A stretch of DNA of 64,000 bases from Myxococcota bacterium. GTDB taxonomy: Bacteria; Myxococcota_A; UBA9160; SZUA-336. The stretch is taken from contig JBBDXF010000038.1 of the NCBI GenBank assembly GCA_040902485.1, positions 229,134-293,133 of the forward strand, in the 5' to 3' direction. The translations under genes were made by a program, and so were the position numbers. The notes under the pieces are model-generated. The model did not search any database and was not told the DNA's origin. It saw only the letters and a list, made by a program, of their open reading frames with translations. The first letter of the stretch is position 1; every line of letters begins with the position of its first letter. Positions 1 to 64,000 of the stretch are shown here, piece by piece.

Positions 1-630
1 GTCGCGGTCGGTGGTGGCGTTCACGATCGGACGGACGAGCACGCCCGGGCTGTGCATGTCGATCAACAGGAAGCCGATCCCTTCGTGCTTCCTGGCGGCG
101 GGATCCGTGCGCACCAGGCAGAAGATCCAGTCGCCGTGCGTGCCGTTCGTGGTCCAGATCTTCTGGCCGTTCACGAGCCAGGCGTCGCCGCTGCGCTCGG
201 CGCGCGTCGCCAGGCTCGCGAGGTCCGAGCCCGAGCCCGGCTCGGAGTAGCCCTGCACCCAGATCTCGTCGGCCGACAGGATCTTGGCGAGAAAGCGCTG
301 CTTCTGCCGCTCGCTGCCGAACTCGAGCAGCGCGGGCGCGCACAGCGTGAGGCCCATGGTGTTGGCGAGCGGCGGGGCCTTGGCGCGCTGGAACTCCTCG
401 GCGCGGATCAGCTCGTGCTCGAGCGAGAGCCCCTGGCCGCCGTACTCGCGCGGCCAGCGCAGGCCCATGTAGCCGGCGCGGTACAGCACGCGCTGCCACT
501 CGCGCAGATCGGGGAAGCGCTCCTCCGCGACCTCGAACTGTGTCGCCCAGCGCGCCTCTCGCCACCAGCTCGGAACGTTCGCCTCGAGGAACGAGCGCAG
601 CTTGCCGCGAAACGCCTCGAGCTCCGGCAC
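1..630 (-). CDS. acyl-CoA dehydrogenase, N-terminal and middle domains only; the C-terminal part lies beyond the window's 5' edge
   Basis: Reverse-strand translation gives VPELEAFRGKLRSFLEANVP...GYSEPGSGSDLASL...NGQKIWTTNG, which is typical of the ACAD N-terminal and middle domains. AGGAGG lies 8 nt upstream of a GTG start near 630. This ORF is not in the supplied track because it runs off the edge. Confidence 0.8.
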   Translation of the reverse strand, partial: MPELEAFRGKLRSFLEANVPSWWREARWATQFEVAEERFPDLREWQRVLYRAGYMGLRWPREYGGQGLSLEHELIRAEEFQRAKAPPLANTMGLTLCAPALLEFGSERQKQRFLAKILSADEIWVQGYSEPGSGSDLASLATRAERSGDAWLVNGQKIWTTNGTHGDWIFCLVRTDPAARKHEGIGFLLIDMHSPGVLVRPIVNATTDRD

Positions 631-962
631 GCTAGCGTCCTCCTGTCTCGAGCTCCGGCACCTTGCCCGGGGGATCGAGCCGCGTGTACTCGGCCGAGCT
701 CTGGCCAGCCGGAGGCGTCACGATCTCGACCGACTTCGCGTAGATCGCGATGCGCACGCGCGAGGCGCAGGGTGACACGTTCGTGTCGTAGAGCTTCACG
801 GTCGGATCCTTCTGACGGGGCGTCGAACGGGCGCGCGCGTCGCGCTGGATCGTACACGAACGACGGCGCCGATGGCGCGCCTGACGTCTGCCGACGCGCG
901 TGGCTCGCCGCGTGCGATAGGCCTTCTCAATCCACGGGAATCCGCTTCCGATCGGGAGCGAA

Positions 963-3900
963 ATGCGCATTCCGCTACCCGTGGCGCGAGCCGAAGCTCT
1001 CGCAGTTGCGATCACTGCGATCAGCTGCCTGCAGGCATGGCCCGCCGTCGCGCAAGACGAGCCGCTGGCCGAGGCACCCTCCGAGGCGCAGGCGCTCGCC
1101 GAGACGCCGCGCGTGGCCGTCGCCCCGGCCACCTTCCCCGCCGAGCTCGGCTTCGCGCGCGAGCCGCTCGCGGAGCACGTGCGCATCCTGCTGCGCGAGG
1201 CCGCGGTCGAGGTGGCGCCCGCGGCGCAGCTGCGCACGCGGATCGCGGCGGCCGGCCCGAGCGACGTCGCCACGAGCTGCGCGCTGGTCGCGCTCGCAGC
1301 CGCCGACGGCGCGAGTCCGGTCGTGCTCGCGGACCTGCGCGCGACCGAGCGCGGCATCGACGTCGCGCTGCGCGTCTACGAGCCGACCGCCTGCACGCTC
1401 GAGAGCGCCGCGCGCGCGTCGGGCGGCGCGAAGACGCTCGGAGCCGCGCTCGACGCTTCGCTCGCGCGCGTGCTGCCCGCGCTGGGCGGCTCGGCGGATC
1501 TGCTGCCCGCCGCGAGCCTCGGCCTCTCGCAGCTCGCGGCCGAGAGCCGTGCGCTCGCGCTGCTCGAAGAAGCCGAGCTCGCGCGCGCCTGGCGCGCGCT
1601 CGAGGGCGACACCTCGCTGCTCGCGACCGCGCTGCGCAGCCGGATCGGGGCCATTGCCGCGTCGCGCGAGGCGCCACTGGCCGAGCGCGTGCGCTTGAAC
1701 ACCGCGCGCGGCGAGACGGCGCCGAACGACGTCCTCGCGCGGCAGATCCTGATCCAGGCCGCGCGCGCGCTGGACGGCGAGCCGGCCGACGCGCGGGTGC
1801 TGCTCGCGGCGGGCGAGCTCCAGCTCGGGCGCGGCGAAGCGGGCGAGGCGCGCCGCTATCTCGAGAAGGCCGCGGCGCTCGCGCCCGGCAACCCCGACGT
1901 CCACCAGAACCTGGGCCGTGCGTTCGCGCAGCTGGGCGACGACGTGGGCGCGCGCGCGAGCTTCGAGCGCGCCGCGCAGCTCGAGCCCGACTCCAGCCGC
2001 GCGCTCGAGGAGCTCGCGCAGCTCGAAGCGCACGAGCCGGCGCGCCAGGCTGCCGTGCTGCTGCGCGCCGGCGAACGCGCCGTCGGCGCCTACGACGAGC
2101 GCGCCGCGGAGCGCGCGTTCGCGAAGGTGCTGCTGCTCGATCCGCACAGCGTCCCCGCGGTGAAGGACCGCGCGGCGGTCCTGTACGCGCGCTTCGGCGA
2201 CGCCGAGCGCGCGCGCGCCACCTGGCAGGAGGCGATCGACGCCGGCGGCAGCTCGCCGGCGCGCGTGCTCGGCGCCGCGCAGGCGAGCCACGCGCTCGGC
2301 GATCGGGGCGCGGCCGAGACGGGCTTCCGCACGGCGCTCGAGCTCGACCCGACGAGCGTCGGCGCCGCGCTCGCCTTGGGTACGCTCTACACCGAGATGG
2401 GTCGCTTCGACGAGGCCCGCCCCTGGCTGGAGAAGGCCGTCGCGCTCGCGCCGCGCGATCCCGAGCCCAAGCGCGGGCTGGCCGTCGTGCTGCACCAGGC
2501 GGGCCAGTCGGACGCGGCACTCGAGCTGCTGCGCGCGGCCGAGCGCGCGAACGGCCCGACCACGAGCGTGCTGCGCATGCGCGCGACCATCCTGCGCGCG
2601 GGCGGCGACCCGGCCGGCGCGCTCGCGGTTCTCGAGCGCGCGATCGAGCTCGACCCGGTCGACGCCGGCCTGCGCGCCGAGCTCGCCGAAGCGCACGAGC
2701 TGCTCGGCGATCCGAGCGCGGCGGAGCGCGCGCGCGGCCATGCCACGCTGCTGACGCCGGCCCGTCCGCCGCCCCCGGAGGACGCCGCGACCGCGACCGC
2801 CGAGTCGTCGGGGGCGAGCGCGAGCGAGCTCGGCGACGTCGACGAGCGGCTGGCCGAGCTGATCCAGAGCTTCGTCGCGGTCGAGGCCGACACCGGCCGC
2901 GTCGCGCTGATCGGCGTGCGCGAGCGCAACGACTTCCTGGAGAATCCGCTGGCGTGCCTGAAGGCGCCGCTTCAGTGCCTGAAGCCGCGCGTTCCGAACC
3001 GCGACGCGCTCGATCGCGCGCTCGGTCGGGCGATCGGCGGCCAGTACGCGCTGATCCCGCGCGGCGAGATCGAAGAGGGCATGAAGAACAGCGCGAACCG
3101 CTCGCTGATCGCGGGGCTGCTCGCCTTCGAGCGCCAGGACTCGCTCGACGCGAACGCGCTGAGCGACATGAACCTGGCGCTGGGCAGCGACGCGCTGTTC
3201 CTGGCGCGCATCGAGCGCACGCCCGGCGGCGCCACCGCAGAGTCCGCTTCACGCTGCGGCGGCGAAACGCCCTGGCGGCTCGAGCTGCGCCAGCTCGCGG
3301 GCCGCTCGCCGGTGACGACGAAGATCCTGGGCAACGCGCTCTGCATCGACGCGCGCGGCGAATACTCGCGCTGGAATCGCCTGCTGCTCGGGCTGCTGGG
3401 CGCGGCCGGGCTCGCGCTCGCGTTTCAGCTGGTGCGCGGCTGGGGCAGCGTCTCGGTCACGGTCAACCTGCCGCCGCAGACGCGCGCGCTGTTCAGCATC
3501 AGCCTCTCGCGCCGGCCGCGGAAGGCGCGGGGCGCGAAGAGCCAGAAGAACAAGGAGCGCGCGAAGTCGCTGATCGAGGACGGCTTGCGCCGCTTGAACC
3601 GCTACGAGCGCGCGCTGCGCCAGGGCAGCCCCGTCGACTTCACGTGGATTCCCGCGCGCCGGCGTTCGTACTACGTGACGGTGCGCGGGCCGCTGATCAA
3701 CTCGGCGACCGGCGAGCTGATCGGCGATTTCCTCGAGGAGCAGCTCGTGCGCGTGCGGCGCGGCAAGGCCGAGGGCGTGAAGTTCGACCTGCGCCCGAAG
3801 GAGACGGTGCTCGAGATCACCGTCAGCGGCGCCGACAAGGCGGTCGGCGCGGTCGCGCTGGCGCTGCGCGGCGTGCCCTCGTCGCTGCGCTACGCCAACG

Positions 3901-5657
3901 ACGGCGGCGTATTCCTGTACCTGCAGCCGGGCAAGCACACGCTGCTGGTGGGCGCGGGCGATCGCCTGCTGGAGAAGCTGTTCGAGATCCGCTCCTACGA
4001 CACGATGCGGATGCAGATCGAGATTCCGCGCGTGCAGGAGTGGCTGTTCACGGGTTGCCCCGCGGCGGTCACCGCCTACCTCGAGGGCGACGTGCCGCGC
4101 GCCGCGGACGAGCTCGAGCGCGCGGGCGAGACCAAGGCGGCGAACAAGCTGCGCGCGAGGCTCGTGCGCGCGCAGGGCAAGACGGAGGTCGCGCAGAGCG
4201 CACCCGCCACGCCGAGCGATCCGCGCGCGGCCGCCGAGCTCGCGGAGTCCGCGCGCGATCCGCACAGCGCCGCGGCGCTGTTCGAAGCCGCCGGTGAATT
4301 CGCCGACGCCGCGGACGCGCATCGCGCCGCGGGCGATCTTGCCGCCGCAGCGCGCGCCTACGAGCGCGCGGGCGACCTCGCGAGCGCGATCGAGTGCGCG
4401 CAGCGGATGCCGGACGAGGAGTACCTGCTCGCGCTGTACGAGAAGCACGGCGACTCGTTCGAGGCCGGCGAGCTGGCCAAGCGGGCGCGCCAGACGCTGC
4501 GCGCGATCCACGCCTTCTCGCAGGTCGACCGGATCGACTCGAACTACCGCAAGGCGTGTCAGCGGCTGGTCGAGCTCCACAGCGAGCGCAACCAGTTCGC
4601 GCCCGCGCTCGAGAAGCTCGAGGAGCTGGTCGAGCTCGAGGGCGGCGAGCAGGCGCCGCTGCAGCTGCGCTCGCTGCTCGCGCGTCTGCTCGAGACGCTC
4701 GGCCGCGGCGTGGACGCGCTCACCGTCTGGGAGTCGATCGAGTCGCGCGACGCGGCCTTCCAGGACGCCTCCGCGCGCGTCGCGGGGCTGCGCGCCAAGC
4801 ACCGTCCACAGCCCGCGCCCGCCGCGAGCGCGCCGGCGAGTGCGCCCGCTGCCGGAGAGAGCCGCTACGAGATCCTCGAGGAGCTCGGCCGCGGCGCGAT
4901 GGGCGTGGTGTACAAGGCGCGCGATACGCGGCTCGGCCGCGTGGTCGCGCTGAAGCGCCTGACCGACAACCTGCGCGGCCACCCGACCGCGATCGCCTTC
5001 TTCGAGCGCGAGGCGCGCTCCGCGGCGGCGCTCTCGCACCCGAACATCGTGGTGGTCTACGACGCGGGCCAGGAGAACGGCCACTACTTCATCACCATGG
5101 AGCACCTGCAGGGCACGACGCTCGAGCAGATCCTGAAGCAGCGCGGGGCGATGAGCGCGCAGATCGTCGCTTCACTCGGCGTGCAGGTCTGCGCGGGCCT
5201 GCACTACGCGCACACCAACAAGATCATCCACCGCGACATCAAGACCGCGAACCTGTTCTTCACCCGCGAGCGGATCGTGAAGATCATGGACTTCGGTCTG
5301 GCCAAGATGGTCGAAGAAGTACGCAAGGGCGCGACCATGATCAGCGGCACACCCTACTACATGGCTCCGGAGCAGGCCCTGGGCGAGAACGTCGACCACC
5401 GCGCGGATCTGTACGCGCTCGGCGTCACCTTCTGGAACCTGCTGACCAACGCGTTCCCGTTCGAGACCGGGGACGTGACCTTCCATCACCGCAATACGCC
5501 CGCGCCCGACGTGCGCACGCGCGCGCCCGGCGCGCCCGCCGAGCTGGCTCTGCTCGTCGCGAAGCTGCTGGCCAAGCGGCCCGACGCGCGCTTCCAGAAC
5601 GCGGCGGAAGTCGCGCAGCTGCTGCAGCAGATCGCCGCCGCCGCGCCCGCCCCCTGA
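963..5657 (+). CDS. receptor-type Ser/Thr protein kinase with N-terminal signal peptide and TPR repeats, one TM helix, and a C-terminal Hanks-type kinase domain
   Basis: Signal peptide MRIPLPVARAEALAVAITAISCLQAWPAVAQ. Multiple TPR-like repeats around aa 260–560. Hydrophobic segment LLLGLLGAAGLALAFQLV near aa 815. Kinase motifs YEILEELGRGAMGVVYKA...ALKRL, HRDIKTANLFF, DFGLAK and APE lie in the last ~300 aa. Confidence 0.9.
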   Translation: MRIPLPVARAEALAVAITAISCLQAWPAVAQDEPLAEAPSEAQALAETPRVAVAPATFPAELGFAREPLAEHVRILLREAAVEVAPAAQLRTRIAAAGPSDVATSCALVALAAADGASPVVLADLRATERGIDVALRVYEPTACTLESAARASGGAKTLGAALDASLARVLPALGGSADLLPAASLGLSQLAAESRALALLEEAELARAWRALEGDTSLLATALRSRIGAIAASREAPLAERVRLNTARGETAPNDVLARQILIQAARALDGEPADARVLLAAGELQLGRGEAGEARRYLEKAAALAPGNPDVHQNLGRAFAQLGDDVGARASFERAAQLEPDSSRALEELAQLEAHEPARQAAVLLRAGERAVGAYDERAAERAFAKVLLLDPHSVPAVKDRAAVLYARFGDAERARATWQEAIDAGGSSPARVLGAAQASHALGDRGAAETGFRTALELDPTSVGAALALGTLYTEMGRFDEARPWLEKAVALAPRDPEPKRGLAVVLHQAGQSDAALELLRAAERANGPTTSVLRMRATILRAGGDPAGALAVLERAIELDPVDAGLRAELAEAHELLGDPSAAERARGHATLLTPARPPPPEDAATATAESSGASASELGDVDERLAELIQSFVAVEADTGRVALIGVRERNDFLENPLACLKAPLQCLKPRVPNRDALDRALGRAIGGQYALIPRGEIEEGMKNSANRSLIAGLLAFERQDSLDANALSDMNLALGSDALFLARIERTPGGATAESASRCGGETPWRLELRQLAGRSPVTTKILGNALCIDARGEYSRWNRLLLGLLGAAGLALAFQLVRGWGSVSVTVNLPPQTRALFSISLSRRPRKARGAKSQKNKERAKSLIEDGLRRLNRYERALRQGSPVDFTWIPARRRSYYVTVRGPLINSATGELIGDFLEEQLVRVRRGKAEGVKFDLRPKETVLEITVSGADKAVGAVALALRGVPSSLRYANDGGVFLYLQPGKHTLLVGAGDRLLEKLFEIRSYDTMRMQIEIPRVQEWLFTGCPAAVTAYLEGDVPRAADELERAGETKAANKLRARLVRAQGKTEVAQSAPATPSDPRAAAELAESARDPHSAAALFEAAGEFADAADAHRAAGDLAAAARAYERAGDLASAIECAQRMPDEEYLLALYEKHGDSFEAGELAKRARQTLRAIHAFSQVDRIDSNYRKACQRLVELHSERNQFAPALEKLEELVELEGGEQAPLQLRSLLARLLETLGRGVDALTVWESIESRDAAFQDASARVAGLRAKHRPQPAPAASAPASAPAAGESRYEILEELGRGAMGVVYKARDTRLGRVVALKRLTDNLRGHPTAIAFFEREARSAAALSHPNIVVVYDAGQENGHYFITMEHLQGTTLEQILKQRGAMSAQIVASLGVQVCAGLHYAHTNKIIHRDIKTANLFFTRERIVKIMDFGLAKMVEEVRKGATMISGTPYYMAPEQALGENVDHRADLYALGVTFWNLLTNAFPFETGDVTFHHRNTPAPDVRTRAPGAPAELALLVAKLLAKRPDARFQNAAEVAQLLQQIAAAAPAP

Positions 5658-5676
5658 CGCGGGCGCTTCGCGCGCG

Positions 5677-7392
5677 TCAGCCTCGCGGCGCCAGGTCGAG
5701 GGCGCGCAGCCGGCGCAGCAGGCCCGCGGGCAGCGCGAGGTTCGCCGCGCGATCCGTCACCAGGCAGACGACGTTCGGTCCGGGCGCGAGCCGCGCGGAG
5801 TGCAGCGCGGGCTCGAGCTGATCGAGCGCGCTCGCGCACACGCCGCGGCAGCCCAGGCCCTCCGCGATGATGTCCCAGCGCACGACCTCCGACTCGCCGT
5901 CGAAGGCGATGTCGCGCTTCGCGCGGCCGTGCTGCGCGTCGGACGTCGAAGCGCGCTCGGCGAACACGATGGTCGTCACCTTCAAGCCCTCGCGCGCGGC
6001 GGTCTGCATCTCCATGAAGCTCTGCTCCGCGGCGTCCTCGCTGGTCACGCACACGACCTCGCGCCCGGGGTCGGCGAGCTTGGCGCCGATCGCGACCGGG
6101 ATGCCCGAGCCGAGCACGCCGTGGCGGTCGACACAGCGGTGGTACGAGCGCGCGCGCGTCGGCGGCAGCGCCCAGTGCGCCCACAGTGCGGTGTGCACCC
6201 CGTCGACGGCGTAGATCGTGTCGGGCCCGAACACGCGGCCGATCTCCAGGATCGCCCTGCGCGGATGGATGTCCGGTCCGCTGGCGCGGTCGAGCGCCGC
6301 GAACTGCTCCGCGCGCCAGGCGCGCGCGGCGGCCGCGTAGCGCGCCAGGTCGTTCGAGTCGGCGCCGTGCACGCGCCGCGCGCGCAGCAACCCGAGCAGC
6401 TCGCCGAGACCCGTGCGCGCGTCCGCCGCGATGTCGAGCGCGAGCGGTCGCGTGCCGCCCAGACTGCGCGGCGAGGCGCCGATCTGGATCCACGACTGGC
6501 GCGCGCCGTCGCTCGTGTCCTCGTCCAGGACCGGATCGAGATCGCCCATCGGCGAGCCCACGACCAGCACGACGTCGGCCTCGCGCAGCGCCGCCTGCGC
6601 GCCGCTGCTGAAGCCGCACAGCGCGTGCGGGTGGTCGAGTGGAAACGCGGAGCGGCCGCCCAGGGTCGTGACGATCGGACAGGCGAGCCGCTCCACGAGC
6701 TCGAACAGCGCGGCGTTCGCGCCGTCTCGGTCGACGCCGCCGCCGGCGACGACGAGCGGTCGCTCCGCGCGCGCGAGCATCTGCGCGGCCTGCTCGAGCC
6801 GGGCGCGCACCGGCTCCGCCTGCGCGGGTCGCTGCGGAATCGACGACGCGAACGACTCGTCGCGCGGGTTGCCCAGCTCGTTCAGCGCAGCTTGCGACAG
6901 CTCCAAAAGAACCGGCCCGGGTCGGCCGAGCGTGAGCTCCTGGAAGACGCGGTGCACGAGCTCGGGAATGCGCTCGCGCTCGCGCACCGATGCGCTCCAC
7001 TTCACGGCCAGCCGGTACAGGTCGAGCGGGTCCTGACCCGCGAACGCGGCCGAGGCGGCCGGCATCACCGAGTCGCGGCGTTGCTCGGACGTGATCACCA
7101 CGACCGGTATGCCGCCGCGCTGCGCGCCGACGACGCCGGGCAGCAGGTTCGCCGAGCCGGAGCCGGGGCGTCCGATCACCGCCGCCACCTGCCCGCTCGT
7201 GCGGTACAGACCCTCCGCGAGCTGAGCCGCGGCGGCCCCGCTCCGCACCGGCACGAAGCGCATGCGATTCGCGTCGAGCGATTCGAGCAGGGGCGCGAGC
7301 TCGGGCGCGGGCAGCCCCGCGACCAGCCGCACGCCCTCGTTGGCCAAGCAGTGCGCGAGCAGCGCCCCGCCGCTGATCTCGGACCCGCTCAA
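5677..7392 (-). CDS. thiamine-pyrophosphate enzyme family protein (acetolactate-synthase/benzoylformate-decarboxylase-like), possibly catalytically degenerate
   Basis: Full-length similarity to TPP enzymes (SGSEISGGALLAHCLANEGVRLVAGLP...GRPGPVLLELS...). The canonical HEQ catalytic segment reads VRSGAAAAQLAEGLYR. The GDG(x25)NN motif reads TSEDAA...FAERA. Start assigned to a TTG that overlaps the stop of the upstream small ORF; the start is uncertain. Confidence 0.7.
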   Translation of the reverse strand: MSGSEISGGALLAHCLANEGVRLVAGLPAPELAPLLESLDANRMRFVPVRSGAAAAQLAEGLYRTSGQVAAVIGRPGSGSANLLPGVVGAQRGGIPVVVITSEQRRDSVMPAASAAFAGQDPLDLYRLAVKWSASVRERERIPELVHRVFQELTLGRPGPVLLELSQAALNELGNPRDESFASSIPQRPAQAEPVRARLEQAAQMLARAERPLVVAGGGVDRDGANAALFELVERLACPIVTTLGGRSAFPLDHPHALCGFSSGAQAALREADVVLVVGSPMGDLDPVLDEDTSDGARQSWIQIGASPRSLGGTRPLALDIAADARTGLGELLGLLRARRVHGADSNDLARYAAAARAWRAEQFAALDRASGPDIHPRRAILEIGRVFGPDTIYAVDGVHTALWAHWALPPTRARSYHRCVDRHGVLGSGIPVAIGAKLADPGREVVCVTSEDAAEQSFMEMQTAAREGLKVTTIVFAERASTSDAQHGRAKRDIAFDGESEVVRWDIIAEGLGCRGVCASALDQLEPALHSARLAPGPNVVCLVTDRAANLALPAGLLRRLRALDLAPRG

Positions 7393-7607
7393 TGTACGAC
7401 TCTCGCCGTGCGGGCGCCGGCGCGCTTGCACGGCTCTTCGAGTCCCGCGACGAGGCCGCGTGCGGGCTCGGCTGCGACGCCTTCCGGTGTCACTCCGTCG
7501 GCGACCGGGTCGAGCTCGAACGGGGTTGCCAGACTCGCCAGGTGGCCGGTCTGGGTTGGTGACTCGAGGGCGAGGAAGTTCGCCTCGAGCGGCTTCTGCT
7601 GTTTCAT
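7389..7607 (-). CDS. small hypothetical protein (72 aa)
   Basis: ATG..TGA ORF encoding MKQQKPLEANFLALESPTQTGHLASLATPFELDPVADGVTPEGVAAEPARGLVAGLEEPCKRAGARTARVVH. Its stop overlaps the TTG start of the TPP-family gene. Weak RBS. Coding status not certain. Confidence 0.35.
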   Translation of the reverse strand: MKQQKPLEANFLALESPTQTGHLASLATPFELDPVADGVTPEGVAAEPARGLVAGLEEPCKRAGARTARVVH

Positions 7608-7767
7608 CGGACCTGCTTCGCTTTGGTTTCTTGCGGTCGGGCGGGACCATCGGCCTCCGGGCTCGTTCGCGCTTGATCTTCCACGACAATCGCTTGACAC
7701 TCGGCGCCAACGGTCGGAGGACACGGCGACGCACGTCCCGCGGATTCGAGTCGGGGGCGCGGCAGGG

Positions 7768-8769
7768 GTGCTCGAGGCCATCGCCAAGCGCGGCGGCTCG
7801 GTCGCGAGCGTCTTGCGCAAGGCCGGACTGCGCCAGCGCGACCTCGCCGACCCCGAGCACTTCGTCGACCTCGAGAAGATGCTCGTGCTGCAAGACGAGG
7901 CCGCGCGCGAGGTCGGCGACGATACGCTCGGTCTGACCCTCGCCCTCACCTACAACCCGAGCCGTCTCGGCGTGCTCGCCTATGCGCTGTTCAATGCGCC
8001 CACGGTCGGCGTGGCGCTGCACAACCTCGAGCGCTACGCGCACACGCTGCTGCACGGCGTGCGGGTCGTGATCGAGATGCGCGGCTCGGAGTGCGTGTCC
8101 GGCTACGACATCCCGGTGGGCGACCGCGAGCTGCGGCGCCAGAACGCGGAGGGCGCGAGCGTGGTCGCGTTCGAGGTGATGCGCCGCCTGATCGGCCCCG
8201 ACTGGCGGCCCAAGCGCGTGGAGTTCGGCCACCGCCGGCCCGCCGACACGACCCAACACAGTCGCGTGTTCGGCGCCCCGCTGCGCTTCGAAGCCGAGCA
8301 CAGCTTCGCGCTGGTCTACGACCGGTCCGACGTCGATCGGGCGGTGCAGGGCGCGGACGCGGGGATCCTGCCGATCGTGCAGCGCTACCTGGACGAGCTC
8401 CCCGCGCCCGCGGCTCGCTCCGACGCCTGGCCTCGCGAGGTCCGCGCGCTGATCGCGCGCGACATCTGCAACGGTCACCCCGACATGGAGCGGATCGCGC
8501 GCGCGCTCGGCCTCAGCGGACGCACGCTGCAGCGCCGTCTGGCCGAGCGTGGGTTGGTCTGGAAGACGATGGTCGAGGAGGTCCGCCGCGAGCTCGCGCT
8601 CCGCTACCTGAAGGACGTGAGCACGTCGCTGACCGAGGTCGCCTTCCTGCTCGGCTACTCCGATCTCTCGGCGTTCGGTCGCGCCTTCCGCCGCTGGACG
8701 GGCACGACCCCGGCGGCGCAGCGCCGACGCCTGCGCTCCGAAGCGAGCGGCGCCGCGACTGTGGTATGA
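7768..8769 (+). CDS. AraC-family transcriptional regulator
   Basis: C-terminal HTH_AraC signature (ICNGHPDMERIARALGLSGRTLQRRLAERG...LTEVAFLLGYSDLSAFGRAFRRWTGTTP). N-terminal AraC-binding-like domain. GTG start chosen downstream of a GGAGGA; an ATT or other upstream start is possible. Confidence 0.8.
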   Translation: MLEAIAKRGGSVASVLRKAGLRQRDLADPEHFVDLEKMLVLQDEAAREVGDDTLGLTLALTYNPSRLGVLAYALFNAPTVGVALHNLERYAHTLLHGVRVVIEMRGSECVSGYDIPVGDRELRRQNAEGASVVAFEVMRRLIGPDWRPKRVEFGHRRPADTTQHSRVFGAPLRFEAEHSFALVYDRSDVDRAVQGADAGILPIVQRYLDELPAPAARSDAWPREVRALIARDICNGHPDMERIARALGLSGRTLQRRLAERGLVWKTMVEEVRRELALRYLKDVSTSLTEVAFLLGYSDLSAFGRAFRRWTGTTPAAQRRRLRSEASGAATVV

Positions 8770-8788
8770 GACTCCGCGAGGAGAATCC

Positions 8789-10450
8789 ATGCCCGAGCTC
8801 GATCTCTGCATCCGCAACGCGCGCATCGTGGACGGCACCGGGCGCCCGGCCTTCGCCGGCGACGTCGGCATCGCGGGCGACCGCATCGCAGTGCTGGGAC
8901 GCGTCGACGCCGGGGCGGCGCGCGTGATCGACGCGCGCGGGCTGGTGCTCGCGCCGGGCTTCATCGACATCCACACCCACTACGACCCGCAGATCTGCTG
9001 GGACCGGCTCGCGACGCCCTCGATCGAGCACGGCGTCACGACCGTGGTGATGGGCAACTGCTCGCTCACGCTCGCGCCCGTGAAGCCGGGCCAGTCGCAC
9101 AAGCTCGTGTCGATGTTCTCGCGCATCGAGGACATCAAGGAGCCGACCTTCGCGGCGGGGGTGCCGTTCACCTGGGAGAGCTTCGGCGAGTACCTCGACC
9201 ACATCCGCGCGGGGCTGGGCCTGAACATCGGCGCGCTGGTCGGCCACTCGGCGCTGCGCTGGTACGTGATGGGCGCCGACTCGCAGGAGCGCGTCGCGAC
9301 CGACGCCGAGATCGCGCAGATGTGCCGGCTCCTCGAAGAGGCGATGGCCGCTGGCGCGATCGGGCTCTCGACCTCGTACGTCGACATCGACGAGAACATG
9401 AAGCCGGTGCCGAGCCGCTTCGCCGACATGCGCGAGAAGATCGCGCTGTGCCAGGCGATGGCGAAGAGCGGCCGCGGCGTGCTGCAGACGGTGCCCTACT
9501 TCATCGACATCGCGGAGCAGCTCGAGAACATCGCCGAGCTCGGCGAGCTCTCGCGCGCGTCGGGCGTGCTGTGCTCGCTCGCGCCGATCGTGTCGAGCCC
9601 GCTCGGCGGCGATGGCTGGCGGCGCTCGCTCGCGGCGCTGGAGGCCGAGCGCGCGAAGGGCGGCCGCGTCTACGCGCAGTCGATGCCGCGCACCTTCGAT
9701 CTGAACATCCGGCTGTCCGAGACGAGCTTCCTGTTGTTCGGCCTGCCGACCTGGAACCGCTTCATGAGTCTTCCGCTGCCCGAGCGTGTGAAGGCGTTCG
9801 GCGACCCGGCGAACCGCGCGCAGCTGGTGCAGGAGGGCATGCTGATCGCGCCGCTCCTGCTGGCGTCGTCGGTCGGCGAGGTGTTCTCGCCGGCGAACCA
9901 GCCGTTCGCGGGCCGCTCGCTGCTGCAGATCGCGGGCGAACGGAAGCACAGCCTGCCCGAGGTCATGCTCGACCTCGCGCTCGCCGACGGGTTGCGCACC
10001 GAGTTCTGCATCCGCGGCGCGATCCACGCGGACGTCGAGTCGGTGTCCGAGATCCTCTCCCACCCGCTCGTGCACGTGGGCGCCTCCGACGCCGGCGCGC
10101 ACATCGCGCAGTTCTGCGGCGCGGGCGACACCTGCTACCTGATCGAGCGCTTCGTGCGCGAGCACAAGAAGATGAGCCTGGAGCGCGCGGTCGAGCGGCT
10201 CACCGGCGAGCTCGCGCGCGACTGGGGCATCGCCGAGCGCGGCGTGATCGCGGAAGGCAAGTTCGCCGATCTCGTGCTGTTCGATCCGGAAACGATCGCG
10301 CGCGGACCCGAGGTGTTCGTGGGCGACGTGCCCGGCGACGGCAACCGCTACCTGCGCAGCGCCAAGGGCATCGAGGCCGTGATCGTGAACGGCGCGCTCA
10401 CGTTGGAGCGTGGCACCTACACCGCGGAGCGCGCGGGCCGGATCGTGTGA
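8789..10450 (+). CDS. N-acyl-D-amino-acid deacylase (D-aminoacylase) family amidohydrolase
   Basis: MPELDLCIRNARIVDGTGRPAFAGDVGIAGDRIAVLG...APGFIDIHTHYD is diagnostic of D-aminoacylase/amidohydrolase_3. A GAGGAG RBS lies 6 nt upstream. The gene starts 19 bp after the AraC stop. Confidence 0.85.
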   Translation: MPELDLCIRNARIVDGTGRPAFAGDVGIAGDRIAVLGRVDAGAARVIDARGLVLAPGFIDIHTHYDPQICWDRLATPSIEHGVTTVVMGNCSLTLAPVKPGQSHKLVSMFSRIEDIKEPTFAAGVPFTWESFGEYLDHIRAGLGLNIGALVGHSALRWYVMGADSQERVATDAEIAQMCRLLEEAMAAGAIGLSTSYVDIDENMKPVPSRFADMREKIALCQAMAKSGRGVLQTVPYFIDIAEQLENIAELGELSRASGVLCSLAPIVSSPLGGDGWRRSLAALEAERAKGGRVYAQSMPRTFDLNIRLSETSFLLFGLPTWNRFMSLPLPERVKAFGDPANRAQLVQEGMLIAPLLLASSVGEVFSPANQPFAGRSLLQIAGERKHSLPEVMLDLALADGLRTEFCIRGAIHADVESVSEILSHPLVHVGASDAGAHIAQFCGAGDTCYLIERFVREHKKMSLERAVERLTGELARDWGIAERGVIAEGKFADLVLFDPETIARGPEVFVGDVPGDGNRYLRSAKGIEAVIVNGALTLERGTYTAERAGRIV

Positions 10451-10455
10451 GCGGG

Positions 10456-11244
10456 ATGCGCGCGCGCCAGCTCGCCCCGATCCTGGTCCTGCTCCTCGCG
10501 GCCTGCAACGGTCCGCTGCCGTTCCTCGCCGGAGGAAAACTCACCGGCGAGAGCGCGTCCGCGCCGACCGACTGGTCGTTCGCGGGGGACTCCGGGACCG
10601 CGCAGCTCGAGACCCGGCCCGAGGATCCGTATTCGGTGAACCTCGTCTACACCGTCGTCGACGGCCAGCTCTACATCAACGCCGGCGACACCGAGACGAA
10701 CTGGGTGAAGCACATCGCGGCGAACCCCGACATGCGGCTGCGCATCGACGGAACGGTCTACGACCTGCGCGCGGTGCGAGTCACGGACACCGCCGAGATC
10801 GCGTCGTTCGCCGCGGCGTGGACGAGTCAGTCGATGTTCCGCCGCGATCCCGCGAAGCTCGACCCCGTCTGGATCTACCGGCTGGTCGCGCGTCAGCGCG
10901 CGGCCTCGTCGAGCTGGCGGCTGGTCTCGAGCAGGAGCTCGGTCATCGAGATGTCGAGCCTGGGCTCGGGGAGCAACGCGTTCGCGTCGAAGCGGAAGCG
11001 GCCGCGGGTGGCGCCGACCAGCACGACCGCGGCCGCAAGGCCGTCGGCCTTCTCGGTCCGGGCGTGCAGCGGCTGGCCGTCGCCGAGCCAGACGCGTGCC
11101 GGGCCCTGCTCGGTCTCGACCTCGAGCAGGCCGGACTTGCGGCCCATCTCGAGCATCTGCAGCACCACGAAGACCGGCATCTCGGCCAGCTCGCCGCTGA
11201 ACGCGTCGCCCGCGCCCTGCTTCGCGAACAGCACGGTCTCCTGA
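10456..11244 (+). CDS. lipoprotein with a DUF385/PNPOx-like (deazaflavin-nitroreductase-like) domain; the functional protein probably ends near 10890
   Basis: Lipobox LLLAACNG. Domain ...NLVYTVVDGQLYINAGDTETNWVKHIAANPDMRLRIDGTVYDLRAVRVTD.... No in-frame stop occurs until 11244, so the ORF tail is antisense to the convergent FHA gene and looks non-protein-like. Confidence 0.55.
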   Translation: MRARQLAPILVLLLAACNGPLPFLAGGKLTGESASAPTDWSFAGDSGTAQLETRPEDPYSVNLVYTVVDGQLYINAGDTETNWVKHIAANPDMRLRIDGTVYDLRAVRVTDTAEIASFAAAWTSQSMFRRDPAKLDPVWIYRLVARQRAASSSWRLVSSRSSVIEMSSLGSGSNAFASKRKRPRVAPTSTTAAARPSAFSVRACSGWPSPSQTRAGPCSVSTSSRPDLRPISSICSTTKTGISASSPLNASPAPCFANSTVS

Positions 11245-11576
11245 CCGTCGGGATCGGACAAGAGCGCCTCGAGCGACGCACGCGCGATGCAGAAGGTGAT
11301 CGCCGCCGAGCCCACGCCGATCCGGTCGCCCGGCTCGAGCGCGCGCGGGCCACCGATCAGCTCGCCGTTCACGAACGTGCCGTTCCGGCTCGACAGGTCC
11401 CGCACCAGGTACAGGCCGTCGTCCGTGTACACCTCGGCGTGTCGGCGCGAGGCGTCGTCCGTGGCGACCGGGAAGTCGCAGTCGCGGCCGCGCCCGATCG
11501 CGACACGCCCGCCAGCGGGGATCTCGACGGGGGCGAACGGCGGGCAGAAGAGCAGCGCTTTGCGGTCGGCGGGCAT
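10893..11576 (-). CDS. FHA domain protein with C-terminal DUF4388-like domain
   Basis: FHA signature RVAIGRGRDCDFPVATDDASRRHAEVYTDDGLYLVRDLSSRNGTFVNG...GDRIGVG. C-terminal segment LAEMPVFVVLQMLEMGRKSGLLEV is typical of DUF4388. Confidence 0.85.
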   Translation of the reverse strand: MPADRKALLFCPPFAPVEIPAGGRVAIGRGRDCDFPVATDDASRRHAEVYTDDGLYLVRDLSSRNGTFVNGELIGGPRALEPGDRIGVGSAAITFCIARASLEALLSDPDGQETVLFAKQGAGDAFSGELAEMPVFVVLQMLEMGRKSGLLEVETEQGPARVWLGDGQPLHARTEKADGLAAAVVLVGATRGRFRFDANALLPEPRLDISMTELLLETSRQLDEAAR

Positions 11577-11622
11577 CGCCTTCGACTCGGCAGCGCGCGC
11601 TGCCCCCTTGAGCCGCGCGGGC

Positions 11623-13572
11623 TCACTTCGCGTCGGCGGTCCTCTCGGTCGCGCCGAGCCCCTCCATGAACGCGGCCTGCACCTGCGGCATGTACATGTT
11701 CCCGAGGTGCCCGCCGCCCGGGAACACGGTGATGCGGCCAGCGAAGACGCTCTCGAGCCAGCCGAGGTCGCTCGGCTGCAGGATGAAGTCGTCCTTGTTC
11801 GTGAACACCGCGATGCGCTCGTCTTCGCGCAGCCCGGCTTCCTGGCTGTACAGGTCGGCGGCGTCGAACAGCTGCGCGGTCGTGCGGGCGCCGCCCTCCT
11901 TCTCGACGAAGTATGGGATCGCCAGCTCGTCCATGTAGCGCTTCAGGGTATTGCTCTCGACCTCGACCGCGAACGGTCCGTGGAAGCCGCCGGCCGACCC
12001 GCCGGGAATCTCGCTGAGCGTCTTGCCGCCGCGCTCGCTGCTGGCGGCGATCGCCTGCATCGTCATCGCGCGCGAGGACAGGCCGATCAGGAACTCGGAG
12101 CCGTCGCGCGTGAACGGCAGTGTCTTGTACTTGCGGATCAGATCCTCGTCCTCGCCCTGCGCGAGCACGTAGGCCTTCTTGACCGTCTCGGTGGCCAGGT
12201 CGCGGCGCTGCGCATCAGGCCACTCGCGCGGCGCGTCGAAGTAGCTGTCGAACAGACCCGAGGCGTAGCCGAGGTTCACCGCGGGATTGATCGCGACGAT
12301 GCGCTCGAAGTGCAGCGCGCCCGGGGCCGTGTTCTTGCGCTCGAGCTGCGAGATGAACAGCGTCGCGATGCCGCCCAGCGAGTAGCCCATCAGCGACGAC
12401 GACGTGACCTTGCCGGGGTGGTTCGCCTCGATGTTGCCACGCATCTCGCCGAGCGCGCGGTACAGATCCTCGGCGTCGCTCGGCGTGTAGCCGGGATAGG
12501 TGGCGGAGAGCCCGCTCAGGATGAACTCGGGATTGAACGGGCTGCTCACGATCGCCGCCGAGTAGCCGCGCTGCCAGGCGGACTCCGCGAGCTTCACGGC
12601 GTTGGTGGTCGAGCGGTGCGAGCCGATGCCCGGAATGATGAACACGAGCGGCGCCGGCTTCTCCTGCATCCAGAGCGAGTACGGCACCGGCTTGCCCGTG
12701 GCTTGCGACGGCGCCTCGCCGCGCGCGTGCAGCGAGGGGAAGTTCGGATCGTCGAGCTTGGTCAGCATCACGCCGAGCGACGGATTCGGGTCGGCGTCGG
12801 TCCAGGCGATCTCCGGAATCTGATAGTCGCTGACCGCGATGTCGCGGTTGATCGCCCAGAGCGTGCGGACCGGCAGGTACAGGTCCATGCCGCTCTCGGT
12901 CATCATGTCGTAGGTGTTGATGCGCGAGCTGAAGCCGTTGACGGTGAACACGACGAACGGGATGCCGTAGGTCGCGACCCAGGTCGCCGGCGAGAGCGCG
13001 ACGTCGAACACCTTGCCCACGGTGTCGCGGCCGCTGCTCGGGCCGAGCATGGGGATGAAGAAGTAGAAGCCCGGCCCGATGCCCCACTTGCCGAACGCCT
13101 GGCCGACGTCCTCCTTGTAGGTCGGCACGCCGAGCGGCTTGGCGACGTCGAAGAAGCCCGCGACCCCGGCGGTGGTGTTGACCAGGAAGTTCCCCGTCTC
13201 GGTCCCCGCCTTGATCACCTCGCCCTGCAACAGCAGGCTCACGAAGCGGTCCGGGAAGTTCAAGTTGTAGGCGAAGTTGTCGATGCTCGTCCGCACCGCC
13301 CTGGGGAACACGGCGCGCCAGCCGAGCGCGACGGGCCGCACGCCGTAGTCGATCACGCCCTTGGTCGCGTGGTAGCTGCCGCGGTTGACCGGCTCGATCG
13401 GATCGTTCACGTACTGCACCAGCTCGTAGCTCTCGCCGGTGGTCTGGCGCCGGTGCTCCGACACGCCCATGACCGAGACCGTGTGCGGGCGCGCGTTGGA
13501 GTCGGGCGAAGCGCAACCGAACTGCAGCGAGCTCGCGATCGCCAACCCGATCGCGAGGAGTGTCCTGGGCAT
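11623..13572 (-). CDS. lipoprotein fusion: MlaA/VacJ-like domain plus alpha/beta-hydrolase (GxSxG) domain
   Basis: Lipobox LQFGCAS. N-terminal DPIEPVNRGSYHATKGVIDYGVRPVALGWRAV...NFAYNLNFPDRFVSLLLQG...NTTAGVAGFFDVA matches the MlaA/VacJ family. The C-terminal half contains GYSLGG nucleophile-elbow and alpha/beta-hydrolase-like segments. Confidence 0.8.
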   Translation of the reverse strand: MPRTLLAIGLAIASSLQFGCASPDSNARPHTVSVMGVSEHRRQTTGESYELVQYVNDPIEPVNRGSYHATKGVIDYGVRPVALGWRAVFPRAVRTSIDNFAYNLNFPDRFVSLLLQGEVIKAGTETGNFLVNTTAGVAGFFDVAKPLGVPTYKEDVGQAFGKWGIGPGFYFFIPMLGPSSGRDTVGKVFDVALSPATWVATYGIPFVVFTVNGFSSRINTYDMMTESGMDLYLPVRTLWAINRDIAVSDYQIPEIAWTDADPNPSLGVMLTKLDDPNFPSLHARGEAPSQATGKPVPYSLWMQEKPAPLVFIIPGIGSHRSTTNAVKLAESAWQRGYSAAIVSSPFNPEFILSGLSATYPGYTPSDAEDLYRALGEMRGNIEANHPGKVTSSSLMGYSLGGIATLFISQLERKNTAPGALHFERIVAINPAVNLGYASGLFDSYFDAPREWPDAQRRDLATETVKKAYVLAQGEDEDLIRKYKTLPFTRDGSEFLIGLSSRAMTMQAIAASSERGGKTLSEIPGGSAGGFHGPFAVEVESNTLKRYMDELAIPYFVEKEGGARTTAQLFDAADLYSQEAGLREDERIAVFTNKDDFILQPSDLGWLESVFAGRITVFPGGGHLGNMYMPQVQAAFMEGLGATERTADAK

Positions 13573-13607
13573 CGTGCGTGTCTCCTGGGCCGTTCGAGTC
13601 TTTGAAT

Positions 13608-13684
13608 TGGCGCGCCCGGCTGGACTCGAACCAGCGACCTGCGGATTAGAAGTCCGCTGCTCTATCCAGCTGAGCTACGGGCGC
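13608..13684 (-). tRNA. tRNA-Arg (anticodon TCT)
   Basis: The reverse complement folds as a cloverleaf: GCGCCCG/TA/GCTC-AGCTGGATA-GAGC/A/GCGGA-CTTCTAA-TCCGC/AGGTC/GCTGG-TTCGAGT-CCAGC/CGGGCGC-G-CCA. The anticodon loop CTTCTAA gives anticodon TCT. CCA is encoded. Confidence 0.9.
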
Positions 13685-13702
13685 ACGGGCGCCGAGAGTA
13701 GC

Positions 13703-15013
13703 CTAATTCGGGGCCGCGATCGGGCACGGGCTCTCCGGAAAGCAGTCGTCTCCGCGCCACTCCGCGAAGCCCGCGTAGGCGCGGATCTCGCTCGCGTCGA
13801 ACAGCCAATCGGCGTGCGCGAGGAGCCCCGGCGTGAGCACCAGCGCGCTGCGCCCGCGCACGACGACCGCCGGCGGGCCGGCGAGCTTCGCGTTCGCGGC
13901 GACCCCGTCCGCGATCGTGCGATAGGCCGAGGCAAACGCCTGCGCGGCGTCGGCGGAGTCCCAGCGCGTGAGCCAGACCAGCTCCCAGCTCTCGCCGCAG
14001 TCGAGCTGCGCGAAGCGGTCGCCGCGCCACGCGCGCAGCAGCGCGTCGCCGTCCGCCGCGGCGCCGTACTCGTCGAACAGCACTTGCAGCGTGAGCGCGC
14101 CCGCGACGTTGTCGTCGCCGGCCCGGCAGGAGGCGCCGCGAGCGAGGCGCGCGACCAGCTCCGCCACCGGCAGGCGCACGAACTCGACGGGATCGCCGTC
14201 CTCGGGGAACAGCACGCGGAGCGTCGAGAGCGGCGGCTCGCGCAGGCTCGCGTCGAGCCCCGCGCTGCCGTCGCGCGCGAAGCTCCGCGCCGCGAGCGGC
14301 GTGCCGTGCGCGTACGGAAAGATCAGCGACTCGCGCAGCAGCCGCGGCGCCTTGGCGAACGCGCCGCCTTCGCGCTCGAGCTCGCCGAGCATGCTGTCGC
14401 GCACGAAGGCGGCCGTCTCCTCGTTGCGCGCGTCGGCGCCGTCCACGTCCGCGCGCACGCCGAGCATGGTGAAGGTCGCGTCGCCCTCGAGCGCCGAGGA
14501 GAGCGCGCCGACCACGTCGTCCTGGCGGCGCAGACCGGTGAGCAGCGCGAGCGACTCCGGAAAGTGTTGGTGCTGGAGCGCGTGCACGAGCTCGTGCACG
14601 ACGATCAGCGACTGGCCGGCGTCGGCGCCCGACGCGTCGTCGCGCAGCGAGTCGAGCACGTAGAGCGTGTTGCGGCGCGGGCTGTACATGCCCGCGATCG
14701 CCTGCGACTGCAGCTCGAGCATGGTCTCGAGCAGGTCGAGCCCGGCCGGGAACACGCCGAGCGCCGCGTACGCGTCGCGGTAGCGCCGCGCGGACTCGGG
14801 TGTGTACACGCCCGCGAGCTCCTCGCGGATCACGTCCTTCACCTCGGCCTCGCCGAACCACTCGAGCCGCACCGGCGCCTGGAAGGCGAGGCCGCGCAGC
14901 GCGCTCGCCTGCGTGCGCCAGGCCGCGAGCCGCGGATCCTCGCGGCGCGCGAAGAAGGCAGGCGACGCCGCGCCCGCGGCCAGGACGAGCACAAGCCACC
15001 ACAGCCGGCGCAT
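13703..15013 (-). CDS. secreted putative zinc metallopeptidase (HEXXH)
   Basis: Signal peptide MRRLWWLVLVLAAGAASPA. HELVHALQHQH zincin-like motif. No closer family assignment is possible from sequence alone. Confidence 0.6.
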   Translation of the reverse strand: MRRLWWLVLVLAAGAASPAFFARREDPRLAAWRTQASALRGLAFQAPVRLEWFGEAEVKDVIREELAGVYTPESARRYRDAYAALGVFPAGLDLLETMLELQSQAIAGMYSPRRNTLYVLDSLRDDASGADAGQSLIVVHELVHALQHQHFPESLALLTGLRRQDDVVGALSSALEGDATFTMLGVRADVDGADARNEETAAFVRDSMLGELEREGGAFAKAPRLLRESLIFPYAHGTPLAARSFARDGSAGLDASLREPPLSTLRVLFPEDGDPVEFVRLPVAELVARLARGASCRAGDDNVAGALTLQVLFDEYGAAADGDALLRAWRGDRFAQLDCGESWELVWLTRWDSADAAQAFASAYRTIADGVAANAKLAGPPAVVVRGRSALVLTPGLLAHADWLFDASEIRAYAGFAEWRGDDCFPESPCPIAAPN

Positions 15014-15019
15014 CCGGGC

Positions 15020-16669
15020 CTACAGACCCCAGCCGCTGCGGTGGACGATCGGGATGCGCCGGCCGCTGCCGTACGCCTTCTGCGAGACCTTGAGCACGAC
15101 CGGCGCCTGCCGGCGCTTGTACTCGTTGCGGTCGATCTGGCGCAGGATCCAGGCCACGGTCTCGCGCGTCGCGCCGCGCGGCGCCTCGATCTCGTCGCCG
15201 GGCAGCCCCAGCTCGATCGCCTGGTGCAGCACCTCGTCGAGCACCGGGTACGGCGGCAGCGCATCCTCGTCGCGCTGATCGGGCGCGAGCTCGGCGGACG
15301 GCGGCTTCTCGATCGAGCCGATCGGAATGCGCGGGCCGTCGCGGTTCGAGTGGCGCGCGAGCGCATACACGTCGCGCTTCAGCACGTCGCCGATCACCGC
15401 CAGGCCGCCGACCAGGTCGCCGTACAGGGTGGTGTAGCCGACCGACAGCTCGCTCTTGTTGCCGGTCGCGAGGACGATCCGGTTCTCGAAGTTCGACACC
15501 GCCATCAAGAGCGCCCCGCGAATGCGCGCCTGGATGTTCTCCTGCGTGAGCCCGTAGCTCTCGCGCGCTCCGAACAGGCTCCGGAACTGCTCGAGGTAGT
15601 CCTTGTACAGCGTGTCGATGCGCACGGTGCGCGTCTCGACGCCGAGCGCGCGCGCGAGCGCTTCCGCGTCCGTGATGCTGTGCTCGGACGAGAACGGACC
15701 GGGCATCAGCACGCCGAGCACGTTCTCGGCGCCGAGCGCGCGCGCGGCGAGATGCGCGGTGACGGCGGAGTCGATCCCGCCCGAGAGGCCGATCACGGCC
15801 TGCTCCATACCGAGCTTGCCCAGGTAGTCGCGAATGCCGAGCACCAGCGCGCGCTCGAGCAGCTCGACGTCGGGCTCGAGCGCGGGCGCCTCGGCCTGGC
15901 CTGTCGCGAACGGATCGACCACCGCGAAGTCCTCGGCGAAGCGCGCGAGCCGCGTGGTGACGCGCGCGTCCGCGTCGACGCAGAAGCTCGTGCCGTCGAA
16001 GATCAGCTCGTCGTTGCCGCCCACCAGGTTCACGAACACGAACGGCACGCGGTGGCGGCGCGCGGCGTCGCGCACCATCGCCTCGCGCAGGCTCATCTTG
16101 CCCTGGTTCCAGGGCGAGGCGGAGATCGCGAGGATCACCTCGGCGCCCCTCCCGACCAGCTCCTCGATCGGATCGATCGGGTACGGCCGGCGCGGGCCCC
16201 AGAACCTCCCGCTCCACAGGTCCTCGCAGATCGCGATGCCGATCGCGCGCTCGCGGAAGCGGAACACGCGCCGCTCGCTCGCGGGCTGGAAGTAGCGCGA
16301 CTCGTCGAAGATGTCGTAGGTGGGAAGGAGGGTCTTCGCCTGCACGTGCACGATCTCGCCGCGGTCGAGCAGCACGGCGGAGTTCGAGATGCGCTTGGGA
16401 CCCCCGTCGGGCGCGGGCAGGATCGCGCCGGTCAGGATCGCGATGTCGCGCGACTCGGGCACGAGCTCCTCGAGCGCGCGCGTGTGGTCGCGCAGGAAGC
16501 TCGGGCGCTCCAGCAGGTCGCCGGGCGGATAGCCGGAGATGCCGAGCTCGGGGAGGATCAACAAGTCGGCGCGCTGGGTGCGTGCGCGGACGAGGGCTGC
16601 GCGGATCTTGCGGAGGTTTCCGGTGAAGTCGCCGATCGTGAGGTTCAGCTGCGCTAGCGCGATTCGCAT
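15020..16669 (-). CDS. nadE: glutamine-dependent NAD+ synthetase (nitrilase domain plus NAD synthetase domain)
   Basis: MRIALAQLNLTIGDFTGNLRKI... N-terminal CN-hydrolase domain. C-terminal LSGGIDSAV PP-loop ATPase motif. Full length ~550 aa. Confidence 0.9.
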   Translation of the reverse strand: MRIALAQLNLTIGDFTGNLRKIRAALVRARTQRADLLILPELGISGYPPGDLLERPSFLRDHTRALEELVPESRDIAILTGAILPAPDGGPKRISNSAVLLDRGEIVHVQAKTLLPTYDIFDESRYFQPASERRVFRFRERAIGIAICEDLWSGRFWGPRRPYPIDPIEELVGRGAEVILAISASPWNQGKMSLREAMVRDAARRHRVPFVFVNLVGGNDELIFDGTSFCVDADARVTTRLARFAEDFAVVDPFATGQAEAPALEPDVELLERALVLGIRDYLGKLGMEQAVIGLSGGIDSAVTAHLAARALGAENVLGVLMPGPFSSEHSITDAEALARALGVETRTVRIDTLYKDYLEQFRSLFGARESYGLTQENIQARIRGALLMAVSNFENRIVLATGNKSELSVGYTTLYGDLVGGLAVIGDVLKRDVYALARHSNRDGPRIPIGSIEKPPSAELAPDQRDEDALPPYPVLDEVLHQAIELGLPGDEIEAPRGATRETVAWILRQIDRNEYKRRQAPVVLKVSQKAYGSGRRIPIVHRSGWGL

Positions 16670-16877
16670 CGGTTTCCGCAGGGTAGCGGAGCGGCGATCC
16701 CGGAGCGCGGATCCAAGACAGGCGATGGACCCCGCGCTCCTCTGCGCGAGGTGGTGGCGGAGGGTCTTGCAAGCGAGCGCTTCGCGCTCGCGCGCAGCGA
16801 GGCGGAGCCGAGCGGAGTGCGGGTGGCGCGCGGCCGTCCGCGCGCCGGGTCCCGCTAAGACTCCCGCCCGGGTCCCG

Positions 16878-17312
16878 TCAGTAAGAGCCGCCGATGTACT
16901 TGCGTAGGGACTCGACGTCTTCGGAGCGCTCTTCGAGCTCGCCGAAGATGAGGTCGCGGATGGAGAGCATGTCGACCACGGCGCCGTGCAGGACGACGGG
17001 CAGGTGGCGGCAGCCGACGGCGTCCATCTTGCGCACGGCGAGCGCACGCTCGTCGCTGGGCGCGGCGGTGAGCGGGTTCGGCGTCATGACTTCGCCGATC
17101 TCGGTTTTCTCGGGCGCGCGGTTCACCCAGACGACGCGGCGTACGACGTCGCGCTCGCTGAAGATGCCGACCAGACGTCCGTCCTGGACGACCGGCACGG
17201 CGCCGATCTTGCGCGAGGACATGATCGCGACCGCCTCGGCGACGGTCTGGTGCGGGCTCACGATGTGCACCACCGGTGAGCGCTTCTGTAGGAGCTGAGC
17301 GATCAGGCCCAT
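16878..17312 (-). CDS. CBS-domain pair protein
   Basis: MGLIAQLLQKRSPVVHIVSPHQTVAEAVAIMSSRKIGAVPVVQDGRLVGIFSERDVVRRV... contains two CBS motifs. GAGGAGG RBS upstream. Confidence 0.8.
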   Translation of the reverse strand: MGLIAQLLQKRSPVVHIVSPHQTVAEAVAIMSSRKIGAVPVVQDGRLVGIFSERDVVRRVVWVNRAPEKTEIGEVMTPNPLTAAPSDERALAVRKMDAVGCRHLPVVLHGAVVDMLSIRDLIFGELEERSEDVESLRKYIGGSY

Positions 17313-17365
17313 GGGCAGCCTCCTCTTCGAGCTCGCCCCTAGTCTCCCCCGAGTCGCGCGAAACT

Positions 17366-18487
17366 TCAACGAATTCTTGAGAGGGCGGTGGCCAGCTCCG
17401 CGACCTCGACGGGCTCCAGCAGCTCGTGGAGCGGCTCGAGCGTGCCCGGGTCGAGCGCGAGCGAATCGACCGGCGCGGCCAGCGCGATCGACTCGATCTG
17501 CCGGTCCGAGAGCTCGACCAGCGCGGGCCGGAGCTGCGTGTCGAGGTCGAGCCGCGCGTCGCCGTTCGCGGCCCGGACCTGGATGCGCTTCCCGAGCTCG
17601 ATCTGCAGCGCGAACAGGTCGCGCAGCGCCGCCGGGTCGAGCCCGAGATCGATCGCGCGCTGGCGCACGGCCTCGAGCACGCGCGCCTCCTGGACGGTGT
17701 CCTCGATCGGCCGCTGGTGCGCGCGCTTCCAGGCTCCGATCGCGGGCGCCAGCGCGAGCCGCCGCGCGATCAGGTCGACCAGCCGATCCGCCTCGTCCTG
17801 GCGCTGCGGGCTGCCGAACCACTTCTCGCGCAGCTTCGCGAGCTCGGGCTCGCGCTGGCGGACCAGCGGATCGAGCACCGGACCGAGCTCGGCGGCGTGC
17901 GCGGGCGCCACCCACCAGACCTTGCGATCGCGCGCCGGCTCGCAGTGGATCGGGTCGCCGACCCGCGCGAAGCCTCCGAGCTCGAAGCTGTCGGTCACGA
18001 TCGCCTCGACCTCGCCGCTCGCGAGCCGCGCGGGCAGCGTGCGGTTCGCGTCGACCGCCTCGATGCGCGCGCCCGGAAAGTGCGCGCGCGCGAAGCGCTC
18101 GAGCACGCCGCCGTGGTTCACCGCGACACTCTTCGGTGACAGCGGCCCGATCCAGCACGGCCCGCCGATCGCGACCGCCAGGCTCATGCGCCCGACCACC
18201 GCGCGCTCCGGTCGCCAGGTGACGCCGCTCATGGCCACGTCGAAGTCGCCGTGCGCGACGCGCCGCTCGAGCTCCGGCCAGCGGAACGGCACGAACACCA
18301 GCTCGCGATCGAGCGCGTCGGCGAGCAAGCGCGCCGCGTCGACGTCGAAGCCCTGGCCTTCGTTCGAGAACGGCGCGTAGTCGCCGCTCGTGCCCACGCG
18401 CAGGACGGCGCGCGGCCCGTCGGCGCGCGCCAGACCGGAAGCGCAGATCAGCAGACCGGCGCCGAGCGCCCCGCAGAGACGAACCAT
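17366..18487 (-). CDS. periplasmic fusion protein: solute-binding-protein family 3 (cyclohexadienyl-dehydratase PheC-like) domain plus C-terminal AroQ chorismate mutase domain
   Basis: Signal peptide MVRLCGALGAGLLICASGLARA. LRVGTSGDYAPFS is the SBP_bac_3 signature. C-terminal ...DRLVDLIARRLALAPAIGAWKRAHQRPIEDTVQEARVLEAVRQRAIDLGLDPAALRDLFALQIELGKRIQ matches AroQ class II chorismate mutase. Confidence 0.75.
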   Translation of the reverse strand: MVRLCGALGAGLLICASGLARADGPRAVLRVGTSGDYAPFSNEGQGFDVDAARLLADALDRELVFVPFRWPELERRVAHGDFDVAMSGVTWRPERAVVGRMSLAVAIGGPCWIGPLSPKSVAVNHGGVLERFARAHFPGARIEAVDANRTLPARLASGEVEAIVTDSFELGGFARVGDPIHCEPARDRKVWWVAPAHAAELGPVLDPLVRQREPELAKLREKWFGSPQRQDEADRLVDLIARRLALAPAIGAWKRAHQRPIEDTVQEARVLEAVRQRAIDLGLDPAALRDLFALQIELGKRIQVRAANGDARLDLDTQLRPALVELSDRQIESIALAAPVDSLALDPGTLEPLHELLEPVEVAELATALSRIR

Positions 18488-19039
18488 CTACAGCTCCGAG
18501 GCGTCCAGCTCGAACCAGTACAGGGCCGCGATCACGAGCGCCGAGCTGATCCGGCCCTCGCGCGCGTGCGCGCGCAGCTCGGCGCGCGGCACGAGCTGCA
18601 CCACCGTCTCTTCGGTGTGGCCGTTCCGGATCTCGGCGACCTTCCGCACGCCGCGCGCCACGTAGGTCTCGGTGCGGTTCCCGAACAGGGCGGGGTTCGG
18701 GTTCACGGCTCCGAGCCGCACCACGCCTTCGGCGTGGTAGCCGGTCTCCTCGAGCAGCTCGCGGGCGGCGGCCTGGGCCGCGCTCTCGCCGGGGTCGACG
18801 ATCCCGCCCGGGATCTCGAGCGTCACGCCGCGCTCGCCGTGCCGGTACTGGCGCACCATCACCAGCTCCTCGCGCTCGGTGAGCGCCAGGATGTTCACCC
18901 AATCGGCGGCGTCGATCCGGTAGAATGGATGCGGCTCACCGGTGGTCGGCGAACGCGCGAGCGTGCGGCTCACCGTGAAGACCCGGCAGTCCTGCAGGAG
19001 CCGGCTCTCGAGCTCCGTCCAGGGCATCGGTTTTGACAT
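18488..19039 (-). CDS. NUDIX hydrolase (ADP-ribose pyrophosphatase-like)
   Basis: Nudix box GGIVDPGESAAQAAARELLEETG. Two alternative ATG starts (MSKPMPW or MPW). The stop abuts the start of the downstream fusion gene. Confidence 0.85.
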   Translation of the reverse strand: MSKPMPWTELESRLLQDCRVFTVSRTLARSPTTGEPHPFYRIDAADWVNILALTEREELVMVRQYRHGERGVTLEIPGGIVDPGESAAQAAARELLEETGYHAEGVVRLGAVNPNPALFGNRTETYVARGVRKVAEIRNGHTEETVVQLVPRAELRAHAREGRISSALVIAALYWFELDASEL

Positions 19040-19067
19040 TCCTGATCTTATCGCGAGGAGGCTGGCC

Positions 19068-20075
19068 ATGGACAGGCGCGGGCTGGGTCGAACGGGTGTA
19101 CGCGTGCCGAGCCTGTGCCTGGGCACGATGACCTTCGGATTGCAGTCGGACGAGGCCACCTCGTTCGCGATCCTCGATCGCGCCTTCGAGGCCGGCATCG
19201 ACTTCTTCGACACGGCCGACGTGTACCCGCTCGGCGCGGGCGCGGAGCAGGCCGGAGCGACCGAGCAGATCATCGGCCGCTGGCTCGAAGACAGGGGCAC
19301 GCGCTCGCGCGTGTTCCTGGCCAGCAAGTGCCGCGGCAAGATGGGCGCCGGCACGAACGACGTGGGGCTCTCGCGCTTCCACATCCAGCGCGCGGTGGAG
19401 GCGAGCCTGCGGCGGCTGCGCACGGACGTGATCGACCTGTACCAGACGCACTTCCCCGATCCGCACGTGCCGATCGACGAGACGCTGCGCGCGCTCGACG
19501 ACCTCGTGCGCAAAGGCTTGGTCCGCTACGTCGGCTGCTCGAACTACCCGCTGTTCCGACTCGCCGAGGCGAGCCAGACCGCGAACGCGCTCGCACTCAC
19601 GCGCTACGAGACGCTGCAGCCGCGCTTCAACCTGCTCTACCGCGAGATCGAGACGGAGCTCCTGCCCTACGCGCGCCAGGAGCAGCTCGGCGTGATCGTC
19701 TACAACCCGATCGCCGGCGGCCTGCTCTCGGGCAAGTACAAGTCGGGCGACGCGCCGCGCGCGGGCACGCGCTTCACGATCCAGCGCGCTGGCGAGCTGT
19801 ACCGCCAGCGCTACTGGGACGAGGCGCAGCTCGCCGCGGTCTCCGATCTCGCGAAGGAGGTCGAGGCGCGCGGCCTGGCGCTGGCTTCGGTCGCGGTCGC
19901 GTGGGTGCTCGCGCAGCCGGGCATCACGTCCGCGATCATCGGCGCGAGCCGGCCCGAGCAGCTCGACGCGACGCTCGCCGGCGCCGAGCTCACGCTCGAT
20001 GCCGAGCTGACCCGTCTGTGTGACGAGGTCTGGTGGCGGCTGCCGCGCCGGCCCGTGATCGAGGGCTATCGCTAG
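19068..20075 (+). CDS. aldo/keto reductase
   Basis: MDRRGLGRTGVRVPSLCLGTMTFG...IDFFDTADVYP...GCSNYP is the AKR family signature. GAGGAGG RBS upstream. Divergent from the NUDIX gene with only a ~30-bp intergenic region. Confidence 0.9.
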   Translation: MDRRGLGRTGVRVPSLCLGTMTFGLQSDEATSFAILDRAFEAGIDFFDTADVYPLGAGAEQAGATEQIIGRWLEDRGTRSRVFLASKCRGKMGAGTNDVGLSRFHIQRAVEASLRRLRTDVIDLYQTHFPDPHVPIDETLRALDDLVRKGLVRYVGCSNYPLFRLAEASQTANALALTRYETLQPRFNLLYREIETELLPYARQEQLGVIVYNPIAGGLLSGKYKSGDAPRAGTRFTIQRAGELYRQRYWDEAQLAAVSDLAKEVEARGLALASVAVAWVLAQPGITSAIIGASRPEQLDATLAGAELTLDAELTRLCDEVWWRLPRRPVIEGYR

Positions 20076-20163
20076 CCCGATCGCACCTGCCCAGTTTCTG
20101 TGCAGTCCCGCACCGGGAATGCGCACGCGTACGCGTGGCGCGCGCGTTCACGCCTGCTCTCCA

Positions 20164-20180
20164 TGGCACGGCGGTTGCTC
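20164..20180 (+). promoter_or_regulatory. putative sigma-54 (-24/-12) promoter upstream of amtB
   Basis: TGGCAC-ggcgg-TTGCT matches the sigma-54 consensus TGGCAC-N5-TTGC(A/T). It lies ~45 bp upstream of the amtB start. A CGCACCgggaaTGCGCA element ~30 bp further upstream resembles an NtrC half-site pair. Confidence 0.55.
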
Positions 20181-20223
20181 TAGGCCCGCTTGGCTTCGAC
20201 CACCCAAGGAGAGGGAGTATCCC

Positions 20224-21636
20224 ATGCGTAGTTCGATCGAGCCTTCAACCCTCGGTCGCTGGGCAGCGCGCTCAGCCGCCTTTCTCGTTCCCCTGATCGC
20301 GAGCGTCACCGCCTTCGCACAAGAAGCGGCAGAGGCCGCTCCGCCGACGGCCGACAGCGGTGACACCGCCTGGGTGCTCACGGCGACGGCGCTGGTGCTG
20401 ATGATGACCCTGCCGGGTCTGGCGCTGTTCTACGGCGGGCTCGTTCGCTCGAAGAACGTGCTGAACGTGTTCATGCAGTGCTTCATCGCGGCCGGTGCGG
20501 TCGGCGTGCTCTGGGTGCTGGTCGGCTACAGCATCGCGTTCTCGGGCAGCGAGGACGCGGCTTTCTTCGGGAACCTCGCGAAGGCGGGCTTGGCGGGAGT
20601 GACGATCGACTCTCTGACAGGAACGATCCCCGAGTACATCTTCGTCATGTTCCAGGGGATGTTCGCGGTCATCACGCCCGCGCTGATCCTTGGCGCGGTG
20701 GTCGAGCGCATGAAGTTCTCGAGCTTCCTGCTGTTCATCTCCGTGTGGCTTCTGGTCGTGTACTGCCCGCTCGCCTACATGGTCTGGGGCGGCGGCTGGA
20801 TCTTCGACTCGGGGGCGATCGACTTCGCCGGTGGCTTGGTCGTGCACATGTCCAGCGGATTCTCCGCGCTGGCCGCGGCGATCGTGCTCGGCAAGCGCAA
20901 GGGCTACGGCAAGGAGCCCATGCCACCCCACAGCTTGCCGCTGTGTCTGATCGGCGCCGGCCTGCTCTGGACGGGCTGGTTCGGCTTCAACGCGGGCAGC
21001 GCGCTGGGCGCGTCTCCGCTGGCAGCGCTCGCGTTCCTCAACACCAGCACGGCCGCCTCCACCGCGGTGCTCTCCTGGGCGATCATCGAGTGGATCCACC
21101 GGGGCAAGCCAACGGCACTCGGCGCCGCAACCGCGGCCGTCGCCGGCCTGGTGGCGATCACACCCGCGTGCGGCGCGGTGAGCCCGATGGGCGCGATCAT
21201 GGTCGGTCTTGGCGTCGCAATCGTGTGCTACGTGGCGCTGACGTTCCTCAAGCCGCTCGCGGGCTACGACGACTCGCTCGATGCGTTCGGCGTACACGGT
21301 CTCGGCGGGGCTTGGGGCGCTCTGGCCTCCGGCATCTTCGCGGTGACCCTCGGGTCCGGCATCGAGAGCAACGGCCAGCAGATCATGGTACAGATCAAGG
21401 GCATCCTGTTCACCGCGATCTACGCGCCCGCTGCGACCTTCGTGATCCTCTACGCGATCAAGATGGTGATGGGTCTGCGCGTGACCGACGAGGACGAGTA
21501 CGAGGGCCTCGACGTCTCGCAGCACAGCGAGAGCGCGTACTCGATGAGCACGGGCTCGAGCATGGGCGGCGTTTCCGGCTCGCACGCGATGAGCGCGGAA
21601 GGCTATGCAACCTCGACTCAAGCGCGACACGCCTGA
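20224..21636 (+). CDS. amtB: ammonium transporter (Amt family)
   Basis: Signal/TM-rich protein. ...DTAWVLTATALVLMMTLPGLALFYGGLVRSKNVLN... is the Amt signature. AAGGAGAGGGAG RBS. Confidence 0.9.
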   Translation: MRSSIEPSTLGRWAARSAAFLVPLIASVTAFAQEAAEAAPPTADSGDTAWVLTATALVLMMTLPGLALFYGGLVRSKNVLNVFMQCFIAAGAVGVLWVLVGYSIAFSGSEDAAFFGNLAKAGLAGVTIDSLTGTIPEYIFVMFQGMFAVITPALILGAVVERMKFSSFLLFISVWLLVVYCPLAYMVWGGGWIFDSGAIDFAGGLVVHMSSGFSALAAAIVLGKRKGYGKEPMPPHSLPLCLIGAGLLWTGWFGFNAGSALGASPLAALAFLNTSTAASTAVLSWAIIEWIHRGKPTALGAATAAVAGLVAITPACGAVSPMGAIMVGLGVAIVCYVALTFLKPLAGYDDSLDAFGVHGLGGAWGALASGIFAVTLGSGIESNGQQIMVQIKGILFTAIYAPAATFVILYAIKMVMGLRVTDEDEYEGLDVSQHSESAYSMSTGSSMGGVSGSHAMSAEGYATSTQARHA

Positions 21637-23234
<1,598 letters not shown>

Positions 23235-23249
23235 GCCGCGCAGCCTACC

Positions 23250-25412
23250 CTACTTCGCGGCTCCGCCGATCTGCTGCTGGATCCACATGCGCAGCTGCGC
23301 CTTCGAGAGCGGCGTCTTCTGCAGCGCGAACTCGAGCAGGCGGCGGCCCTCGGCTTGGTGGCCGCTCTGGAGCGCGACGCGCCCGAGCGCGATCAGCTCG
23401 TCGTAGCCGACGCCCGGCGCGTAGATGTCGGGGATCGCCCGGCGCGAGACGCGGTACGCCTCGTCGTACTGCTCGAGCTCGAGCAGGCACGCCCACAGCC
23501 GGCTCTCCAGATACGGGCGCTGCGCGAGGCTCTTCGGGTCGTCACCGAGCCGCGCGAGCGCGAGCCGGTAGGCCTGGGCGGCGTCGCCGTAGCGATCGGC
23601 GTCGAACAGCGCGTCGGCGCGCAGGCGGTTCGGCTCGGGCCGATCCGGGTGCAGCCGCAGCAGCTCGTCGGCGCGACGCAATGCGGTGTCGGTGTCGCCG
23701 CGCTGGAGCGCGAGCACGCCCGCGAACACGCCCGTGCGTCCCCCGCCCGGGTGGATCCGGTGGATGCGCTCGAGCTCCGCCTCGGCGTTCGCGTAGCTCT
23801 GCGGGTCGTCCGGCGCGCCCACGACCTCGAGCGTGAACGGATCGATCGCGCGCAGGCGATGCTGCGCGACCAGCTCCGGGTTGCGCGAGGCGCTCGCGTA
23901 CAGCACGGACGCGTCGTCCACGAACACCGGCGCGTAGTCGGGCAGGCTCGCGACGATCGAGGCGAAGCCGCGCAGCGGGTTCGGCACGACCAGGAATGCC
24001 GGCGAGTACGTGCCGACCAGCCCCGCCAGCACGGTCGGATCCTGGAACGCCTGATCCGCCGCGAAAATGGCGCTGTCCGGAAACAGGAACGGCGTCTGCA
24101 AGTCGACGAAGATCTTCTGGCGCGGGTAGAGCTCCCACTCCAGGTAGCCGCCCTGGTTGGGGTGGTTCAGCACGTCGCCGGTCGCGCCCACGTTGGCCAG
24201 GAACGCGACCGCGCCGTCGGGCAGACCGGCCGTGCAGACCGGGAAGCCGCAGCGCGCCGCGAAGATCTCCGCGAGATAGCGGAACGGCAGGACCGAGAGC
24301 AGCGCGACCAGCGCCAGCGCGAGCCCACGCGGCAGCGCGGCCGACGCGAGCGACGGCGGCCGGAACGCGCCGAGCAGCGGCAGCGCGAGCAGCGCGAACT
24401 CCATGGAGAAGCGCTGCATGCGCAGGAGCAGCACCGCCCCGCCCGCGAGCAGCACCAGATGCGCGGGGCGCAGCGCCGCGCGGCGCAGGCCCGCGAGCGC
24501 CGCGAGCGCGGCGATCACCAAAAGCAGCGTGCGCAGGCTCGGCTGCGAGATCAGCAGGCCGTTCAGCGAGAGCTGCAGGAGCGACCACGGATCGACCGGC
24601 CGCAGCTCCTCGATGTACTGGCCCGCGAACGAGACCTCGGCGAACGGCGTCACCAGCAGCCCGACACCGTGCGGCGTCACGAGCACGCAGAGCATCGCGA
24701 CGGCGACCGCCGCCATCTCGCGCGGGGTCGCGGTGCGGGCCGCCGGGAAGTACCCGGTCCGCGTGAGCGCCCACTCGCCGAGGTACGCGCCCAGGATCAG
24801 CAGCAGCACCGGGTACTCGATGCCGTGCAGGTTCACCCACAGGATCGCGAGCGCCGGCAGCGCGAGCAGCCCGCGCCGCGCTTCGAGCAGGTACAGGAAC
24901 ACCGCGATCAACAGGTACGTCGCCGCGTGCGGCCGGATCGCCGTGAAACGCTCGAGCAGATACAGACCGACCAGCGTGAAGACGAAGGCCGCCCAGGGCA
25001 GCCCCTCCAGCGCGCGGCCGCGAGACGTCGGGGCAGCCGAGACCCGCAGCACCGCCAGTGCGAAGCCGAGCGTCGCCAGCGCCAGCAGCGCGCGCAGCCC
25101 GACGAGCGCCACCGGGCCGCCGAGCGCGTGGCTGGCATAGAGCCCCAGCTGGGTGAGCCAGTAGTAGTCGAGGAAGGCCGGGCTCGGGCGCAGGAACGAG
25201 AAGAACGCCGAGTCCGGGATGGCCCCTTCCGCCACGATCTGCCGGCCGGCGTTCAGGTGGTACCAGAGGTCGGTGTCGACCGCGATGATCGGCCAGCGCG
25301 CGGCGAGCACCGCCACCGCCGCGAAGAACAGCGCCAGGTAGAGAAGCGCGAGCTCCCGGCCCGACGCCCGGCCGCGAGCCAGGTTCACGAGCCCGGCCCG
25401 CAGCTCGGTCAC
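23250..25412 (-). CDS. polytopic membrane protein (>=10 predicted TM helices; GT-C/O-antigen-ligase-like) with C-terminal TPR repeats
   Basis: Long hydrophobic N-terminal ~450 aa followed by TPR-like repeats (…[40 protein letters not shown]…). GTG start chosen after AAGGAAG; start uncertain. The family assignment is inferential. Confidence 0.6.
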
Positions 25413-25559
25413 GACGCTTGCGACTCGGGTGACGATCCGCGGAATGGCTCGGCTTCCTTTCAGCGCGGCGGAATGTACCAGAACAGGGGCATCCGCTTGA
25501 CAGCATCGAGGTCGGGTCCTACGCAGAGCCCGCAGTTTTCTGCAATAGGAGAGAGATCC

Positions 25560-25847
25560 GTGAAAGTTCGCCCCCTGCACGACCGGATCCTGGTCCGGCG
25601 TCTGGACGCCGAGACCAAGACCGCCGGCGGCATCATCATCCCCGACACCGCCAAGGAGAAACCCCAGGAAGCCAAAGTCGTGGCCGTGGGCGCCGGCAAG
25701 ATCGGCGACGACGGCAAGCGCCAGGCCATGGGCGTGAAGGCCGGGGATCGCGTCCTGTTCGGCAAGTACAGCGGCAGCGACGTGAAGATCGACGGCGACG
25801 ACCACCTGATCATCCGCGAGGAAGACGTCCTCGCGATTCTCGAATAG
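25560..25847 (+). CDS. groES: co-chaperonin GroES
   Basis: (M)[45 protein letters not shown].... GTG start with AGGAGAGAG RBS. Confidence 0.9.
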
Positions 25848-27503
<1,656 letters not shown>

Positions 27504-27530
27504 GCGCCGCGCCTACCCAAGCTCGAACGA

Positions 27531-27561
27531 ACGGGCCCCGGAGATTCCGTCTCCGGGGCCC
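27531..27561. terminator. GC-rich hairpin between convergent groEL and ackA (putative bidirectional terminator)
   Basis: Perfect inverted repeat GGGCCCCGGAGA-ttccg-TCTCCGGGGCCC. Confidence 0.55.
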
Positions 27562-27575
27562 GACTCGTTTCCGGC

Positions 27576-28718
27576 TCAGCGCGCGCGCGACGCGCGCACG
27601 GTCGCGAGCGTCTCGCGCGCGATCTGGAGCTCCTCGTCGGTGCGCACGACGAGCACGCGCACGGGCGAGCCGAGGCTCCCGATCTCGCAGGCCTCGCCCG
27701 CGCCTTCGCGGTTGCGCTGCGCGTCGAGCGCGATGCCGAGGCGCGCGAGGCCCGCGCAGGCGAGCTCGCGTACGCGCGCCGCGTTCTCGCCCACGCCCCC
27801 GGTGAAGACGAGCGCGTCCACCCGGTCGAGCACGGCGGTATAGGCGCCGATGCACTTGCGGATCCGATACGCGTAGATCTCGAGCGCGAGCCGCGCGCGC
27901 TCGTCTCCCCGCGTCTCGCGCGCGAGGATCTCGCGCACGTCGTTCGTGCCGCACAGCCCGCGCAGACCCGACTCCTGGTTCAACGTCGCCTCCAGCGCGT
28001 CCGCCGAAAGCCCCTGCGCTCGCTGCACGAAGAGGGGAACCGCGGGATCGAGATCGCCGCTGCGCGAGCCCATCACGAGGCCCTCGAGCGGGGTGAACCC
28101 CATCGACGTGTCGACGCAGCGACCGTTCTCGATCGCCGCGGCGCTCGCCCCGTTGCCGAGGTGCAGCGTGATCAGGTTGAGCGACGCGAGCGGGCGGCCG
28201 AGCAGCGCGGCGGCGCGCTCCGCCACGTAGCCGTGGGAGGTGCCGTGGAAGCCGTAGCGGCGCACGCCGAGCCGGTACCAGTCCTCGGGCACGGCGTAGC
28301 GAAAGGCGCGCGGTGCGAGCGTGTGGTGGAACGCGGTGTCGAAGACCGCGACCTGCGGCACGCCCGGATAGGCTTCGAGACAGGCCTCGATCCCGAGCAA
28401 GTTGGCCGGATTGTGAAGCGGTGCGAGCCGCGCGAGCTCGCCGATCGCGCGGCACACGCCGGCGTCGACCAGCGTGGGCTCGCGGAAGCGCTCGCCTCCG
28501 TGAACCACGCGGTGGCCGATCGCCCCGGGCGCGCCGCAGCCGCGCAGCGACACATCGATGTGTCGGAACGCTTCCGGGAGATCGCGGGCCGCGCCCTCCT
28601 CCCCGATCCGCTCGAGCAGGCCGGAGGCGAGGCGCCGCTCGCCGTCCATCGCGAGCAGGCGGTACTTCACCGACGAGCTCCCGCAGTTCACGACCAGGAC
28701 GCGGTCTGCTTCCGCCAC
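27576..28718 (-). CDS. ackA: acetate kinase
   Basis: VLVVNCGSSSVKYRL...HGTSHGYV...HLGNGASAAAIENG. Confidence 0.9.
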   Translation of the reverse strand: MAEADRVLVVNCGSSSVKYRLLAMDGERRLASGLLERIGEEGAARDLPEAFRHIDVSLRGCGAPGAIGHRVVHGGERFREPTLVDAGVCRAIGELARLAPLHNPANLLGIEACLEAYPGVPQVAVFDTAFHHTLAPRAFRYAVPEDWYRLGVRRYGFHGTSHGYVAERAAALLGRPLASLNLITLHLGNGASAAAIENGRCVDTSMGFTPLEGLVMGSRSGDLDPAVPLFVQRAQGLSADALEATLNQESGLRGLCGTNDVREILARETRGDERARLALEIYAYRIRKCIGAYTAVLDRVDALVFTGGVGENAARVRELACAGLARLGIALDAQRNREGAGEACEIGSLGSPVRVLVVRTDEELQIARETLATVRASRAR

Positions 28719-28728
28719 GCGCGTGATC

Positions 28729-31110
28729 CTAGCCGACCGCGGCGGCGCCCCAGCGCCAGTCGCGCACCTCCGGCATGTCCTCGCCGTAGCGCTCGATGTA
28801 GTGCTTGTGGTCGATCAGCTTGTCGCGGATCGCCTGCTTGGCGTAGGCCGCGCGCGCGCCGAGCTTCGGCACGCGGTCGATCACGTCGCCGACCAGGTGG
28901 AAGCGGTCCATGTCGTTCAGCACCACCATGTCGAAAGGCGTGGTGGTGGTGCCCTCCTCCTTGTATCCGCGGACGTGGAGGTTGTCGTGGTTGGTGCGCC
29001 GGTAGGTGAGGCGGTGGATCAGCCACGGGTAGCCGTGGAAGGCGAAGAGGATCGGCTTGTCCCGGGTGAAGAGAACGTCGAACTCCTGGTCGGAGAGGCC
29101 GTTCGGGTGCTCCTCCGGCGGCTGGAGCTTCATCAGATCCACCACGTTCACGACCCGCACCTTGAGCTCCGGCACTTGCGCGCGCAGCAGCTCGACCGCG
29201 GCCAGGGTCTCGAGCGTGGGCACGTCGCCGCAGCAGGCCATCACCACGTCGGGCTCGCCGCCCCGGTCGCTGCTCGCCCACTCCCAGATGCCGATCCCCG
29301 CACGGCAGTGCTTGATCGCCTCGTCCATCGACAGCCACTGCGGCGCGGGCTGCTTGCCCGCGACCACCACGTTCACCAGGTTGCGGCTGCGCAGGCATTC
29401 GTCGGTCACGTACAGCAGGCAGTTCGCGTCGGGCGGCAGATAGACGCGAATCACTTCGGCCTTCTTGTTCACCACGTGGTCGAGAAATCCGGGATCCTGG
29501 TGGCTGAAGCCGTTGTGGTCCTGGCGCCAGACATGACTCGAGAGCAGGTAGTTCAGCGACGCGATCGAGCGCCGCCAGGGGATCTGGTTGCAGACCTTCA
29601 ACCACTTCGCATGCTGGTTGAACATCGAGTCCACGATGTGGATGAAGGCCTCGTAACAGGAGAAGAAGCCGTGGCGGCCGGTCAGCAGGTAGCCCTCGAG
29701 CCAGCCCTGGCACTGGTGCTCCGAGAGCATCTCCATGACGCGGCCGTCGCGTGCGAGCCGATCGTCGCCGGGCAGCGTCTCTGCGTTCCAGGCGCGGTTC
29801 GTCACCTCGAGAACGTCCTGCCAGCGGTTCGAGTTGTTCTCGTCGGGGCTGAACAGCCGGAAGTTGCGAGCGGACAGGTTTCGCTCCATCACGTCGCGCA
29901 GGAAGCGGCCCATCACGCGCGTCGCCTCGGCGTCGCTCGCGCCCGGGCTCGGCACGGCGACGGCGTACTCGCGGAAGTCCGGCAGCTGCAGCTCGCGGAG
30001 CAAGAGGCCGCCGTTGGCGTTCGGATTGGCGCCCATGCGCCGCGCGCCTTTCGGCGCGAGCGCCGTGATCTCCGGCTTCGGACGCCCCGTCACGTCGAAC
30101 AGCTCCTCGGGGCGATAGCTCGCGAGCCACGCCTCGAGTTGGCGCACGTGCTCCGGGTTCTCGTGCAGCGCGCCGAGCGGAACCTGGTGCGAGCGCCAGC
30201 TGCCCTCGGTGCGCTTTCCGTCGACCTGCTCGGGGCCGGTCCAGCCCTTCGGCGAGCGCAGCACGATCATCGGCCAGCGCGGTCTGCCGGTCGCGCCTGC
30301 TTCGCGCGCCGCTCGCCAGATGCCGCGGATCCGCTCGATCACGGCATCGAGCGTGTCGGCCATGAGGCGGTGCATCGCCGCGGGCTCGGAGCCCTCGACG
30401 AAAAACGGTTCGTAGCCGTAGCCGCGGAGAAGCTGCTCGAGCTCTTCGTGCGGGATGCGCGCCAAAACGCTCGGGCTGGCGATCTTGTAGCCGTTCAGGT
30501 GCAGGATCGGCAGCACCGCTCCGTCGCTGGCCGGGTTCAGGAACTTGTTCGAATGCCAGCTCGTGGCCAGTGGCCCGGTCTCGGCCTCGCCGTCGCCGAC
30601 GACACAGGCGACGATCAATTCCGGGTTGTCGAACGCCGCGCCGTAGGCGTGCGAGAGCGCATAGCCGAGCTCACCGCCCTCGTGGATCGAGCCCGGTGTC
30701 TCGGGCGCGACGTGACTCGGAATTCCGCCCGGAAAGGAGAACTGCCTGAACAGGCGCTTCATGCCCGCCAGGTCCTGCGACACGGCGGGGTAGACCTCGC
30801 TGTACGTGCCCTCGAGCCAGGTGCTCGCCACGAGCGCGGGTCCGCCGTGGCCCGGACCGGTGAGGAAGAGCACGTCGAGATCGAACCGGTTGATCACGCG
30901 ATTCAGGTGCGCGTACAGGAAGTTCAGTCCCGGCGTCGTGCCCCAGTGACCGAGCAGACGCGGCTTCACGTGCTCCTTCGCGAGCGGAACGCGCAGCAGC
31001 GGGTTGTCGTAGAGGTAGATCTGACCGACCGCGAGGTAGTTGGCGGCGCGCCACCATGCATCGAGGCGGTCGAGATCGTCGTCGCTGGCGGTACCGGTCC
31101 GCGCGGACAT
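28729..31110 (-). CDS. xfp: xylulose-5-phosphate/fructose-6-phosphate phosphoketolase
   Basis: 793 aa. [24 protein letters not shown]...[11 protein letters not shown]...GPGHGGPA is the phosphoketolase signature. Immediately upstream of ackA. Confidence 0.9.
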
Positions 31111-31188
31111 CCTCGAAGCCTAGCCGTTGCGGGTACACTCGGGTGGTCGGAGGCGGAGAGGCTCGATGGCAAGGGCAGGAGGTTCGTC

Positions 31189-33711
31189 ATGGCCGCTCGC
31201 TCGTCGGCTAAGGCACCTGACATCGGGCTGGATACGCTCGCGGAGCTCGCGCTCGACCTGCGCTGGTCGTGGGACCACAGTAGCGATGACCTGTGGGAGG
31301 AGATGGATCGCGAGCTCTGGTCCCTGACGCACAATCCCTGGGTGATCCTGCAGACGGTGTCGAGGACCCGACTCGACGAGCTGATCGCGCAGCCGCAGTT
31401 CCGCAACCACGTGCAGCGCTTGCGGGACGACCGGCGCGCGTACCTGGGCGCGAAGGCCTGGTTCCAGCAGCAGCATCCTCGGCCGCCCCTGCACAGGGTC
31501 GCGTACTTCAGCATGGAGTTCGGGCTCAGCGAGGCGCTGCCCATCTACTCCGGCGGGCTCGGCAACGTGGCGGGCGACCAGCTCAAGGCGGCCAGCGACC
31601 TCGGCGTTCCGGTCGCCGGCATCGGGCTCCTGTTCCAGCAAGGCTATTTCCGCCAGACCATCAGCGCCGATGGTCGCCAGGAAGCGCTCTACCCGCACAA
31701 CGATCCGGGCCAGCTTCCGATCACGCCGGTCCGCGATGCGAACGGCGAGTGGCTCCGCCTGGAGTTCCAGCTTCCCGGCTACAAGCTCTGGCTTCGCGCC
31801 TGGCAGGTGCAGGTCGGCCGACTCACTCTGTATCTGCTCGACAGCAACGACCCGGCGAACCCTCCGGCGATCCGCGGCGTCACGAGCGAGCTGTATGGCG
31901 GCGGGCCGGAGCAGCGCCTGCGGCAGGAGATGGTGCTTGGGATCGGCGGCTGGCGCCTGATGTGGGCCCTCGGCCTGGAGCCCGAGGTCTGCCACTTGAA
32001 CGAAGGGCATGCCGCGCTGGCGGTGCTCGAGCGCGCCCGCTGCTTCATGGAGCAGAGCGGACAGCCCTTCGACGTCGCGCTGGCGGTCACGCGCGCCGGC
32101 AATCTCTTCACGACGCACACCCCGGTGGCCGCGGGCTTCGATCGCTTCGATCCGGCCCTCGTCGAGCAGTACCTGCGCCGCTATGCCGAGCAGTCTCTCG
32201 GAATCAGCGTGACCGAGCTTCTCGCGCTCGGTCGCGAGAATCCCGCGGACGCGAGCGAGCCCTTCAACATGGCGTATCTCGCCGTCCGCGGGAGCGGCGC
32301 CGTGAACGGCGTGAGCCGGCTCCATGGCGCCGTGAGCCGCCGGATCTTCCAGAACCTGTTTCCCCGCTGGCCCGAGCTCGAGGTGCCGGTCGGCCACGTG
32401 ACCAACGGCGTCCACACGCCGACGTGGGACTCACCAGAGGCGGATGCGCTCTGGACCACGGCGTGTGGCCGCGAACGGTGGCGCGGCGCGCTCGAAACGG
32501 TCGAGCGCGACATCCGTTGCGCGTCCGACGCCGAGCTGTGGGAGATGCGCGGGAAAGCGCGCGCACACCTGGTCGCCTACGCGCGAGAACGCGTCGCTCA
32601 GCAGCTCGCGTCGCTCGGTGCCCCGTCGCCGCGCGTGCCGGCGATGCACGAGTGCCTCGATCCCGAAGCGCTCACGCTCGTTTTCGCGCGCCGCTTCGCG
32701 ACGTACAAGCGCCCGACGCTGCTGCTCCACGACCCCGAGCGGCTGGTGCGGATCCTCGGCAACCGAGAGCGGCCGGTGCAGCTCATCATCGCCGGCAAGG
32801 CGCACCCTGCCGACGAGGCGGGTCAGGCGATGATCCGGGAGTGGTTCCACTTCATCCGGCGCCCCGAGGTTCGCGGGCGCGCGATCTTCATCCCCGACTA
32901 CGATCTGCTCCTGGCCGAACATCTCGTGCAAGGCGCCGACGTCTGGATCAATACGCCGCGCCGCCCGTGGGAGGCGAGCGGAACGAGCGGCATGAAGGTG
33001 CTGGTCAACGGCGGCCTCAATCTGTCGGAGCTCGACGGCTGGTGGGCGGAGGCCTACACGCCCGAAGTCGGCTGGGCCCTGGGGGATGGCCGCGAGCACG
33101 GTGACGACCCGGCGTGGGACGCGCTGGAGGCGCAAGCGCTCTACGCGTTGCTCGAGCGCGAGATCGTGCCCGCGTTCTTCGACCGCGACGCGCAGGGAAT
33201 TCCTCGACACTGGGTCGAGCGTGTTCGCGAGAGCATGGCGCGACTCACGCCCCGCTTCTCGGCCAACCGTGTCGTCCGCGAGTACACCGAGAAGCACTAC
33301 CTGCCGGCGGGGCTCGCCTATCGCGCGCGCGCGGCGGAGAAGGGTGCGATCGGCGCGGGCGTACGCGCTTGGCAGCAGCAGCTCGCACAGCACTGGACCG
33401 AGGCGCGCTTCGGCGCGGTGTCCGTCGAGACGCGTGGCGACCTGCATCACTTCGCAGTCGAGGTCTATCTCGGGGGTCTCGATAAAGGCTCGGTCCGCGT
33501 CGAGCTCTACGCCAGTCCGCTCGACGAGGGGGACCCGGTCCAGCGCGCGCTGGCGCACTTCCGGGATCTCGAGGGACCCGGCAGCGCGTGCGAGTACGTC
33601 GGCCAGGCGCCGGCAGCGCGCCCCGCCTCCGATTACACGCCGCGGCTCGTTCCTCATCACGAGGCAGCGATCGTCCCGCTCGAGGCGCCCTGGATCCTCT
33701 GGCAGCGCTGA
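31189..33711 (+). CDS. glgP: alpha-glucan (glycogen/maltodextrin) phosphorylase, GlgP/DUF3417-type
   Basis: MAARSSAKAPDIGLDTLAELALDLRWSWDHSSDDLWEEMDRELW...VAYFSMEFGLSEALPIYSGGLGNVAGDQLKAASDLGVPVAGIGLLFQQGYF. AGGAGG RBS. The 1717-aa track ORF is an upstream over-extension. Confidence 0.9.
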   Translation: MAARSSAKAPDIGLDTLAELALDLRWSWDHSSDDLWEEMDRELWSLTHNPWVILQTVSRTRLDELIAQPQFRNHVQRLRDDRRAYLGAKAWFQQQHPRPPLHRVAYFSMEFGLSEALPIYSGGLGNVAGDQLKAASDLGVPVAGIGLLFQQGYFRQTISADGRQEALYPHNDPGQLPITPVRDANGEWLRLEFQLPGYKLWLRAWQVQVGRLTLYLLDSNDPANPPAIRGVTSELYGGGPEQRLRQEMVLGIGGWRLMWALGLEPEVCHLNEGHAALAVLERARCFMEQSGQPFDVALAVTRAGNLFTTHTPVAAGFDRFDPALVEQYLRRYAEQSLGISVTELLALGRENPADASEPFNMAYLAVRGSGAVNGVSRLHGAVSRRIFQNLFPRWPELEVPVGHVTNGVHTPTWDSPEADALWTTACGRERWRGALETVERDIRCASDAELWEMRGKARAHLVAYARERVAQQLASLGAPSPRVPAMHECLDPEALTLVFARRFATYKRPTLLLHDPERLVRILGNRERPVQLIIAGKAHPADEAGQAMIREWFHFIRRPEVRGRAIFIPDYDLLLAEHLVQGADVWINTPRRPWEASGTSGMKVLVNGGLNLSELDGWWAEAYTPEVGWALGDGREHGDDPAWDALEAQALYALLEREIVPAFFDRDAQGIPRHWVERVRESMARLTPRFSANRVVREYTEKHYLPAGLAYRARAAEKGAIGAGVRAWQQQLAQHWTEARFGAVSVETRGDLHHFAVEVYLGGLDKGSVRVELYASPLDEGDPVQRALAHFRDLEGPGSACEYVGQAPAARPASDYTPRLVPHHEAAIVPLEAPWILWQR

Positions 33712-33723
33712 GCGCGAAAAACG

Positions 33724-33752
33724 GGCCCCGGAAGAGGGGTTTCCGGGGCCCG
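33724..33752. terminator. GC-rich hairpin between convergent glgP and small peptide A
   Basis: GGGCCCCGGAA-gagggg-TTTCCGGGGCCC. The stem sequence closely matches the hairpin after groEL. Confidence 0.5.
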
Positions 33753-33811
33753 TCGAGATCCGCGTCGGTTGGGGAGGGAGTCCCTGCCGGCGCGGACGGA
33801 TCTGAGATCGC

Positions 33812-33907
33812 CTACGAGAGTCCGAGGACCTGCAGCACGTACAAGCCGTGCATGACCATCCAGCCGCCCATCATCGTCCCGAACGCGACGTTTTCGAAGG
33901 TGCTCAT
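33812..33907 (-). CDS. small hydrophobic Met/His/Trp-rich peptide (31 aa), paralogue A
   Basis: MSTFENVAFGTMMGGWMVMHGLYVLQVLGLS. GAGGAGA RBS 5 nt upstream of the ATG. It is the paralogue of the 34-aa peptide at 34487..34591 and is below the track's length cutoff. Confidence 0.5.
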   Translation of the reverse strand: MSTFENVAFGTMMGGWMVMHGLYVLQVLGLS

Positions 33908-33983
33908 CGTCGTCTCCTCGGTGTCGGGTTCTCGCGTACGACGACAACATCGCGCTGCCCCCGGGGGCCAGCTGTGAAGCATT

Positions 33984-34436
33984 TCACTCTGCCGAGACGA
34001 TTTTCAGCGCGCGGTAGGGCTCGACCCGATGCAGCTGGTAGTTCAGCGTGGAGCCGATCTCCCGGCCGTCGCGGTCGAGCAGGCGAATCGTCTCGGCGTC
34101 GACCACGCGGAACACGCGCGGCGGCTCCCGGTCGCCGCGCAGGACCACGCGATCGCTGTCGGTCGCCAGCGTGAACGTGCCCATGGCCTCGTGGGTCGCG
34201 TGCTCGCCCTTTTCCAGGTACGTGCTGCGCATGAACCAGGCCCCGTTCGCGCGCAGGTCGAGCTCCGTACGGATGCCCGCGCAGTCCGCGCAGGGAAGCT
34301 CGCCGGTGAAGGCCGCGGGTGGCCGGATCAGGGTGGCGGCGATGGGGGGCTCGCGTTGCCACAGGGCGCAGGCGCCCAGCGCCAGCCCCAAGGCGAGCAG
34401 CCGGCACGTGATCGCCGTTCGATTCGTGGATTCCAA
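33984..34436 (-). CDS. lipoprotein with NlpE N-terminal-like domain
   Basis: Lipobox LALGACA. GELPCADCAGIRTELDLRANGAWFMRSTY matches the NlpE N-domain (CxDCxGI) signature. Confidence 0.7.
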   Translation of the reverse strand: MESTNRTAITCRLLALGLALGACALWQREPPIAATLIRPPAAFTGELPCADCAGIRTELDLRANGAWFMRSTYLEKGEHATHEAMGTFTLATDSDRVVLRGDREPPRVFRVVDAETIRLLDRDGREIGSTLNYQLHRVEPYRALKIVSAE

Positions 34437-34442
34437 AAGAGA

Positions 34443-34475
34443 CGGCCCCCGTAGACTCGGAGTCTACGGGGGCCG
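34443..34475. terminator. perfect GC-rich hairpin between small peptide B and the NlpE-like gene
   Basis: CGGCCCCCGTAGACTC-gga-GTCTACGGGGGCCG. Confidence 0.5.
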
Positions 34476-34486
34476 GACCGAAGCGA

Positions 34487-34591
34487 CTACGCGAGACCGA
34501 TGCCCCTCAGCACCTGCAGCATGTGCATCCCGTGCAGCATCATCCAGCTAGCCAGCATCAGCGACAGCATCCGATTCCGGAAGGTGCTCAT
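34487..34591 (-). CDS. small hydrophobic Met/His/Trp-rich peptide (34 aa), paralogue B
   Basis: MSTFRNRMLSLMLASWMMLHGMHMLQVLRGIGLA. GAGGAGA RBS 5 nt upstream. Shares MSTF-x-N...W-M-x-[ML]-H-G-[ML]-[HY]-x-L-Q-V-L with paralogue A. Confidence 0.5.
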   Translation of the reverse strand: MSTFRNRMLSLMLASWMMLHGMHMLQVLRGIGLA

Positions 34592-34689
34592 CGTGGTCTC
34601 CTCGATCGTGGTCCATCGACCACGACCGGAGCATCGCTCGCCGCCGTCGGCCGGGCCGTGAAGGTTTTCACTGGCGGATGGCGATTTTT

Positions 34690-35175
34690 TCAGTCGGCCG
34701 CGCGGCCCTGGAACGTGGCCAGGAGCGCTCCGGAAGCGTCGCGGAGCTCGAGCCGGTGGCCCTCGATGCGCAGCGACGTCGTCTGGCCGAGCGCGCTGCC
34801 GAGCGCGTCCTCGACCGGCATGCCCTCGGCGCAGAACATGCGCGTACCGGCGATCGGGCCGAAGTGGAGCTCGTCGCCCTTGCGCTCGTAGCTGCCCGCC
34901 AGACGGTTGCAGCCGCCCGAGCCGCTGACGCGCCCGGGCGGCTCGCCGAACAGCAGGAACGCCTCGGTCTGCGTCTTTGCGATCGGCGCCGCGGCCGCGC
35001 CGAGCGCCGTCAGGGTCCAGCGCGTGCGCTCGAGCCCGAGCGATGTCGCGGCCGAACGCGTGTCCGCGGCGGCGCAGGCGAGCGCGAGGCAGCCGAGCGC
35101 GAGCGAGCCGAATCCTGCGCGGAGCTTCGCTCGATCCATCGTCATGTCGCCGCTCTCCTGTCGCCTCTCGATCAT
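34690..35175 (-). CDS. lipoprotein with META/HslJ-like (DUF306) domain
   Basis: Lipobox LALGCLALACAA. ...GSGGCNRLAGSYERKGDELHFGPIAGTRMFC... is typical of the HslJ/META domain. Confidence 0.7.
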   Translation of the reverse strand: MIERRQESGDMTMDRAKLRAGFGSLALGCLALACAAADTRSAATSLGLERTRWTLTALGAAAAPIAKTQTEAFLLFGEPPGRVSGSGGCNRLAGSYERKGDELHFGPIAGTRMFCAEGMPVEDALGSALGQTTSLRIEGHRLELRDASGALLATFQGRAAD

Positions 35176-35295
35176 GCGAAGTGGATTGACGGACGTCGCG
35201 ATGGTGGATCACGCTACGCGGCATGTCGACCGACGTCGCCGTGCAGGCTTGAGCCGAGTGTGCCCCGAAAACGCCGCCCGCTGCCGCACGAGACG

Positions 35296-36285
35296 ATGCG
35301 CTCGATGCTCGCGATGTACTTCATCTCGCAGATGCTGTTCAGCGTCGCGAAGCTCGGCGTGGCCGACGCGCTGGCCGAGAAGCCGCTCGCGCCCGACGCG
35401 CTCGCGAAGCGCGTGGGCGCGCACGCACCGTTCCTGCGCCGCGTGCTGCGCGCGCTCGCGAGCGTGGGCGTGTTCGCGGAGGATTCGCGCGGCCGCTTCC
35501 GCCTGACGCCGATCGGTCAGACGCTGCGCGCCGATCGGCCCGGCTCGCTGCGCGACTTCGCGCTGATGCTGCCCGACGACTACAACTGGCAGGCGTTTGG
35601 CGCCCTGCCCTTCGCGCTCGAGGCCGGTGGGAGCGCGTTCGAGCACGTGCACGGCATGCCGACCTTCGACTACCTGAAGCAGCACCCCGAGAAGGAGCTC
35701 GCGTTCGCGGCCTCGATGGCGAGCATCTCCGACACCGACAACGCGGCGATCGCGCGCGCCTACGCGTTCGGCCGCTTCGCGAAGCTCGTCGACGTGGGCG
35801 GCGCGCACGGCCACCTGCTCGCCACGATCCTCCGCCGGCACAAGAAGCTGAACGGCGTGCTGTACGACCAGCCGCAAGTGGTCGGGGGCGCGAAGGCGTC
35901 CGGCTTCGTCGACGCGGCCGACGTGCGCGAGCGCATCGAACTCGCCGGCGGGAGCTTCTTCGAGTCCGTTCCGTCCGGCGCCGACGGCTACCTGATGAAG
36001 TACATCATCCACGACTGGGACGACGAGAAGGCGATGCGCATCCTCGGCCAGTGCCGCGACGCGATGACGCCGGAGGGGCGGGTGCTGGTCGTCGACCACG
36101 TGATCCCGCAGGGCAACTCCCCGGACTGGGGCAAGCTGCTCGACGTGATGATGATGGTCGGTCCCGGCGGCCAGGAGCGCACCCGCGAGGAGTTCCGCGC
36201 GCTGTTCGCGCGCGTCGGCCTGCGACTCGCGCGGGTGATCCCGACCGCGTGCCCGCTCTCGATCCTCGAGGCCGTGCGCGCCTGA
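35296..36285 (+). CDS. SAM-dependent O-methyltransferase (class I, COMT-like with dimerisation domain)
   Basis: ...LVDVGGAHGHLLATILRRH...YLMKYIIHDWDDEKAMRILGQCRDAM...VLVVDHVIP. ATG start; an upstream GTG alternative exists at ~35260. Confidence 0.8.
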   Translation: MRSMLAMYFISQMLFSVAKLGVADALAEKPLAPDALAKRVGAHAPFLRRVLRALASVGVFAEDSRGRFRLTPIGQTLRADRPGSLRDFALMLPDDYNWQAFGALPFALEAGGSAFEHVHGMPTFDYLKQHPEKELAFAASMASISDTDNAAIARAYAFGRFAKLVDVGGAHGHLLATILRRHKKLNGVLYDQPQVVGGAKASGFVDAADVRERIELAGGSFFESVPSGADGYLMKYIIHDWDDEKAMRILGQCRDAMTPEGRVLVVDHVIPQGNSPDWGKLLDVMMMVGPGGQERTREEFRALFARVGLRLARVIPTACPLSILEAVRA

Positions 36286-36810
36286 CTACTCGGCCTTGGC
36301 GGGCTCCTCGGCGGGCGGGGTCGCGGTCGCAGGCTGGAGCGCGGCGACCAGCTCCTCCGCGGTCGTCGGATACGAGATGGCGGTGACGCGGAGCTTGTCG
36401 AGCACGAGCACGGTCGGATAGGTCGCGCCGCCGGGAATGTCCGCGGTCTTCACGCCCTCGTCGTCGACCAAGAGCTTGTAGGGCCGGCGCCGCATGGCGG
36501 GCATCGCGAACAGGGTGCGGATGATTGCCGGCATGCCCTTCACGTCGACCACGTACACAGCGGAGTTTCGGTCGAAGAGGTCCGGACCCGCCTGCTCGAC
36601 GGCAGCCTTCACGACGTCCCCGGCCTTCATGTCGCGGCTGAACACCAGCGCGCGCACCGAGTCGTCGATCGTGCGCGCCTCGCCGTGCTGATCGGGCAGC
36701 TCGATCTTCGGCAGCGTGCTGCCCACGGCGTACGGCTCGGCGAGCGCAAGGGGCGCTGCGGAGAGGATGGCCGCGGCGACGGCGAGCGCGAAGGCGAGTG
36801 GGGTTCGCAT
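36286..36810 (-). CDS. secreted hypothetical protein
   Basis: Signal peptide MRTPLAFALAVAAAILSAAPLALA. No recognisable family. Confidence 0.5.
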   Translation of the reverse strand: MRTPLAFALAVAAAILSAAPLALAEPYAVGSTLPKIELPDQHGEARTIDDSVRALVFSRDMKAGDVVKAAVEQAGPDLFDRNSAVYVVDVKGMPAIIRTLFAMPAMRRRPYKLLVDDEGVKTADIPGGATYPTVLVLDKLRVTAISYPTTAEELVAALQPATATPPAEEPAKAE

Positions 36811-36836
36811 GCTCGGGTAGTAGTACACGCTCCGCG

Positions 36837-37805
36837 CTAGGGCGTCAGGATCACCTTGCCGGTGGTCGCGCGACCCTCGAGCGCGCGGTGCGCGGAGGCC
36901 GCGTCCGCGAGCGCGAAGCGCGCGCCGATCCTCACGTCGAGCTTGCGGGCCGCGATCGCGGCAAGCACCTCGCCGGCGCGCAGCTCGAGCTCCGCGCGAT
37001 CCGCGGTGTAGTGCGCGAGCGAGGGCCGCGTGATGTAGAGCGAGCCCAGGTCGTTCAGCTTGCGCAGCTCGAACGGCGGCACCGGCCCGCTCGCCTGTCC
37101 GTACAGCACGAGCATCCCGCGCGGCCGCAAGCTGCGCAGGCTGCCGTCGAAGGTGCTCTGGCCGACGCCGTCGTACACCACCTCGACCCCGCGCCCGTTC
37201 GTGAGCGCGCGAACCTGCTCCGCGAAATCGCCCTCCGTGTAGCGGATCACGTGCGCCGCCCCGGCCTCGCGCGCGAGCTTCTCCTTGTCCGCCGTCGAGC
37301 AGGTCGCGATCACGGTCGCCCCGAGCTCGCGCAGCATCTGCACCAGCAGGAGCCCCACCCCGCCCGCCGCCGCGTGAACCAGCGCGGTGTCACCGCGCTT
37401 CACCGCGTACGTCGACCGGCACAGGTAGTGCGCGGTCATGCCCTGCAGCATCGCGGCCGCGGCCACGTCGTCGCCGATCCCCGCGGGCACGCGCACCACG
37501 CGCTCCACCGGCGCGACCACCGCCTGCGCGTACGAGTTCGGCACCGACGACCACGCGACGTGGTCGCCGACTGCGAGCGTCGTCACGCCCGGCCCGAGCG
37601 CTTCGACCACGCCGGCCCCCTCGAGCCCCGCCACGAACGGCAGCGGCCTCGGGTACAGCCCGGTGCGGAAGTACACGTCGATGTAGTTGACCCCGACCGC
37701 GCCCACCCGCACGCGAACCTGCCCCACCCCGGGCGCGCCCGGATCGTGGTCCCGCAGCTCGAGCACCTCGGGTCCGCCGGTCTTGGAGATGAGGATGGCC
37801 TTCAT
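36837..37805 (-). CDS. qor: NADPH:quinone oxidoreductase (zinc-type ADH/MDR superfamily)
   Basis: MKAILISKTGGPEVLELRDHDPGAPGVGQVRVRVGAVGVNYIDVYFRTGLYP...AAGGVGLLLVQM. Confidence 0.85.
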   Translation of the reverse strand: MKAILISKTGGPEVLELRDHDPGAPGVGQVRVRVGAVGVNYIDVYFRTGLYPRPLPFVAGLEGAGVVEALGPGVTTLAVGDHVAWSSVPNSYAQAVVAPVERVVRVPAGIGDDVAAAAMLQGMTAHYLCRSTYAVKRGDTALVHAAAGGVGLLLVQMLRELGATVIATCSTADKEKLAREAGAAHVIRYTEGDFAEQVRALTNGRGVEVVYDGVGQSTFDGSLRSLRPRGMLVLYGQASGPVPPFELRKLNDLGSLYITRPSLAHYTADRAELELRAGEVLAAIAARKLDVRIGARFALADAASAHRALEGRATTGKVILTP

Positions 37806-38067
37806 GGCCGTGGATCGTACACCGACGAGGCGGCCGTCGTGAGCGGACGCCAGAACCAGCCGATCGCGGATCGGGTTCACTTGCGCGGATCGGTGAAAGT
37901 TGGGCGGCTCTCGATCCTTCCATAAGTGCGCGGCCGGACGACCCTTTCAGTCGCGCCTTTGCCGGATGCGCGCGACGCCGAACGGTGTTCCCAAGATAAT
38001 CCCAAGATGGCCGCGGCCGACTCGCGCAGACTGAGCTCCGCTTTAAGTCACTGTTGGAGGACGATCC

Positions 38068-38754
38068 ATGCGCACGTTTCTGCTCTCGAGTCTCGCTCTG
38101 GTCACGATGTCTCTTGGGGCTGCGGCTGATCAGCCTGTCCCGGTCGAGGAGTCGTCGCCGTGCACAACGACCGAAGGGGAAATGCTCTCGGCAAGCAGAG
38201 AGCGGGTCTTGCAGTGCTGGAGCGCGTGGAAACAGAAGTGGCCGACGGACGAGGCAGGCCAGAAACTCCGCGACCAGCTCCTGGACAAGCTCTTTCTCGA
38301 GCAGCCGGCTCTATCGGCGATCGCCACGTTCTTCGTCGAGAGTTTGAAGCTCAGCGCCGATGGAGGCGTTGCGAACATGACGGGTCGGAACGGAGGTCCA
38401 GGGCAGGATTCCAACACACCTGCTCGCTTCGACCACACTGAATGGGTCTACAGCTTGAAGCTCGGGTGGAAGGACAAGCCGATTCTCAAGGACTTCTATC
38501 TACTCACGGGCAATGAAGCGAGCCTCGACAAGTACAGGGCGATGGCGCGACGCAAGAGCGCATGGCGTTGGGCGCTTCTCGATGCGGTCACCGTGAACGC
38601 CTCATACTCGTTCGGGAGCACGATCACTGACCCGGATGGAGACGACAACTTCACGACCAAGGCCAAAGGTGGCTACGAGGTCAAGGCCGCATACACCCTT
38701 CCAATCGAGAGTCTGCTCGAGGGATCGCACTTCGCCGCCCCGCTCCGCGACTAG
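38068..38754 (+). CDS. secreted hypothetical protein encoded by a compositionally atypical (lower-GC) gene
   Basis: Signal peptide MRTFLLSSLALVTMSLGAAA. GGAGGA RBS. GC ~58–60% against ~70% in the flanks, with many A/T-ending codons. No family recognised. Confidence 0.6.
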   Translation: MRTFLLSSLALVTMSLGAAADQPVPVEESSPCTTTEGEMLSASRERVLQCWSAWKQKWPTDEAGQKLRDQLLDKLFLEQPALSAIATFFVESLKLSADGGVANMTGRNGGPGQDSNTPARFDHTEWVYSLKLGWKDKPILKDFYLLTGNEASLDKYRAMARRKSAWRWALLDAVTVNASYSFGSTITDPDGDDNFTTKAKGGYEVKAAYTLPIESLLEGSHFAAPLRD

Positions 38755-38789
38755 CCGCGAACGAGGCTCAGGACTCGAGCGGAGCCGAG

Positions 38790-39230
38790 CTATCGCGCAC
38801 GCATGAGCTGCCCGCGGATCTCGCCGGGTTGGTGCATGGCAGTGTGGATGTTCAGGTACCACAGACCCGCCTCGAGGTCGGCGGCCTGCGGCGCAGTGAG
38901 TGTCGCCTCGCCCGTCATCGGGCTCGCCAGGTTGGAGAGCGTGATCACCGGACCCGCATTCACTCCCGGCTTCGCCGGACCATGAAGGTGGGCCGCGGTC
39001 GGAGCGCCGCTCAGCCCGGAGTAGGTCACGGTCCACGAGAGCTTCTTCGAGCTAGTGTCGTACTTCGCCTCGATCATGCCGGTGCCCTTGCTGTCGTTCG
39101 GCGGGACCTCGCTCGCACCGTCGAGCGCGGCCTTGTACGTGACCGTCTCGGCACTTGCAGGGGCTCCCGCCGCGAGCAGGACGGCGGCGGTCAAGGCGGC
39201 GAGGGCGACTCTGGTGGGAAGTCTGCGCAT
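38790..39230 (-). CDS. secreted CHRD-domain protein
   Basis: Signal peptide MRRLPTRVALAALTAAVLLAAGAPASA. ...SEVPPNDSKGTGMIEAKYDTSSKKLSWTVTYSGLSGAPTAAHLHGPAKPGVNAGPV... matches CHRD. AGGAGG RBS. Confidence 0.75.
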   Translation of the reverse strand: MRRLPTRVALAALTAAVLLAAGAPASAETVTYKAALDGASEVPPNDSKGTGMIEAKYDTSSKKLSWTVTYSGLSGAPTAAHLHGPAKPGVNAGPVITLSNLASPMTGEATLTAPQAADLEAGLWYLNIHTAMHQPGEIRGQLMRAR

Positions 39231-39347
39231 GGCTGGATCCTCCTGCGGGATCGACTTGCAGAATTCGCGCCCGGTCGCGGGCACGGCTCGGCGCGGCGGC
39301 GGGCACTCGCGTTGAAGATTGTGCGAATTGCGCACGCCGCGCGGTTT

Positions 39348-39421
39348 TCGGGGCGGCCGGATTCGAACCGGCGACCTTCTGCTCCCAAAGCAGACGCGCT
39401 ACCGAGCTGCGCTACGCCCCG
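39348..39421 (-). tRNA. tRNA-Pro (anticodon TGG)
   Basis: The reverse complement folds as CGGGGCG/TA/GCGC-AGCTCGGTA-GCGC/G/TCTGC-TTTGGGA-GCAGA/AGGTC/GCCGG-TTCGAAT-CCGGC/CGCCCCG-A. Anticodon TGG. CCA is not encoded. Confidence 0.9.
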
Positions 39422-39467
39422 GTGGGAGATCGAGCGAACGATCGCGAACGATCGGACGAAGCGGAGG

Positions 39468-40073
39468 CTACCGAATCTCCGGCAGGTGCGCGCGCAGGAC
39501 GGGCAGGAAGGCGCGCAGCGCCTGGCCGCGGTGGCTGACGGCGTTCTTGTCGGGGCGGTCGAGCTCGGCCATGGTGGCCTCGGGGAGGACCAGCGGGACG
39601 AACACGGGGTCGTAGCCGAAGCCGCCCTGCCCGCGCGGCGCGGCGGCGATCGTGCCCTCGCACACGCCGTGGGCGGCCGCGACGATCTCGCCGTCGGGGC
39701 GGGCGAGCGCCATGGCGCACACGAAGCGGGCGCGGCGGTCGGTCTTGCCCTCGAGCTCGCGCAAGAGCTTGGCGGTGTTGGCGGCGTCGTCGCCGTGCAC
39801 GCCCGCGTAGCGGGCGGAGCGCACGCCGGGCTCGCCGCCGAGCACGTCGACCTCGAGGCCGGAGTCGTCGGCGATCGTCCACAGCTTGGTCGCGCGCGCG
39901 GCGGCGGCGGCCTTGATGCGCGCGTTCTCGTCGAAGGTGGCGCCGGACTCGAGCACGTCGGCGGATTCGGGGTGACTCGCGAGTGTCTCGAGGTGGAGGC
40001 CCGTGCCGTCGAGAAGCTGACGCAGCTCGCGGAGCTTCCCCTCGTTGCGGGTGGCGACGAGCAGGGGCCGCAC
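39468..40073 (-). CDS. rdgB: non-canonical purine NTP pyrophosphatase (RdgB/HAM1 family)
   Basis: (V)RPLLVATRNEGKLRELRQLL...FGYDPVF. GTG start (or the TTG 6 nt upstream) overlaps the rph stop. Confidence 0.85.
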   Translation of the reverse strand: MRPLLVATRNEGKLRELRQLLDGTGLHLETLASHPESADVLESGATFDENARIKAAAAARATKLWTIADDSGLEVDVLGGEPGVRSARYAGVHGDDAANTAKLLRELEGKTDRRARFVCAMALARPDGEIVAAAHGVCEGTIAAAPRGQGGFGYDPVFVPLVLPEATMAELDRPDKNAVSHRGQALRAFLPVLRAHLPEIR

Positions 40074-40075
40074 GC

Positions 40076-40795
40076 TCAAGCGCCGAGCACTCTCGACTGG
40101 ATGCGCGCGAGCTCGCCGATGCCGTGCTCGGCCAGGTCGAGCATGCGGTCGAGGAGCTTGCGGTCGAAGGTCCCGCTCTCGCCCGTGCCCTGCACCTCGA
40201 CCAGCCGGCCGCTGCCGAGCTGCACCACGTTCATGTCGACCTCGGCGCGCGAGTCCTCGGCGTAGGGCAGGTCGAGCAGGATCTCGCCGTCCACGATCCC
40301 GACCGAGACCGCCGCCACCGAATCGTGTAGCGGCACGGACTTCAGCATCCCGACTTCGACCATCCGGCGCAGCGCGGCGGCGAGCGCGACGTAGCCGCCG
40401 GTGATCGCGGCGGTGCGCGTGCCGCCGTCGGCCTGCAGCACGTCGCAGTCGATGTAGATCGCGCGCTCGCCGAGCGCGGCGAGATCCATGACCGCGCGCA
40501 GCGAGCGGCCGATCAGGCGCTGGATCTCCTGCGTGCGGCCGGACACCTTGCCCTTCGAAGACTCGCGCTCGGTGCGCGTGTCGGTGGCGCCGGGCAGCAT
40601 CGAGTACTCGCCGGTGACCCAGCCGCGGCCGGAGCCGCGCAGCCAGGCGGGCACGGACTTCTCGATCGTCGCGGTGCACAGCACGAGCGTGCGGCCCTGG
40701 CGGATCAGCGCGCTGCCGGTCGGGTTCTCGGTGAAGCCGAGCTCGATCTCGACCTTGCGCAGCTCGTCAGGTGCGCGGCCGTCGAGTCGTTTCAT
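40076..40795 (-). CDS. rph: ribonuclease PH
   Basis: [45 protein letters not shown]...[23 protein letters not shown]. Confidence 0.92.
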
Positions 40796-41616
40796 GGCTT
40801 CTCCTCCGCGGGTGTCGGCTCGGTCACGAGCCGCGCCGACGAATTCTGCATCATCGCTTCGCGGATCGCCGCCGCGAGCGCCTTGGCGATCGCGTCCTGG
40901 CGGTCGCGCTGGCCCATGCGCACGGCCTCGGACGGATTGGTGATGAAGCCGATCTCGACCAGCGCTGCGGGCATGTTCACCCCGGTCAGCACGACGAAGG
41001 GCGCCTGCTTCACGCCGCGGCTCTGCCCGGGCAGGCTCGCGAGCTGGCGCTGGATCATGGCCGCGAGCGCGCTCGACTCGCGCAGGTGCTCGGTGCGGAT
41101 CAGGTCGCCGAGGATCGCGCCCACCACGTCCGCGCCCTCGTCGGCCGTGCCCTCCTGCCCGAACACGTCGTTCTCGGTCATGGCCACGCGCATGGCCTCG
41201 TCGTCGCTCGCCTCCAAGGACAGGAAGTACGTCTCGGAGCCGGCGATCTCCGTCTCGGGCGCCGAGTTCGCGTGGATCGACACGAACAGCGTCGCTTGCG
41301 AGCGGTTCGCGATCTCGGTGCGCTCGGAGAGCGCGACGAACGCGTCGCTCGTGCGCGTGAGGACGACCTCGAAACCGCCCTGCGCGCGCAACAGCTTCGC
41401 GAGGCGCTTCGCGACCGCGAGCGTGAGCTCCTTCTCGAGCACGCCGTTGGGGCCACGCGCGCCGAGGTCCGCGCCGCCGTGACCCGGATCGATCACCACC
41501 GTCCCGGCGATCGCCGCGGCCGCCTGGGCCGCCTCGGCAGCAAACAGACGCGGCGCGACGAGCAGCGCGCACACGACGCCCCACGCGAGCACGGTGCCGA
41601 CACCGATCCGGCTCAC
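40792..41616 (-). CDS. N-acetylmuramoyl-L-alanine amidase (Amidase_3 family)
   Basis: Signal peptide then [32 protein letters not shown]...[10 protein letters not shown] is typical of AmiC/Amidase_3. GTG start overlaps the exonuclease stop (GTGA). Its stop overlaps the rph start (ATGA). Confidence 0.8.
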
Positions 41617-42386
41617 CCCGCGCTCTCCACCACGCGCACGCGCGAGCGCGCCGGCTTCGGCGGCGTCGCCTTCACCTGCGCGAGCTTGCGCAGCCGCTCG
41701 AGCGTGTGCACGCCGCCGAGCCTGGCGCGCGCGAGCAGCTCGATCCACAGGTCGGTGGTCATCTCCGCGTCGCCGAGCGCGCGGTGGCGCGCCCGCTCGG
41801 GAATCGACAGCTGCTCGACCAGCGCGTCGAGCCCGTAGCGGGGCGCGCGCACGAAGCGACGCGCCAGCCGCACCGAGCACAGGAAATCCGGCAGCGCCGG
41901 CACGCGCCCGTGCTCGCGCCACGCGCGCGCCAGGAAGCCGCGGTCGAAGCGCGCGTTGTGCGCGACCAGCACGTCGACACGATGCTCGGCCAGGAACGCG
42001 GCGAACGCAGCGAGCGCCTCGCCTTCGCAGGGTGCGCCTTCGAGACACGCGTCGTCGATGCCCGTGAGCGCGGTGATTCCCGACGGCACCGGCCCGCCCA
42101 CGTCGACGAGCGAGCCGAACGTGCCGAGCACGCGCCCGCCTTGCAGGGCGACGGCGCCGATCTCGAGGATGCGGCAGTCCGCCGGCGACAGACCGGTCGT
42201 CTCGAGATCGACGATCCCGAACACCGCGCGCTCGAGCGAGAGCCCGCTGCGCGCCTCGAGCTCGCACGCGACACGCGCGCCCAGGCCCGCCTCGGCCCAG
42301 CGCGGCAAGCCGAGCCCGTCGGGCACCCGCAGCCACGTCCGCACGTGGTCCGTGCGAAGGAGCGAGTCTTGCTCGCGTTCGCTCAC
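41613..42386 (-). CDS. 3'-5' exonuclease, DnaQ/DEDD family
   Basis: [25 protein letters not shown] (Exo I motif) ...[10 protein letters not shown]...[10 protein letters not shown] (Exo II/III motifs). GTG start. Confidence 0.8.
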
Positions 42387-42435
42387 GTTCTCCCCCCGGT
42401 GTCCACCGTAGCAGCGGTCTCTTCGATCCTCTACT

Positions 42436-43854
42436 GTGGCCCGAGATCCCCGAGGCATGATGCGCGCACCCCTCGCTGTCCTTCTCACCCTGCTCGGTGC
42501 GGTCGTGTGCGCGGATGCGTTCGCCGCCGATCCGCTCGCGAAGCCGAAGAGCGATCCCGCGACCAAGCCGAAGAAGACGGCCGAGAAGCCGCCCGAGCTC
42601 CTGCTCGAGATCGACTCACCCAGCAACGGCGCCGTGATCGGCGACCCGATGGGCTCGGCCTTCGTCTCGGGCAAGGCGCTCGCGCTGTTCGGCGAGTATC
42701 AGACCTTCGACATCGTGTTCGTGGTCGACACCTCGGACAGCACCGCCGCCCCGTCGGGCGCGGACATCGACGGCGACGGCGTGATCGGCGAACGGCGCGG
42801 CGAGAAATTCCTCTCGATCCTCGGACGCGTGCTGCCCCTGCCCAACAGCGACAAGGAGGACAGCATCCTCGCGGCCGAGGTCGCGGGCGTGCGCGAGCTG
42901 CTGAGGCAGCTCGACCCGCGCACCACGCGCGTGGGCATCGTCGCGTTCTCGGGCGACAACGACGCGCTCACCCCCGACGCCTACACGGAGGTGCCGCTCA
43001 CCACGGACTACGCCAAGGCCGAGGCCGGCCTCGACGACATCTTCCGGCGCGGCCCGAAGGGCCTCACGAACATGGTCTCGGCCGTGAACCTGGCGACCAT
43101 CGAGCTGCTCGGCTCACAGAGCGCGTACAGCACCAAACGCGAGGGCGCCAAGCGCGTGATCATGTTCCTGACCGACGGCCAGCCCACGCTGCCGCTCGAG
43201 AACTCGCAGCTCCAGAACGCGAAGATGGCGATCCAGCAGGCGGTGCGCGCGGCCAAGCTCGACGTGCGCATCGACACCTTCGCGATCGGCGAGGACGCGC
43301 TCTCCGAGCCCGTGGTGGTGGTCGAGATGGCGCGCGTCACGAGCGGCGTGTTCACGCCGGTGAAGAACCCGAAGGATCTGCGCGCGATCTTCGAGGACGT
43401 GAGCTTCTCCGACATCGACGAGCTCAGGGTGCGCAACAAGACCACCGACGTGCCCGCAGCCGAGCTGATCACGAATCCCGACGGCAGCTTCTCGGCGCTG
43501 CTCCCGATGAAGGTCGGCGAGAACGTGATCGAGGCCTACGCGCGCTCGACCGACGGCACGGCCGGACGGCGCGAGATCACGGTCAAGTTCCTGGAGGGCG
43601 CCGAGGCGCAGGCGCTCACGCCGCGCATGGTCGCGCAGCGCAACCGGCTGCTCGAGAACCGCCTGCTCGCGCTGCAGCGCCGCCGCGTCGAGATCAAGGC
43701 CGACGCCGACGAGGAAGTGCGGCGCGATCTTCAGGTCGAGATCGAGAAGGAGCGGGAACAGGCCCAGAAGGCCGCCGAGAAGATGCGCAAGGAGATCGAG
43801 CTCAGCGTCGAGAGGCAGGAGCAGGCCGAGAGGCAGCGCGCTCCCGCTCCCTGA
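42436..43854 (+). CDS. secreted von Willebrand factor A domain protein with charged coiled-coil C-terminal tail
   Basis: Signal peptide MMRAPLAVLLTLLGAVVCADA. MIDAS DIVFVVDTSDST. C-terminal ...RRVEIKADADEEVRRDLQVEIEKEREQAQKAAEKMRKEIE... Start at 42436 or 42457. Confidence 0.8.
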   Translation: MARDPRGMMRAPLAVLLTLLGAVVCADAFAADPLAKPKSDPATKPKKTAEKPPELLLEIDSPSNGAVIGDPMGSAFVSGKALALFGEYQTFDIVFVVDTSDSTAAPSGADIDGDGVIGERRGEKFLSILGRVLPLPNSDKEDSILAAEVAGVRELLRQLDPRTTRVGIVAFSGDNDALTPDAYTEVPLTTDYAKAEAGLDDIFRRGPKGLTNMVSAVNLATIELLGSQSAYSTKREGAKRVIMFLTDGQPTLPLENSQLQNAKMAIQQAVRAAKLDVRIDTFAIGEDALSEPVVVVEMARVTSGVFTPVKNPKDLRAIFEDVSFSDIDELRVRNKTTDVPAAELITNPDGSFSALLPMKVGENVIEAYARSTDGTAGRREITVKFLEGAEAQALTPRMVAQRNRLLENRLLALQRRRVEIKADADEEVRRDLQVEIEKEREQAQKAAEKMRKEIELSVERQEQAERQRAPAP

Positions 43855-44293
43855 GCAGCGCGCGGCGCCTCCTGGCGTAGCGCGCGAACGCCTTCGGGCG
43901 CTGGGCCTGCATGAAGCCGAGCAGGTCCTCGAAGGTGCGGAAGTAGTGCTTCCAGCCCTGCAGGCCCGAGCTCTTCTCGCAGTCCGTCCAGGAGAACTCC
44001 GAGCAGACCACCGGCCGGTCCACGTAGATCGCGCAGGTCTTGGCCTCGGTCAGGTTGCGGCAACGGGTCTGGAACTCCAGGTACCAGTCGCCCTCCCAGT
44101 CGATGTACACCGCGACGTTCTCGTGCGTCAGGTACCAGTAGACGTTCTCGTACTGCTTGAAGGTCGACGGGTCGTCGATCTGCGTGGCGATGTAGGTGCA
44201 GCACGCGCCGCAGCCCGAGCAGGGATGGGCGCCGGGCAGGCTCACGAGCGGCAGGTCGAGCGAGGCGGGCCGCGCTCCGGAATCGTCGGTCAA
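43802..44293 (-). CDS. YkgJ-family (CxxCxxCC) zinc/iron-chelating domain protein
   Basis: HPCSGCGACCTYI...CRNL...CAIYVDRPVVCSEF matches UPF0153/YkgJ. TTG start after GGAGAAA. The C-terminal 17 codons overlap the convergent VWA gene. Confidence 0.65.
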   Translation of the reverse strand: MTDDSGARPASLDLPLVSLPGAHPCSGCGACCTYIATQIDDPSTFKQYENVYWYLTHENVAVYIDWEGDWYLEFQTRCRNLTEAKTCAIYVDRPVVCSEFSWTDCEKSSGLQGWKHYFRTFEDLLGFMQAQRPKAFARYARRRRALLRERERAASRPAPASRR

Positions 44294-45168
44294 GGTTTCT
44301 CCAATTCGGGACGCGGCCGGCCCCAGAAGACCCGGGGCACATCGAACTTCGCGAACTGCTCGACCCGCTCCTGGCGGATCGCGGCGAGCTCGGTCCACTC
44401 GCTCGAGCCGTCGAGCACGGCGCGGATGCGCTCCTCGACCGTCAGGTAGGCGACCTGGCTCGGCGTCGCGAGCGTGCGCCGCGCGGCCAGCCGCACGCCG
44501 AGCTCCGCGACACAGCGCTGCTCGAGCGCGACCGCGGCGCGCAAGGCTGCATCGGGCTCGGCCTCGCCCACCAGGTACAGACGCTCGCCCAGCCAGGGCA
44601 GCAGGATCTCCGTCCAGGTGCGGTCGTCGAGCGGCCCGCGCGCGAGCTCGCCCGCGTCGAGGTCGCCGGGATCGAGCGAGGCCAGGCGCTCGAGCGCGCG
44701 CTCGCGCCGCTCGCAGGCGCGTTCGAAGCGGCGGTCCAGAGCCCCTGCGCGAAGCCGCGCGCGCAGCGCTTCGATCCGGTCGGGAACGCTGGCCAGGAAG
44801 CCCTGCGCCGGCTCGACCAGGTTCGGGTCGGGCACGTCGCCGGAGACGCGCGCGCGCATGCGCTCCCAGGCGTGCGCGTTCAGCGCGATGCGCCCGTAGT
44901 GGATCGCGACCCAGCGCGTCGGGCGCACGCGCGGCTGCAGGCCGAGCGTCTGCCAGATCTCGATCTGGGTCTGCTCGATCGGGTTGCCGAGCCGCGACCA
45001 CATCGACGGTGTGGCGATGCCGTCGAGCGGAGCGCCGAGCGGCTCGCGCGTCTGGCCGGGGTACATCGCGTCGGGCGGTGTCGAGATCGGGTACGCGGGG
45101 TCGTGCGCGCCTTCTGGCACGAGCTGTGGCAGGAACGGAGGATCGAGTCGCTCGTCGACCAGCGGCAT
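44290..45168 (-). CDS. hypothetical protein (292 aa)
   Basis: ATG start MPLVDERLDPPF.... No confident family. Its stop overlaps the YkgJ start (TTGA). Confidence 0.5.
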   Translation of the reverse strand: MPLVDERLDPPFLPQLVPEGAHDPAYPISTPPDAMYPGQTREPLGAPLDGIATPSMWSRLGNPIEQTQIEIWQTLGLQPRVRPTRWVAIHYGRIALNAHAWERMRARVSGDVPDPNLVEPAQGFLASVPDRIEALRARLRAGALDRRFERACERRERALERLASLDPGDLDAGELARGPLDDRTWTEILLPWLGERLYLVGEAEPDAALRAAVALEQRCVAELGVRLAARRTLATPSQVAYLTVEERIRAVLDGSSEWTELAAIRQERVEQFAKFDVPRVFWGRPRPELEKP

Positions 45169-45188
45169 GGCCCGAAAATAGCGGGGAC

Positions 45189-45848
45189 TCAGCGCTGTGC
45201 TACGGCCCCCGCTGTCGGAGTCTCTTCGACCCGGTAGTGGCGGGCCTCGTCGAAGATCTCGATCGGGCTCCAGGTCGGCACGTCGGAGAGCCGCACCAGC
45301 CGATCGGTGACCACGCCGGTCGGATCGAGCAGCCAGGGGTTGCTCTTGTCGCCGGCCTCGAACCAGAGCGTCACCATGTGGTGCTGGCCGCTGTCGCGCT
45401 CGACCACGATCGAGCGGAAGATCTCGTTCTGCGCGAAGCCGAGCTTGCGCAGCAGCATGAAGGTGAGCAGGTCGAGCCCGTCGCAGTCGTCGCCGTTGGT
45501 CGCGACCACATCCGAGTAGGTGGCCCAGTGATCGGTCTCGCCATCGGGGATGTAGTGCCGGTGGCTCTCGGACTGGATGAAGGCCACCGCGTCGGCCGCG
45601 ATCCTGCGCCGCATGTCGATCGTGAAGGCGTCGTAGGCCACGATCAGCTCCGACGCGGCGGCCGGCGCCTGGGCCGGGGCCTGCGCCTGGTCGAGCTTGT
45701 GGCGGCTCTGCCAGTTCCGAATCTTCGCGTTCCAGGGATCCTCGCGCGGGGCCGCGACGAAGAAATCGCGCGCAACACCCGGCAGGAAGCGCGCGTTCTG
45801 CGCGCAAGAGAGGAGCGTGAGGGCCGCGAGGGCGATGCCAAGACCCAT
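45189..45848 (-). CDS. lipoprotein, transglutaminase-like cysteine peptidase (BTLCP)-like
   Basis: Lipobox ALTLLSCAQ. GDDCDGLDLLTFMLLRKLGF resembles the BTLCP active-site Cys region (GDCEDYA-like). The assignment is tentative. Confidence 0.5.
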   Translation of the reverse strand: MGLGIALAALTLLSCAQNARFLPGVARDFFVAAPREDPWNAKIRNWQSRHKLDQAQAPAQAPAAASELIVAYDAFTIDMRRRIAADAVAFIQSESHRHYIPDGETDHWATYSDVVATNGDDCDGLDLLTFMLLRKLGFAQNEIFRSIVVERDSGQHHMVTLWFEAGDKSNPWLLDPTGVVTDRLVRLSDVPTWSPIEIFDEARHYRVEETPTAGAVAQR

Positions 45849-45945
45849 TCTGCGCAAGCCGCACTCTCCTCGACTCGCAGGCGCCGTCTGCGAATCGCCC
45901 CTCTCCAGTGCTGCAGATCGGCCCCGGAGGAAGCCGGCTTGAGAT

Positions 45946-47208
45946 TCAGAAGTAGACGTCGATCCGGGCGAAGTAGAGCGGGTCCAGGCCCCCGAAGTTG
46001 CCCTCCCCGTCCCGGCCGCCGAAGAACTGCGCGCCGACCGAGAGCTCGACACTTTGGAGCGCCGACCAGCTGACGACCGGGAAGAGCGCCTCGCTCGGGC
46101 CCTCCCAGTCGTGGATCCAGAGCAGGTCCAGCCGCACCAGCGGCGTCAGGTCGTAGCCAAGGTTCAGGCCCGTCTGGTTGCGCGAGACGGTCACCAGCTG
46201 CGAGGTCGGGACTACACCCGCCTGCGTCAGCAGCGCGAGGCCCTGGTCCGGGGTGAGCGGCGGCAGCGCGAAGAGCGTGTCGCGCAGCGCGTCGCGCGAG
46301 ACGGTGTTGCCGTTGTAGAAGTGCTCGACCAGCGCGTACAGGCCCGCGCCGAGGTCGAAGGTGTAGTCGAGCGAGGCCACCGCTTGCGTGGTGTGGCCGC
46401 CGTGCTCGTGGAAGGTCCACGTGCCCTCGCCGCGCAGCGCTGCGTCGCCGAGGTTCGTCGCGAAGTCGAAGCCGTACACGGAGTCGGTCTGGATGCGCGC
46501 GAACATCAGCGCCGCGTCCAGGCTGCGGCGCGAGAGCTCGAGCCGCAGCGCGCTGCGGTACAGGTCGTCGCGGTCCTGCGGCGCCACGATCGCGCTCGCC
46601 CAGAGCTCGCCCGCGACGCGCACGCGCGTGACCACCGAGTCGACGCCGATGCGCTGGTCGCCTTCGAGCGCGAGCGGCGGGATCGGGTTGAACAGGTCCG
46701 TCGGGTTCCACAGCCGCGCGCGTCCGAGCGCGATGCGCTGCCGGCCCACGGTGATCTCGACGTCGTCGCCCTCGTAGCGCACCCAGCCGCGGTACAAGAG
46801 GTGCTGCCAGGTGGCGTTGTGCGTGTCGGAGAGCGTGCGGTCGAGGTCGAGCCAGGTCTCGTGGCCGCGCTCTTCGGCGAGCGAGAAGCCGAGCGACTTG
46901 CGGCCCGTGCCGGTGAAGACCTCGTTGTCGTAGGAGAGCTGCGCGGAGAAGCGCTCGCGGTAGCGGGCCTGCAGGTCGACGCGCACGCGCGTCTGCGCGA
47001 GCAGGCTCGGCGAGACGCCGAGCGAGAACGTGCCGTCGGGCGCGGGGAAGACCTCGTCCGTGCGCATTTCCCGGGTCATGGCGACGAGCTCGCGCAGGCT
47101 CGCCGTGAGGTCGAGCTTCAAGTCGCCCGTGTCGAACTCGGCCGCGCGCGCCGCGCCGGCTTCGAGCAGCGCGGCGAGCGCGAGCGCCGCGCGGGCGGCG
47201 AACCTCAC
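45946..47208 (-). CDS. outer-membrane beta-barrel protein (hypothetical)
   Basis: Signal peptide VRFAARAALALAALLEAGAARAA. Alternating amphipathic strands. C-terminal ...YFARIDVYF ends in an aromatic residue. GTG start overlaps the upstream ABC ATPase stop. Confidence 0.65.
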   Translation of the reverse strand: MRFAARAALALAALLEAGAARAAEFDTGDLKLDLTASLRELVAMTREMRTDEVFPAPDGTFSLGVSPSLLAQTRVRVDLQARYRERFSAQLSYDNEVFTGTGRKSLGFSLAEERGHETWLDLDRTLSDTHNATWQHLLYRGWVRYEGDDVEITVGRQRIALGRARLWNPTDLFNPIPPLALEGDQRIGVDSVVTRVRVAGELWASAIVAPQDRDDLYRSALRLELSRRSLDAALMFARIQTDSVYGFDFATNLGDAALRGEGTWTFHEHGGHTTQAVASLDYTFDLGAGLYALVEHFYNGNTVSRDALRDTLFALPPLTPDQGLALLTQAGVVPTSQLVTVSRNQTGLNLGYDLTPLVRLDLLWIHDWEGPSEALFPVVSWSALQSVELSVGAQFFGGRDGEGNFGGLDPLYFARIDVYF

Positions 47209-47903
47209 GGGGTGCGCCGCTCGTCGCTCGCGATGCAGCCATCGACGAGCCGCACGATGCGCCGCGCGTGCGCCATCACGCGCGGGTCGTGCGTGCTGAA
47301 CAGGAACGTGACGCCGCGGTCCTGGTTCATCTGCAGCATGAGCGCCAGCAGGTCCTCGGCGGTCTTCGAGTCGAGGTTCGCGGTCGGCTCGTCGGCCAGC
47401 ACGATCTCGGGCTCGGACGCGATGGCGCGCGCGACCGCGACCCGCTGCTGCTGGCCGCCGCTCATCTCGCCCGGGCGCTTGTGCGCGAGCTCGCCGAGCC
47501 CGAGCTCTTCCAGGAACCGCAGCGCGCGCGCACGGCGCTCCGCGCGCGGCACGCCCTGCAGCAGCAGCACGAACTCGACGTTCTCCACCGCCGAGAGCAC
47601 CGGCACCAGGTTGTAGGACTGGAACACGAAGCCGAGCTTGCGCAGGCGCAGCTCCGCGCGCGCGGCCTCGCCCATGTCGGTGGTGTCCTCGCCGTCGACC
47701 AGGATCCGGCCCTCGGTCGGCCGGTCGAGCGTGCCGAGCAGGTTCAAGAGCGTCGTCTTGCCCGAGCCCGAAGGCCCGCACAGCGCCGAGAACTCGCCGC
47801 CCTCGATCCCGATCGACACGGCGTCGAGCGCGCGCGTCTCGAGCGCGCCCGCGCGGTAGATCTTCGTCGCCTCGACCGCTGCCAGGATGGGGCGCGCCAA
47901 CAT
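47205..47903 (-). CDS. ABC transporter ATP-binding protein (LolD/MacB-ATPase-like)
   Basis: Walker A GPSGSGKTT. Signature LSGGQQQRVAVARA. Walker B ILLADEP. Confidence 0.9.
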   Translation of the reverse strand: MLARPILAAVEATKIYRAGALETRALDAVSIGIEGGEFSALCGPSGSGKTTLLNLLGTLDRPTEGRILVDGEDTTDMGEAARAELRLRKLGFVFQSYNLVPVLSAVENVEFVLLLQGVPRAERRARALRFLEELGLGELAHKRPGEMSGGQQQRVAVARAIASEPEIVLADEPTANLDSKTAEDLLALMLQMNQDRGVTFLFSTHDPRVMAHARRIVRLVDGCIASDERRTP

Positions 47904-47909
47904 CGTCTC

Positions 47910-49157
47910 CTAAATGTGTCGGATCGCTTCGGCCGGGCGCAGGCGCACGGCCTTCCAGGCCGGCCAGAGCGCGGCCAGCACCGCGGTGATCAGCGCGACC
48001 ACGACCGGCAGGATCAGGTCGCGCCGCTCGATGCGCGTGTACACGGTCGTGCCGATGCCGAACTCGGTCAGGCCGTCGGCGAAGCGGGTCAGGTCGATGC
48101 CGACCTCGCCGAGCCAGAGCACGATCGGAACCCCGACCGCCAGCCCGATCAGCGTCCCGGCCACCGTCATCACGATCGACTCGAGCAGCACCAGCGCCAG
48201 CAGCCGGCTCGACTGCAGGCCGAGCGCGCGCAGCATGCCGAACTCGCGGATGCGCTCGTAGACCATCATCAAGAGCGCGTTCGCGATCCCGAACGCCATC
48301 GCCACGAAGACCGCGCCGTAGATGACCCAGGTCATGTCGGCCATCAGGCCGAGCAGCGCCGCCATGCGCGGCTCGCGCTCCTTCCAGGTCAGCACGTCGA
48401 GCGCGGCGTCGGGCAACGCGGCGGCGAGCGCGGCCCGGGCCGTGGCGTGCAGCTCCGGCAGGCGGTCGGGATCGTCGAGCAGCACCGCGACCTCGGTCAC
48501 GCGGTCGGGCACGGACAGGAGCCGCTGCGCGTCCTCGAGGCGCAGGTACGCGTGGCTGCGGTCGAACTCCGACGACGAGCTGCGGAAGATGCCCGACACG
48601 CGGAACGCGCCGAGCCCGACCTCGCCGGGCGCGTGCACCACCACCTTGTCGCCGAGCTTCACGCGCAGCCGCTCGGCCATGGCCGCGCCGATGGCGATGC
48701 CCGGAAGGCGCCGCGAGCCGGTCGTCACGAGCGGCACCGGCAGCTTGCCCTCGACCAGCGCGCGAGAGAGGATCGAGACGCGTTGCTCGCGCAGCGGATC
48801 GACGCCGACCAGCACGACCCGCGAGCTGCGCCGCGCGCTCTGCAGCAGGCCGTCGCCGACCAGGCGCGGAGAAGCGTGCGCGCCGGGGAAGCGCTCCAGC
48901 GCCTCGACGATCGCGCGCCCGCTGTCGGGCAGGTTGCGCTGCACGTCGGGGTTCTTCTGGTAGCCCGACGCGAGCACGGCCAGGTGCCCGAGCCGCGTCG
49001 AGACGGCGTTGTCGACCATCTGGCGCACGAGCCCGTTGCTCCAGCCGACCAGCAGGAGACACGCCGAGAGCCCGACCGTGATCGCGACCAGCACGACGGC
49101 GCTGCGCCGCCAGCCGCGCAGCAGGTTCCGCCAGGCGATCACGAACAGCGTCGTCAC
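47910..49157 (-). CDS. ABC transporter permease, FtsX-like (LolC/E-type)
   Basis: N-terminal TM, large periplasmic domain, then three C-terminal TM helices of FtsX topology (…LRALGLQSSRLLALVLLESIVMTVAG…). Confidence 0.8.
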   Translation of the reverse strand: MTTLFVIAWRNLLRGWRRSAVVLVAITVGLSACLLLVGWSNGLVRQMVDNAVSTRLGHLAVLASGYQKNPDVQRNLPDSGRAIVEALERFPGAHASPRLVGDGLLQSARRSSRVVLVGVDPLREQRVSILSRALVEGKLPVPLVTTGSRRLPGIAIGAAMAERLRVKLGDKVVVHAPGEVGLGAFRVSGIFRSSSSEFDRSHAYLRLEDAQRLLSVPDRVTEVAVLLDDPDRLPELHATARAALAAALPDAALDVLTWKEREPRMAALLGLMADMTWVIYGAVFVAMAFGIANALLMMVYERIREFGMLRALGLQSSRLLALVLLESIVMTVAGTLIGLAVGVPIVLWLGEVGIDLTRFADGLTEFGIGTTVYTRIERRDLILPVVVALITAVLAALWPAWKAVRLRPAEAIRHI

Positions 49158-49159
49158 GT

Positions 49160-50401
49160 TCAGGTCGCCCGCAGCGCGTCGACGGGCCGGCCGCGACTCG
49201 CGCGGATGGCCGGCGGGATGGCGGCGACGAGGCCCACCGCAACCAGCAGCAGTGGCAGCGTCACGAGCTGATTGCGGCCGAGCGCGAACATGATCAGCGG
49301 CTCCAGGTCGAACAGCTCGATCGACGCGCGCGCGCCCTCGCCGGTGATCGGGATCGGGTGCTGCGCGAGCCAGAGCACGAGCGGAATGCCGATCGCGAAG
49401 CCGATCGCGATCCCGAGCAGGGTCAGCTGCACGGATTCGATCAGCACCAGCGCGAACACCGCGCGCGGGCGCAGCCCCAGCGCGCGCAGCACGCCGAACT
49501 CGCGCACGCGCTCGAACACCGACATCAGGATCGTGTTCAGGAGCCCGAAGCCGACCACCACGATCAGCACCGCATTGCCGATCCAGTTGCCGACGTCGTC
49601 GAGCATCATGAACTGCAGCAGGTCGGGCATGAGCTCCTGCCAGGGCAACACCTCGTAGTCTGCGCCGGGGAAGTCGGCGTCGAGCTCGCGGCCCACGCTC
49701 GCCAGACTGCCGCTCTCGGGCAGGAACACCGCGACGTGCGAAACGGCGCTGCCCGCCTCGAGGAACGCGCGCAGCTCGTCCAGGTCGACCAGTGCGCCGA
49801 AGCCGTCGAACTCGTCGTCGCCGACCGCGAACGTGCCGACCACCGTGAAGCGATCGGCCGACTGCGAGCCGAAGGCGTCGGCGGAGAGCACGATCACCGC
49901 GTCGCCGAGCGAGACGCCGAGGTTTCTCGCGAGCAGTGCGCCGAGCGTGATCTCGCGCGCGCCGTTCGCGGGCTCCGCCATGCGGCCGGCCTCGATCGAG
50001 CCGACCAGCTTCGACAGGCGCCGCTCGCGCGCCAGGTCGATGCCGAACAGCTGCACGCCGCGGCCGGTCGCGTCGTCGCGGTCGGCCGAGATCAGCCCCC
50101 AGGCCTCGAGCCGCGGCGCCCAGCCCTCCGCGCCGCTGAGCGCGTCGAGCTTGCGCTCCGCGGCGGCGTCGAGCGGCAGCGCGTAGTCGAGCGTGCGGTA
50201 CTCGCGGTAGCCGGCCAGGCTCACCTGGAAGTGGCCGGGATAGAGCCTCACCGCGTGCTCGATCCAGCGCTCGTGACTGCCGTCGCCCACGGCCAGGTTC
50301 AGCATCGAGAGCACGGTCGCGAACACGCCCGCCGCGACCGTGAGCGCGGTGCGGCGCTTGTTGCGGCCGAGGTTCCGCCAGGCGAGCCGCAACAGCATCA
50401 T
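49160..50401 (-). CDS. ABC transporter permease, FtsX-like (second copy)
   Basis: MMLLRLAWRNLGRNKRRTALTVAAGVFATVLSM... C-terminal FtsX helices (…LRALGLRPRAVFALVLIESVQLTLLG…). Its start overlaps the stop of the LolA-like gene (ATGA). Confidence 0.8.
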   Translation of the reverse strand: MMLLRLAWRNLGRNKRRTALTVAAGVFATVLSMLNLAVGDGSHERWIEHAVRLYPGHFQVSLAGYREYRTLDYALPLDAAAERKLDALSGAEGWAPRLEAWGLISADRDDATGRGVQLFGIDLARERRLSKLVGSIEAGRMAEPANGAREITLGALLARNLGVSLGDAVIVLSADAFGSQSADRFTVVGTFAVGDDEFDGFGALVDLDELRAFLEAGSAVSHVAVFLPESGSLASVGRELDADFPGADYEVLPWQELMPDLLQFMMLDDVGNWIGNAVLIVVVGFGLLNTILMSVFERVREFGVLRALGLRPRAVFALVLIESVQLTLLGIAIGFAIGIPLVLWLAQHPIPITGEGARASIELFDLEPLIMFALGRNQLVTLPLLLVAVGLVAAIPPAIRASRGRPVDALRAT

Positions 50402-51186
50402 CAGCGCGCGGCCTCGGACTGGCGCAGGTTCTTCTGCGTGAAGATCGCGTCGTCGAGCTTCACGTCGAAGGCGGCTTCCTCGAGCACGACGCGCGTCGAG
50501 TGGCCGGGCTTGTCGTTCGGCAGCATCAGCCACAGGTGCGGCAGCGGCCGGCCCGCCACCGTGCGCACGTCCGAGAAGCGCAGCTCGCGGATCGCCTCGA
50601 AGCGGCCCGGCTCGGGCTCGTCGTAGTACACGAACAGGATCGGCGCGAGCCGCTCCTTCTCGATCCACAGCTCCATGCGCGCCCAGACCACGGGCGCCTC
50701 CGGCAAGGGCGTGAGCTCGATGCCCAGCGCCGCGACGCCGTCGATCGCCTTCTCGTCGAGCAGCTTCGGCTCGTAGTCCTTCTGCAGCGACGACTCGCGC
50801 GCGAGGTCGTCGTTGGTGAAGTCGCTGCCCATCCACGGCTGCAGCATCATCGACGGCGGAATGCGCATGGCGCGCTCGACCTTCGGCAGCCAGGTCCAGA
50901 ACGCGTCGTGGTCGCGCAGGAAGCCGGTGCCCTTGTCCTTGGGCGGCTCGAGCACGCGCGAGAAGCTGCGATCGCCGAGCTGGTCGTCCCAGCTGCGGAT
51001 CACCAGCTCGCGCGTCCAGCGCGGCGTGGTGATGGTCATGCGCAGCTTCATCTCGCTGGTGTTGCCGCGCAGCGCGTCCTCGGCGCGGCGCACGAGCTCC
51101 TTCACGTCGAGCTCCTCCGCATGCGGCGCGGAGCTCGTGAAGCCGAGCAGCACGAGCACGAGCCCGACGACACCGATCCGCGTCAT
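50401..51186 (-). CDS. periplasmic outer-membrane-lipoprotein-sorting (LolA-like) protein
   Basis: Signal peptide MTRIGVVGLVLVLLGFTSSAPHA. ~260-aa beta-rich protein of the LolA-like family commonly paired with FtsX permeases. Confidence 0.6.
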   Translation of the reverse strand: MTRIGVVGLVLVLLGFTSSAPHAEELDVKELVRRAEDALRGNTSEMKLRMTITTPRWTRELVIRSWDDQLGDRSFSRVLEPPKDKGTGFLRDHDAFWTWLPKVERAMRIPPSMMLQPWMGSDFTNDDLARESSLQKDYEPKLLDEKAIDGVAALGIELTPLPEAPVVWARMELWIEKERLAPILFVYYDEPEPGRFEAIRELRFSDVRTVAGRPLPHLWLMLPNDKPGHSTRVVLEEAAFDVKLDDAIFTQKNLRQSEAAR

Positions 51187-51779
51187 GCGCTGATCCCCCG
51201 CCAAAAGACCTCCTCCGCCGCGCGAAACGGCCCCTCCAGGTCGAGCTCGGGCCGCATCAGCTTGGCGAGCATCAAGCCGTCGATGGTGGCGTCGATCAGC
51301 AGCCCCACGTCCGCCGCCGCGACCGGCCGCAGCGTTCCGTCCGCCACGCCGCGCGCGATCTGCTTTTCCACGGCGGCCTTCCACACCCCGTGCGCGCGGT
51401 CGGCCCGCACGCGGATCTCGTCGTCGCGCGCGCTCTGCGCGATGTACTCGAGCGCGAGCTTGAAGAACGGCAGGCCGGCGTCGAACTGCTGGCGCACGCG
51501 CGCGAACACCTCGTGCAGGGCGCTGCGCCAGTCCGGGGCGTCGGCCACGGCCTCGAGCTCCTGCAGCGCGCGCTCCGAGAAGCGGTCGACCAGCGCCAGG
51601 AAGAGCTCGCGCTTGCCCGCGAAGTGCCAGTAGATCGCGCCCTTGGAGAGCCCGGCCCGGGCCGCGATGTCGTCGACCGAGGTCTCGTGGTAGCCGCGGG
51701 CCGCGAAGCCGGCGAGCGCCGCGTCGAGGATCTCGCCCCGGCTGATCTCGGGCTTCCTGCGCGCCGCTCGCCGCGCCAT
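51183..51779 (-). CDS. TetR-family transcriptional regulator
   Basis: N-terminal HTH ILDAALAGFAARGYHETSVDDIAARAGLSKGAIYWHF. Divergent from ileS. Confidence 0.85.
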   Translation of the reverse strand: MARRAARRKPEISRGEILDAALAGFAARGYHETSVDDIAARAGLSKGAIYWHFAGKRELFLALVDRFSERALQELEAVADAPDWRSALHEVFARVRQQFDAGLPFFKLALEYIAQSARDDEIRVRADRAHGVWKAAVEKQIARGVADGTLRPVAAADVGLLIDATIDGLMLAKLMRPELDLEGPFRAAEEVFWRGISA

Positions 51780-51917
51780 CGCTCCCCGCTCCGTAACCGA
51801 CTGACCAGTCGGTACGCTACCGGGCCGATTCGCCGCCGGCAAGCCCCGGCCGGTATGTCCCGAGGATCGCAGGACTTTTTTGCGCGGCCCCGGACCCGCC
51901 GGTAGCATCCCCCGGTC

Positions 51918-55097
<3,180 letters not shown>

Positions 55098-55117
55098 GGA
55101 CGCTCAGCCGGTCACGC

Positions 55118-58100
55118 TCAGGGCTTGCCCGAGTCCGACGGTCCCTTGGCCTCGCCCGCGGCCGGCGGGCGCTCGACGGCGGCCGCGCGTTTCGCGTGCT
55201 CGTCGAGCAGGCGCACGACCGGCGCGTACTTCCGCTCCTCCGCGAGGCTGCGCGCGGTGACTCCGCCGCGACCCGTGACCGCCGGATTCGCACCGCGCAG
55301 CAGGAGATACTCGACCACCTCTGTGTAGCCGCCCATCGCTGCGACCATCAGCGGAGTGAGTGAGCGCTCGTCGCGCGCCTCGATGTCAGCCCCGCCCTTC
55401 TCCACCAGGAGCGCGGTGCTGGGCAGGTTTCCGGCGGCCGCGGAGAAGGTGAGCGCGGTCATGCCGTCGCGGTCGCGCATGTCCGGATCGACCTTCATCG
55501 CCAGCAGGACCGCCACGACGTCGGCGTGGTCGTTGCTGGCCGCGGCCATCAGCGGCGTGCCGCCCAGATCGTTGGCCTCGTTGCCGTCGGCACCCGCCCG
55601 GAGGAGCTCGACGACGATCTCCGTCTTGCCGGCGAGCGCAGCGTAGAGCAGCGCGTTCCAGCCTCGGAAGTCGCGAGCCGAGGCCGGCACGCCGCGGCCG
55701 AGCACCTGCTTCACCTCGTCGAGATTGCCGCTGCGCGCGGCCTCGATCAGCTCGCGTTCGTCGCGCATCGCCGCGCGGCTCGCACCGCCGGGCAAGCTGT
55801 CGCCATCGCCCTCGGCGAGCTTCGCCCAGGCGGCCGCGCTCGCCCGGTCGATCGTCGCGAACACGCGCGCCATGCCCCGATCGTAGGCCTCCATCAGCGC
55901 GGTCCGACCCTTGAGATCACGCGCGAGCGGATCGACCTTCGCCTCCACCAGCAGCTCGACCACCCGAACGCTGCCGCTGCGCGCGGCCAGGTGCAGCGCG
56001 GTCTGACCGGCGGAATTCGCCGCGTTCGGATCGGCGCCCGAGGACAGCAGGCGCGAGGCGATCTCGGACTGACCCGCGGCCGCCGCGCGCATCAGCGCCG
56101 TCCAGCCGTCGCGATCGGCGGTGTTCGGCTGCGCGCCGACTTCGAGCAGGAGCGTGACGAGCGCGTAGTCGCCGCGCCGCGCCGCCTGCTGCAGCGCCGT
56201 CTCACCCGCGAGCGACGCCGTGCTCGGGTCGGCGCCCTTCGCGATCAGCTTCCGCGCGATTTCGGTCTGGCTCGACGCCGCGGCCTGCAGCAGCGCGCTG
56301 CGGCCCGATGGGTCGCGCAGGGCCGGGTCCGCTCCGCGCGCGAGCAGCAGGTCGACCATCGGCGCGTGCCCCTTGCCGACCGCGTACATGAGCGGCGTCT
56401 GACCGTTGCGGCTGGCCGCGTCGACGTTGGCACCCGCGCCCGCGAGCAGCTCGACCAGCTCGAGGTGGCCGTTCGCGACGGCGGCGCGCAGCGCGGTGGC
56501 GCCCCCGTCGTCCTTGATCTCGAGCTCGGCGCCGGCTTCGACCAGCAGCTTCGCACTGTTCAGACGGCCCGCCGACGCCGCGAACATCAGCGCGGTGCGG
56601 CCGTCGGCATTGCGCGCGTCGACGCTCGCCCCGCCCTTCAGCTCGGCGACCACGGTGGCGTCGTTGCCGCGCCAGGCCGCGTCCATCAGGATCGTGTGCT
56701 CGCCGCGCGACGCGCTGGTGCGCGCGAACGCGGGATCGCTCTCCGCCTGCTGCAGCAGCGCGGCGACGCGCGAGAAGCCGGCGCGCGCGGCCAGCTCGCG
56801 AGCCGTCGAGCCGCTCGCGTCGGTCTTCTTCGCGTCGGCGCCGGCCGAGAGCAGGAACTTCACCACCTCGAGGTTGCCCGTGGTCGCGCCGGCCATCAGC
56901 GGCGTCAGTCGCTGCTTGCCGAGCTCGAAGTCGAGGTTGGCGCCCGCCGTGGTGAGCTGCTTCAGCGCCTTCAGCTGTCCGCGCGCGGCGGCGTGCGCGA
57001 GCGCGTTCGCTCCGGTCCTGTCGGCGAGCTCGAGGTTCGCGCCCGCCTCCACCAGCTGGGTGATCACGTCGTTGCGATTGCCGCGCACCGCGAGGATCAG
57101 CGCGGTCGTGCCCTCGGCGTCCTGCTCGTCGAGCTCCGCGCCCGCCTCGATCAGCGAGCGCACGAAGTTCGCGAGGCCCATCGAGGCGCCGAACATCAGC
57201 GCCGTGCGGCCGTCCTCGCCGCGCATCGTCAGCATCGCGCTGCCGATGGTCGGATCGCCGGATCCGACGCCGGAGAACACGCGCGCCACCGCGTCGTGTC
57301 TCGCCTCGAGCGCGATCACGAGCGGCGTCAGCCCGAGGGCATTGCGCCGCTTGATGTCTCCGCCCGCGTCGACCAGGCGCAGGGCGATCTCCGGATCGCC
57401 TCGGCTCGCGGCCAGGTGCAGCGGGGTATCACCGTTCGCCGACGGCTGGTCGGGATCGGCGCCGGCGACGACCAGCTCGTCGACCTGGTCGCGGTCGCCG
57501 TTGCGCACGGCGTAGAACAGCGCGGTAGCCCCGTCCGACGCGGCCGCGTTCACTTCGGCTTTGGCCTCGATCAGCTCGGTCACGACCTTCCTGCGCCTCT
57601 GCTTGGCGGCGACCACCAGCGCGGTGGCGCCGTCGCGGCGTCGCATCTCGGTGTCGGCGCCGGCCTTGGCGAGCTCGCGCACCACGTCCACGTGCCCTTC
57701 GATCGCTGCCAGCATCAGCGCCGTCGAGCCGCCGCGATCGGTGAGATCGAGCGACGCTTTGCGCCCGACCAGCACGTAGACGACCGCGGCGCTGCCGCGC
57801 ACGGCCGCCTTCATCAGCGCGGTCTCTCCACTCGCGTCGGCTGCGTCGATCGGCGCGCCCGCGTCGAGCAACGCCTGCGCGAGCGTCGAGTCGTCGTGCG
57901 AGGCCGCCAGCTGGAGCGCCGTGTCGCCCTGCTCGCTGCGCGAGGTCGGGCTCGCCCCCCGCTCCAGCAGCAGCTTGACCGTCTCGGTCTGGCCGGTGGA
58001 CGCAGCGTGCATGAGCGCGGTCCAGCCGTCCCGGTCGGCCGAGTCCACCGGAACCTCGCGCGACAGCAGCGCCCCGACCGCCAGGCGGTCGCCCACGCGG

Positions 58101-58231
58101 GCCGCTTCGCGCAGCAGCTCCGCCTCCCGCTCCAGGTTTTCCGCGGGATCCGGCAGGTTCTGCGCATGGCCGGGCCGCGCCGCCGCGAGCAGCAGCATGA
58201 GCGAGCCGGCGACCAGCAGGAGGCGACGCAT
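55118..58231 (-). CDS. secreted ankyrin-repeat protein (~30 ANK repeats, 1037 aa)
   Basis: Signal peptide MRRLLLVAGSLMLLLAAARPGHA. Continuous 33-aa ANK repeats (DGWTALMHAASTGQTETVKLLLERGA...). Same strand as, and 52 bp downstream of, the PqiC-like gene. Confidence 0.85.
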   Translation of the reverse strand: MRRLLLVAGSLMLLLAAARPGHAQNLPDPAENLEREAELLREAARVGDRLAVGALLSREVPVDSADRDGWTALMHAASTGQTETVKLLLERGASPTSRSEQGDTALQLAASHDDSTLAQALLDAGAPIDAADASGETALMKAAVRGSAAVVYVLVGRKASLDLTDRGGSTALMLAAIEGHVDVVRELAKAGADTEMRRRDGATALVVAAKQRRRKVVTELIEAKAEVNAAASDGATALFYAVRNGDRDQVDELVVAGADPDQPSANGDTPLHLAASRGDPEIALRLVDAGGDIKRRNALGLTPLVIALEARHDAVARVFSGVGSGDPTIGSAMLTMRGEDGRTALMFGASMGLANFVRSLIEAGAELDEQDAEGTTALILAVRGNRNDVITQLVEAGANLELADRTGANALAHAAARGQLKALKQLTTAGANLDFELGKQRLTPLMAGATTGNLEVVKFLLSAGADAKKTDASGSTARELAARAGFSRVAALLQQAESDPAFARTSASRGEHTILMDAAWRGNDATVVAELKGGASVDARNADGRTALMFAASAGRLNSAKLLVEAGAELEIKDDGGATALRAAVANGHLELVELLAGAGANVDAASRNGQTPLMYAVGKGHAPMVDLLLARGADPALRDPSGRSALLQAAASSQTEIARKLIAKGADPSTASLAGETALQQAARRGDYALVTLLLEVGAQPNTADRDGWTALMRAAAAGQSEIASRLLSSGADPNAANSAGQTALHLAARSGSVRVVELLVEAKVDPLARDLKGRTALMEAYDRGMARVFATIDRASAAAWAKLAEGDGDSLPGGASRAAMRDERELIEAARSGNLDEVKQVLGRGVPASARDFRGWNALLYAALAGKTEIVVELLRAGADGNEANDLGGTPLMAAASNDHADVVAVLLAMKVDPDMRDRDGMTALTFSAAAGNLPSTALLVEKGGADIEARDERSLTPLMVAAMGGYTEVVEYLLLRGANPAVTGRGGVTARSLAEERKYAPVVRLLDEHAKRAAAVERPPAAGEAKGPSDSGKP

Positions 58232-58282
58232 GCGCTCAGAGTATCGGCCGGGCCGGAGTCCCGCTGCCGGCCGGCCCTGGCC

Positions 58283-58876
58283 CTAGCGGGGCGCTTCACC
58301 GAGCGCGCTCGCGGCCGCCGCGCCGGCCTGGTCGATCGCTTCGTCGAGTGCCTCGCCGAGCGCGCGTGCGACCGCGTCCGGGGTGTCGCCCGCGACGGGC
58401 CGCCTGGTGATGAACGTGCGATCGAGCAGCGCCTGCTGGGACGCGTCGGCCAGGCGCACCGCGAGCGCGACCACGCCCTCGTGCGCCGGCTCGAGCACGT
58501 CGTCGAAGGTGAGCAGCTCGACGGTAAGCGAGGGCGCGTCCGGCCGGGTCGCGCGGCGCAGGCCGCGCTTCTCGAACAGCTCGTGCGCGAGGCGCGCCTC
58601 GACGTAGCTCGCCGGTGGCTGCGTCCAGCGCAAGAGATCGTAGAAGCCGACCTCGACGCCGCGCCGCCACACGATGCGCCGGCGCAGGTAGTCGGCCGCC
58701 GTCACGCGGCGCAGGCGGAGCTCCGGAGCGCTCGCGCTGATCGACACGGCGTTGCCGTTCGCGGCGCTCGCCGAAGGCGCGAAGCCCGGCGAGAAGTAGC
58801 GCGGCTCGGCGGGCTGGCGCGGCGCCAGACACGCGGCCAGCAGGAGAGCTGCGGCGATCCCCAGGCGACCACTCAC
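58283..58876 (-). CDS. lipoprotein, PqiC/YmbA-like ABC-transport auxiliary component
   Basis: Lipobox LLAACLAP. ~190-aa DUF330-like protein immediately after an MCE gene. Confidence 0.65.
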   Translation of the reverse strand: MSGRLGIAAALLLAACLAPRQPAEPRYFSPGFAPSASAANGNAVSISASAPELRLRRVTAADYLRRRIVWRRGVEVGFYDLLRWTQPPASYVEARLAHELFEKRGLRRATRPDAPSLTVELLTFDDVLEPAHEGVVALAVRLADASQQALLDRTFITRRPVAGDTPDAVARALGEALDEAIDQAGAAAASALGEAPR

Positions 58877-59796
58877 GGACGCGGGCTTTCCTCGTTCGCG
58901 CGAACGGCGCGGCCGCGCACGATCGACGCCGGATCGCGCTCCAGGTAGTCGGCCAGCGTGCGCACCGACTCGAGCGTGTCCTGGAGCTCCGTCAAGCTGC
59001 TGCGCGCGTCCTCGGCCAGCGCGCTGCCGTCGGCGGTGAGCGCCGCGAACGCCGACGCCGCGTCGCGCACCGCGCCGGTCGTCTCGGCGAGCTGCGCGTC
59101 GCGCACGGCCGCGTCGAGCGAGCGCGCGGTCTGCTCGAACTGCGCGCCGGTGCGCTCGTACTGCGCGAGCACCTGCGAGACCGCGCCGCCCTCCGCGACC
59201 AGCGGCCGGATCGTCGCCTCGAAGTTCTCCACCACCGTCGTGAGGCGCGCGAGCGTCTCGCTCGCCTGCACGGTCAGCATCGGCAGCTTCATGCCCACCT
59301 CGACCACGGCCTCCTCGATGCTCTTCAGCGTCGACGGCGTCGCGGGCATGTAGTCCGGACCCGGATCGAAGGGCAGCTCTTGCACCGGGAAGCGCTTGGG
59401 ATCGAAGTAGTCGACCAGCAGGAACTTGACGCCGGTGATGCCGGCCGAGGCTACCTGGATGCGCAGCGGCGTGCGGGTCTCCTCCATCTCGCGCAGCACC
59501 GGACCCTTGCCCGCCAGGCCGAGCTTCTGCAGCACGTCCTCGTAGACCTGGCTCGTCACCTTCACGTGTCGCAGGTCGGGCGCGATCGTGATCGAAGAGA
59601 CCGAGCCCACGGGCACGCCGCGAAACTTCAGCGCCGCGCCGACCTCGAGGCCCTGCACCGACTCGTCGAAGTAGGTGACGATCGTGCGCGTCTTGCGGTT
59701 CCAGTCACCCGCGCCCAGCCAGACCAGCGCCGCGAAGGCGAGCGCGAGACCGCCCAGCACGAATGCCCCGAGCTTCCAGTAGTTGGTCGAGTTCAC
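58873..59796 (-). CDS. MCE (MlaD/PqiB-like) family protein
   Basis: N-terminal TM WKLGAFVLGGLALAFAALVWL. MCE domain ...GLEVGAALKFRGVPVGSVSSI.... Confidence 0.8.
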   Translation of the reverse strand: MNSTNYWKLGAFVLGGLALAFAALVWLGAGDWNRKTRTIVTYFDESVQGLEVGAALKFRGVPVGSVSSITIAPDLRHVKVTSQVYEDVLQKLGLAGKGPVLREMEETRTPLRIQVASAGITGVKFLLVDYFDPKRFPVQELPFDPGPDYMPATPSTLKSIEEAVVEVGMKLPMLTVQASETLARLTTVVENFEATIRPLVAEGGAVSQVLAQYERTGAQFEQTARSLDAAVRDAQLAETTGAVRDAASAFAALTADGSALAEDARSSLTELQDTLESVRTLADYLERDPASIVRGRAVRANEESPRP

Positions 59797-60551
59797 GCTC
59801 TCACTCCGCCTTCCGGCACCCGGCGATTGAAGAAGGCCGCGACGGTCGGATGGGTGCTGTGATCGCGCAGCTCGCGCGGGTCGCCCAGAGCGATCATACC
59901 TTTCGCTTCGCGGTCGAGCATCACGCAGCGGTGTCCGATCGCGAAGATGCTGGCCAGCTCGTGGGTCACGATCACCAGCGTGGTGCCGAGATTGCGCGAG
60001 AGCGTCAGGATCAGCTCGTCGAGCTCGACCGAGGTGATCGGGTCGAGGCCCGCGCCGGGCTCGTCCAGGAACACCAGCGGCGGGTCGAGCGCGAGCGCGC
60101 GCGCGATGCCCGCGCGCTTCTTCATGCCGCCCGAGAGCTCCGCGGGCAGGTGGTTCTCGAAGCCGCCCAGGCCCACCAGCCGCAGCTTGCTGCGCACCAC
60201 CTCGGCGACGTCGGCGCGCGAGAGGTCGGTCCAGGTCTCGAGCGGCAGCGCCACGTTCTGGCCCAGCGTCATCGAGCCGAACAGCGCGCCGGCCTGGAAC
60301 AGCACGCCGAAGCCCGGCATGCCGCTGCCCACGCGCGGCGGCTCGCCGTCGACCCGGATCTCGCCCTGCAGGGGCTCGTCGAAGCCGATCATGTGGCGCA
60401 TCAGCGTCGACTTGCCGCAGCCGCTGCCGCCCAGGATCACGAAGATCTCCCCGCGCATGACCTCGAAATCGAGCTGCTCGAGCAGCACGCGATCGCCGAA
60501 GCCGATCGCGACGTTCGACACCGTGATGTGTGGCTCAGAGGTCCCAGGCAT
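59793..60551 (-). CDS. ABC transporter ATP-binding protein (MlaF-like)
   Basis: Walker A GGSGCGKST. Signature LSGGMKKRAGIARA. Walker B LVFLDEP. Confidence 0.9.
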   Translation of the reverse strand: MPGTSEPHITVSNVAIGFGDRVLLEQLDFEVMRGEIFVILGGSGCGKSTLMRHMIGFDEPLQGEIRVDGEPPRVGSGMPGFGVLFQAGALFGSMTLGQNVALPLETWTDLSRADVAEVVRSKLRLVGLGGFENHLPAELSGGMKKRAGIARALALDPPLVFLDEPGAGLDPITSVELDELILTLSRNLGTTLVIVTHELASIFAIGHRCVMLDREAKGMIALGDPRELRDHSTHPTVAAFFNRRVPEGGVRA

Positions 60552-61707
60552 GGAACAGCACCGTGAAGGCCGAGTCGATCACGACCAGGAAGAACAGCGA
60601 GCTCACCACCGCCGAGGTGGTCGAGCGGCCGACGCCCTCGGCGCCGCCGCGCGTCGAGAGACCCCACTGGCAAGCGACCAGCGCGATCGCCAGGCCGAAC
60701 GCGACCGACTTCACCAGGCCCGAGCACACGTACCAGACGTCGAGCGCGTTGTGGGTCTGCCGCGCCCAGGCGGTGAACGGAACGTCGAGCGAGGCGACGC
60801 CCACCACCGCGCCGCCGGCGATCGCGAACGCGTCGCCGAGCAGCGTCAGGATCGGCAGCATCAGGGCGAGCGCGAGGATGCGCGGCAGCACCAGGTAGCG
60901 GTAGGGATCGAGCCCGATCGTGCGCAGGGCGTCGACCTCGTCGGACACGCGCATGCTGCCGAGCTCGGCGGCGAACGCCGCGCCGGAGCGTCCGGCCGCG
61001 ACCACCGCCACCATCAGCGGGCCGAGCTCGCGCGTCACGCCGATCGCGACGCCGTCCGCGACGAAGATGTCGGCGCCGTACTTGTGCAGCGTGATCGCGC
61101 CCTGGAAGGCGGTGACCAGGCCCACCAGGAACGTGATCAGGCCGATGATCGGCAGCGCGTCCGCGCCGGTGCGCTCCATGATGCGCCAGACCGAGCGCCA
61201 CGGCACGCTGCGCGGATCGCGCGCCGCGCGGCCGAACGCGACCACCGTGCTGCCGGTGAAGTCCAGGACCTGACGCGTGAACTCCCACAGCTCGAAGGTC
61301 GCGCGGCCGGCCTGCTCGAGCACCCCGGGTGCGCGCGGCGCGGGGCGCGCCTCTATCCCGCGCGGGGTGGTCGCGACCAGCTCCAGGATCTCGCGCACGC
61401 GGCCGTCCGCGCCCGCGAGCTCGGCCTCGGAGCCGCGCGCGCGCAGCTCGTCGCACAGCCCGAGCACGAGCGAGGCGGCCGCTGCGTCCAGCGAGCGCAG
61501 ACCCGCGAGATCGATGCGCACGCTCGCTGCCGGCGGCTCGAGCAGCTCGCGCATGCGCGCGAGCGCCGCCGGCGCGTCGCGCACCGCCAGGCGTCCGGAA
61601 AGGCGGAGCTCCGCGCGACCCGCCCGCGGATCGCTGCGCTCGATGCCGAAGCTCGACTCGTGCCTGGTCGCGTCTCTCACGCTGTTTCGCGTTTCCCCGA
61701 CGCGCAA
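60535..61707 (-). CDS. MlaE-like ABC permease with N-terminal STAS (MlaB-like) domain
   Basis: N-terminal ~110-aa STAS-like region (…RIDLAGLRSLDAAAASLVLGLCDELRARG…) fused to an MlaE/DUF140 permease (…ITFLVGLVTAFQGAITLHKYGADIFVADGVAIGVTRELGPLMVAVVAAGRSGAAFAAELGSM…). Confidence 0.75.
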   Translation of the reverse strand: MRVGETRNSVRDATRHESSFGIERSDPRAGRAELRLSGRLAVRDAPAALARMRELLEPPAASVRIDLAGLRSLDAAAASLVLGLCDELRARGSEAELAGADGRVREILELVATTPRGIEARPAPRAPGVLEQAGRATFELWEFTRQVLDFTGSTVVAFGRAARDPRSVPWRSVWRIMERTGADALPIIGLITFLVGLVTAFQGAITLHKYGADIFVADGVAIGVTRELGPLMVAVVAAGRSGAAFAAELGSMRVSDEVDALRTIGLDPYRYLVLPRILALALMLPILTLLGDAFAIAGGAVVGVASLDVPFTAWARQTHNALDVWYVCSGLVKSVAFGLAIALVACQWGLSTRGGAEGVGRSTTSAVVSSLFFLVVIDSAFTVLFHAWDL

Positions 61708-61747
61708 GGTAGCATGGCCCGGCGCTTAGCCGCGAAGGAGTGAGCCG

Positions 61748-62584
61748 ATGTCGGAACGCCTGTCGGAACGCCTGTCGGAACGAGTACAGATCGATCTCAA
61801 GGATGGCGTCGCGGACGTGCGCATGATCCGCACCGACAAAATGAACGCGATCGACAATGCGATGTTCGAGGCGCTGGTCGAGGCAGGCAAGCTGCTGTGC
61901 GCCGATCCGTCCGTGCGCGCGGTCGTGCTCTCGGGCGAGGGCCGCGCCTTCTGCGCTGGCCTCGACATGACGAGCTTCGCGGCCATGGCCGGCCCCCCGC
62001 GTTCGGGCGAGGCGCCTGTGCAGAACCTGTTCGAGCGCGGCCCGAGCGGCGCCAACCGCGCGCAGCTGGCCGCCTGGATCTGGCAGGAAGTGCCCGTACC
62101 GGTGATCGCTGCCGTACACGGCGTGGCGTATGGCGGCGGCCTGCAGATCGCGCTCGGCGCCGACCTGCGCATCGTCGCGCCCGACGCGCGCATGTCCGTC
62201 ATGGAAGTGAAGTGGGGCCTGATCCCCGACATGTCCGCGAGCCAGACACTGCGCCGGCTGGTGCCGATCGACGTGGCGATGGAGCTGACCTTCACCGGCC
62301 GCGTGTTCTCGGGCACCGAGGCGAAGGAGCTCGGCCTCGCGACGCGGCTCTCCGAGACCCCGCTCCAGGACGCGCTGGCGCTGGCCGCCGACATCGCCAG
62401 CAAGAGCCCCGACGCGATCCGCGCCGCCAAGCGCCTGTTCGAGGAGAGCTGGCACGCGCCGACCCCGGACGGCCTGCGCCTCGAAGAGGGCCTGCAGCGC
62501 AGCCTGATCGGCAAGCCCAACCAGGTCGAGTCGGTGAAGGCGAACTTCGAGAAGCGCGCGGCGAGGTTTCAGGATCGTTCCTAG
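61748..62584 (+). CDS. enoyl-CoA hydratase/isomerase (crotonase) family protein
   Basis: ...AVVLSGEGRAFCAGLDM...AAVHGVAYGGGLQIALGADLRIV.... The N-terminus carries a SERL-SERL-SER tandem repeat. Confidence 0.85.
   Translation: MSERLSERLSERVQIDLKDGVADVRMIRTDKMNAIDNAMFEALVEAGKLLCADPSVRAVVLSGEGRAFCAGLDMTSFAAMAGPPRSGEAPVQNLFERGPSGANRAQLAAWIWQEVPVPVIAAVHGVAYGGGLQIALGADLRIVAPDARMSVMEVKWGLIPDMSASQTLRRLVPIDVAMELTFTGRVFSGTEAKELGLATRLSETPLQDALALAADIASKSPDAIRAAKRLFEESWHAPTPDGLRLEEGLQRSLIGKPNQVESVKANFEKRAARFQDRS
61751..61785 (+). repeat. 12-nt tandem repeat GTCGGAACGCCT x ~2.8 inside the crotonase N-terminus
   Basis: tcggaacgcctgtcggaacgcctgtcggaacga encodes SERLSERLSER. Confidence 0.7.
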
Positions 62585-62689
62585 CCGCATCCGAGCGAGC
62601 TTCCTCGTGCATGCCTTCCGCGCCGGCCAATACTTCGTCGCCGAACAGTTTCACGCTCGAGCCGCCGTATCGGGTGCCCGTGGAGCGGA

Positions 62690-64000
62690 TGAGATGCGCC
62701 TCTTCGCTGATCGCACTGCTCGCGCTGATACTGCCGGCCTGCGGCTGCGGTAGCGGCGGCGGCGGGTCGTCGTCGAACTCCACGCCGAACATCTTGTTCG
62801 TGATCATGGACGACGTCGGCATGGATCAGATGGAGGTATTCGGCTACGGCGGCGAAACCGCCGCGAGCACACCGAACATCGCCGACATCGCGCAGGCCGG
62901 GATCCGCTTCCGGAATACCTGGTCGATGCCGGCCTGCTCGACCAGTCGCGCGGTCTTCTTCGAGGCGCGCTATCCGCTGCGCACGAACGTGAAGGGCGCG
63001 CTCGGCCCCGACGACCTGGCCAACTCGATGGTGTCTCCGTACGAAGTGACCGTGCCGAAGCTGCTGGCGCAGCAGGGCTACGACAACGCGATCTTCGGAA
63101 AATTTCACCTCGGGCTGCAGGGGCACGACCCCGCCGGCTACGGGATGCCGTACCAGCTGGGCTGGGACTTCTTCGCGGGCTGGCTCGACGCGACGGGAGA
63201 TCCGTCGTCGATCGACAAGACGGCCGGCGGTGTGGCACCGGTCGGTGTCTCCTACGAGTGTGGCTTCGTGCCCGCAGCGAGTGAGGGCGGCGCCGACTCC
63301 GGCGCATGCTATCTCGCCGACGCCTCGTGCCTCGAGCTCGGCAGCAGCGGACTCGTCCCGCCGGGCCGCAGCTGCCGGGATCAGGGCGGAATCCTCGACC
63401 CGAATCAAAGCTGCCAGACGCCGATGCCCGACGACCTCGACTTCGACGTGCTGAGCGGACACTTCGTCTCGCCGCTGGTCTACAACCGTCCGGACGGCTC
63501 GATCGAGGTGGTGCCGGCGTCCGACCCGCGCGCGCGCCGCTTCCGCGCCACGTTCGCCGTCGACGAGGCAATCGGCTGGATCAACGCGCGACCGGCGGGT
63601 CGACCCTGGATGGCGACGGTCAGCTTCGCGTCGGGTCACACGCCCCTCATGCAGCCGCCGGTCGACGATGCGCTGCCGGATAGCCGGGAGATCAGCTCGC
63701 TCGACTGCGCAGACCCGCTCGCGCAACGCATCCTGTCTGACAAGATGATCGAGTCACTCGATCTCGAGATCGGCCGCTTGCTGGTCGACACCGGGCTCGC
63801 CGAAGGCGGCCCGGACGGCCGCCTCCTGTACCTCCCGAGCCAGAGCGACACGATGGTGATCCTGCTCGGCGACAACGGCAGTCTCGGCAACACCGTGAAG
63901 CTGCCCTTCCAGCCCTCGCGCGCGAAGGGCACGGCCTACCAGACGGGCGTCTGGGTCCCGCTGGTGATCGCCGGGCCGCTCGTCCAGCAGCCCGGCCGTG
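62690..64000 (+). CDS. sulfatase-like (alkaline-phosphatase superfamily) lipoprotein, 3'-truncated by the window edge
   Basis: MRCASSLIALLALILPACGCGS lipobox. ...NILFVIMDDVGMDQMEVFGYGG...MPACSTSRAVFFEARYP... is sulfatase-like, although position 3 of the C-x-P-x-R motif is Thr. Confidence 0.7.

What the first reader, a model, noticed from the sequence alone, without database searches (positions are those of the whole stretch)
33712..35200. Duplicated module: lipoprotein (HslJ/META-like, then NlpE-N-like) each followed by a conserved 31–34 aa Met/His/Trp-rich membrane peptide with its own RBS
**Seen in the sequence**
- Two tiny minus-strand ORFs at 33812–33907 and 34487–34591 encode MSTFENVAFGTMMGGWMVMHGLYVLQVLGLS and MSTFRNRMLSLMLASWMMLHGMHMLQVLRGIGLA.
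- Both begin MSTF, both carry a GAGGAGA RBS 5 nt upstream, and both share the core W-M-x-[ML]-H-G-[ML]-[HY]-x-L-Q-V-L.
- Each sits immediately downstream (same strand) of a lipoprotein gene: the first follows a META/HslJ-like lipoprotein, the second an NlpE-N-domain-like lipoprotein.
- Perfect GC hairpins separate and flank the units.
- The peptides fall below ordinary ORF-calling cutoffs, so this paralogous pair is likely unannotated.

**Inference**
- Multiple Met/His residues in a single predicted TM helix recall Cu(I)/metal-binding Met/His motifs seen in the CopC, CusF and PcoE protein families.
- NlpE-family proteins have been implicated in copper/envelope stress sensing.
- A small metal-binding or envelope-stress membrane peptide family partnered with these lipoproteins is therefore plausible but unproven.
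Basis: partly seen in the sequence, partly recalled or inferred. Interest (0 to 1): 0.7.

Follow-up and report, generated by a model that had tools for sequence, protein, structure and literature searches.

The report
Two promoter-equipped small membrane peptide genes
Two tiny genes beside envelope lipoprotein genes in an uncultured Myxococcota genome belong to a previously undescribed, lineage-restricted family of one-helix membrane peptides, each apparently carrying its own regulated promoter; one copy is clearly kept by selection, the other is drifting, and the proposed copper-binding role is not supported.

Summary

What is duplicated is not "lipoprotein + peptide". It is a ~230-nt unit with these parts:
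- an invariant palindrome, GTGAA-N4-TTCAC
- exactly 22 variable nt
- a -10-like hexamer (GATGYT)
- a ~38-nt 5'UTR that can pair with its own SD/AUG
- a 31-34-codon ORF
- a terminator

I recovered 15 units from related Myxococcota metagenome contigs, all with this architecture. All 25 palindrome occurrences in 173 kb sit upstream of a peptide ORF.

The copy after NlpE_N (pepB) has dN/dS of 0.10-0.27. It is 90-97% conserved where NlpE_N itself is 61-89% conserved. AlphaFold2 predicts one helix (pLDDT 96). I read it as a real small membrane protein.

The copy after META (pepA) evolves neutrally (dN/dS about 1-2.4). One relative has lost its start codon and another has a frameshift.

Trp16, His20, Gln26 and most Met residues are replaced in distant members, so a Cu/metal site is unsupported.

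There is no Pfam, NCBIfam or Rfam match. An HMM search of 1.84 billion proteins found only 6 clusters. This is a new small-protein family of a known kind, with unknown function.

The parts
34690..35145 (-). META-domain (HslJ-like) lipoprotein gene. Likely start is ATG 35145, with GGAGAG 7 nt upstream. An alternative ATG lies at 35175.
   Evidence: Pfam PF03724 3e-24. NCBIfam HslJ 1e-5, below its cutoff. Signal peptide plus lipobox LALGC/LALAC read from the sequence.
34658..34671 (.). Palindrome A, GTGAAAACCTTCAC (GTGAA-N4-TTCAC). Putative binding site for a dimeric CRP/FNR-type regulator.
   Evidence: The arms are invariant in 15 of 15 units and the centre is variable. Only 2 matches occur in the window against 0 expected. 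All 25 occurrences in 173 kb lie upstream of peptide ORFs.
34630..34635 (-). -10-like hexamer GATGCT, exactly 22 nt downstream of the palindrome. The site centre would fall at -41.5 if the TSS is 7 nt downstream.
   Evidence: The spacer is 22 nt in all 15 units although its sequence varies. A2 and T6 of the hexamer are invariant. The TSS has not been mapped.
34592..34629 (-). 5'UTR of pepA with SD GAGGAGA (34603-34597). GUCGUGGUC can pair with either of two GACCACGAU copies, the second of which runs into the AUG.
   Evidence: 9-bp duplex; 0 of 500 shuffles reach it.
34487..34591 (-). pepA, a 34-aa ORF (MSTFRNRMLSLMLASWMMLHGMHMLQVLRGIGLA). It is the fast-evolving paralogue.
   Evidence: dN/dS is about 1-2.4 against orthologues. 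L014 has ATC in place of ATG, and L017/L018 carry a frameshift. The exact sequence is present as a Logan gene call.
34443..34475 (-). 15-bp GC hairpin followed by a T-tract (terminator-like). The T-tract contains the TTG start of the next gene.
   Evidence: Conserved after pepA in L014, L016, L021 and L029.
33984..34436 (-). NlpE N-terminal-domain lipoprotein gene (TTG start, CxxC motif CADC). Its stop codon lies inside palindrome B.
   Evidence: Pfam PF04170 5e-20. 99% identical to NCBI MEX2208282.1 'copper resistance protein NlpE [Myxococcota bacterium]'.
33974..33987 (.). Palindrome B, GTGAAATGCTTCAC. It overlaps the NlpE_N stop codon (TGA 33986-33984).
33946..33951 (-). -10-like hexamer GATGTT, 22 nt downstream of palindrome B.
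33908..33945 (-). 5'UTR of pepB with SD GAGGAGA (33919-33913). GUCGUCGU can pair with ACGACGAU, which includes the A and U of the AUG.
   Evidence: 8-bp duplex; 0.6% of shuffles reach it.
33812..33907 (-). pepB, a 31-aa ORF (MSTFENVAFGTMMGGWMVMHGLYVLQVLGLS). It is the conserved paralogue and is predicted to be a single membrane helix.
   Evidence: dN/dS 0.10-0.27. 90-97% aa identity where NlpE_N is 61-89% identical. AF2 helix over residues 3-28, pLDDT 95.6. Best 19-residue hydropathy 1.3-1.6 for B-type peptides.
33759..33796 (-). 3'UTR stem-loop with a conserved CU-rich (anti-SD-like) loop, ACUCCCUCCCC.
   Evidence: The stem differs between contigs while the loop is kept. The Rfam 6C match scores only 30.4 bits against a gathering score of 47.
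33716..33753 (-). 13-bp GC hairpin plus T5. It terminates the pepB unit and faces the convergent glucan phosphorylase gene, which ends at 33711.

Best explanation
**What it is**
Each peptide ORF is the coding part of a compact, self-contained transcription unit that was duplicated. One copy sits after the META lipoprotein gene and one after the NlpE_N lipoprotein gene.

**Proposed mechanism**
1. A dimeric CRP/FNR-type regulator binds the invariant GTGAA-N4-TTCAC palindrome. The site is centred 41.5 bp upstream of the presumed start point.
2. The regulator activates a promoter that has a -10-like hexamer but no -35 element (class II geometry).
3. The roughly 230-nt mRNA begins near GUCGU. Its 5' end folds back on the SD/AUG region and limits translation.
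4. The product is a 31-34-residue peptide made almost entirely of one helix (residues 3-28).
5. The helix has a small-xxx-small face (G10, G14/G15, G21) and polar His20/Gln26. It most likely inserts in the inner membrane and acts by packing against a larger membrane protein.
6. pepB is the maintained, functional copy. pepA is a relaxed or decaying paralogue.

**Shown here**
- The unit anatomy and its conservation.
- The coding constraint on pepB.
- The decay of pepA in relatives.
- The restriction of the family to this lineage.

**Inferred**
- Promoter activity and the start point of transcription.
- The family of the regulator.
- Membrane insertion.
- The partner protein.
- Any functional link to the neighbouring lipoproteins.
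For: **Unit architecture**
- It is identical in 15 units from at least 8 distinct contig lineages.
- Palindrome arms are 14/14 invariant and the 4-nt centre is free. The 22-nt spacer has fixed length, but in pairwise comparisons of B-type units only 10-19 of its 22 positions are identical. The hexamer fits nAnnnT.
- The palindrome occurs only upstream of these ORFs: 25 of 25 occurrences in 173 kb, with 0 expected in the window.
- Its core equals the CRP-like HcpR sites TTGTGAAnnnnTTCACAA listed in PMC545781.

**Coding constraint on pepB**
- dN/dS is 0.10-0.27 and synonymous changes are in excess (p=1e-3 to 3e-5).
- pepB is more conserved than the adjacent NlpE_N.

**Peptide structure**
- AF2 predicts a single helix with pLDDT 95.6.
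- Best 19-residue hydropathy across the family is 1.1-2.1.

**5' end pairing with the translation start region**
- Pairing of 7-10 bp is possible in 10 of 15 units, using three different sequence solutions.

**pepA decay**
- One relative has ATC in place of ATG, another has a frameshift, and dN/dS is about 1-2.4.
Against: **No direct expression or localisation data**
- There are no transcription, TSS, translation or membrane-localisation data. All sources are metagenome assemblies.

**Promoter and regulator**
- No CRP/FNR homologue was found in the window or loci.
- The consensus sigma-70 scan finds no promoter here. This is expected for an activator-dependent promoter, but it is not positive evidence.

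**Membrane insertion**
- Hydropathy of the B-type helix (1.3-1.56) is only borderline for a transmembrane segment.

**RNA-level versus protein-level constraint**
- The palindrome and UTR stay intact in the broken pepA copies. Part of the constraint could therefore act on RNA or DNA rather than on the peptide.
- RNAalifold offers an alternative in which the hexamer pairs with codons 2-3. That pairing is lost in L023 and L026.

**Synteny**
- All contigs come from one syntenic clade. The lipoprotein association may simply be inherited.
Confidence: 0.6

Rival explanations
1. Type I toxin-like module. The peptides would be membrane-damaging toxins whose translation is kept off by the 5'UTR fold, possibly with an unseen antisense or trans sRNA. 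They would be induced by the palindrome-binding regulator under stress.
For: - The peptide is a small hydrophobic helix.
- The unit has its own promoter-like region and terminator.
- The 5' end can pair with the SD/AUG region.
- The family has paralogous copies with rapid divergence and pseudogenisation.
- Its taxonomic range is very narrow.
Against: - No antisense or complementary partner is detectable in the window beyond the unit's own hairpins.
- pepB is under strong purifying selection at a fixed syntenic position.
- The promoter geometry points to an activator rather than a LexA-like repressor.
- In L023/L026 and L003 the ORF directly precedes metabolic or transporter genes without a terminator.
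Confidence: 0.15
2. One reading: Met/His/Trp residues in the helix bind Cu(I) or another metal, and the peptides work with NlpE/HslJ-like lipoproteins in copper or envelope stress.
For: - Within the close clade, M12, W16 and H20 are conserved, and window pepA has 7 Met.
- NlpE_N keeps its CxxC motif.
- Sources name the neighbouring gene 'copper resistance/homeostasis protein NlpE'.
Against: - H20 is F in L023, D in L026 and Q in L021A.
- W16 is V in L023.
- Q26 is S in L026.
- Met counts vary from 2 to 7 per peptide.
- There is no similarity to CusF, CopC or PcoE families.
- No copper gene (copA, cusCBA, cueO) lies in the neighbourhood.
- The extra Met residues in window pepA arose on a neutrally evolving branch.
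Confidence: 0.07
3. The RNA is the main functional product. On this reading the unit is a regulatory sRNA or leader (with a uORF) that controls downstream genes or acts in trans through the CU-rich 3' loop, and the peptide is secondary.
For: - The palindrome, UTR and hairpins persist in the pepA copies that have lost the ORF.
- The first codons (ATGAGCACCTTCGA) show almost no synonymous variation.
- The 3'UTR carries a conserved anti-SD-like CU loop.
- In L014, L023, L026 and L003 the unit sits directly upstream of operons.
Against: - pepB shows a clear codon-position pattern and low dN/dS along the whole ORF.
- In the five lineages with downstream sequence (window, L001, L014, L016, L021) pepB ends in a terminator hairpin; where the next gene was identified (window, L016, L021) it is convergent, so there is nothing to lead.
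- No Rfam family reaches its threshold.
Confidence: 0.1
4. The ORFs are a chance or decayed segmental duplicate with no function.
For: - pepA evolves at a neutral rate and is broken in two relatives.
- In 71% GC DNA, stop-free frames are common.
Against: - pepB is 90-97% conserved across contigs whose flanking lipoprotein is 61-89% identical, with an excess of synonymous changes.
- The non-coding signals are invariant in 15 units.
Confidence: 0.03

Closest known systems
Bacterial small single-pass membrane proteins that modulate larger membrane proteins (AcrZ-AcrB, KdpF-KdpABC, CydX-CydAB, MgtS-MgtA, MgrB/SafA-PhoQ); reviewed in PMC12648545
   Same: - Length of about 30 aa.
- One hydrophobic helix with almost no extramembrane tail.
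- Own SD and stress-type regulated promoter.
- Missed by standard annotation.
- A small-xxx-small packing face.
   Different: - No sequence similarity to any of them.
- The partner protein is unknown.
- Restricted to one Myxococcota lineage.
- Present as two paralogues with opposite selection regimes.
Class II CRP/FNR-dependent promoters. The closest site type is the CRP-like HcpR site TTGTGAAnnnnTTCACAA of Desulfovibrio (PMC545781).
   Same: - A two-fold symmetric GTGAA-N4-TTCAC core (TGA-N6-TCA).
- Fixed distance to a -10-like hexamer, which places the centre at -41.5.
- No -35 element.
   Different: - The flanks differ: A instead of T before GTGA, and no ACAA after the site.
- No regulator gene was identified.
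- The TSS has not been mapped.
- In 173 kb the site occurs only at these peptide units.
Type I toxins (TisB, Ldr, Ibs, Zor, DinQ)
   Same: - Small hydrophobic peptide.
- Autonomous short transcription unit.
- 5'UTR that can occlude the translation start.
- Paralogous copies and a narrow taxonomic range.
   Different: - No antitoxin RNA was found.
- The likely promoter control is activation rather than repression.
- One copy is strongly conserved at a fixed syntenic site.
Dba, the small membrane protein of the Campylobacter dba-dsbI operon (NCBIfam NF050061)
   Same: - The only library model that touches the peptides. Both are small membrane helices encoded beside envelope genes.
   Different: - The match scores 14.9 bits against a cutoff of 90 (E=0.017) over 20 hydrophobic residues. 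I do not take this as homology.

Membership tests
Bacterial small membrane proteins (functional class, not a homology family) | Short ORF (<=50 codons) with a start codon and a Shine-Dalgarno sequence | tested here: met
   ATG with GAGGAGA 5 nt upstream in both window copies. GGAG is present in all 15 units.
Bacterial small membrane proteins (functional class, not a homology family) | Protein-level purifying selection on the ORF | tested here: met
   pepB group dN/dS 0.10-0.27, p=1e-3 to 3e-5. Not met for the pepA group (dN/dS about 1-2.4).
Bacterial small membrane proteins (functional class, not a homology family) | One hydrophobic helix long enough to span the bilayer | tested here: met
   AF2 helix over residues 3-28, pLDDT 95.6. 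Best 19-residue Kyte-Doolittle window is 1.1-2.1; the B-type value of 1.3-1.56 is borderline.
Bacterial small membrane proteins (functional class, not a homology family) | Demonstrated translation and membrane localisation | not testable with these tools
   Only metagenome assemblies are available.
Cu(I)-binding Met/His motif proteins (CusF, CopC, PcoE) | Sequence membership in the family models | tested here: not met
   No Pfam or NCBIfam hit for either peptide, even at E<=1 and E<=10 respectively.
Cu(I)-binding Met/His motif proteins (CusF, CopC, PcoE) | Conserved Met/His(/Trp) ligand set | tested here: not met
   H20 is F, D or Q; W16 is V; most Met positions vary across members.
Class II CRP/FNR-dependent promoter | Two-fold symmetric TGA-N6-TCA core site | tested here: met
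   GTGAA-N4-TTCAC is invariant in 15 units and its centre is variable.
Class II CRP/FNR-dependent promoter | Site centred near -41.5 relative to the transcription start | tested here: inconclusive
   A fixed 22-nt gap to an nAnnnT hexamer gives -41.5 if the TSS is 7 nt after the hexamer. The TSS is unmapped.
Class II CRP/FNR-dependent promoter | A cognate CRP/FNR-family regulator in the genome | tested here: inconclusive
   None was found in the window or the fetched loci by tblastn. The rest of the genome was not available.
Type I toxin-antitoxin | Antisense or trans-encoded sRNA complementary to the toxin mRNA | tested here: inconclusive
   No significant complementary stretch in the 64 kb window other than the unit's own hairpins. 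No transcript data are available.
Type I toxin-antitoxin | Toxicity on expression | not testable with these tools
   This needs an experiment.
Rfam 6C RNA (RF01066) | Score at or above the gathering threshold | tested here: not met
   30.4 bits against 47; E=0.23. Nothing in the region passes at gathering level.
Attenuation leader peptide | A regulated operon immediately downstream, with alternative terminator/antiterminator structures | tested here: not met
   pepB ends in terminator hairpins in the five lineages with downstream sequence; the next gene is convergent where it was identified (window, L016, L021). Some A-type and distant units do precede operons.
META (PF03724) and NlpE N-terminal (PF04170) lipoproteins (the neighbouring genes) | Pfam score above the gathering threshold, plus a lipobox | tested here: met
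   85.6 bits against 24 and 72.5 bits against 22. Lipobox Cys read from the sequence.

The most novel reading that the evidence does not exclude
The peptides would be inner-membrane partners of the META and NlpE_N envelope lipoproteins, switched on by a dedicated regulator. On this reading the conserved N-terminal STFEN tip faces the periplasm. The prediction of N-out topology rests on an acidic N-terminus and, in A-type peptides, an Arg near the C-terminus. The peptide would couple lipoprotein-based envelope sensing to an inner-membrane target in Myxococcota, in the way NlpE signals to CpxA in E. coli. Optionally, the CU-rich 3'UTR loop would give the same transcript an sRNA function.
Probability: 0.15. 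Interest if true: 0.65.

Novelty: new member of a known kind. Interest (0 to 1): 0.45.

Why it matters
Small membrane proteins are routinely missed by annotation, and almost none are known from Myxococcota.

This family has several features that make it a good entry point:
- A clean regulatory signature. The palindrome is exclusive to these units, which makes it a handle for finding the regulator and its signal.
- A built-in evolutionary contrast between one constrained and one decaying paralogue.
- A fixed position next to two envelope lipoprotein families (META/HslJ and NlpE_N) whose functions outside enterobacteria are obscure.

If the peptides prove to act with those lipoproteins, they would add a missing inner-membrane component to lipoprotein-based envelope sensing. 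If they do not, they remain one more lineage-specific small protein of unknown role.

Tried and rejected
**Searches that added little**
- The search for homologous proteins refuses queries under 40 aa. A concatenated query found only two over-extended 58-aa calls. Exact short peptides that do exist in the collection were not returned, so its index seems not to cover such short proteins.
- The genome-contig scan used a W..HG[LM][HY].LQ back-translation. It gave 8 hits, all consistent with chance: seven in 34-57% GC genomes and one (L005, Armatimonadota, 69% GC) with no ORF context. It also shows that no GTDB species representative carries an exact pattern match.
- The metagenome scan gave 1 true hit (L014) and 3 chance hits.
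- tblastn of pepA against plasmids found nothing.
- Exact-sequence look-ups of the window NlpE_N, GroEL and P0003 were not on record.

**Promoter alternatives considered and rejected**
- Sigma-54 (GG-N10-GC): not conserved in L023.
- ECF-type: no AAC -35 element at a workable distance.
- MerR-type: the palindrome is not inside the spacer, and a TTCACN -35 would need a 21-nt spacer.
- Fur box: Fur sites have TGA-N9-TCA spacing, as in PMC545781, whereas this site has N6.

**Other ideas rejected**
- The palindrome as an RNA hairpin. The arms never co-vary while the centre varies freely, which points to protein recognition of DNA.
- The Dba match, which I take to be hydrophobic-composition noise.
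- A frameshift-compensation explanation for the divergent N-terminal half of window pepA. I examined it by eye and left it unresolved.
Full report
**1. Observation**

The window is 71% GC. Read in the direction of transcription, the minus strand carries these features:
- A META-domain lipoprotein gene at 35145..34690 (Pfam PF03724, 3e-24).
- pepA at 34591..34487 (34 aa).
- A 15-bp GC hairpin with a T-tract at 34475..34443.
- An NlpE N-terminal-domain lipoprotein gene at 34436..33984 (TTG start; PF04170, 5e-20).
- pepB at 33907..33812 (31 aa).
- Two stem-loops at 33796..33716.

Both peptides start MSTF, and GAGGAGA lies 5 nt upstream of each ATG. They match each other at E=1.3e-7, and there is no third copy in the window.

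The two lipoproteins are unrelated (BLASTP E=0.21). What is paralogous is the peptide unit, not a "lipoprotein + peptide" module.

**2. Origin**

The NlpE_N protein is 99% identical to NCBI MEX2208282.1, which is named "MAG: copper resistance protein NlpE [Myxococcota bacterium]". All relatives found are metagenome or MAG contigs.

**3. Extent of the family**

The family is very narrow:
- A back-translated core pattern found no true match among 185,579 species-representative genomes.
- The same approach found one true match in the JGI metagenome collection, L014.
- A profile search of 1.84 billion representative proteins found 6 clusters at E<=1e-3.
- Both exact window peptides already exist in JGI/Logan gene calls as unnamed or hypothetical proteins.
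- No Pfam, NCBIfam or Rfam family matches.

I used homologues of NlpE_N and the peptide clusters to fetch contigs. This gave 15 distinct units.

**4. Anatomy of the unit**

Every unit has the following parts, in this order:
- The palindrome GTGAA-N4-TTCAC. All ten arm positions are invariant and the four central bases are free.
- Exactly 22 nt of spacer whose sequence varies. Pairwise, only 10-19 of 22 positions are identical in the B-type units compared.
- A hexamer: GATGCT, GATGTT, CATGTT, GACCTT or GAGATT. A2 and T6 are invariant.
- 3-4 nt and then GTCGT.
- A GGAG Shine-Dalgarno sequence.
- The start codon, 77-81 nt from the first base of the palindrome.

The palindrome occurs twice in the window where 0 are expected. 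This holds even when one mismatch is allowed. All 25 occurrences in 173 kb of related contigs lie upstream of a peptide ORF.

I read this as a promoter, for three reasons:
- Invariant half-sites with a free centre and no covariation indicate recognition of DNA by a dimeric protein, not an RNA hairpin.
- The fixed 22-nt distance to an nAnnnT hexamer puts the centre of the site at -41.5 if transcription starts 7 nt after the hexamer. No -35 element is present.
- This is the textbook geometry of class II CRP/FNR-activated promoters (established knowledge).

The core also equals the CRP-like HcpR sites TTGTGAAnnnnTTCACAA reported for Desulfovibrio (PMC545781).

The start point and the regulator are inferred.

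**5. The 5'UTR**

The presumed 5' end (GUCGU...) can form a 7-10-bp duplex with the SD/AUG region in 10 of 15 units. Three different sequence solutions achieve this:
- GUCGUCGU with ACGACGAU in B-type units.
- GUCGUGGUC with GA(C/U)CACGAU in window pepA and L016A.
- GUCGUCUUC with GGAGACG(G/A)(C/U) in L023 and L026, where the duplex covers the SD itself.

In 8 of these 10 units fewer than 2% of shuffles reach the observed length (2.2% for L001B, 8% for L017A). This suggests that translation is structurally restrained.

RNAalifold proposes an alternative in which the hexamer pairs with codons 2-3. That pairing is lost in L023 and L026, which favours the promoter reading of the hexamer.

**6. 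Coding evidence**

For the units after NlpE_N, plus L003:
- dN/dS is 0.10-0.27.
- Synonymous changes are in significant excess (Fisher p=1e-3 to 3e-5).
- pepB is 90-97% identical between contigs whose NlpE_N proteins are 61-89% identical.

pepB is therefore a translated gene.

For the units after META in the close clade:
- dN/dS is about 1-2.4, which is not significantly different from neutral (p about 0.2).
- L014 has ATC in place of ATG.
- L017 and L018 carry a 1-nt deletion that truncates the ORF after 10 codons.

The window pepA is intact, but it sits on this relaxed branch. Its extra Met residues (7 of 34) arose there by first-position changes.

**7. The peptide**

AlphaFold2 gives one helix over residues 3-28 with pLDDT 95.6. 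The best 19-residue hydropathy is 1.1-2.1 across the family. The B-type value of 1.3-1.56 is borderline for a transmembrane segment.

The features conserved family-wide are the N-terminal MS(T)FEN, small residues at positions 10, 14/15 and 21, and L25.

Trp16, His20 and Gln26 are conserved only in the close clade:
- L023 has V16 and F20.
- L026 has D20 and S26.
- L021A has Q20.

This removes the basis for a conserved Met/His/Trp metal site. No copper genes are nearby.

**8. Context**

Wherever the upstream sequence is known, the unit follows a META or an NlpE_N gene. The downstream gene varies:
- NlpE_N in the window, L016, L017 and L021.
- A GDH-POR operon in L014. L029 has a 367-aa gene with no Pfam annotation in the same position.
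- ECH-GDH-POR in L026; in L023 an ECH gene followed by a convergent sulfotransferase gene.
- A DASS-type transporter in L003.
- For pepB in the window, L016 and L021, a convergent gene behind a terminator.

Relatives whose NlpE is 66% identical (L019, L020) have lost the unit and keep only a degenerate remnant of the palindrome.

All contigs share synteny (ADH, META, GroESL). The lipoprotein association is consistent, but it is not independent evidence of a functional link.

**9. Verdict**

This is a previously undescribed, lineage-restricted small-protein family packaged in an autonomous unit that is probably activator-dependent.
- pepB is functional and most likely a single-pass membrane peptide acting on a larger membrane partner.
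- pepA is a relaxed paralogue.
- The copper/metal interpretation is not supported.
- A type I toxin-like role and an RNA-level role remain open rivals.

Noticed in passing
window 33759-33796 (minus strand); also L014 B, L016 B, L021 B, L001 B and L017 A: The 3'UTR stem-loop has stem sequences that differ between contigs, but its loop keeps a CU-rich run (ACUCCCUCCCC, expanded in L021B). The run is complementary to GGAGG-type Shine-Dalgarno sequences, so the transcript might also act as an sRNA. The Rfam 6C match is sub-threshold (30.4 bits against 47).
   Followed up: partly
window 34433-34475 and NlpE_N start 34436; L014 6645-11060: In the window, L016 and L021 the NlpE_N gene starts with TTG inside the T-tract of the pepA hairpin and has no SD. 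In L014 a GDH plus 2-oxoacid:ferredoxin oxidoreductase operon lies between the hairpin and NlpE_N. There NlpE_N has its own SD and ATG and a different signal peptide. The window lineage seems to have deleted about 4.4 kb and acquired a new N-terminus.
   Followed up: partly
window 27562-33717 compared with L014 5846-5967: The block carrying acetate kinase, phosphoketolase and a glucan phosphorylase-like gene is absent from the 82-86% identical contig L014. There GroEL directly abuts the pepB terminator.
   Followed up: no
L019 2611-2660 and L020 927-976: More distant NlpE_N homologues (66% identity) lack the peptide unit. They keep a degenerate palindrome remnant (AGTGAGAGGCTTCGCAGCTCGCCC) just after the stop codon, next to a convergent methyltransferase gene.
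   Followed up: partly
L023 5097-5146 and L026 2338-2373: In the distant members the peptide ORF is followed about 50 nt later by an enoyl-CoA hydratase gene, with no terminator between them. A conserved (G/C)(T/C)AGAATGG motif, which looks like a -10 element, lies in that gap.
   Followed up: no
window 36286-36828 (minus strand); L017 3592-4080; L021 4788-5303; L023 1509-1979: A conserved gene of about 160-180 aa with no Pfam match lies between the zinc-ADH gene and the META gene in all relatives. The window copy has a signal-peptide-like N-terminus. In L021 its stop abuts the META start, so it may belong to the same operon. In the window an O-methyltransferase gene separates them.
   Followed up: no
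window 13611-13684 and 39348-39421 (minus strand): Two tRNA genes are the only Rfam matches in the window at gathering threshold.
   Followed up: no

What the first reader, a model, noticed from the sequence alone, without database searches (positions are those of the whole stretch)
43802..51779. Nine-gene minus-strand run: TetR, LolA-like protein, two FtsX permeases, ABC ATPase, dedicated outer-membrane beta-barrel, BTLCP-like lipoprotein, hypothetical, YkgJ, with start/stop overlaps throughout
**Seen in the sequence**
- The gene order on the minus strand is tetR (51779→51183), LolA-like periplasmic protein, FtsX permease, FtsX permease, LolD-like ATPase, a 420-aa outer-membrane beta-barrel (C-terminal ...IDVYF), a transglutaminase-like cysteine-peptidase-like lipoprotein, a 292-aa hypothetical, and a YkgJ CxxCxxCC protein.
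- Several junctions are ATGA, GTGA or TTGA overlaps, which implies translational coupling.

**Inference**
- The core resembles Lol/MacB-type envelope exporters, but with its own outer-membrane barrel and a LolA-like partner. This suggests a self-contained trans-envelope export or lipoprotein-sorting machine of unknown substrate.
- The substrate may be the adjacent lipoprotein peptidase.
Basis: partly seen in the sequence, partly recalled or inferred. Interest (0 to 1): 0.55.

Follow-up and report, generated by a model that had tools for sequence, protein, structure and literature searches.

The report
Lol-like ABC exporter with own barrel
The nine-gene run is real, but it holds two separable parts: a widely conserved, uncharacterised five-gene envelope exporter with a regulator in front, and an unrelated three-gene neighbour module that includes the lipoprotein.

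Summary
All nine minus-strand genes exist at the stated coordinates. The family calls hold, except that the "BTLCP-like" call is only weakly supported.

- **Junctions:** four are true overlaps and two are gaps of 2 and 6 nt. An 88-97 nt gap after the barrel gene holds a conserved element.
- **Core synteny:** a barrel-seeded genome scan found the order LolA-like, FtsX, FtsX, ATPase, barrel in 48 of 55 informative loci. These loci carry labels from ten or more phyla.
- **Cultured hosts:** Burkholderia and Ralstonia plasmids carry a variant with a fused permease.
- **Barrel:** it is an 18-strand, Occ/AlgE-like barrel, only distantly DUF1302-like, and no Pfam family covers it.
- **Carrier:** the LolA-like protein is soluble and belongs to PF17131. 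Its closest solved structure is P. gingivalis LolA3.
- **Downstream trio:** the lipoprotein, the 292-aa protein and YkgJ occur only in one Myxococcota clade, where the flanking genes are syntenic too. In one genome the trio is present without the exporter. The lipoprotein is therefore not the exporter's general substrate.

Best reading: an inducible system under TetR control that follows Lol/MacB logic. It would extract a hydrophobic cargo from the inner membrane, pass it to the periplasmic carrier, and deliver it to a dedicated outer-membrane barrel. The cargo is unknown.

This is a new variant of known kinds: the DUF1302/DUF1329/RND cassettes, the Bacteroidota TetR-MMPL-LolA3 operons, and the Borrelia BBJ23-29 cluster.

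The parts
51796..51813 (.). Candidate TetR operator: the inverted repeat ACCGACTG-ac-CAGTCGGT, about 17 nt upstream of the tetR ATG.
   Evidence: It is the only invariant block in the otherwise divergent tetR upstream regions of 9 related loci. Variants lie upstream of tetR in L001, L002, L004, L005, L007 and L016. The window holds a single match; 0.37 are expected by chance, so the count alone is not significant.
51183..51779 (-). TetR/AcrR-family regulator, 198 aa. Its stop overlaps the LolA-like start (ATGA).
   Evidence: TetR_N 3.4e-20 and TetR_C_6. A TetR gene lies directly upstream of the core, on the same strand or divergent, in about 24 loci.
50401..51186 (-). Soluble periplasmic LolA-superfamily protein (PF17131, LolA_like / TP_0789-like), 261 aa, with an SPI signal peptide and no lipobox.
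   Evidence: PF17131 7.1e-45. The closest solved structure is 9tp6, P. gingivalis LolA3, at 4e-15; 3buu, 3bk5 and 4z48 also match. None of 55 homologues has a lipobox.
49160..50401 (-). FtsX-type permease 1 (MacB_PCD periplasmic domain plus FtsX C-terminal domain), 413 aa.
   Evidence: Pfam. It is 32% identical to FtsX2. Position-specific orthologues occur across phyla. Best PDB matches are LolF and LolC.
47910..49157 (-). FtsX-type permease 2, 415 aa, GTG start. Probable heterodimer partner of permease 1.
   Evidence: Pfam. LolF 3e-24 and LolC 8e-19. The LolC/LolF hook region is 8-9 residues shorter here.
47205..47903 (-). LolD/MacB-type ABC ATPase, 232 aa, with intact Walker A, signature, Walker B and H-loop motifs.
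   Evidence: ABC_tran 4.5e-34. The best NCBIfam hit is LolD at 215 bits, below the 308 cut-off. The motifs are read from the sequence.
45946..47208 (-). Dedicated 18-strand outer-membrane beta-barrel, 420 aa, with a signal peptide and an invariant C-terminal Phe. Its start overlaps the ATPase stop (GTGA).
45858..45945 (-). Conserved intergenic element upstream of the lipoprotein gene: CTCAAG-N16-CCGAT ... GGAGGGGC ... AGGA ... start codon. It is probably the trio's own promoter or leader.
   Evidence: It is conserved in loci whose barrels are only about 59% identical. It is retained upstream of the lipoprotein gene in a genome that lacks the exporter. There is no Rfam match, and its folding energy is not unusual (z -0.8).
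45189..45857 (-). Lipoprotein (lipobox LLSC), a distant relative of LapG/BTLCP-type cysteine peptidases. It belongs to a separate neighbour module.
   Evidence: Invariant C, HH and D residues plus the lipobox. The profile hits LapG structures 4u65 and 4fgo at E 0.002-0.007. There are 542 homologues of 220-224 aa.
44290..45168 (-). Cytoplasmic 292-aa helical protein. It resembles the substrate-binding helical domain of rifampin phosphotransferase and has no ATP-grasp or His domain.
43802..44293 (-). YkgJ-type CxxCxxCC protein (PF03692). Its TTG start overlaps the stop of the 292-aa gene.
   Evidence: PF03692 7.7e-9, 36.6 bits against a cut-off of 23. It always follows the 292-aa gene in related loci.

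Best explanation
Genes 51779-45946 form an accessory envelope exporter, probably under TetR control.

**Proposed mechanism**
1. A heterodimer of two FtsX/MacB-type permeases, driven by two copies of a LolD-like ATPase, extracts a hydrophobic cargo from the outer leaflet of the inner membrane. This step follows the mechanotransmission model of LolCDE and MacB.
2. The permeases hand the cargo to a soluble periplasmic LolA-superfamily carrier (PF17131).
3. The carrier shuttles to, or sits docked on, a dedicated 18-strand outer-membrane barrel. The barrel inserts the cargo into the outer membrane or releases it.

The cargo is more likely a lipid or a small hydrophobic molecule than the bulk lipoproteome.

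The three downstream genes (LapG-like lipoprotein, 292-aa helical protein, YkgJ) are a separate neighbour module with its own upstream control region.

**Shown:** gene content, protein families, localisation signals, barrel fold, cross-phylum synteny and separability of the trio.

**Inferred:** complex formation, direction of transport, hand-off order, nature of the cargo and TetR control.
For: **Synteny**
- The exact order LolA-like, FtsX1, FtsX2, ATPase, barrel occurs in 48 of 55 loci that have enough upstream sequence. Most of the rest are variants with a single permease or a changed order.
- Record labels span Myxococcota, Ignavibacteriota, Calditrichota, Bacteroidota, Acidobacteriota, Gemmatimonadota, KSB1, Nitrospirota, Campylobacterota and Betaproteobacteria.
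- Cultured Burkholderia thailandensis and Ralstonia plasmids carry LolA-like, ATPase, fused double FtsX and barrel.

**Components**
- Pfam calls. The best NCBIfam neighbours are lolCE and LolD. The best PDB neighbours are LolF and LolC.
- The carrier has an SPI signal and no lipobox in 55 of 55 homologues.
- The barrel is an 18-strand fold with an invariant C-terminal Phe.

**Coupling and regulation**
- The six genes from tetR to the barrel are separated by overlaps or by gaps of at most 6 nt.
- A conserved palindrome lies upstream of tetR.

**Analogues in the literature**
- AmeABCD in Castellaniella combines a DUF1302 barrel, a LolA-superfamily protein and an HAE3 RND pump. It confers monoterpene tolerance and dye efflux (PMC6394551).
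- DUF1302, DUF1329, BNR and RND genes show cofitness (10.1101/072470).
- AlphaFold-Multimer predicts a DUF1302-DUF1329 complex with ipTM 0.84 (PMC13499233).
- TetR-MMPL-LolA3 operons are strongly induced by iron or hemin limitation in P. gingivalis and Prevotella (PMC10470040, PMC10434189).
- P. gingivalis LolA3 binds LolB only weakly, if at all. Deleting lolA3 in F. johnsoniae gave no lipoprotein-related phenotype (PMC13103446, PMC11885536).

**Trio is separate:**
Against: - There is no experimental or transcript data for this cassette.
- I could not model any protein-protein interaction here.
- The LolC/LolF hook that recruits LolA is shortened in both permeases. Carrier docking, if it occurs, must differ from the Lol mode.
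- The barrel might instead act as an independent channel.
- TetR is missing from many loci, so regulation is not a fixed feature.
- The operator count in the window is not significant on its own.
- The cargo is unknown, and the preference for lipid or small hydrophobe over lipoprotein rests on analogy.
- In L082 a 38%-identical TetR sits next to the trio with no exporter present. TetR may therefore also, or instead, serve the trio.
Confidence: 0.6

Rival explanations
1. A second, specialised Lol pathway. The ABC complex extracts a subset of lipoproteins, possibly surface-exposed ones or the neighbouring LapG-like lipoprotein. The LolA-like protein carries them, and the barrel acts as an insertase or flippase in place of LolB.
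For: The closest characterised relatives of the permeases and the ATPase are LolF/LolC/LolE and LolD. The carrier belongs to the LolA superfamily. A lipoprotein gene lies directly downstream. The same idea has been proposed for Borrelia BBJ23-29 (PMC13078400).
Against: - All Lol equivalog scores fall far below their cut-offs.
- The hook is shortened in both permeases.
- The cassette occurs in about 60 loci without this lipoprotein. The lipoprotein occurs without the cassette and has its own upstream element.
- P. gingivalis LolA3 binds LolB only weakly, if at all. F. johnsoniae lolA3 deletion has no phenotype, and surface lipoproteins localise normally without any LolA or LolB homologue (PMC13103446, PMC11885536).
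- Regulation by a TetR-type repressor suits small-ligand induction rather than housekeeping sorting.
Confidence: 0.2
2. All nine genes form one operon and one machine. The cytoplasmic 292-aa protein and YkgJ would make or load the cargo, and the lipoprotein would be a component or the substrate.
For: The genes share a strand and have short gaps. No terminator-like site lies between them. They are co-located in every Myxococcota locus of this clade that extends far enough.
Against: - In that clade the unrelated flanking genes (IleRS, VWA) are equally syntenic.
- The trio is absent from all other phyla that carry the core.
- L022 lacks the lipoprotein, and L015 and L016 have about 1 kb inserted before it.
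- The trio occurs without the exporter in L082 and L083.
- A conserved upstream element travels with the trio.
Confidence: 0.1
3. An uptake or acquisition system for hydrophobic nutrients. The barrel would be the entry channel and the LolA-like protein a periplasmic binding protein, as has been suggested for DUF1302/DUF1329 in growth on fatty esters.
For: DUF1302/DUF1329 mutants lose fitness on Tween 20 and butyl stearate (10.1101/2020.07.04.188060). The barrel fold matches substrate-specific uptake channels of the Occ family, ChiP and maltoporin.
Against: By established knowledge of the family, FtsX/MacB-type (type VII) ABC transporters are known only as exporters or mechanotransducers and have no transmembrane substrate path for import. 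No solute-binding-protein family was detected. The closest relatives are extractors such as LolCDE.
Confidence: 0.07

Closest known systems
LolCDE-LolA-LolB lipoprotein sorting (E. coli); LolDF in other bacteria
   Same: Both have two FtsX-type permeases with MacB_PCD periplasmic domains, a LolD-like ATPase and a soluble periplasmic LolA-superfamily protein. The genes are tightly coupled.
   Different: - All Lol equivalog models score far below their cut-offs.
- The carrier is PF17131, not canonical LolA.
- The hook hairpin is shortened.
- The outer-membrane partner is an 18-strand barrel, not the LolB lipoprotein.
- The system is accessory, is associated with TetR and is patchily distributed.
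DUF1302/DUF1329/HAE3-RND cassettes (AmeABCD of Castellaniella defragrans; Sama_1588-1591; PP_0765/0766)
   Same: Both combine an 18-strand barrel, a LolA-superfamily periplasmic protein and an energised inner-membrane transporter. The barrel here gives sub-threshold hits to DUF1302. Its structural neighbours, Occ and AlgE, are the same as those published for DUF1302 (PMC13499233).
   Different: - The energiser is a type VII ABC transporter, not an RND pump.
- There is no BNR/COG4447 protein.
- The barrel is shorter (420 aa against about 540-600) and fails the Pfam threshold.
- The carrier is PF17131, not PF07044.
Bacteroidota TetR-MMPL-LolA3-hypothetical operons (P. gingivalis PG1175-81 / PGN0947; Prevotella intermedia)
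   Same: Both have a TetR regulator and a PF17131 carrier. LolA3 (9tp6) is the closest solved homologue, at 4e-15. These operons are inducible accessory systems.
   Different: The inner-membrane component there is an MMPL/RND transporter, with additional ABC ATPases. I could not test whether the hypothetical gene in those operons is a homologous barrel.
Borrelia burgdorferi lp38 BBJ23-29 predicted export system (PMC13078400)
   Same: [quoted passage not shown]
   Different: The Borrelia barrel is of the Omp85/BamA-TamA type. Its permease is a homodimer, and extra chaperone-like genes are present.
MacAB-TolC and DevCBA-HgdD tripartite type VII ABC efflux pumps
   Same: [quoted passage not shown] DevCBA exports glycolipids.
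   Different: There is no membrane-fusion (HlyD-type) adaptor and no TolC-type trimeric duct. A soluble LolA-like protein and a monomer-type 18-strand barrel take their place.

Membership tests
Type VII (MacB/FtsX) ABC transporter | Permease with an N-terminal TM helix, a MacB_PCD periplasmic domain and a C-terminal FtsX domain, plus a separate or fused ABC ATPase. | tested here: met
   Both permeases match PF12704 and PF02687 above the cut-offs. The ATPase matches PF00005 at 4.5e-34.
LolCDE (canonical lipoprotein-releasing system) | Scores above the NCBIfam equivalog cut-offs for lolCE (TIGR02212) and LolD (TIGR02211). | tested here: not met
   The permeases score 109 and 139 bits against a cut-off of 362. 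The ATPase scores 215.5 bits against 307.75.
LolCDE (canonical lipoprotein-releasing system) | A LolC-type hook hairpin of full length for recruiting LolA. | tested here: inconclusive
   HMMER alignments show 8-9 residues missing in FtsX2 relative to LolC and LolF, and 5 missing in FtsX1 relative to LolF. No structural model was made.
LolA (PF03548) periplasmic carrier | A match to the canonical LolA family. | tested here: not met
   Only PF17131 (LolA_like / TP_0789-like) matches, at 153 bits against a cut-off of 30. There is no NCBIfam hit.
PF17131 LolA_like / TP_0789-like | A Pfam match above the gathering score, and secretion as a soluble protein. | tested here: met
   7.1e-45. PDB relatives are 9tp6, 4z48, 3buu and 3bk5. 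The signal is SPI type, with a lipobox in none of 55 homologues.
DUF1302 (PF06980) outer-membrane barrel | A Pfam match above the gathering score. | tested here: not met
   The window protein scores 15 bits against a cut-off of 23.2. Seven of 27 homologues give sub-threshold hits, the best at 2.3e-5. Five of 27 hit Alginate_exp.
DUF1302 (PF06980) outer-membrane barrel | An 18-strand barrel whose closest solved folds are the Occ family and AlgE. | tested here: met
Tripartite efflux pump (MacAB-TolC type) | An HlyD-type membrane-fusion protein and a TolC-type outer-membrane factor in the cluster. | tested here: not met
   None of the nine proteins matches either family.
BTLCP / LapG cysteine peptidase (PF06035; NF045674) | A family-model match above the cut-off. 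| tested here: not met
   There is no Pfam hit at E<=0.01. The NCBIfam LapG model scores 21.6 bits against a cut-off of 320.
BTLCP / LapG cysteine peptidase (PF06035; NF045674) | A conserved Cys-His-Asp catalytic triad in register with LapG. | tested here: inconclusive
   C122, H156/H157 and D175 are invariant in 13 homologues. They align with the LapG structures 4u65 and 4fgo, but only at E 0.002-0.007.
TetR/AcrR regulators | A TetR_N helix-turn-helix domain plus a TetR C-terminal ligand domain. | tested here: met
   PF00440 at 72 bits and PF13977 at 34.8 bits.
YkgJ / CxxCxxCC (PF03692) | A Pfam match above the gathering score. | tested here: met
   36.6 bits against a cut-off of 23.

The most novel reading that the evidence does not exclude
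The five-gene cassette is a previously unrecognised, widespread route across the periplasm for hydrophobic molecules. An ABC extractor loads a PF17131 carrier. The carrier docks on a dedicated 18-strand barrel that passes lipid-like cargo, or acylated proteins, to the cell surface. This would work in parallel to Lol, Lpt and Mla, with the RND-powered DUF1302/DUF1329 systems as its sister branch.
Probability: 0.3. Interest if true: 0.75.

Novelty: new variant of a known kind. Interest (0 to 1): 0.5.

Why it matters
How Gram-negative cells move hydrophobic molecules other than LPS and bulk lipoproteins to or through the outer membrane is only partly understood.

- **Breadth:** the barrel family has about 1700 representatives of 50%-identity clusters at E<=1e-10, and it occurs in many phyla.
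- **Annotation gap:** the barrel has no Pfam family and is annotated "hypothetical" everywhere I looked.
- **Design principle:** the cassette links a LolCDE-like extractor to a DUF1302-like barrel through a LolA-like protein. This suggests a modular plan of carrier plus barrel, driven by either an ABC or an RND energiser.
- **Tractability:** homologues on Burkholderia thailandensis and Ralstonia plasmids make the system testable by genetics.
- **Annotation:** the LapG-like lipoprotein, the 292-aa protein and YkgJ should not be annotated as parts of this exporter.

Tried and rejected
**Searches that gave nothing useful**
- Promoter and terminator consensus scan of 43400-52100: no promoter, and one terminator-like site inside tetR that is within chance.
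- Rfam on the region: nothing at E<=1.
- Folding of the barrel-lipoprotein spacer: not more stable than shuffled sequence, z -0.8.
- Sequence profile of the 292-aa family against PDB: no hit at E<=10.
- Foldseek against afdb50: the library was not available.
- Literature search for TP0789: one paper, nothing functional.
- Burkholderia cenocepacia papers that mention PF17131: proteomic listings only.

**Leads checked and dropped**
- Exception loci L032 and L017, where the barrel lacks the full ABC set, were scanned for an MMPL partner. None was found.
- Neighbour genes in Melioribacteraceae and other loci were scanned for cargo hints. They are PAP2, a phosphorylase, an SSF symporter and EamA, with no consistent pathway.
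- No other FtsX or LolA-like paralogue lies in the window.
- The ACCGAC-N6-GTCGGT site count in the window is not significant on its own. The case for an operator rests on conservation.

**Readings rejected**
- Canonical LolCDE.
- MacAB-TolC-type pump.
- The lipoprotein as the general substrate.

Full report
**1. What is in the sequence**

The window has about 71% G+C. Its nearest public relative is an uncultured Deltaproteobacteria/Myxococcota MAG, with the barrel 92% identical in L001.

Nine minus-strand genes lie between the divergent IleRS gene (51918-55097, +) and a convergent VWA-domain gene (42436-43854, +). Their boundaries come and are listed in the parts. The lipoprotein gene is the exception, as explained below.

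Junctions read directly:

| Junction | Finding |
|---|---|
| tetR / LolA-like | ATGA overlap |
| LolA-like / FtsX1 | TGATG, 1-nt overlap |
| FtsX1 / FtsX2 | 2-nt gap |
| FtsX2 / ATPase | 6-nt gap with an AGGAG |
| ATPase / barrel | GTGA overlap |
| barrel / lipoprotein | 88-97 nt gap |
| lipoprotein / 292-aa gene | 20-nt gap |
| 292-aa gene / ykgJ | TTGA overlap |

The first six genes are therefore tightly coupled. "Overlaps throughout" does not hold for the whole run.

The lipoprotein start is better placed at the TTG at 45857, giving MRRMGLG....
- An ATG, GTG or TTG followed by CGC is conserved at that position, and a conserved GGAG lies upstream of it.
- Database homologues are 220-224 aa long and align over 100% of the 222-aa form.

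**2. Identity of the parts**

- **Pfam matches:** TetR_N with TetR_C_6, PF17131 LolA_like at 7e-45, MacB_PCD with FtsX twice, ABC_tran and CxxCxxCC.
- **Not canonical Lol:** NCBIfam places the permeases and the ATPase nearest lolCE and LolD, but far below the equivalog cut-offs. The permeases score 109 and 139 bits against 362. The ATPase scores 215 bits against 308.
- **Permeases:** the two are 32% identical. Their best PDB matches are LolF and LolC. In the segment that aligns with the LolC/LolF hook, FtsX2 is 8-9 residues shorter and FtsX1 is 5 shorter.
- **Carrier:** the LolA-like protein has an SPI-type signal and no lipobox, as do all 55 homologues examined. Its closest solved relative is 9tp6 at 4e-15. 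That entry is P. gingivalis LolA3, which binds LolB-PG only weakly, if at all (PMC13103446). Deleting lolA3 in F. johnsoniae gave no phenotype (PMC11885536).
- **Barrel:** it has no Pfam or NCBIfam family.
  - An AF2 model built on 27 homologues has pLDDT 88.8.
  - The C-terminal Phe is invariant. So is a segment GRQRI.LGR..WNP.DLFN that lies in a long stretch with no predicted strand.
  - Seven of 27 homologues give sub-threshold DUF1302 hits, the best at 2.3e-5. The window protein scores 15 bits against 23.2.
  - It is thus a distant relative of DUF1302. Its structural neighbours are the same as those published for DUF1302 (PMC13499233).
  - A full HMMER scan found 1725 representatives of 50%-identity clusters at E<=1e-10 and 3165 at E<=1e-3.
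- **Lipoprotein:** it has an invariant lipobox and invariant C122, H156/H157 and D175. A profile reaches the LapG structures only at E 0.002-0.007. "BTLCP-like" is plausible, but family membership is not established.

**3. Is the arrangement conserved?**

I scanned one genome per species with barrel motifs, which returned 80 loci, and searched them with the nine window proteins.
- Of the 55 loci with at least 4.3 kb upstream of the barrel, 48 show exactly LolA-like, FtsX1, FtsX2, ATPase, barrel. Nine of those also have tetR in front on the same strand.
- In those loci the first permease always matches FtsX1 best and the second FtsX2. The duplication is therefore old and the pair is probably a heterodimer.
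- Variants include single-permease forms (L021, L025, L026), a changed order (L063) and fused permeases (L027).
- Record labels span Myxococcota, Ignavibacteriota/Melioribacteraceae, Calditrichota, Bacteroidota, Rhodothermales, Kryptonia, Acidobacteriota, Gemmatimonadota, KSB1, Nitrospirota, Deferribacteres, Campylobacterota and Betaproteobacteria. These are MAG labels as deposited, and a few are probably mis-binned.
- Cultured hosts exist. Plasmids of Burkholderia thailandensis and of three Ralstonia strains carry "outer membrane lipoprotein-sorting protein", ABC ATPase, an 830-aa fused permease and a "hypothetical protein" that is the barrel. A UbiB-family kinase gene follows.
- A TetR gene lies next to the core in about 24 loci. 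It is co-directional in Myxococcota and divergent in Melioribacteraceae.

**4. The three downstream genes are a different module**

- **Restricted distribution:** they follow the barrel only in the Myxococcota clade (L001-L016, L022, L081). The IleRS and VWA flanks are conserved there too, so the co-occurrence amounts to general synteny.
- **Loose attachment:** L022 lacks the lipoprotein. L015 and L016 have about 1 kb inserted ahead of it.
- **Trio without exporter:** in GCA_029261895.1 (L082, and the same arrangement in L083) the neighbourhood is IleRS, glyoxalase, TetR, lipoprotein, 285-aa protein, CxxCxxCC, VWA. The five-gene exporter is absent.
- **Own upstream element:** the spacer before the lipoprotein gene holds conserved blocks, CTCAAG-N16-CCGAT ... 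GGAGGGGC ... AGGA. These persist at about 59% barrel identity and are retained in L082, which has no exporter. The spacer has no Rfam match and no unusual folding energy. I read it as the trio's own promoter or leader, which is an inference.

The proposal that the lipoprotein is the exporter's substrate is therefore not supported as a general explanation.

**5. Regulation**

The only invariant block in the tetR upstream regions of nine loci is a palindrome. Most loci have ACCGACTGGTCGGT. The window has ACCGACTG-ac-CAGTCGGT at 51796-51813. The single match in the window is not significant by count, with 0.37 expected. The argument rests on conservation and position. TetR autoregulation of tetR through the barrel gene is inferred and not shown.

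**6. Mechanism and comparison**

The best-supported model is export with Lol/MacB logic. The ABC extractor passes cargo to a soluble PF17131 carrier, which delivers it to a dedicated 18-strand barrel.

Known analogues point the same way.
- AmeABCD combines a DUF1302 barrel, a LolA-superfamily protein and an HAE3 RND pump. It contributes to monoterpene tolerance and dye efflux (PMC6394551).
- DUF1302, DUF1329, BNR and RND genes are cofit across several bacteria (10.1101/072470).
- A DUF1302-DUF1329 complex is predicted with ipTM 0.84 (PMC13499233).
- TetR-MMPL-LolA3 operons are among the genes most strongly induced under iron or hemin limitation in P. gingivalis and Prevotella (PMC10470040, PMC10434189).
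- Borrelia BBJ23-29 combines a MacB-like ABC transporter, a LolA-like protein and an Omp85 barrel (PMC13078400).

I favour a lipid or small hydrophobic cargo over lipoproteins for three reasons: the association with TetR, the LolA3 data, and the AmeABCD precedent. This preference is by analogy only.

**7. Verdict**

The cassette is a new variant of known kinds, with an ABC transporter in place of the RND pump in carrier-plus-barrel systems. It is widespread and uncharacterised. I found no description of it in the searchable literature.

Interest is moderate at 0.5. The system is not categorically new. It is a broad, testable gap in envelope biology, and cultured hosts are available.

Noticed in passing
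L082 7959-10908 and L083 759-3708 (GCA_029261895.1, JAJDAK010000012.1): The neighbourhood is the same (IleRS, TetR, lipoprotein, 285-aa protein, CxxCxxCC, VWA), but the five exporter genes are absent. The TetR there is 38% identical to the window's TetR and lacks the palindrome upstream.
   Followed up: partly
window 45858-45945: This intergenic spacer is conserved (CTCAAG-N16-CCGAT ... GGAGGGGC ... AGGA) across loci whose proteins have diverged to about 59% identity. It could be a lineage-specific promoter or leader. It has no Rfam match.
   Followed up: partly
window 51796-51813: A perfect 8+2+8 inverted repeat, ACCGACTGacCAGTCGGT, lies upstream of tetR. It is the only invariant block in the orthologous upstream regions. 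L014 carries several tandem copies of related half-sites.
   Followed up: partly
window 44290-45168: The 292-aa protein looks like a stand-alone copy of the helical substrate-binding domain of rifampin phosphotransferase / PEP-synthase-like enzymes. It is always followed by a YkgJ-type CxxCxxCC protein. The function of this pair is unknown.
   Followed up: partly
L084 2919-9754 (B. thailandensis plasmid p1) and L085 2862-9787 (Ralstonia insidiosa pB1901): The betaproteobacterial variant of the cassette has the ATPase before a fused double-FtsX permease. A UbiB/ABC1-family kinase gene follows on the same strand. This may hint at an isoprenoid or quinone-type lipid.
   Followed up: no
L021, L025, L026 (single FtsX); L063 (barrel placed before the permeases); L043 (three FtsX genes): These are architectural variants of the cassette. 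The single-permease forms may work as homodimers, in parallel with LolF as against LolC/LolE.
   Followed up: no
window 55118-58231 (-): This ORF of about 1037 aa is densely packed with ankyrin repeats (16 Ank_2 stretches, E 1e-178). That is unusual for a bacterial protein of this size.
   Followed up: no
window 24001-28000: The strong positive AT skew (0.2-0.3) coincides with groES and groEL (Cpn10 at about 25.5 kb, Cpn60 at 25860-27503). It probably reflects composition from Lys/Glu-rich, highly expressed genes.
   Followed up: partly
window 13608-13684 and 39348-39421: tRNA-Arg(TCT) and tRNA-Pro(TGG) genes lie here, both on the minus strand.
   Followed up: no
window 42436-43854 (+): A secreted VWA-domain protein with a C-terminal charged coiled-coil-like tail converges on ykgJ. 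It is syntenic across the whole Myxococcota clade.
   Followed up: no

Follow-up and report, generated by a model that had tools for sequence, protein, structure and literature searches.

In one uncultured Myxococcota lineage, a four-gene MCE transporter cassette of the PA3211-PA3214 type is followed by a fifth gene, which encodes a 1037-aa ankyrin-repeat (ANK) protein predicted to be exported. The locus lies in a window of 64,000 nucleotides (the whole stretch of DNA that was analysed). Translation of the window showed five co-directional ORFs on the minus strand at 55118-61707, in the 5' to 3' order STAS-MlaE permease, ABC ATPase, single-MCE "needle" protein, PqiC-like lipoprotein and ANK protein, all at the coordinates given in Table 1. 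The Pfam assignments confirmed the identities that a first-pass annotation had proposed for these genes. The four cassette genes overlap one another by 17 nt (permease/ATPase), 4 nt (ATPase/MCE) and 4 nt, and a spacer is found only before the ANK gene; it measures 51 nt (58232-58282), not the 52 bp annotated before. The convergent IleS gene ends close by, with its stop codon 20 nt from that of the ANK gene, and a TetR gene and a MacB-like ABC system are the other neighbours of the locus in the window.

Table 1. Features of the cassette-ANK locus, in window coordinates.
Feature	Position	Strand	Basis
STAS (MlaB-like) domain fused to MlaE-family ABC permease, cassette gene 1	60535..61707	-	Pfam, TIGR00056
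ABC transporter ATPase, MlaF-like	59793..60551	-	Pfam ABC_tran, E 2e-26
MCE protein, 307 aa	58873..59796	-	Pfam MlaD/MCE
PqiC-like (ABC_trans_aux) lipoprotein, 197 aa	58283..58876	-	Pfam PF03886 and lipobox
Spacer from PqiC stop to ANK ATG, 51 nt	58232..58282	-	sequence
ANK gene, 1037 aa	55118..58231	-	Pfam Ank_2, Ank, Ank_4 and related models, E 1e-178
ANK predicted signal peptide, residues 1-23	58163..58231	-	translation, judged by eye
ANK array 1, residues 40-331, N-cap and 8 repeats	57239..58114	-	self-derived repeat HMM; Pfam Ank families
ANK array 2, residues 340-504, 5 repeats, of which the last is a C-cap (G-x-TAR-x-LA)	56720..57214	-	repeat HMM
ANK array 3, residues 513-806, N-cap and 8 repeats	55814..56695	-	half-versus-half alignment; per-repeat conservation
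ANK array 4, residues 828-1011, N-cap and 5 repeats	55199..55750	-	repeat HMM; alignment; conservation
ANK C-terminal tail, low-complexity Pro/Ala/Lys, ending ...GKP, then stop codon	55118..55198	-	translation
IleS, convergent to ANK gene	51918-55097	+	

The four-gene MCE cassette

The permease contains Pfam STAS_2 and STAS matches at residues 34-111 and MlaE (PF02405) at residues 174-384 (E 5e-74), and it scored 229.5 bits against the TIGR00056 cutoff of 212.2. Its translation probably begins at the in-frame GTG at 61680 and not at the listed TTG at 61707; the alignment of its orthologs begins at residue 8-22. For the ATPase, the MlaF equivalog was the second-best NCBIfam match with 152 bits, below the cutoff of 441. 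The MCE protein consists of an N-terminal TM helix, one MCE beta-barrel and three long C-terminal helices (the needle), followed by a tail, ...ERDPxxxVRGRA-x8-PRP, which is kept among orthologs. Its AF2 monomer model (pLDDT 67) placed a helix at residues 6-32, strands at 36-130 and helices at 156-200, 205-236 and 241-287, and the best Foldseek matches of this model were Mce1 subunits, MlaD and PqiB. When searched against the PDB with phmmer, residues 13-297 matched residues 16-305 of 13hr_I collinearly and over the full length (E 1.2e-5); 13hr_I is the 312-aa Mce/MlaD chain of the PDB entry for PA3213-PA3214.

The PqiC-like lipoprotein scored 53.3 bits with PF03886 (cutoff 26), and its lipobox LAAC with Cys16 was read directly from the translation. 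As a single sequence it gave no match in a PDB search. A profile of 25 orthologs matched best to 13hr_A and 13hq_A (E 3.5e-10), the ABC-type transport auxiliary lipoprotein of the PA3214 entries, then to XCC0632 (2iqi, 1.8e-7) and then to E. coli PqiC (8q2c, 1.5e-4).

Judged from these sequence matches, the first four genes encode a predicted trans-envelope MCE transporter of the type of the PA3211-PA3214 MCE system of Pseudomonas aeruginosa, to which the Xanthomonas XCC0632 operon is homologous (Giacometti et al., J Biol Chem 2026, PMC13631591). Both systems have the same order of four genes (MlaE-type permease, ATPase, single-MCE protein, PqiC-like lipoprotein), and in each the MCE protein is about 310 aa long and carries a helical needle and a tail at its C-terminus, although sequence identity between the two is low. 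The differences are an N-terminal STAS domain on the window permease, with STAS unmentioned in PMC13631591, and the fifth gene of the window clade. In the PA3211-PA3214 system a hexameric MCE needle is docked via its C-terminal peptide in an octameric lipoprotein ring (6:8) and spans the periplasm, whereas the window system is known from its genes and an MCE monomer model. The authors of PMC13631591 also pointed out that PqiC-like systems may have unknown partners.

As in E. coli Mla, the ABC engine of the cassette is of the MlaE/MlaF type and includes a STAS (MlaB-like) module. Membership in the Mla pathway proper (MlaFEDB, MlaC, MlaA) was rejected, as the scores were 30.8 against a cutoff of 135 for MlaD (TIGR04430) and 18.4 against 90 for MlaB (NF033618), and neither MlaC nor MlaA was found in the cluster, which has the PqiC-like lipoprotein in their stead. 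The needle and the PqiC-type lipoprotein are likewise found in E. coli PqiABC, but the window protein has one MCE domain while PqiB has three, and PqiA is missing.

Architecture and conservation of the ANK protein

The first-pass annotation had described a protein that consists almost wholly of ~30 ankyrin repeats. The long array was borne out (Pfam Ank_2 580.7 bits, Ank 442.1 bits), and a self-derived repeat HMM refined the count to ~29 repeats including caps, arranged in four arrays; 27 repeats with a 33-residue period were scored by the HMM, the caps being additional. The AF2 model showed helix pairs throughout but was poor (pLDDT 57). The N-terminal sequence MRRLLLVAGSLMLLLAAARPGHA, followed by Q, has by eye the features of a very hydrophobic type I signal peptide (MRR, a hydrophobic core, and GHA before the Q) and no lipobox Cys. 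Judged in the same way, all 12 orthologs begin comparably, with MR[RP], a hydrophobic core and small-x-A, in agreement with the earlier call of a signal peptide. The ANK protein is cysteine-free and predicted to be Sec-exported and soluble.

The protein arose by internal duplication and consists of two tandem copies of a 9+5/6-repeat module, with array 3 a duplicate of array 1 and array 4 a duplicate of array 2. When aligned in register, the two halves of the protein (N and C) are 37% identical, and blastp gave E 6e-70 in register versus 1.7e-40 out of register. Conservation is highest in array 3 (for example, NGQTPLMYAVGKGH at residue 609), where concave-face positions are preferentially conserved. 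Across the repeats, conservation was modestly higher at groove-facing than at back-face positions (0.57 versus 0.45; Wilcoxon p 0.02, n = 22 repeats), and this gap was strongest in arrays 3-4.

ANK orthologs are collinear over 1031-1045 aa, 51-66% identical and almost without indels, all of them with predicted signal peptides, and the C-terminus ends in [RKPV]P in all eight full-length orthologs. A repeat array with rapid turnover would show the opposite. As judged from these alignments, the length and register of the protein are under purifying selection. The ANK gene has a GC3 of 0.92, the same as its neighbours, and so gives no sign of recent transfer.

A generic sequence search with the ANK protein returned ankyrin-1 among its best matches. 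The membrane-binding domains of eukaryotic ankyrins comprise 24 repeats, and a long continuous ANK solenoid is common to both. The window protein differs in its bacterial codon usage, its predicted export, the lack of death, ZU5 and UPA domains, and the division of its repeats into four arrays versus one.

Distribution of the ANK gene and the cassette-ANK junction

Every one of 80 related genome loci retains the four-gene cassette as a unit. An ANK gene stands directly after the PqiC-like gene, co-directionally, in every locus with an MCE identity of at least 58% (13/13; 58-96%), and it is absent downstream in every locus with an MCE identity of 47% or less (77/77). One of the latter, L006, is a syntenic empty site with ECH (enoyl-CoA hydratase), cassette and IleS, in which the PqiC and IleS genes abut and leave no room for an ANK gene. 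In most cases the PqiC-like gene closes the cassette. Of the 64 loci that could be assessed, 39 have a convergent gene as the next one, and what follows in the rest is heterogeneous. By this distribution, the ANK gene is restricted to one uncultured Myxococcota lineage as a lineage-specific add-on, possibly an accessory, and it is not a general part of MCE transporters. The synteny of ANK genes with MCE clusters, which the first-pass annotation had proposed to check, is real inside the clade and breaks down outside it. The first-pass annotation had itself named absence from conserved clusters as refuting its proposal, and such absence is what was found outside the clade, so the ANK gene is not a regular member of MCE clusters.

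Inside the clade, the cassette-ANK junction remains intact where the downstream side is remodelled. The gene directly downstream of ANK is IleS in the window, L002, L003 and L086; L088 and L095 carry an inserted DUF2167-like gene, L089 has another inserted gene, and L004 is without IleS. ANK identity tracks PqiC-like identity from locus to locus (ANK/PqiC 64/67, 66/64, 61/61, 54/54 and 52/50). ECH and mostly IleS are also conserved neighbours in the clade, so that the cassette-ANK adjacency alone may reflect general synteny.

The distance from PqiC stop to ANK start ranges from -1 to 131 nt over the 13 loci. In L086 and L087, which belong to one lineage, stop and start overlap (TGATG), an arrangement associated with translational coupling. 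The window spacer contains a G+C-rich hairpin and a conserved CCGATAC at 58241-58247; its CGATAC lies 9 nt before the ANK ATG. A TACTCT lies 6 nt before the ATG, in a geometry like that of the -10 element of a leaderless mRNA. Ten of the 13 orthologous loci share the CGATAC motif and its offset, L095 and L097 have it with a spacing of 8 nt, and L083 has GGATAAT; in most loci the motif fills the spacer. Within the ~220 kb searched, CGATAC-N9-[AG]TG occurred only before ANK genes. An internal promoter and a translational signal are both conceivable functions of this conserved, ANK-specific motif. The hairpin was no better than shuffles (z 0.07), and the PqiC-ANK spacer had neither a consensus promoter or terminator nor an Rfam match. 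In a subgroup of six loci (L002, L003, L004, L094, L095 and L097), TGGTAGCCT, which resembles an extended -10 element, directly follows the PqiC stop.

Possible roles of the ANK protein

We tentatively favour a role of the ANK protein as a periplasmic scaffold that joined the MCE machine late, a reading for which the evidence is purely positional. One uncultured Myxococcota lineage has appended the gene to a PA3211-PA3214-type cassette; its product would be expressed together or in step with the transporter and would bind proteins in the periplasm, as a scaffold or adaptor. The conserved concave groove, especially in the C-terminal half, might hold a part of the periplasmic machine, with the MCE needle, its C-terminal tail or the PqiC-like ring as candidates; alternatively, the protein might tether another envelope protein to the MCE machine. 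It is not one of the core subunits, since the four genes suffice in every other lineage. Supporting this reading, the junction is conserved in 13 of 13 cassette loci whose MCE identity goes down to 58%, despite downstream remodelling; against it, the gene is missing from all 77 distant cassettes, and the spacer motif may be its own promoter or control site. The scaffold link to MCE transport proposed in the first-pass annotation gains from the signal peptide, the co-directional genes, the 13/13 conservation and the TGATG overlap, and is unsupported as a general statement.

Bdellovibrio offers a precedent: Bd3460, an ankyrin protein for self-protection, has a signal peptide and resides in the periplasm, and its gene comes right after that of its periplasmic partner, Bd3459 (Lambert et al. 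2015, PMC4686830). Bd3460 is a 23 kDa protein with few repeats that inhibits DD-endopeptidases (PMC4686830), whereas the window protein is about five times larger, internally duplicated, and encoded beside transporter genes rather than a secreted enzyme. Its 1037 aa and its transporter-subunit and IleS neighbours set it apart from small inhibitors of the Bd3460 type, despite the signal peptide and the repeats.

Nearly as likely as the periplasmic scaffold is an independent neighbour, that is, a separately expressed periplasmic ANK protein whose partner has nothing to do with lipid transport, acting for example as an inhibitor or immunity protein or as a general envelope scaffold. On this view, the ancestor of the clade would have acquired the gene at a site between the MCE operon and IleS, and synteny inertia would have kept it there. 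The empty site in L006 and the 77 distant cassettes without ANK agree with such an origin, as does the conservation of ECH and IleS as neighbours, and known periplasmic ANK proteins target enzymes, not transporters (PMC4686830). The gene-specific spacer motif at a fixed distance from the ATG is compatible with an own, possibly leaderless, promoter, and the extended -10-like element of the six-locus subgroup points the same way. However, the junction outlives rearrangements on its other side, the spacers are short, with stop and start overlapping in L086 and L087, and no candidate enzyme partner was found nearby, where the window holds IleS, TetR and the MacB-like ABC system.

A stronger version of the favoured scaffold reading, in which groove or tail binding makes the ANK protein a true fifth subunit of the trans-envelope MCE machine, located in the periplasm, seems unlikely to us. 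The ANK groove could bind the clade-specific needle tail ...RGRA-x8-PRP, or the ANK tail ending in [RK]P could fill those grooves of the octameric PqiC-like ring that are unused by the six MCE tails. If true, a bacterial lipid-transport bridge would for the first time be seen to include an ankyrin-repeat component, which would give a handle on how PqiC-type systems engage outer-membrane partners.

It is similarly improbable that the ANK protein is a secreted effector which, after Sec export, crosses the outer membrane, for instance through a type II system, and targets prey or eukaryotic cells as do the ANK effectors of symbionts and pathogens. Myxococcota are often predatory, and the signal peptide and the eukaryote-like repeat type would suit this role. 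Partial NCBIfam similarity to Legionella Ank effectors reflects the repeats only: every effector model stayed far below its cutoff (the best, AnkY, 279 bits versus 600, with only repeats covered), and membership among Dot/Icm (type IV) Ank effectors was rejected, as no equivalog model scored above cutoff. The strict one-to-one orthology and the fixed repeat number and register are unlike typical effector families. Among the ORFs checked in the 64-kb window no secretion-system genes were found, and inspection of the ANK C-terminus revealed no recognisable outer-membrane sorting signal.

That the ORF is a spurious high-GC frame or a decaying pseudogene is barely conceivable: high-GC DNA yields many long spurious ORFs and the L097 relative has its ANK gene in three pieces, but the Pfam match (E 1e-178), eight intact collinear orthologs and the codon-position GC (GC3 as above versus GC1/2 of 0.64, typical of real genes here) effectively refute it, and the many other broken genes of L097 (among them GatB, MlaE and the ATPase) point to assembly frameshifts.

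Gene content of the locus and type of the cassette

As listed in the table, five consecutive ORFs identified with Pfam and NCBIfam lie on the minus strand at 55118-61707 of the window, whose G+C content is about 71%. The first four, hereafter the cassette, overlap by 17, 4 and 4 nt, and the gene of a putatively exported ankyrin-repeat protein (ANK) follows. The first-pass annotation had described the same genes in the same order, with a 52-nt gap before ANK and about 30 repeats; the ORF map and the domain identities therefore bear it out, except that ANK starts 51 nt past the PqiC-like stop and contains about 29 repeats. Where ANK and IleS converge, a perfect 6-bp hairpin without a T-tract lies between the two stops and takes in the IleS stop codon; it may act as a high-GC-type terminator in both directions.

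Features of the ANK locus and of other parts of the window
Feature	Position	Strand	Length	Assignment or remark
Permease, N-terminal STAS fused to MlaE		-	390 aa	Pfam/NCBIfam
ABC ATPase		-	252 aa	Pfam/NCBIfam
MCE/MlaD protein	58873-59796	-	307 aa	Pfam/NCBIfam
ABC_trans_aux (PqiC-like) protein		-	197 aa	Pfam/NCBIfam; lipobox LAAC
ANK	55118-58231	-	1037 aa	Ankyrin repeats almost end to end; Ank_2, E 1e-178
Enoyl-CoA hydratase (ECH)	61748-62584			Divergent, upstream of cassette
IleS	51918-55097			Convergent; end 20 nt from ANK stop
Hairpin GCTGAG-CGTC-CTCAGC	in 55085-55117			Between ANK and IleS stops
Motif TGCTACCTT	61706-61714	-		Upstream of first cassette gene
TetR regulator	51183-51800	-		Next to IleS
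Two MacB-type FtsX permeases	47910-50836	-		By IleS
ABC ATPase	47205-47903	-		By IleS
TPR/kinase protein	963-5657	+	1564 aa	Multiple TPR repeats; C-terminal Ser/Thr kinase domain
AraC-type ORF	5800-8769	+	989 aa	Arabinose-binding and HTH domains in last 330 residues only

The MCE protein matched the 312-aa MCE chain of PDB 13hr over its whole length (E 1.2e-5). Its AF2 model consisted of a TM helix, one MCE barrel and three long helices, and Foldseek matched this model to Mce1 subunits, MlaD and PqiB. The PqiC-like lipoprotein gave no match in the PDB as a single sequence, and a profile of 25 sequences was required, which found the 13hr/13hq lipoprotein as the best match (E 3.5e-10), then XCC0632 and then E. 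coli PqiC. The 13hr and 13hq entries are structures of P. aeruginosa PA3213 and PA3214, and XCC0632 is the Xanthomonas homolog (PMC13631591). The cassette proteins scored below the cutoffs of the NCBIfam Mla equivalog models, which sets the cassette apart from Mla proper; judged by these sequence relationships, it is a PA3211-PA3214-type MCE system, a known kind of machine.

The P. aeruginosa system is a four-gene operon in which the MCE hexamer forms a needle ~170 A long, and the C-terminal peptide of the needle docks into an octameric outer-membrane lipoprotein ring (PMC13631591). Structures of PqiC-type MCE systems have been described, but no substrate, transport direction or further outer-membrane partner has yet been established for them (PMC13631591). 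The four-gene operon is common to the P. aeruginosa system and the window locus, whereas the appended ANK gene is found only in the window's clade. What appears to be new is this conserved, putatively exported protein next to a cassette of known kind, with positional evidence for a functional link.

Synteny of ANK with the cassette and the PqiC-ANK spacer

Related loci (handles beginning with L) were found from aligned MCE orthologs and comprised 80 genome loci, 13 metagenome loci and three further contigs, in which the window proteins were placed by tblastn. The results showed that the four-gene cassette was present in essentially all of them (Myxococcota, Binatia and Planctomycetota). The synteny of ANK with MCE clusters, which the first-pass annotation had proposed to check in relatives, was kept in every locus with an MCE identity of 58-96% and a contig reaching far enough (n = 13: the window, L002-L004, L083, L084, L086-L089, L094, L095 and L097), and ANK followed the PqiC-like gene in 0 of 77 loci at an identity of <=47%. 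The cassette is therefore the conserved unit. In L006, a clean empty site, the arrangement of ECH, cassette and IleS is kept and the PqiC-like and IleS genes abut. Among the ANK-less loci, the next gene was convergent in 39 of 64 assessable cases; in the others, inspection of the sequences by eye gave varied products (glycosyltransferase, ABC exporter, MFS, protease, kinase), and a common fifth gene was not found. Such a distribution is best explained by a single lineage-specific insertion of ANK, an ancestral gene lost everywhere else being less likely.

The PqiC-ANK junction was intact in 13/13 loci, while the gene downstream of ANK varied. In the window, L002, L003 and L086, ANK is followed directly by IleS. 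L088 and L095 have a DUF2167-like gene between the two, L089 has a different insert downstream of ANK, and L004 is without IleS. The insert in L088 (7805-8749) and L095 (14736-15638), which belong to two separate sublineages, is a co-directional gene for a signal-peptide-bearing protein of ~300 aa, which carries the DUF2167 label in L095; the window does not have it. On L097 (ERZ25039551 contig_50383), GatB, MlaE and the ATPase are split and ANK is in three pieces, which looks like a frameshift-rich assembly rather than real pseudogenes.

A consensus promoter and terminator scan gave nothing relevant at the PqiC-ANK spacer, hairpin stability there was no greater than in shuffles, and the Rfam search of the spacer returned no match. 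The spacers of 10/13 loci had CCGATAC in common and were otherwise unalignable. Alone, this heptamer occurs in the window at chance frequency; the pattern CGATAC-N9-[AG]TG had seven matches in ~220 kb of related DNA, all before ANK genes and none elsewhere. The hexamer CGATAC precedes the ANK ATG by 9 nt, or by 8 nt in the case of L095 and L097. TACTCT, 6 nt before the ATG, is found in the window and in its nearest relatives; it would be placed there like the -10 element of a leaderless mRNA. An in-frame 'RY' before the ATG was rejected as coding, with the PqiC stop in frame with the ATG and no start codon between them in the window.

In a subgroup, TGGTAGCCT stands right after the PqiC stop and resembles an extended -10 element. 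The second spacer motif, C(T/C)TTG(G/T)TAG(C/G)CT with the form TGnTAnnnT, was found in the first 10-60 nt after the PqiC-like stop of L002, L003, L004, L094, L095 and L097 and was absent from the window's own subgroup; the similar motif upstream of the first cassette gene overlaps the listed TTG start. In L086 and L087, the spacer and the CGATAC motif are lost and the stop codon of PqiC runs into the ATG of ANK (TGATG), an argument that ANK belongs to the operon in that lineage. Our reading is that transcription of the cassette probably extends into ANK, which would also have a control element of its own.

Architecture and conservation of the ANK protein

The N-terminus of ANK, MRRLLLVAGSLMLLLAAARPGHA|Q, has the look of a type I signal peptide and, judged from sequence, has an equivalent in every ortholog. 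Tat export was set aside, since several orthologs lack the RR (they read MRP) and the signal is a short one with a very hydrophobic core. The protein has no cysteine, and its repeats form four arrays of 9, 5, 9 and 6. The two halves align in register with 37% identity, idiosyncratic breaks included (blastp E 6e-70 in register, 1.7e-40 out of register), from which we conclude that ANK consists of a 9+5/6-repeat module duplicated in tandem. The eight orthologs of full length (1031-1045 aa) were collinear, with 51-66% identity and almost no indels; on these alignments, repeat number and register are under constraint. Among orthologs, the pace of ANK divergence is similar to that of the PqiC-like lipoprotein and exceeds those of MlaE, MlaF, MCE and IleS.

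The positions randomised in designed ankyrins, which we take to stand in for the concave binding face, were more conserved among orthologs than the exposed back face (0.57 vs 0.45, Wilcoxon p 0.02). The excess was concentrated in arrays 3-4, and it points, as modest evidence, to a conserved ligand in the groove. The single-sequence AF2 model of ANK was too poor for use (pLDDT 57). Protein-library searches with the full protein and a less generic 146-aa segment, together with an exhaustive representative search, yielded one fragment and otherwise nothing but ANK proteins, generic or giant, with identities of <=40%. They gave back neither the 1037-aa ANK nor the ~1030-aa orthologs found by synteny, so that absence there is no evidence; the indexes of both large libraries apparently lack or mask long proteins of this ANK family. 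ANK itself is on record for exact look-up, and the L095 ortholog gene is called on the ENA/NCBI contig.

MCE proteins of the ANK-positive clade all have a C-terminal tail of fixed length, ...RGRA-x8-9-[PGN][RVE]P, and [RKPV]P closes each ANK ortholog; among ANK-less relatives the MCE tail varies. In PA3213/PA3214, the MCE C-terminal peptide binds a lipoprotein groove, and six tails face eight grooves (PMC13631591). The tail pattern suggests possible docking models. The shared C-terminal '-RP' was kept as a lead only, since a Pro at the C-terminus is no rarity here (9/44 called genes in this genome), and the significance of the clade-wide pattern, as one evolutionary event, is uncertain.

Possible roles of ANK and other features of the window

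The best-supported account, a tentative one, is that ANK is an accessory periplasmic scaffold for the MCE bridge. ANK would have been recruited late, as a protein-binding scaffold, to a self-sufficient bridge, with a groove that would hold a periplasmic piece of the MCE machine or link some other envelope protein to that machine. In Bd3460/Bd3459, a signal-peptide ANK protein is encoded just after the gene of its periplasmic partner (PMC4686830), a precedent for an ANK gene directly behind that of a possible partner. No paper linking ankyrin repeats to MCE, Mla or Pqi systems was found in the literature searched. Nearly as plausible is that ANK is an independent periplasmic protein whose position is kept by synteny, the link to the cassette being positional. 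A secreted effector, also raised in the first-pass annotation, is less likely, given the strict one-to-one orthology and the sub-threshold scores of effector models, and an artefact was excluded by the Pfam match, the intact orthologs and the G+C content by codon position.

If a scaffold is indeed locked to the operon end, ANK becomes a candidate accessory factor for PqiC-type MCE systems. Even with a purely positional link, the four-gene cassette is defined as a conserved unit across Myxococcota, Binatia and Planctomycetota, the ANK gene is dated as a single late insertion, and a bacterial ANK protein with an internal duplication and unusual stability is documented. The ANK-cassette pairing is confined to an uncultured lineage.

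Beyond IleS, the TetR, FtsX and ATPase genes at 47205-51800 appear to form a second conserved envelope-related ABC cluster. Past IleS, L095 carries a TetR gene together with LolA-like (TP_0789-like) and MacB/FtsX genes, and by eye L002 and L003 have a TetR-like gene and then further ORFs at the corresponding position. The window also encodes the TPR/kinase protein and the AraC-type ORF listed in the table. In the composition profile, AT skew was strongly positive at 24001-28000 and 48001-50000 (0.31, 0.20, 0.20) and near zero elsewhere.
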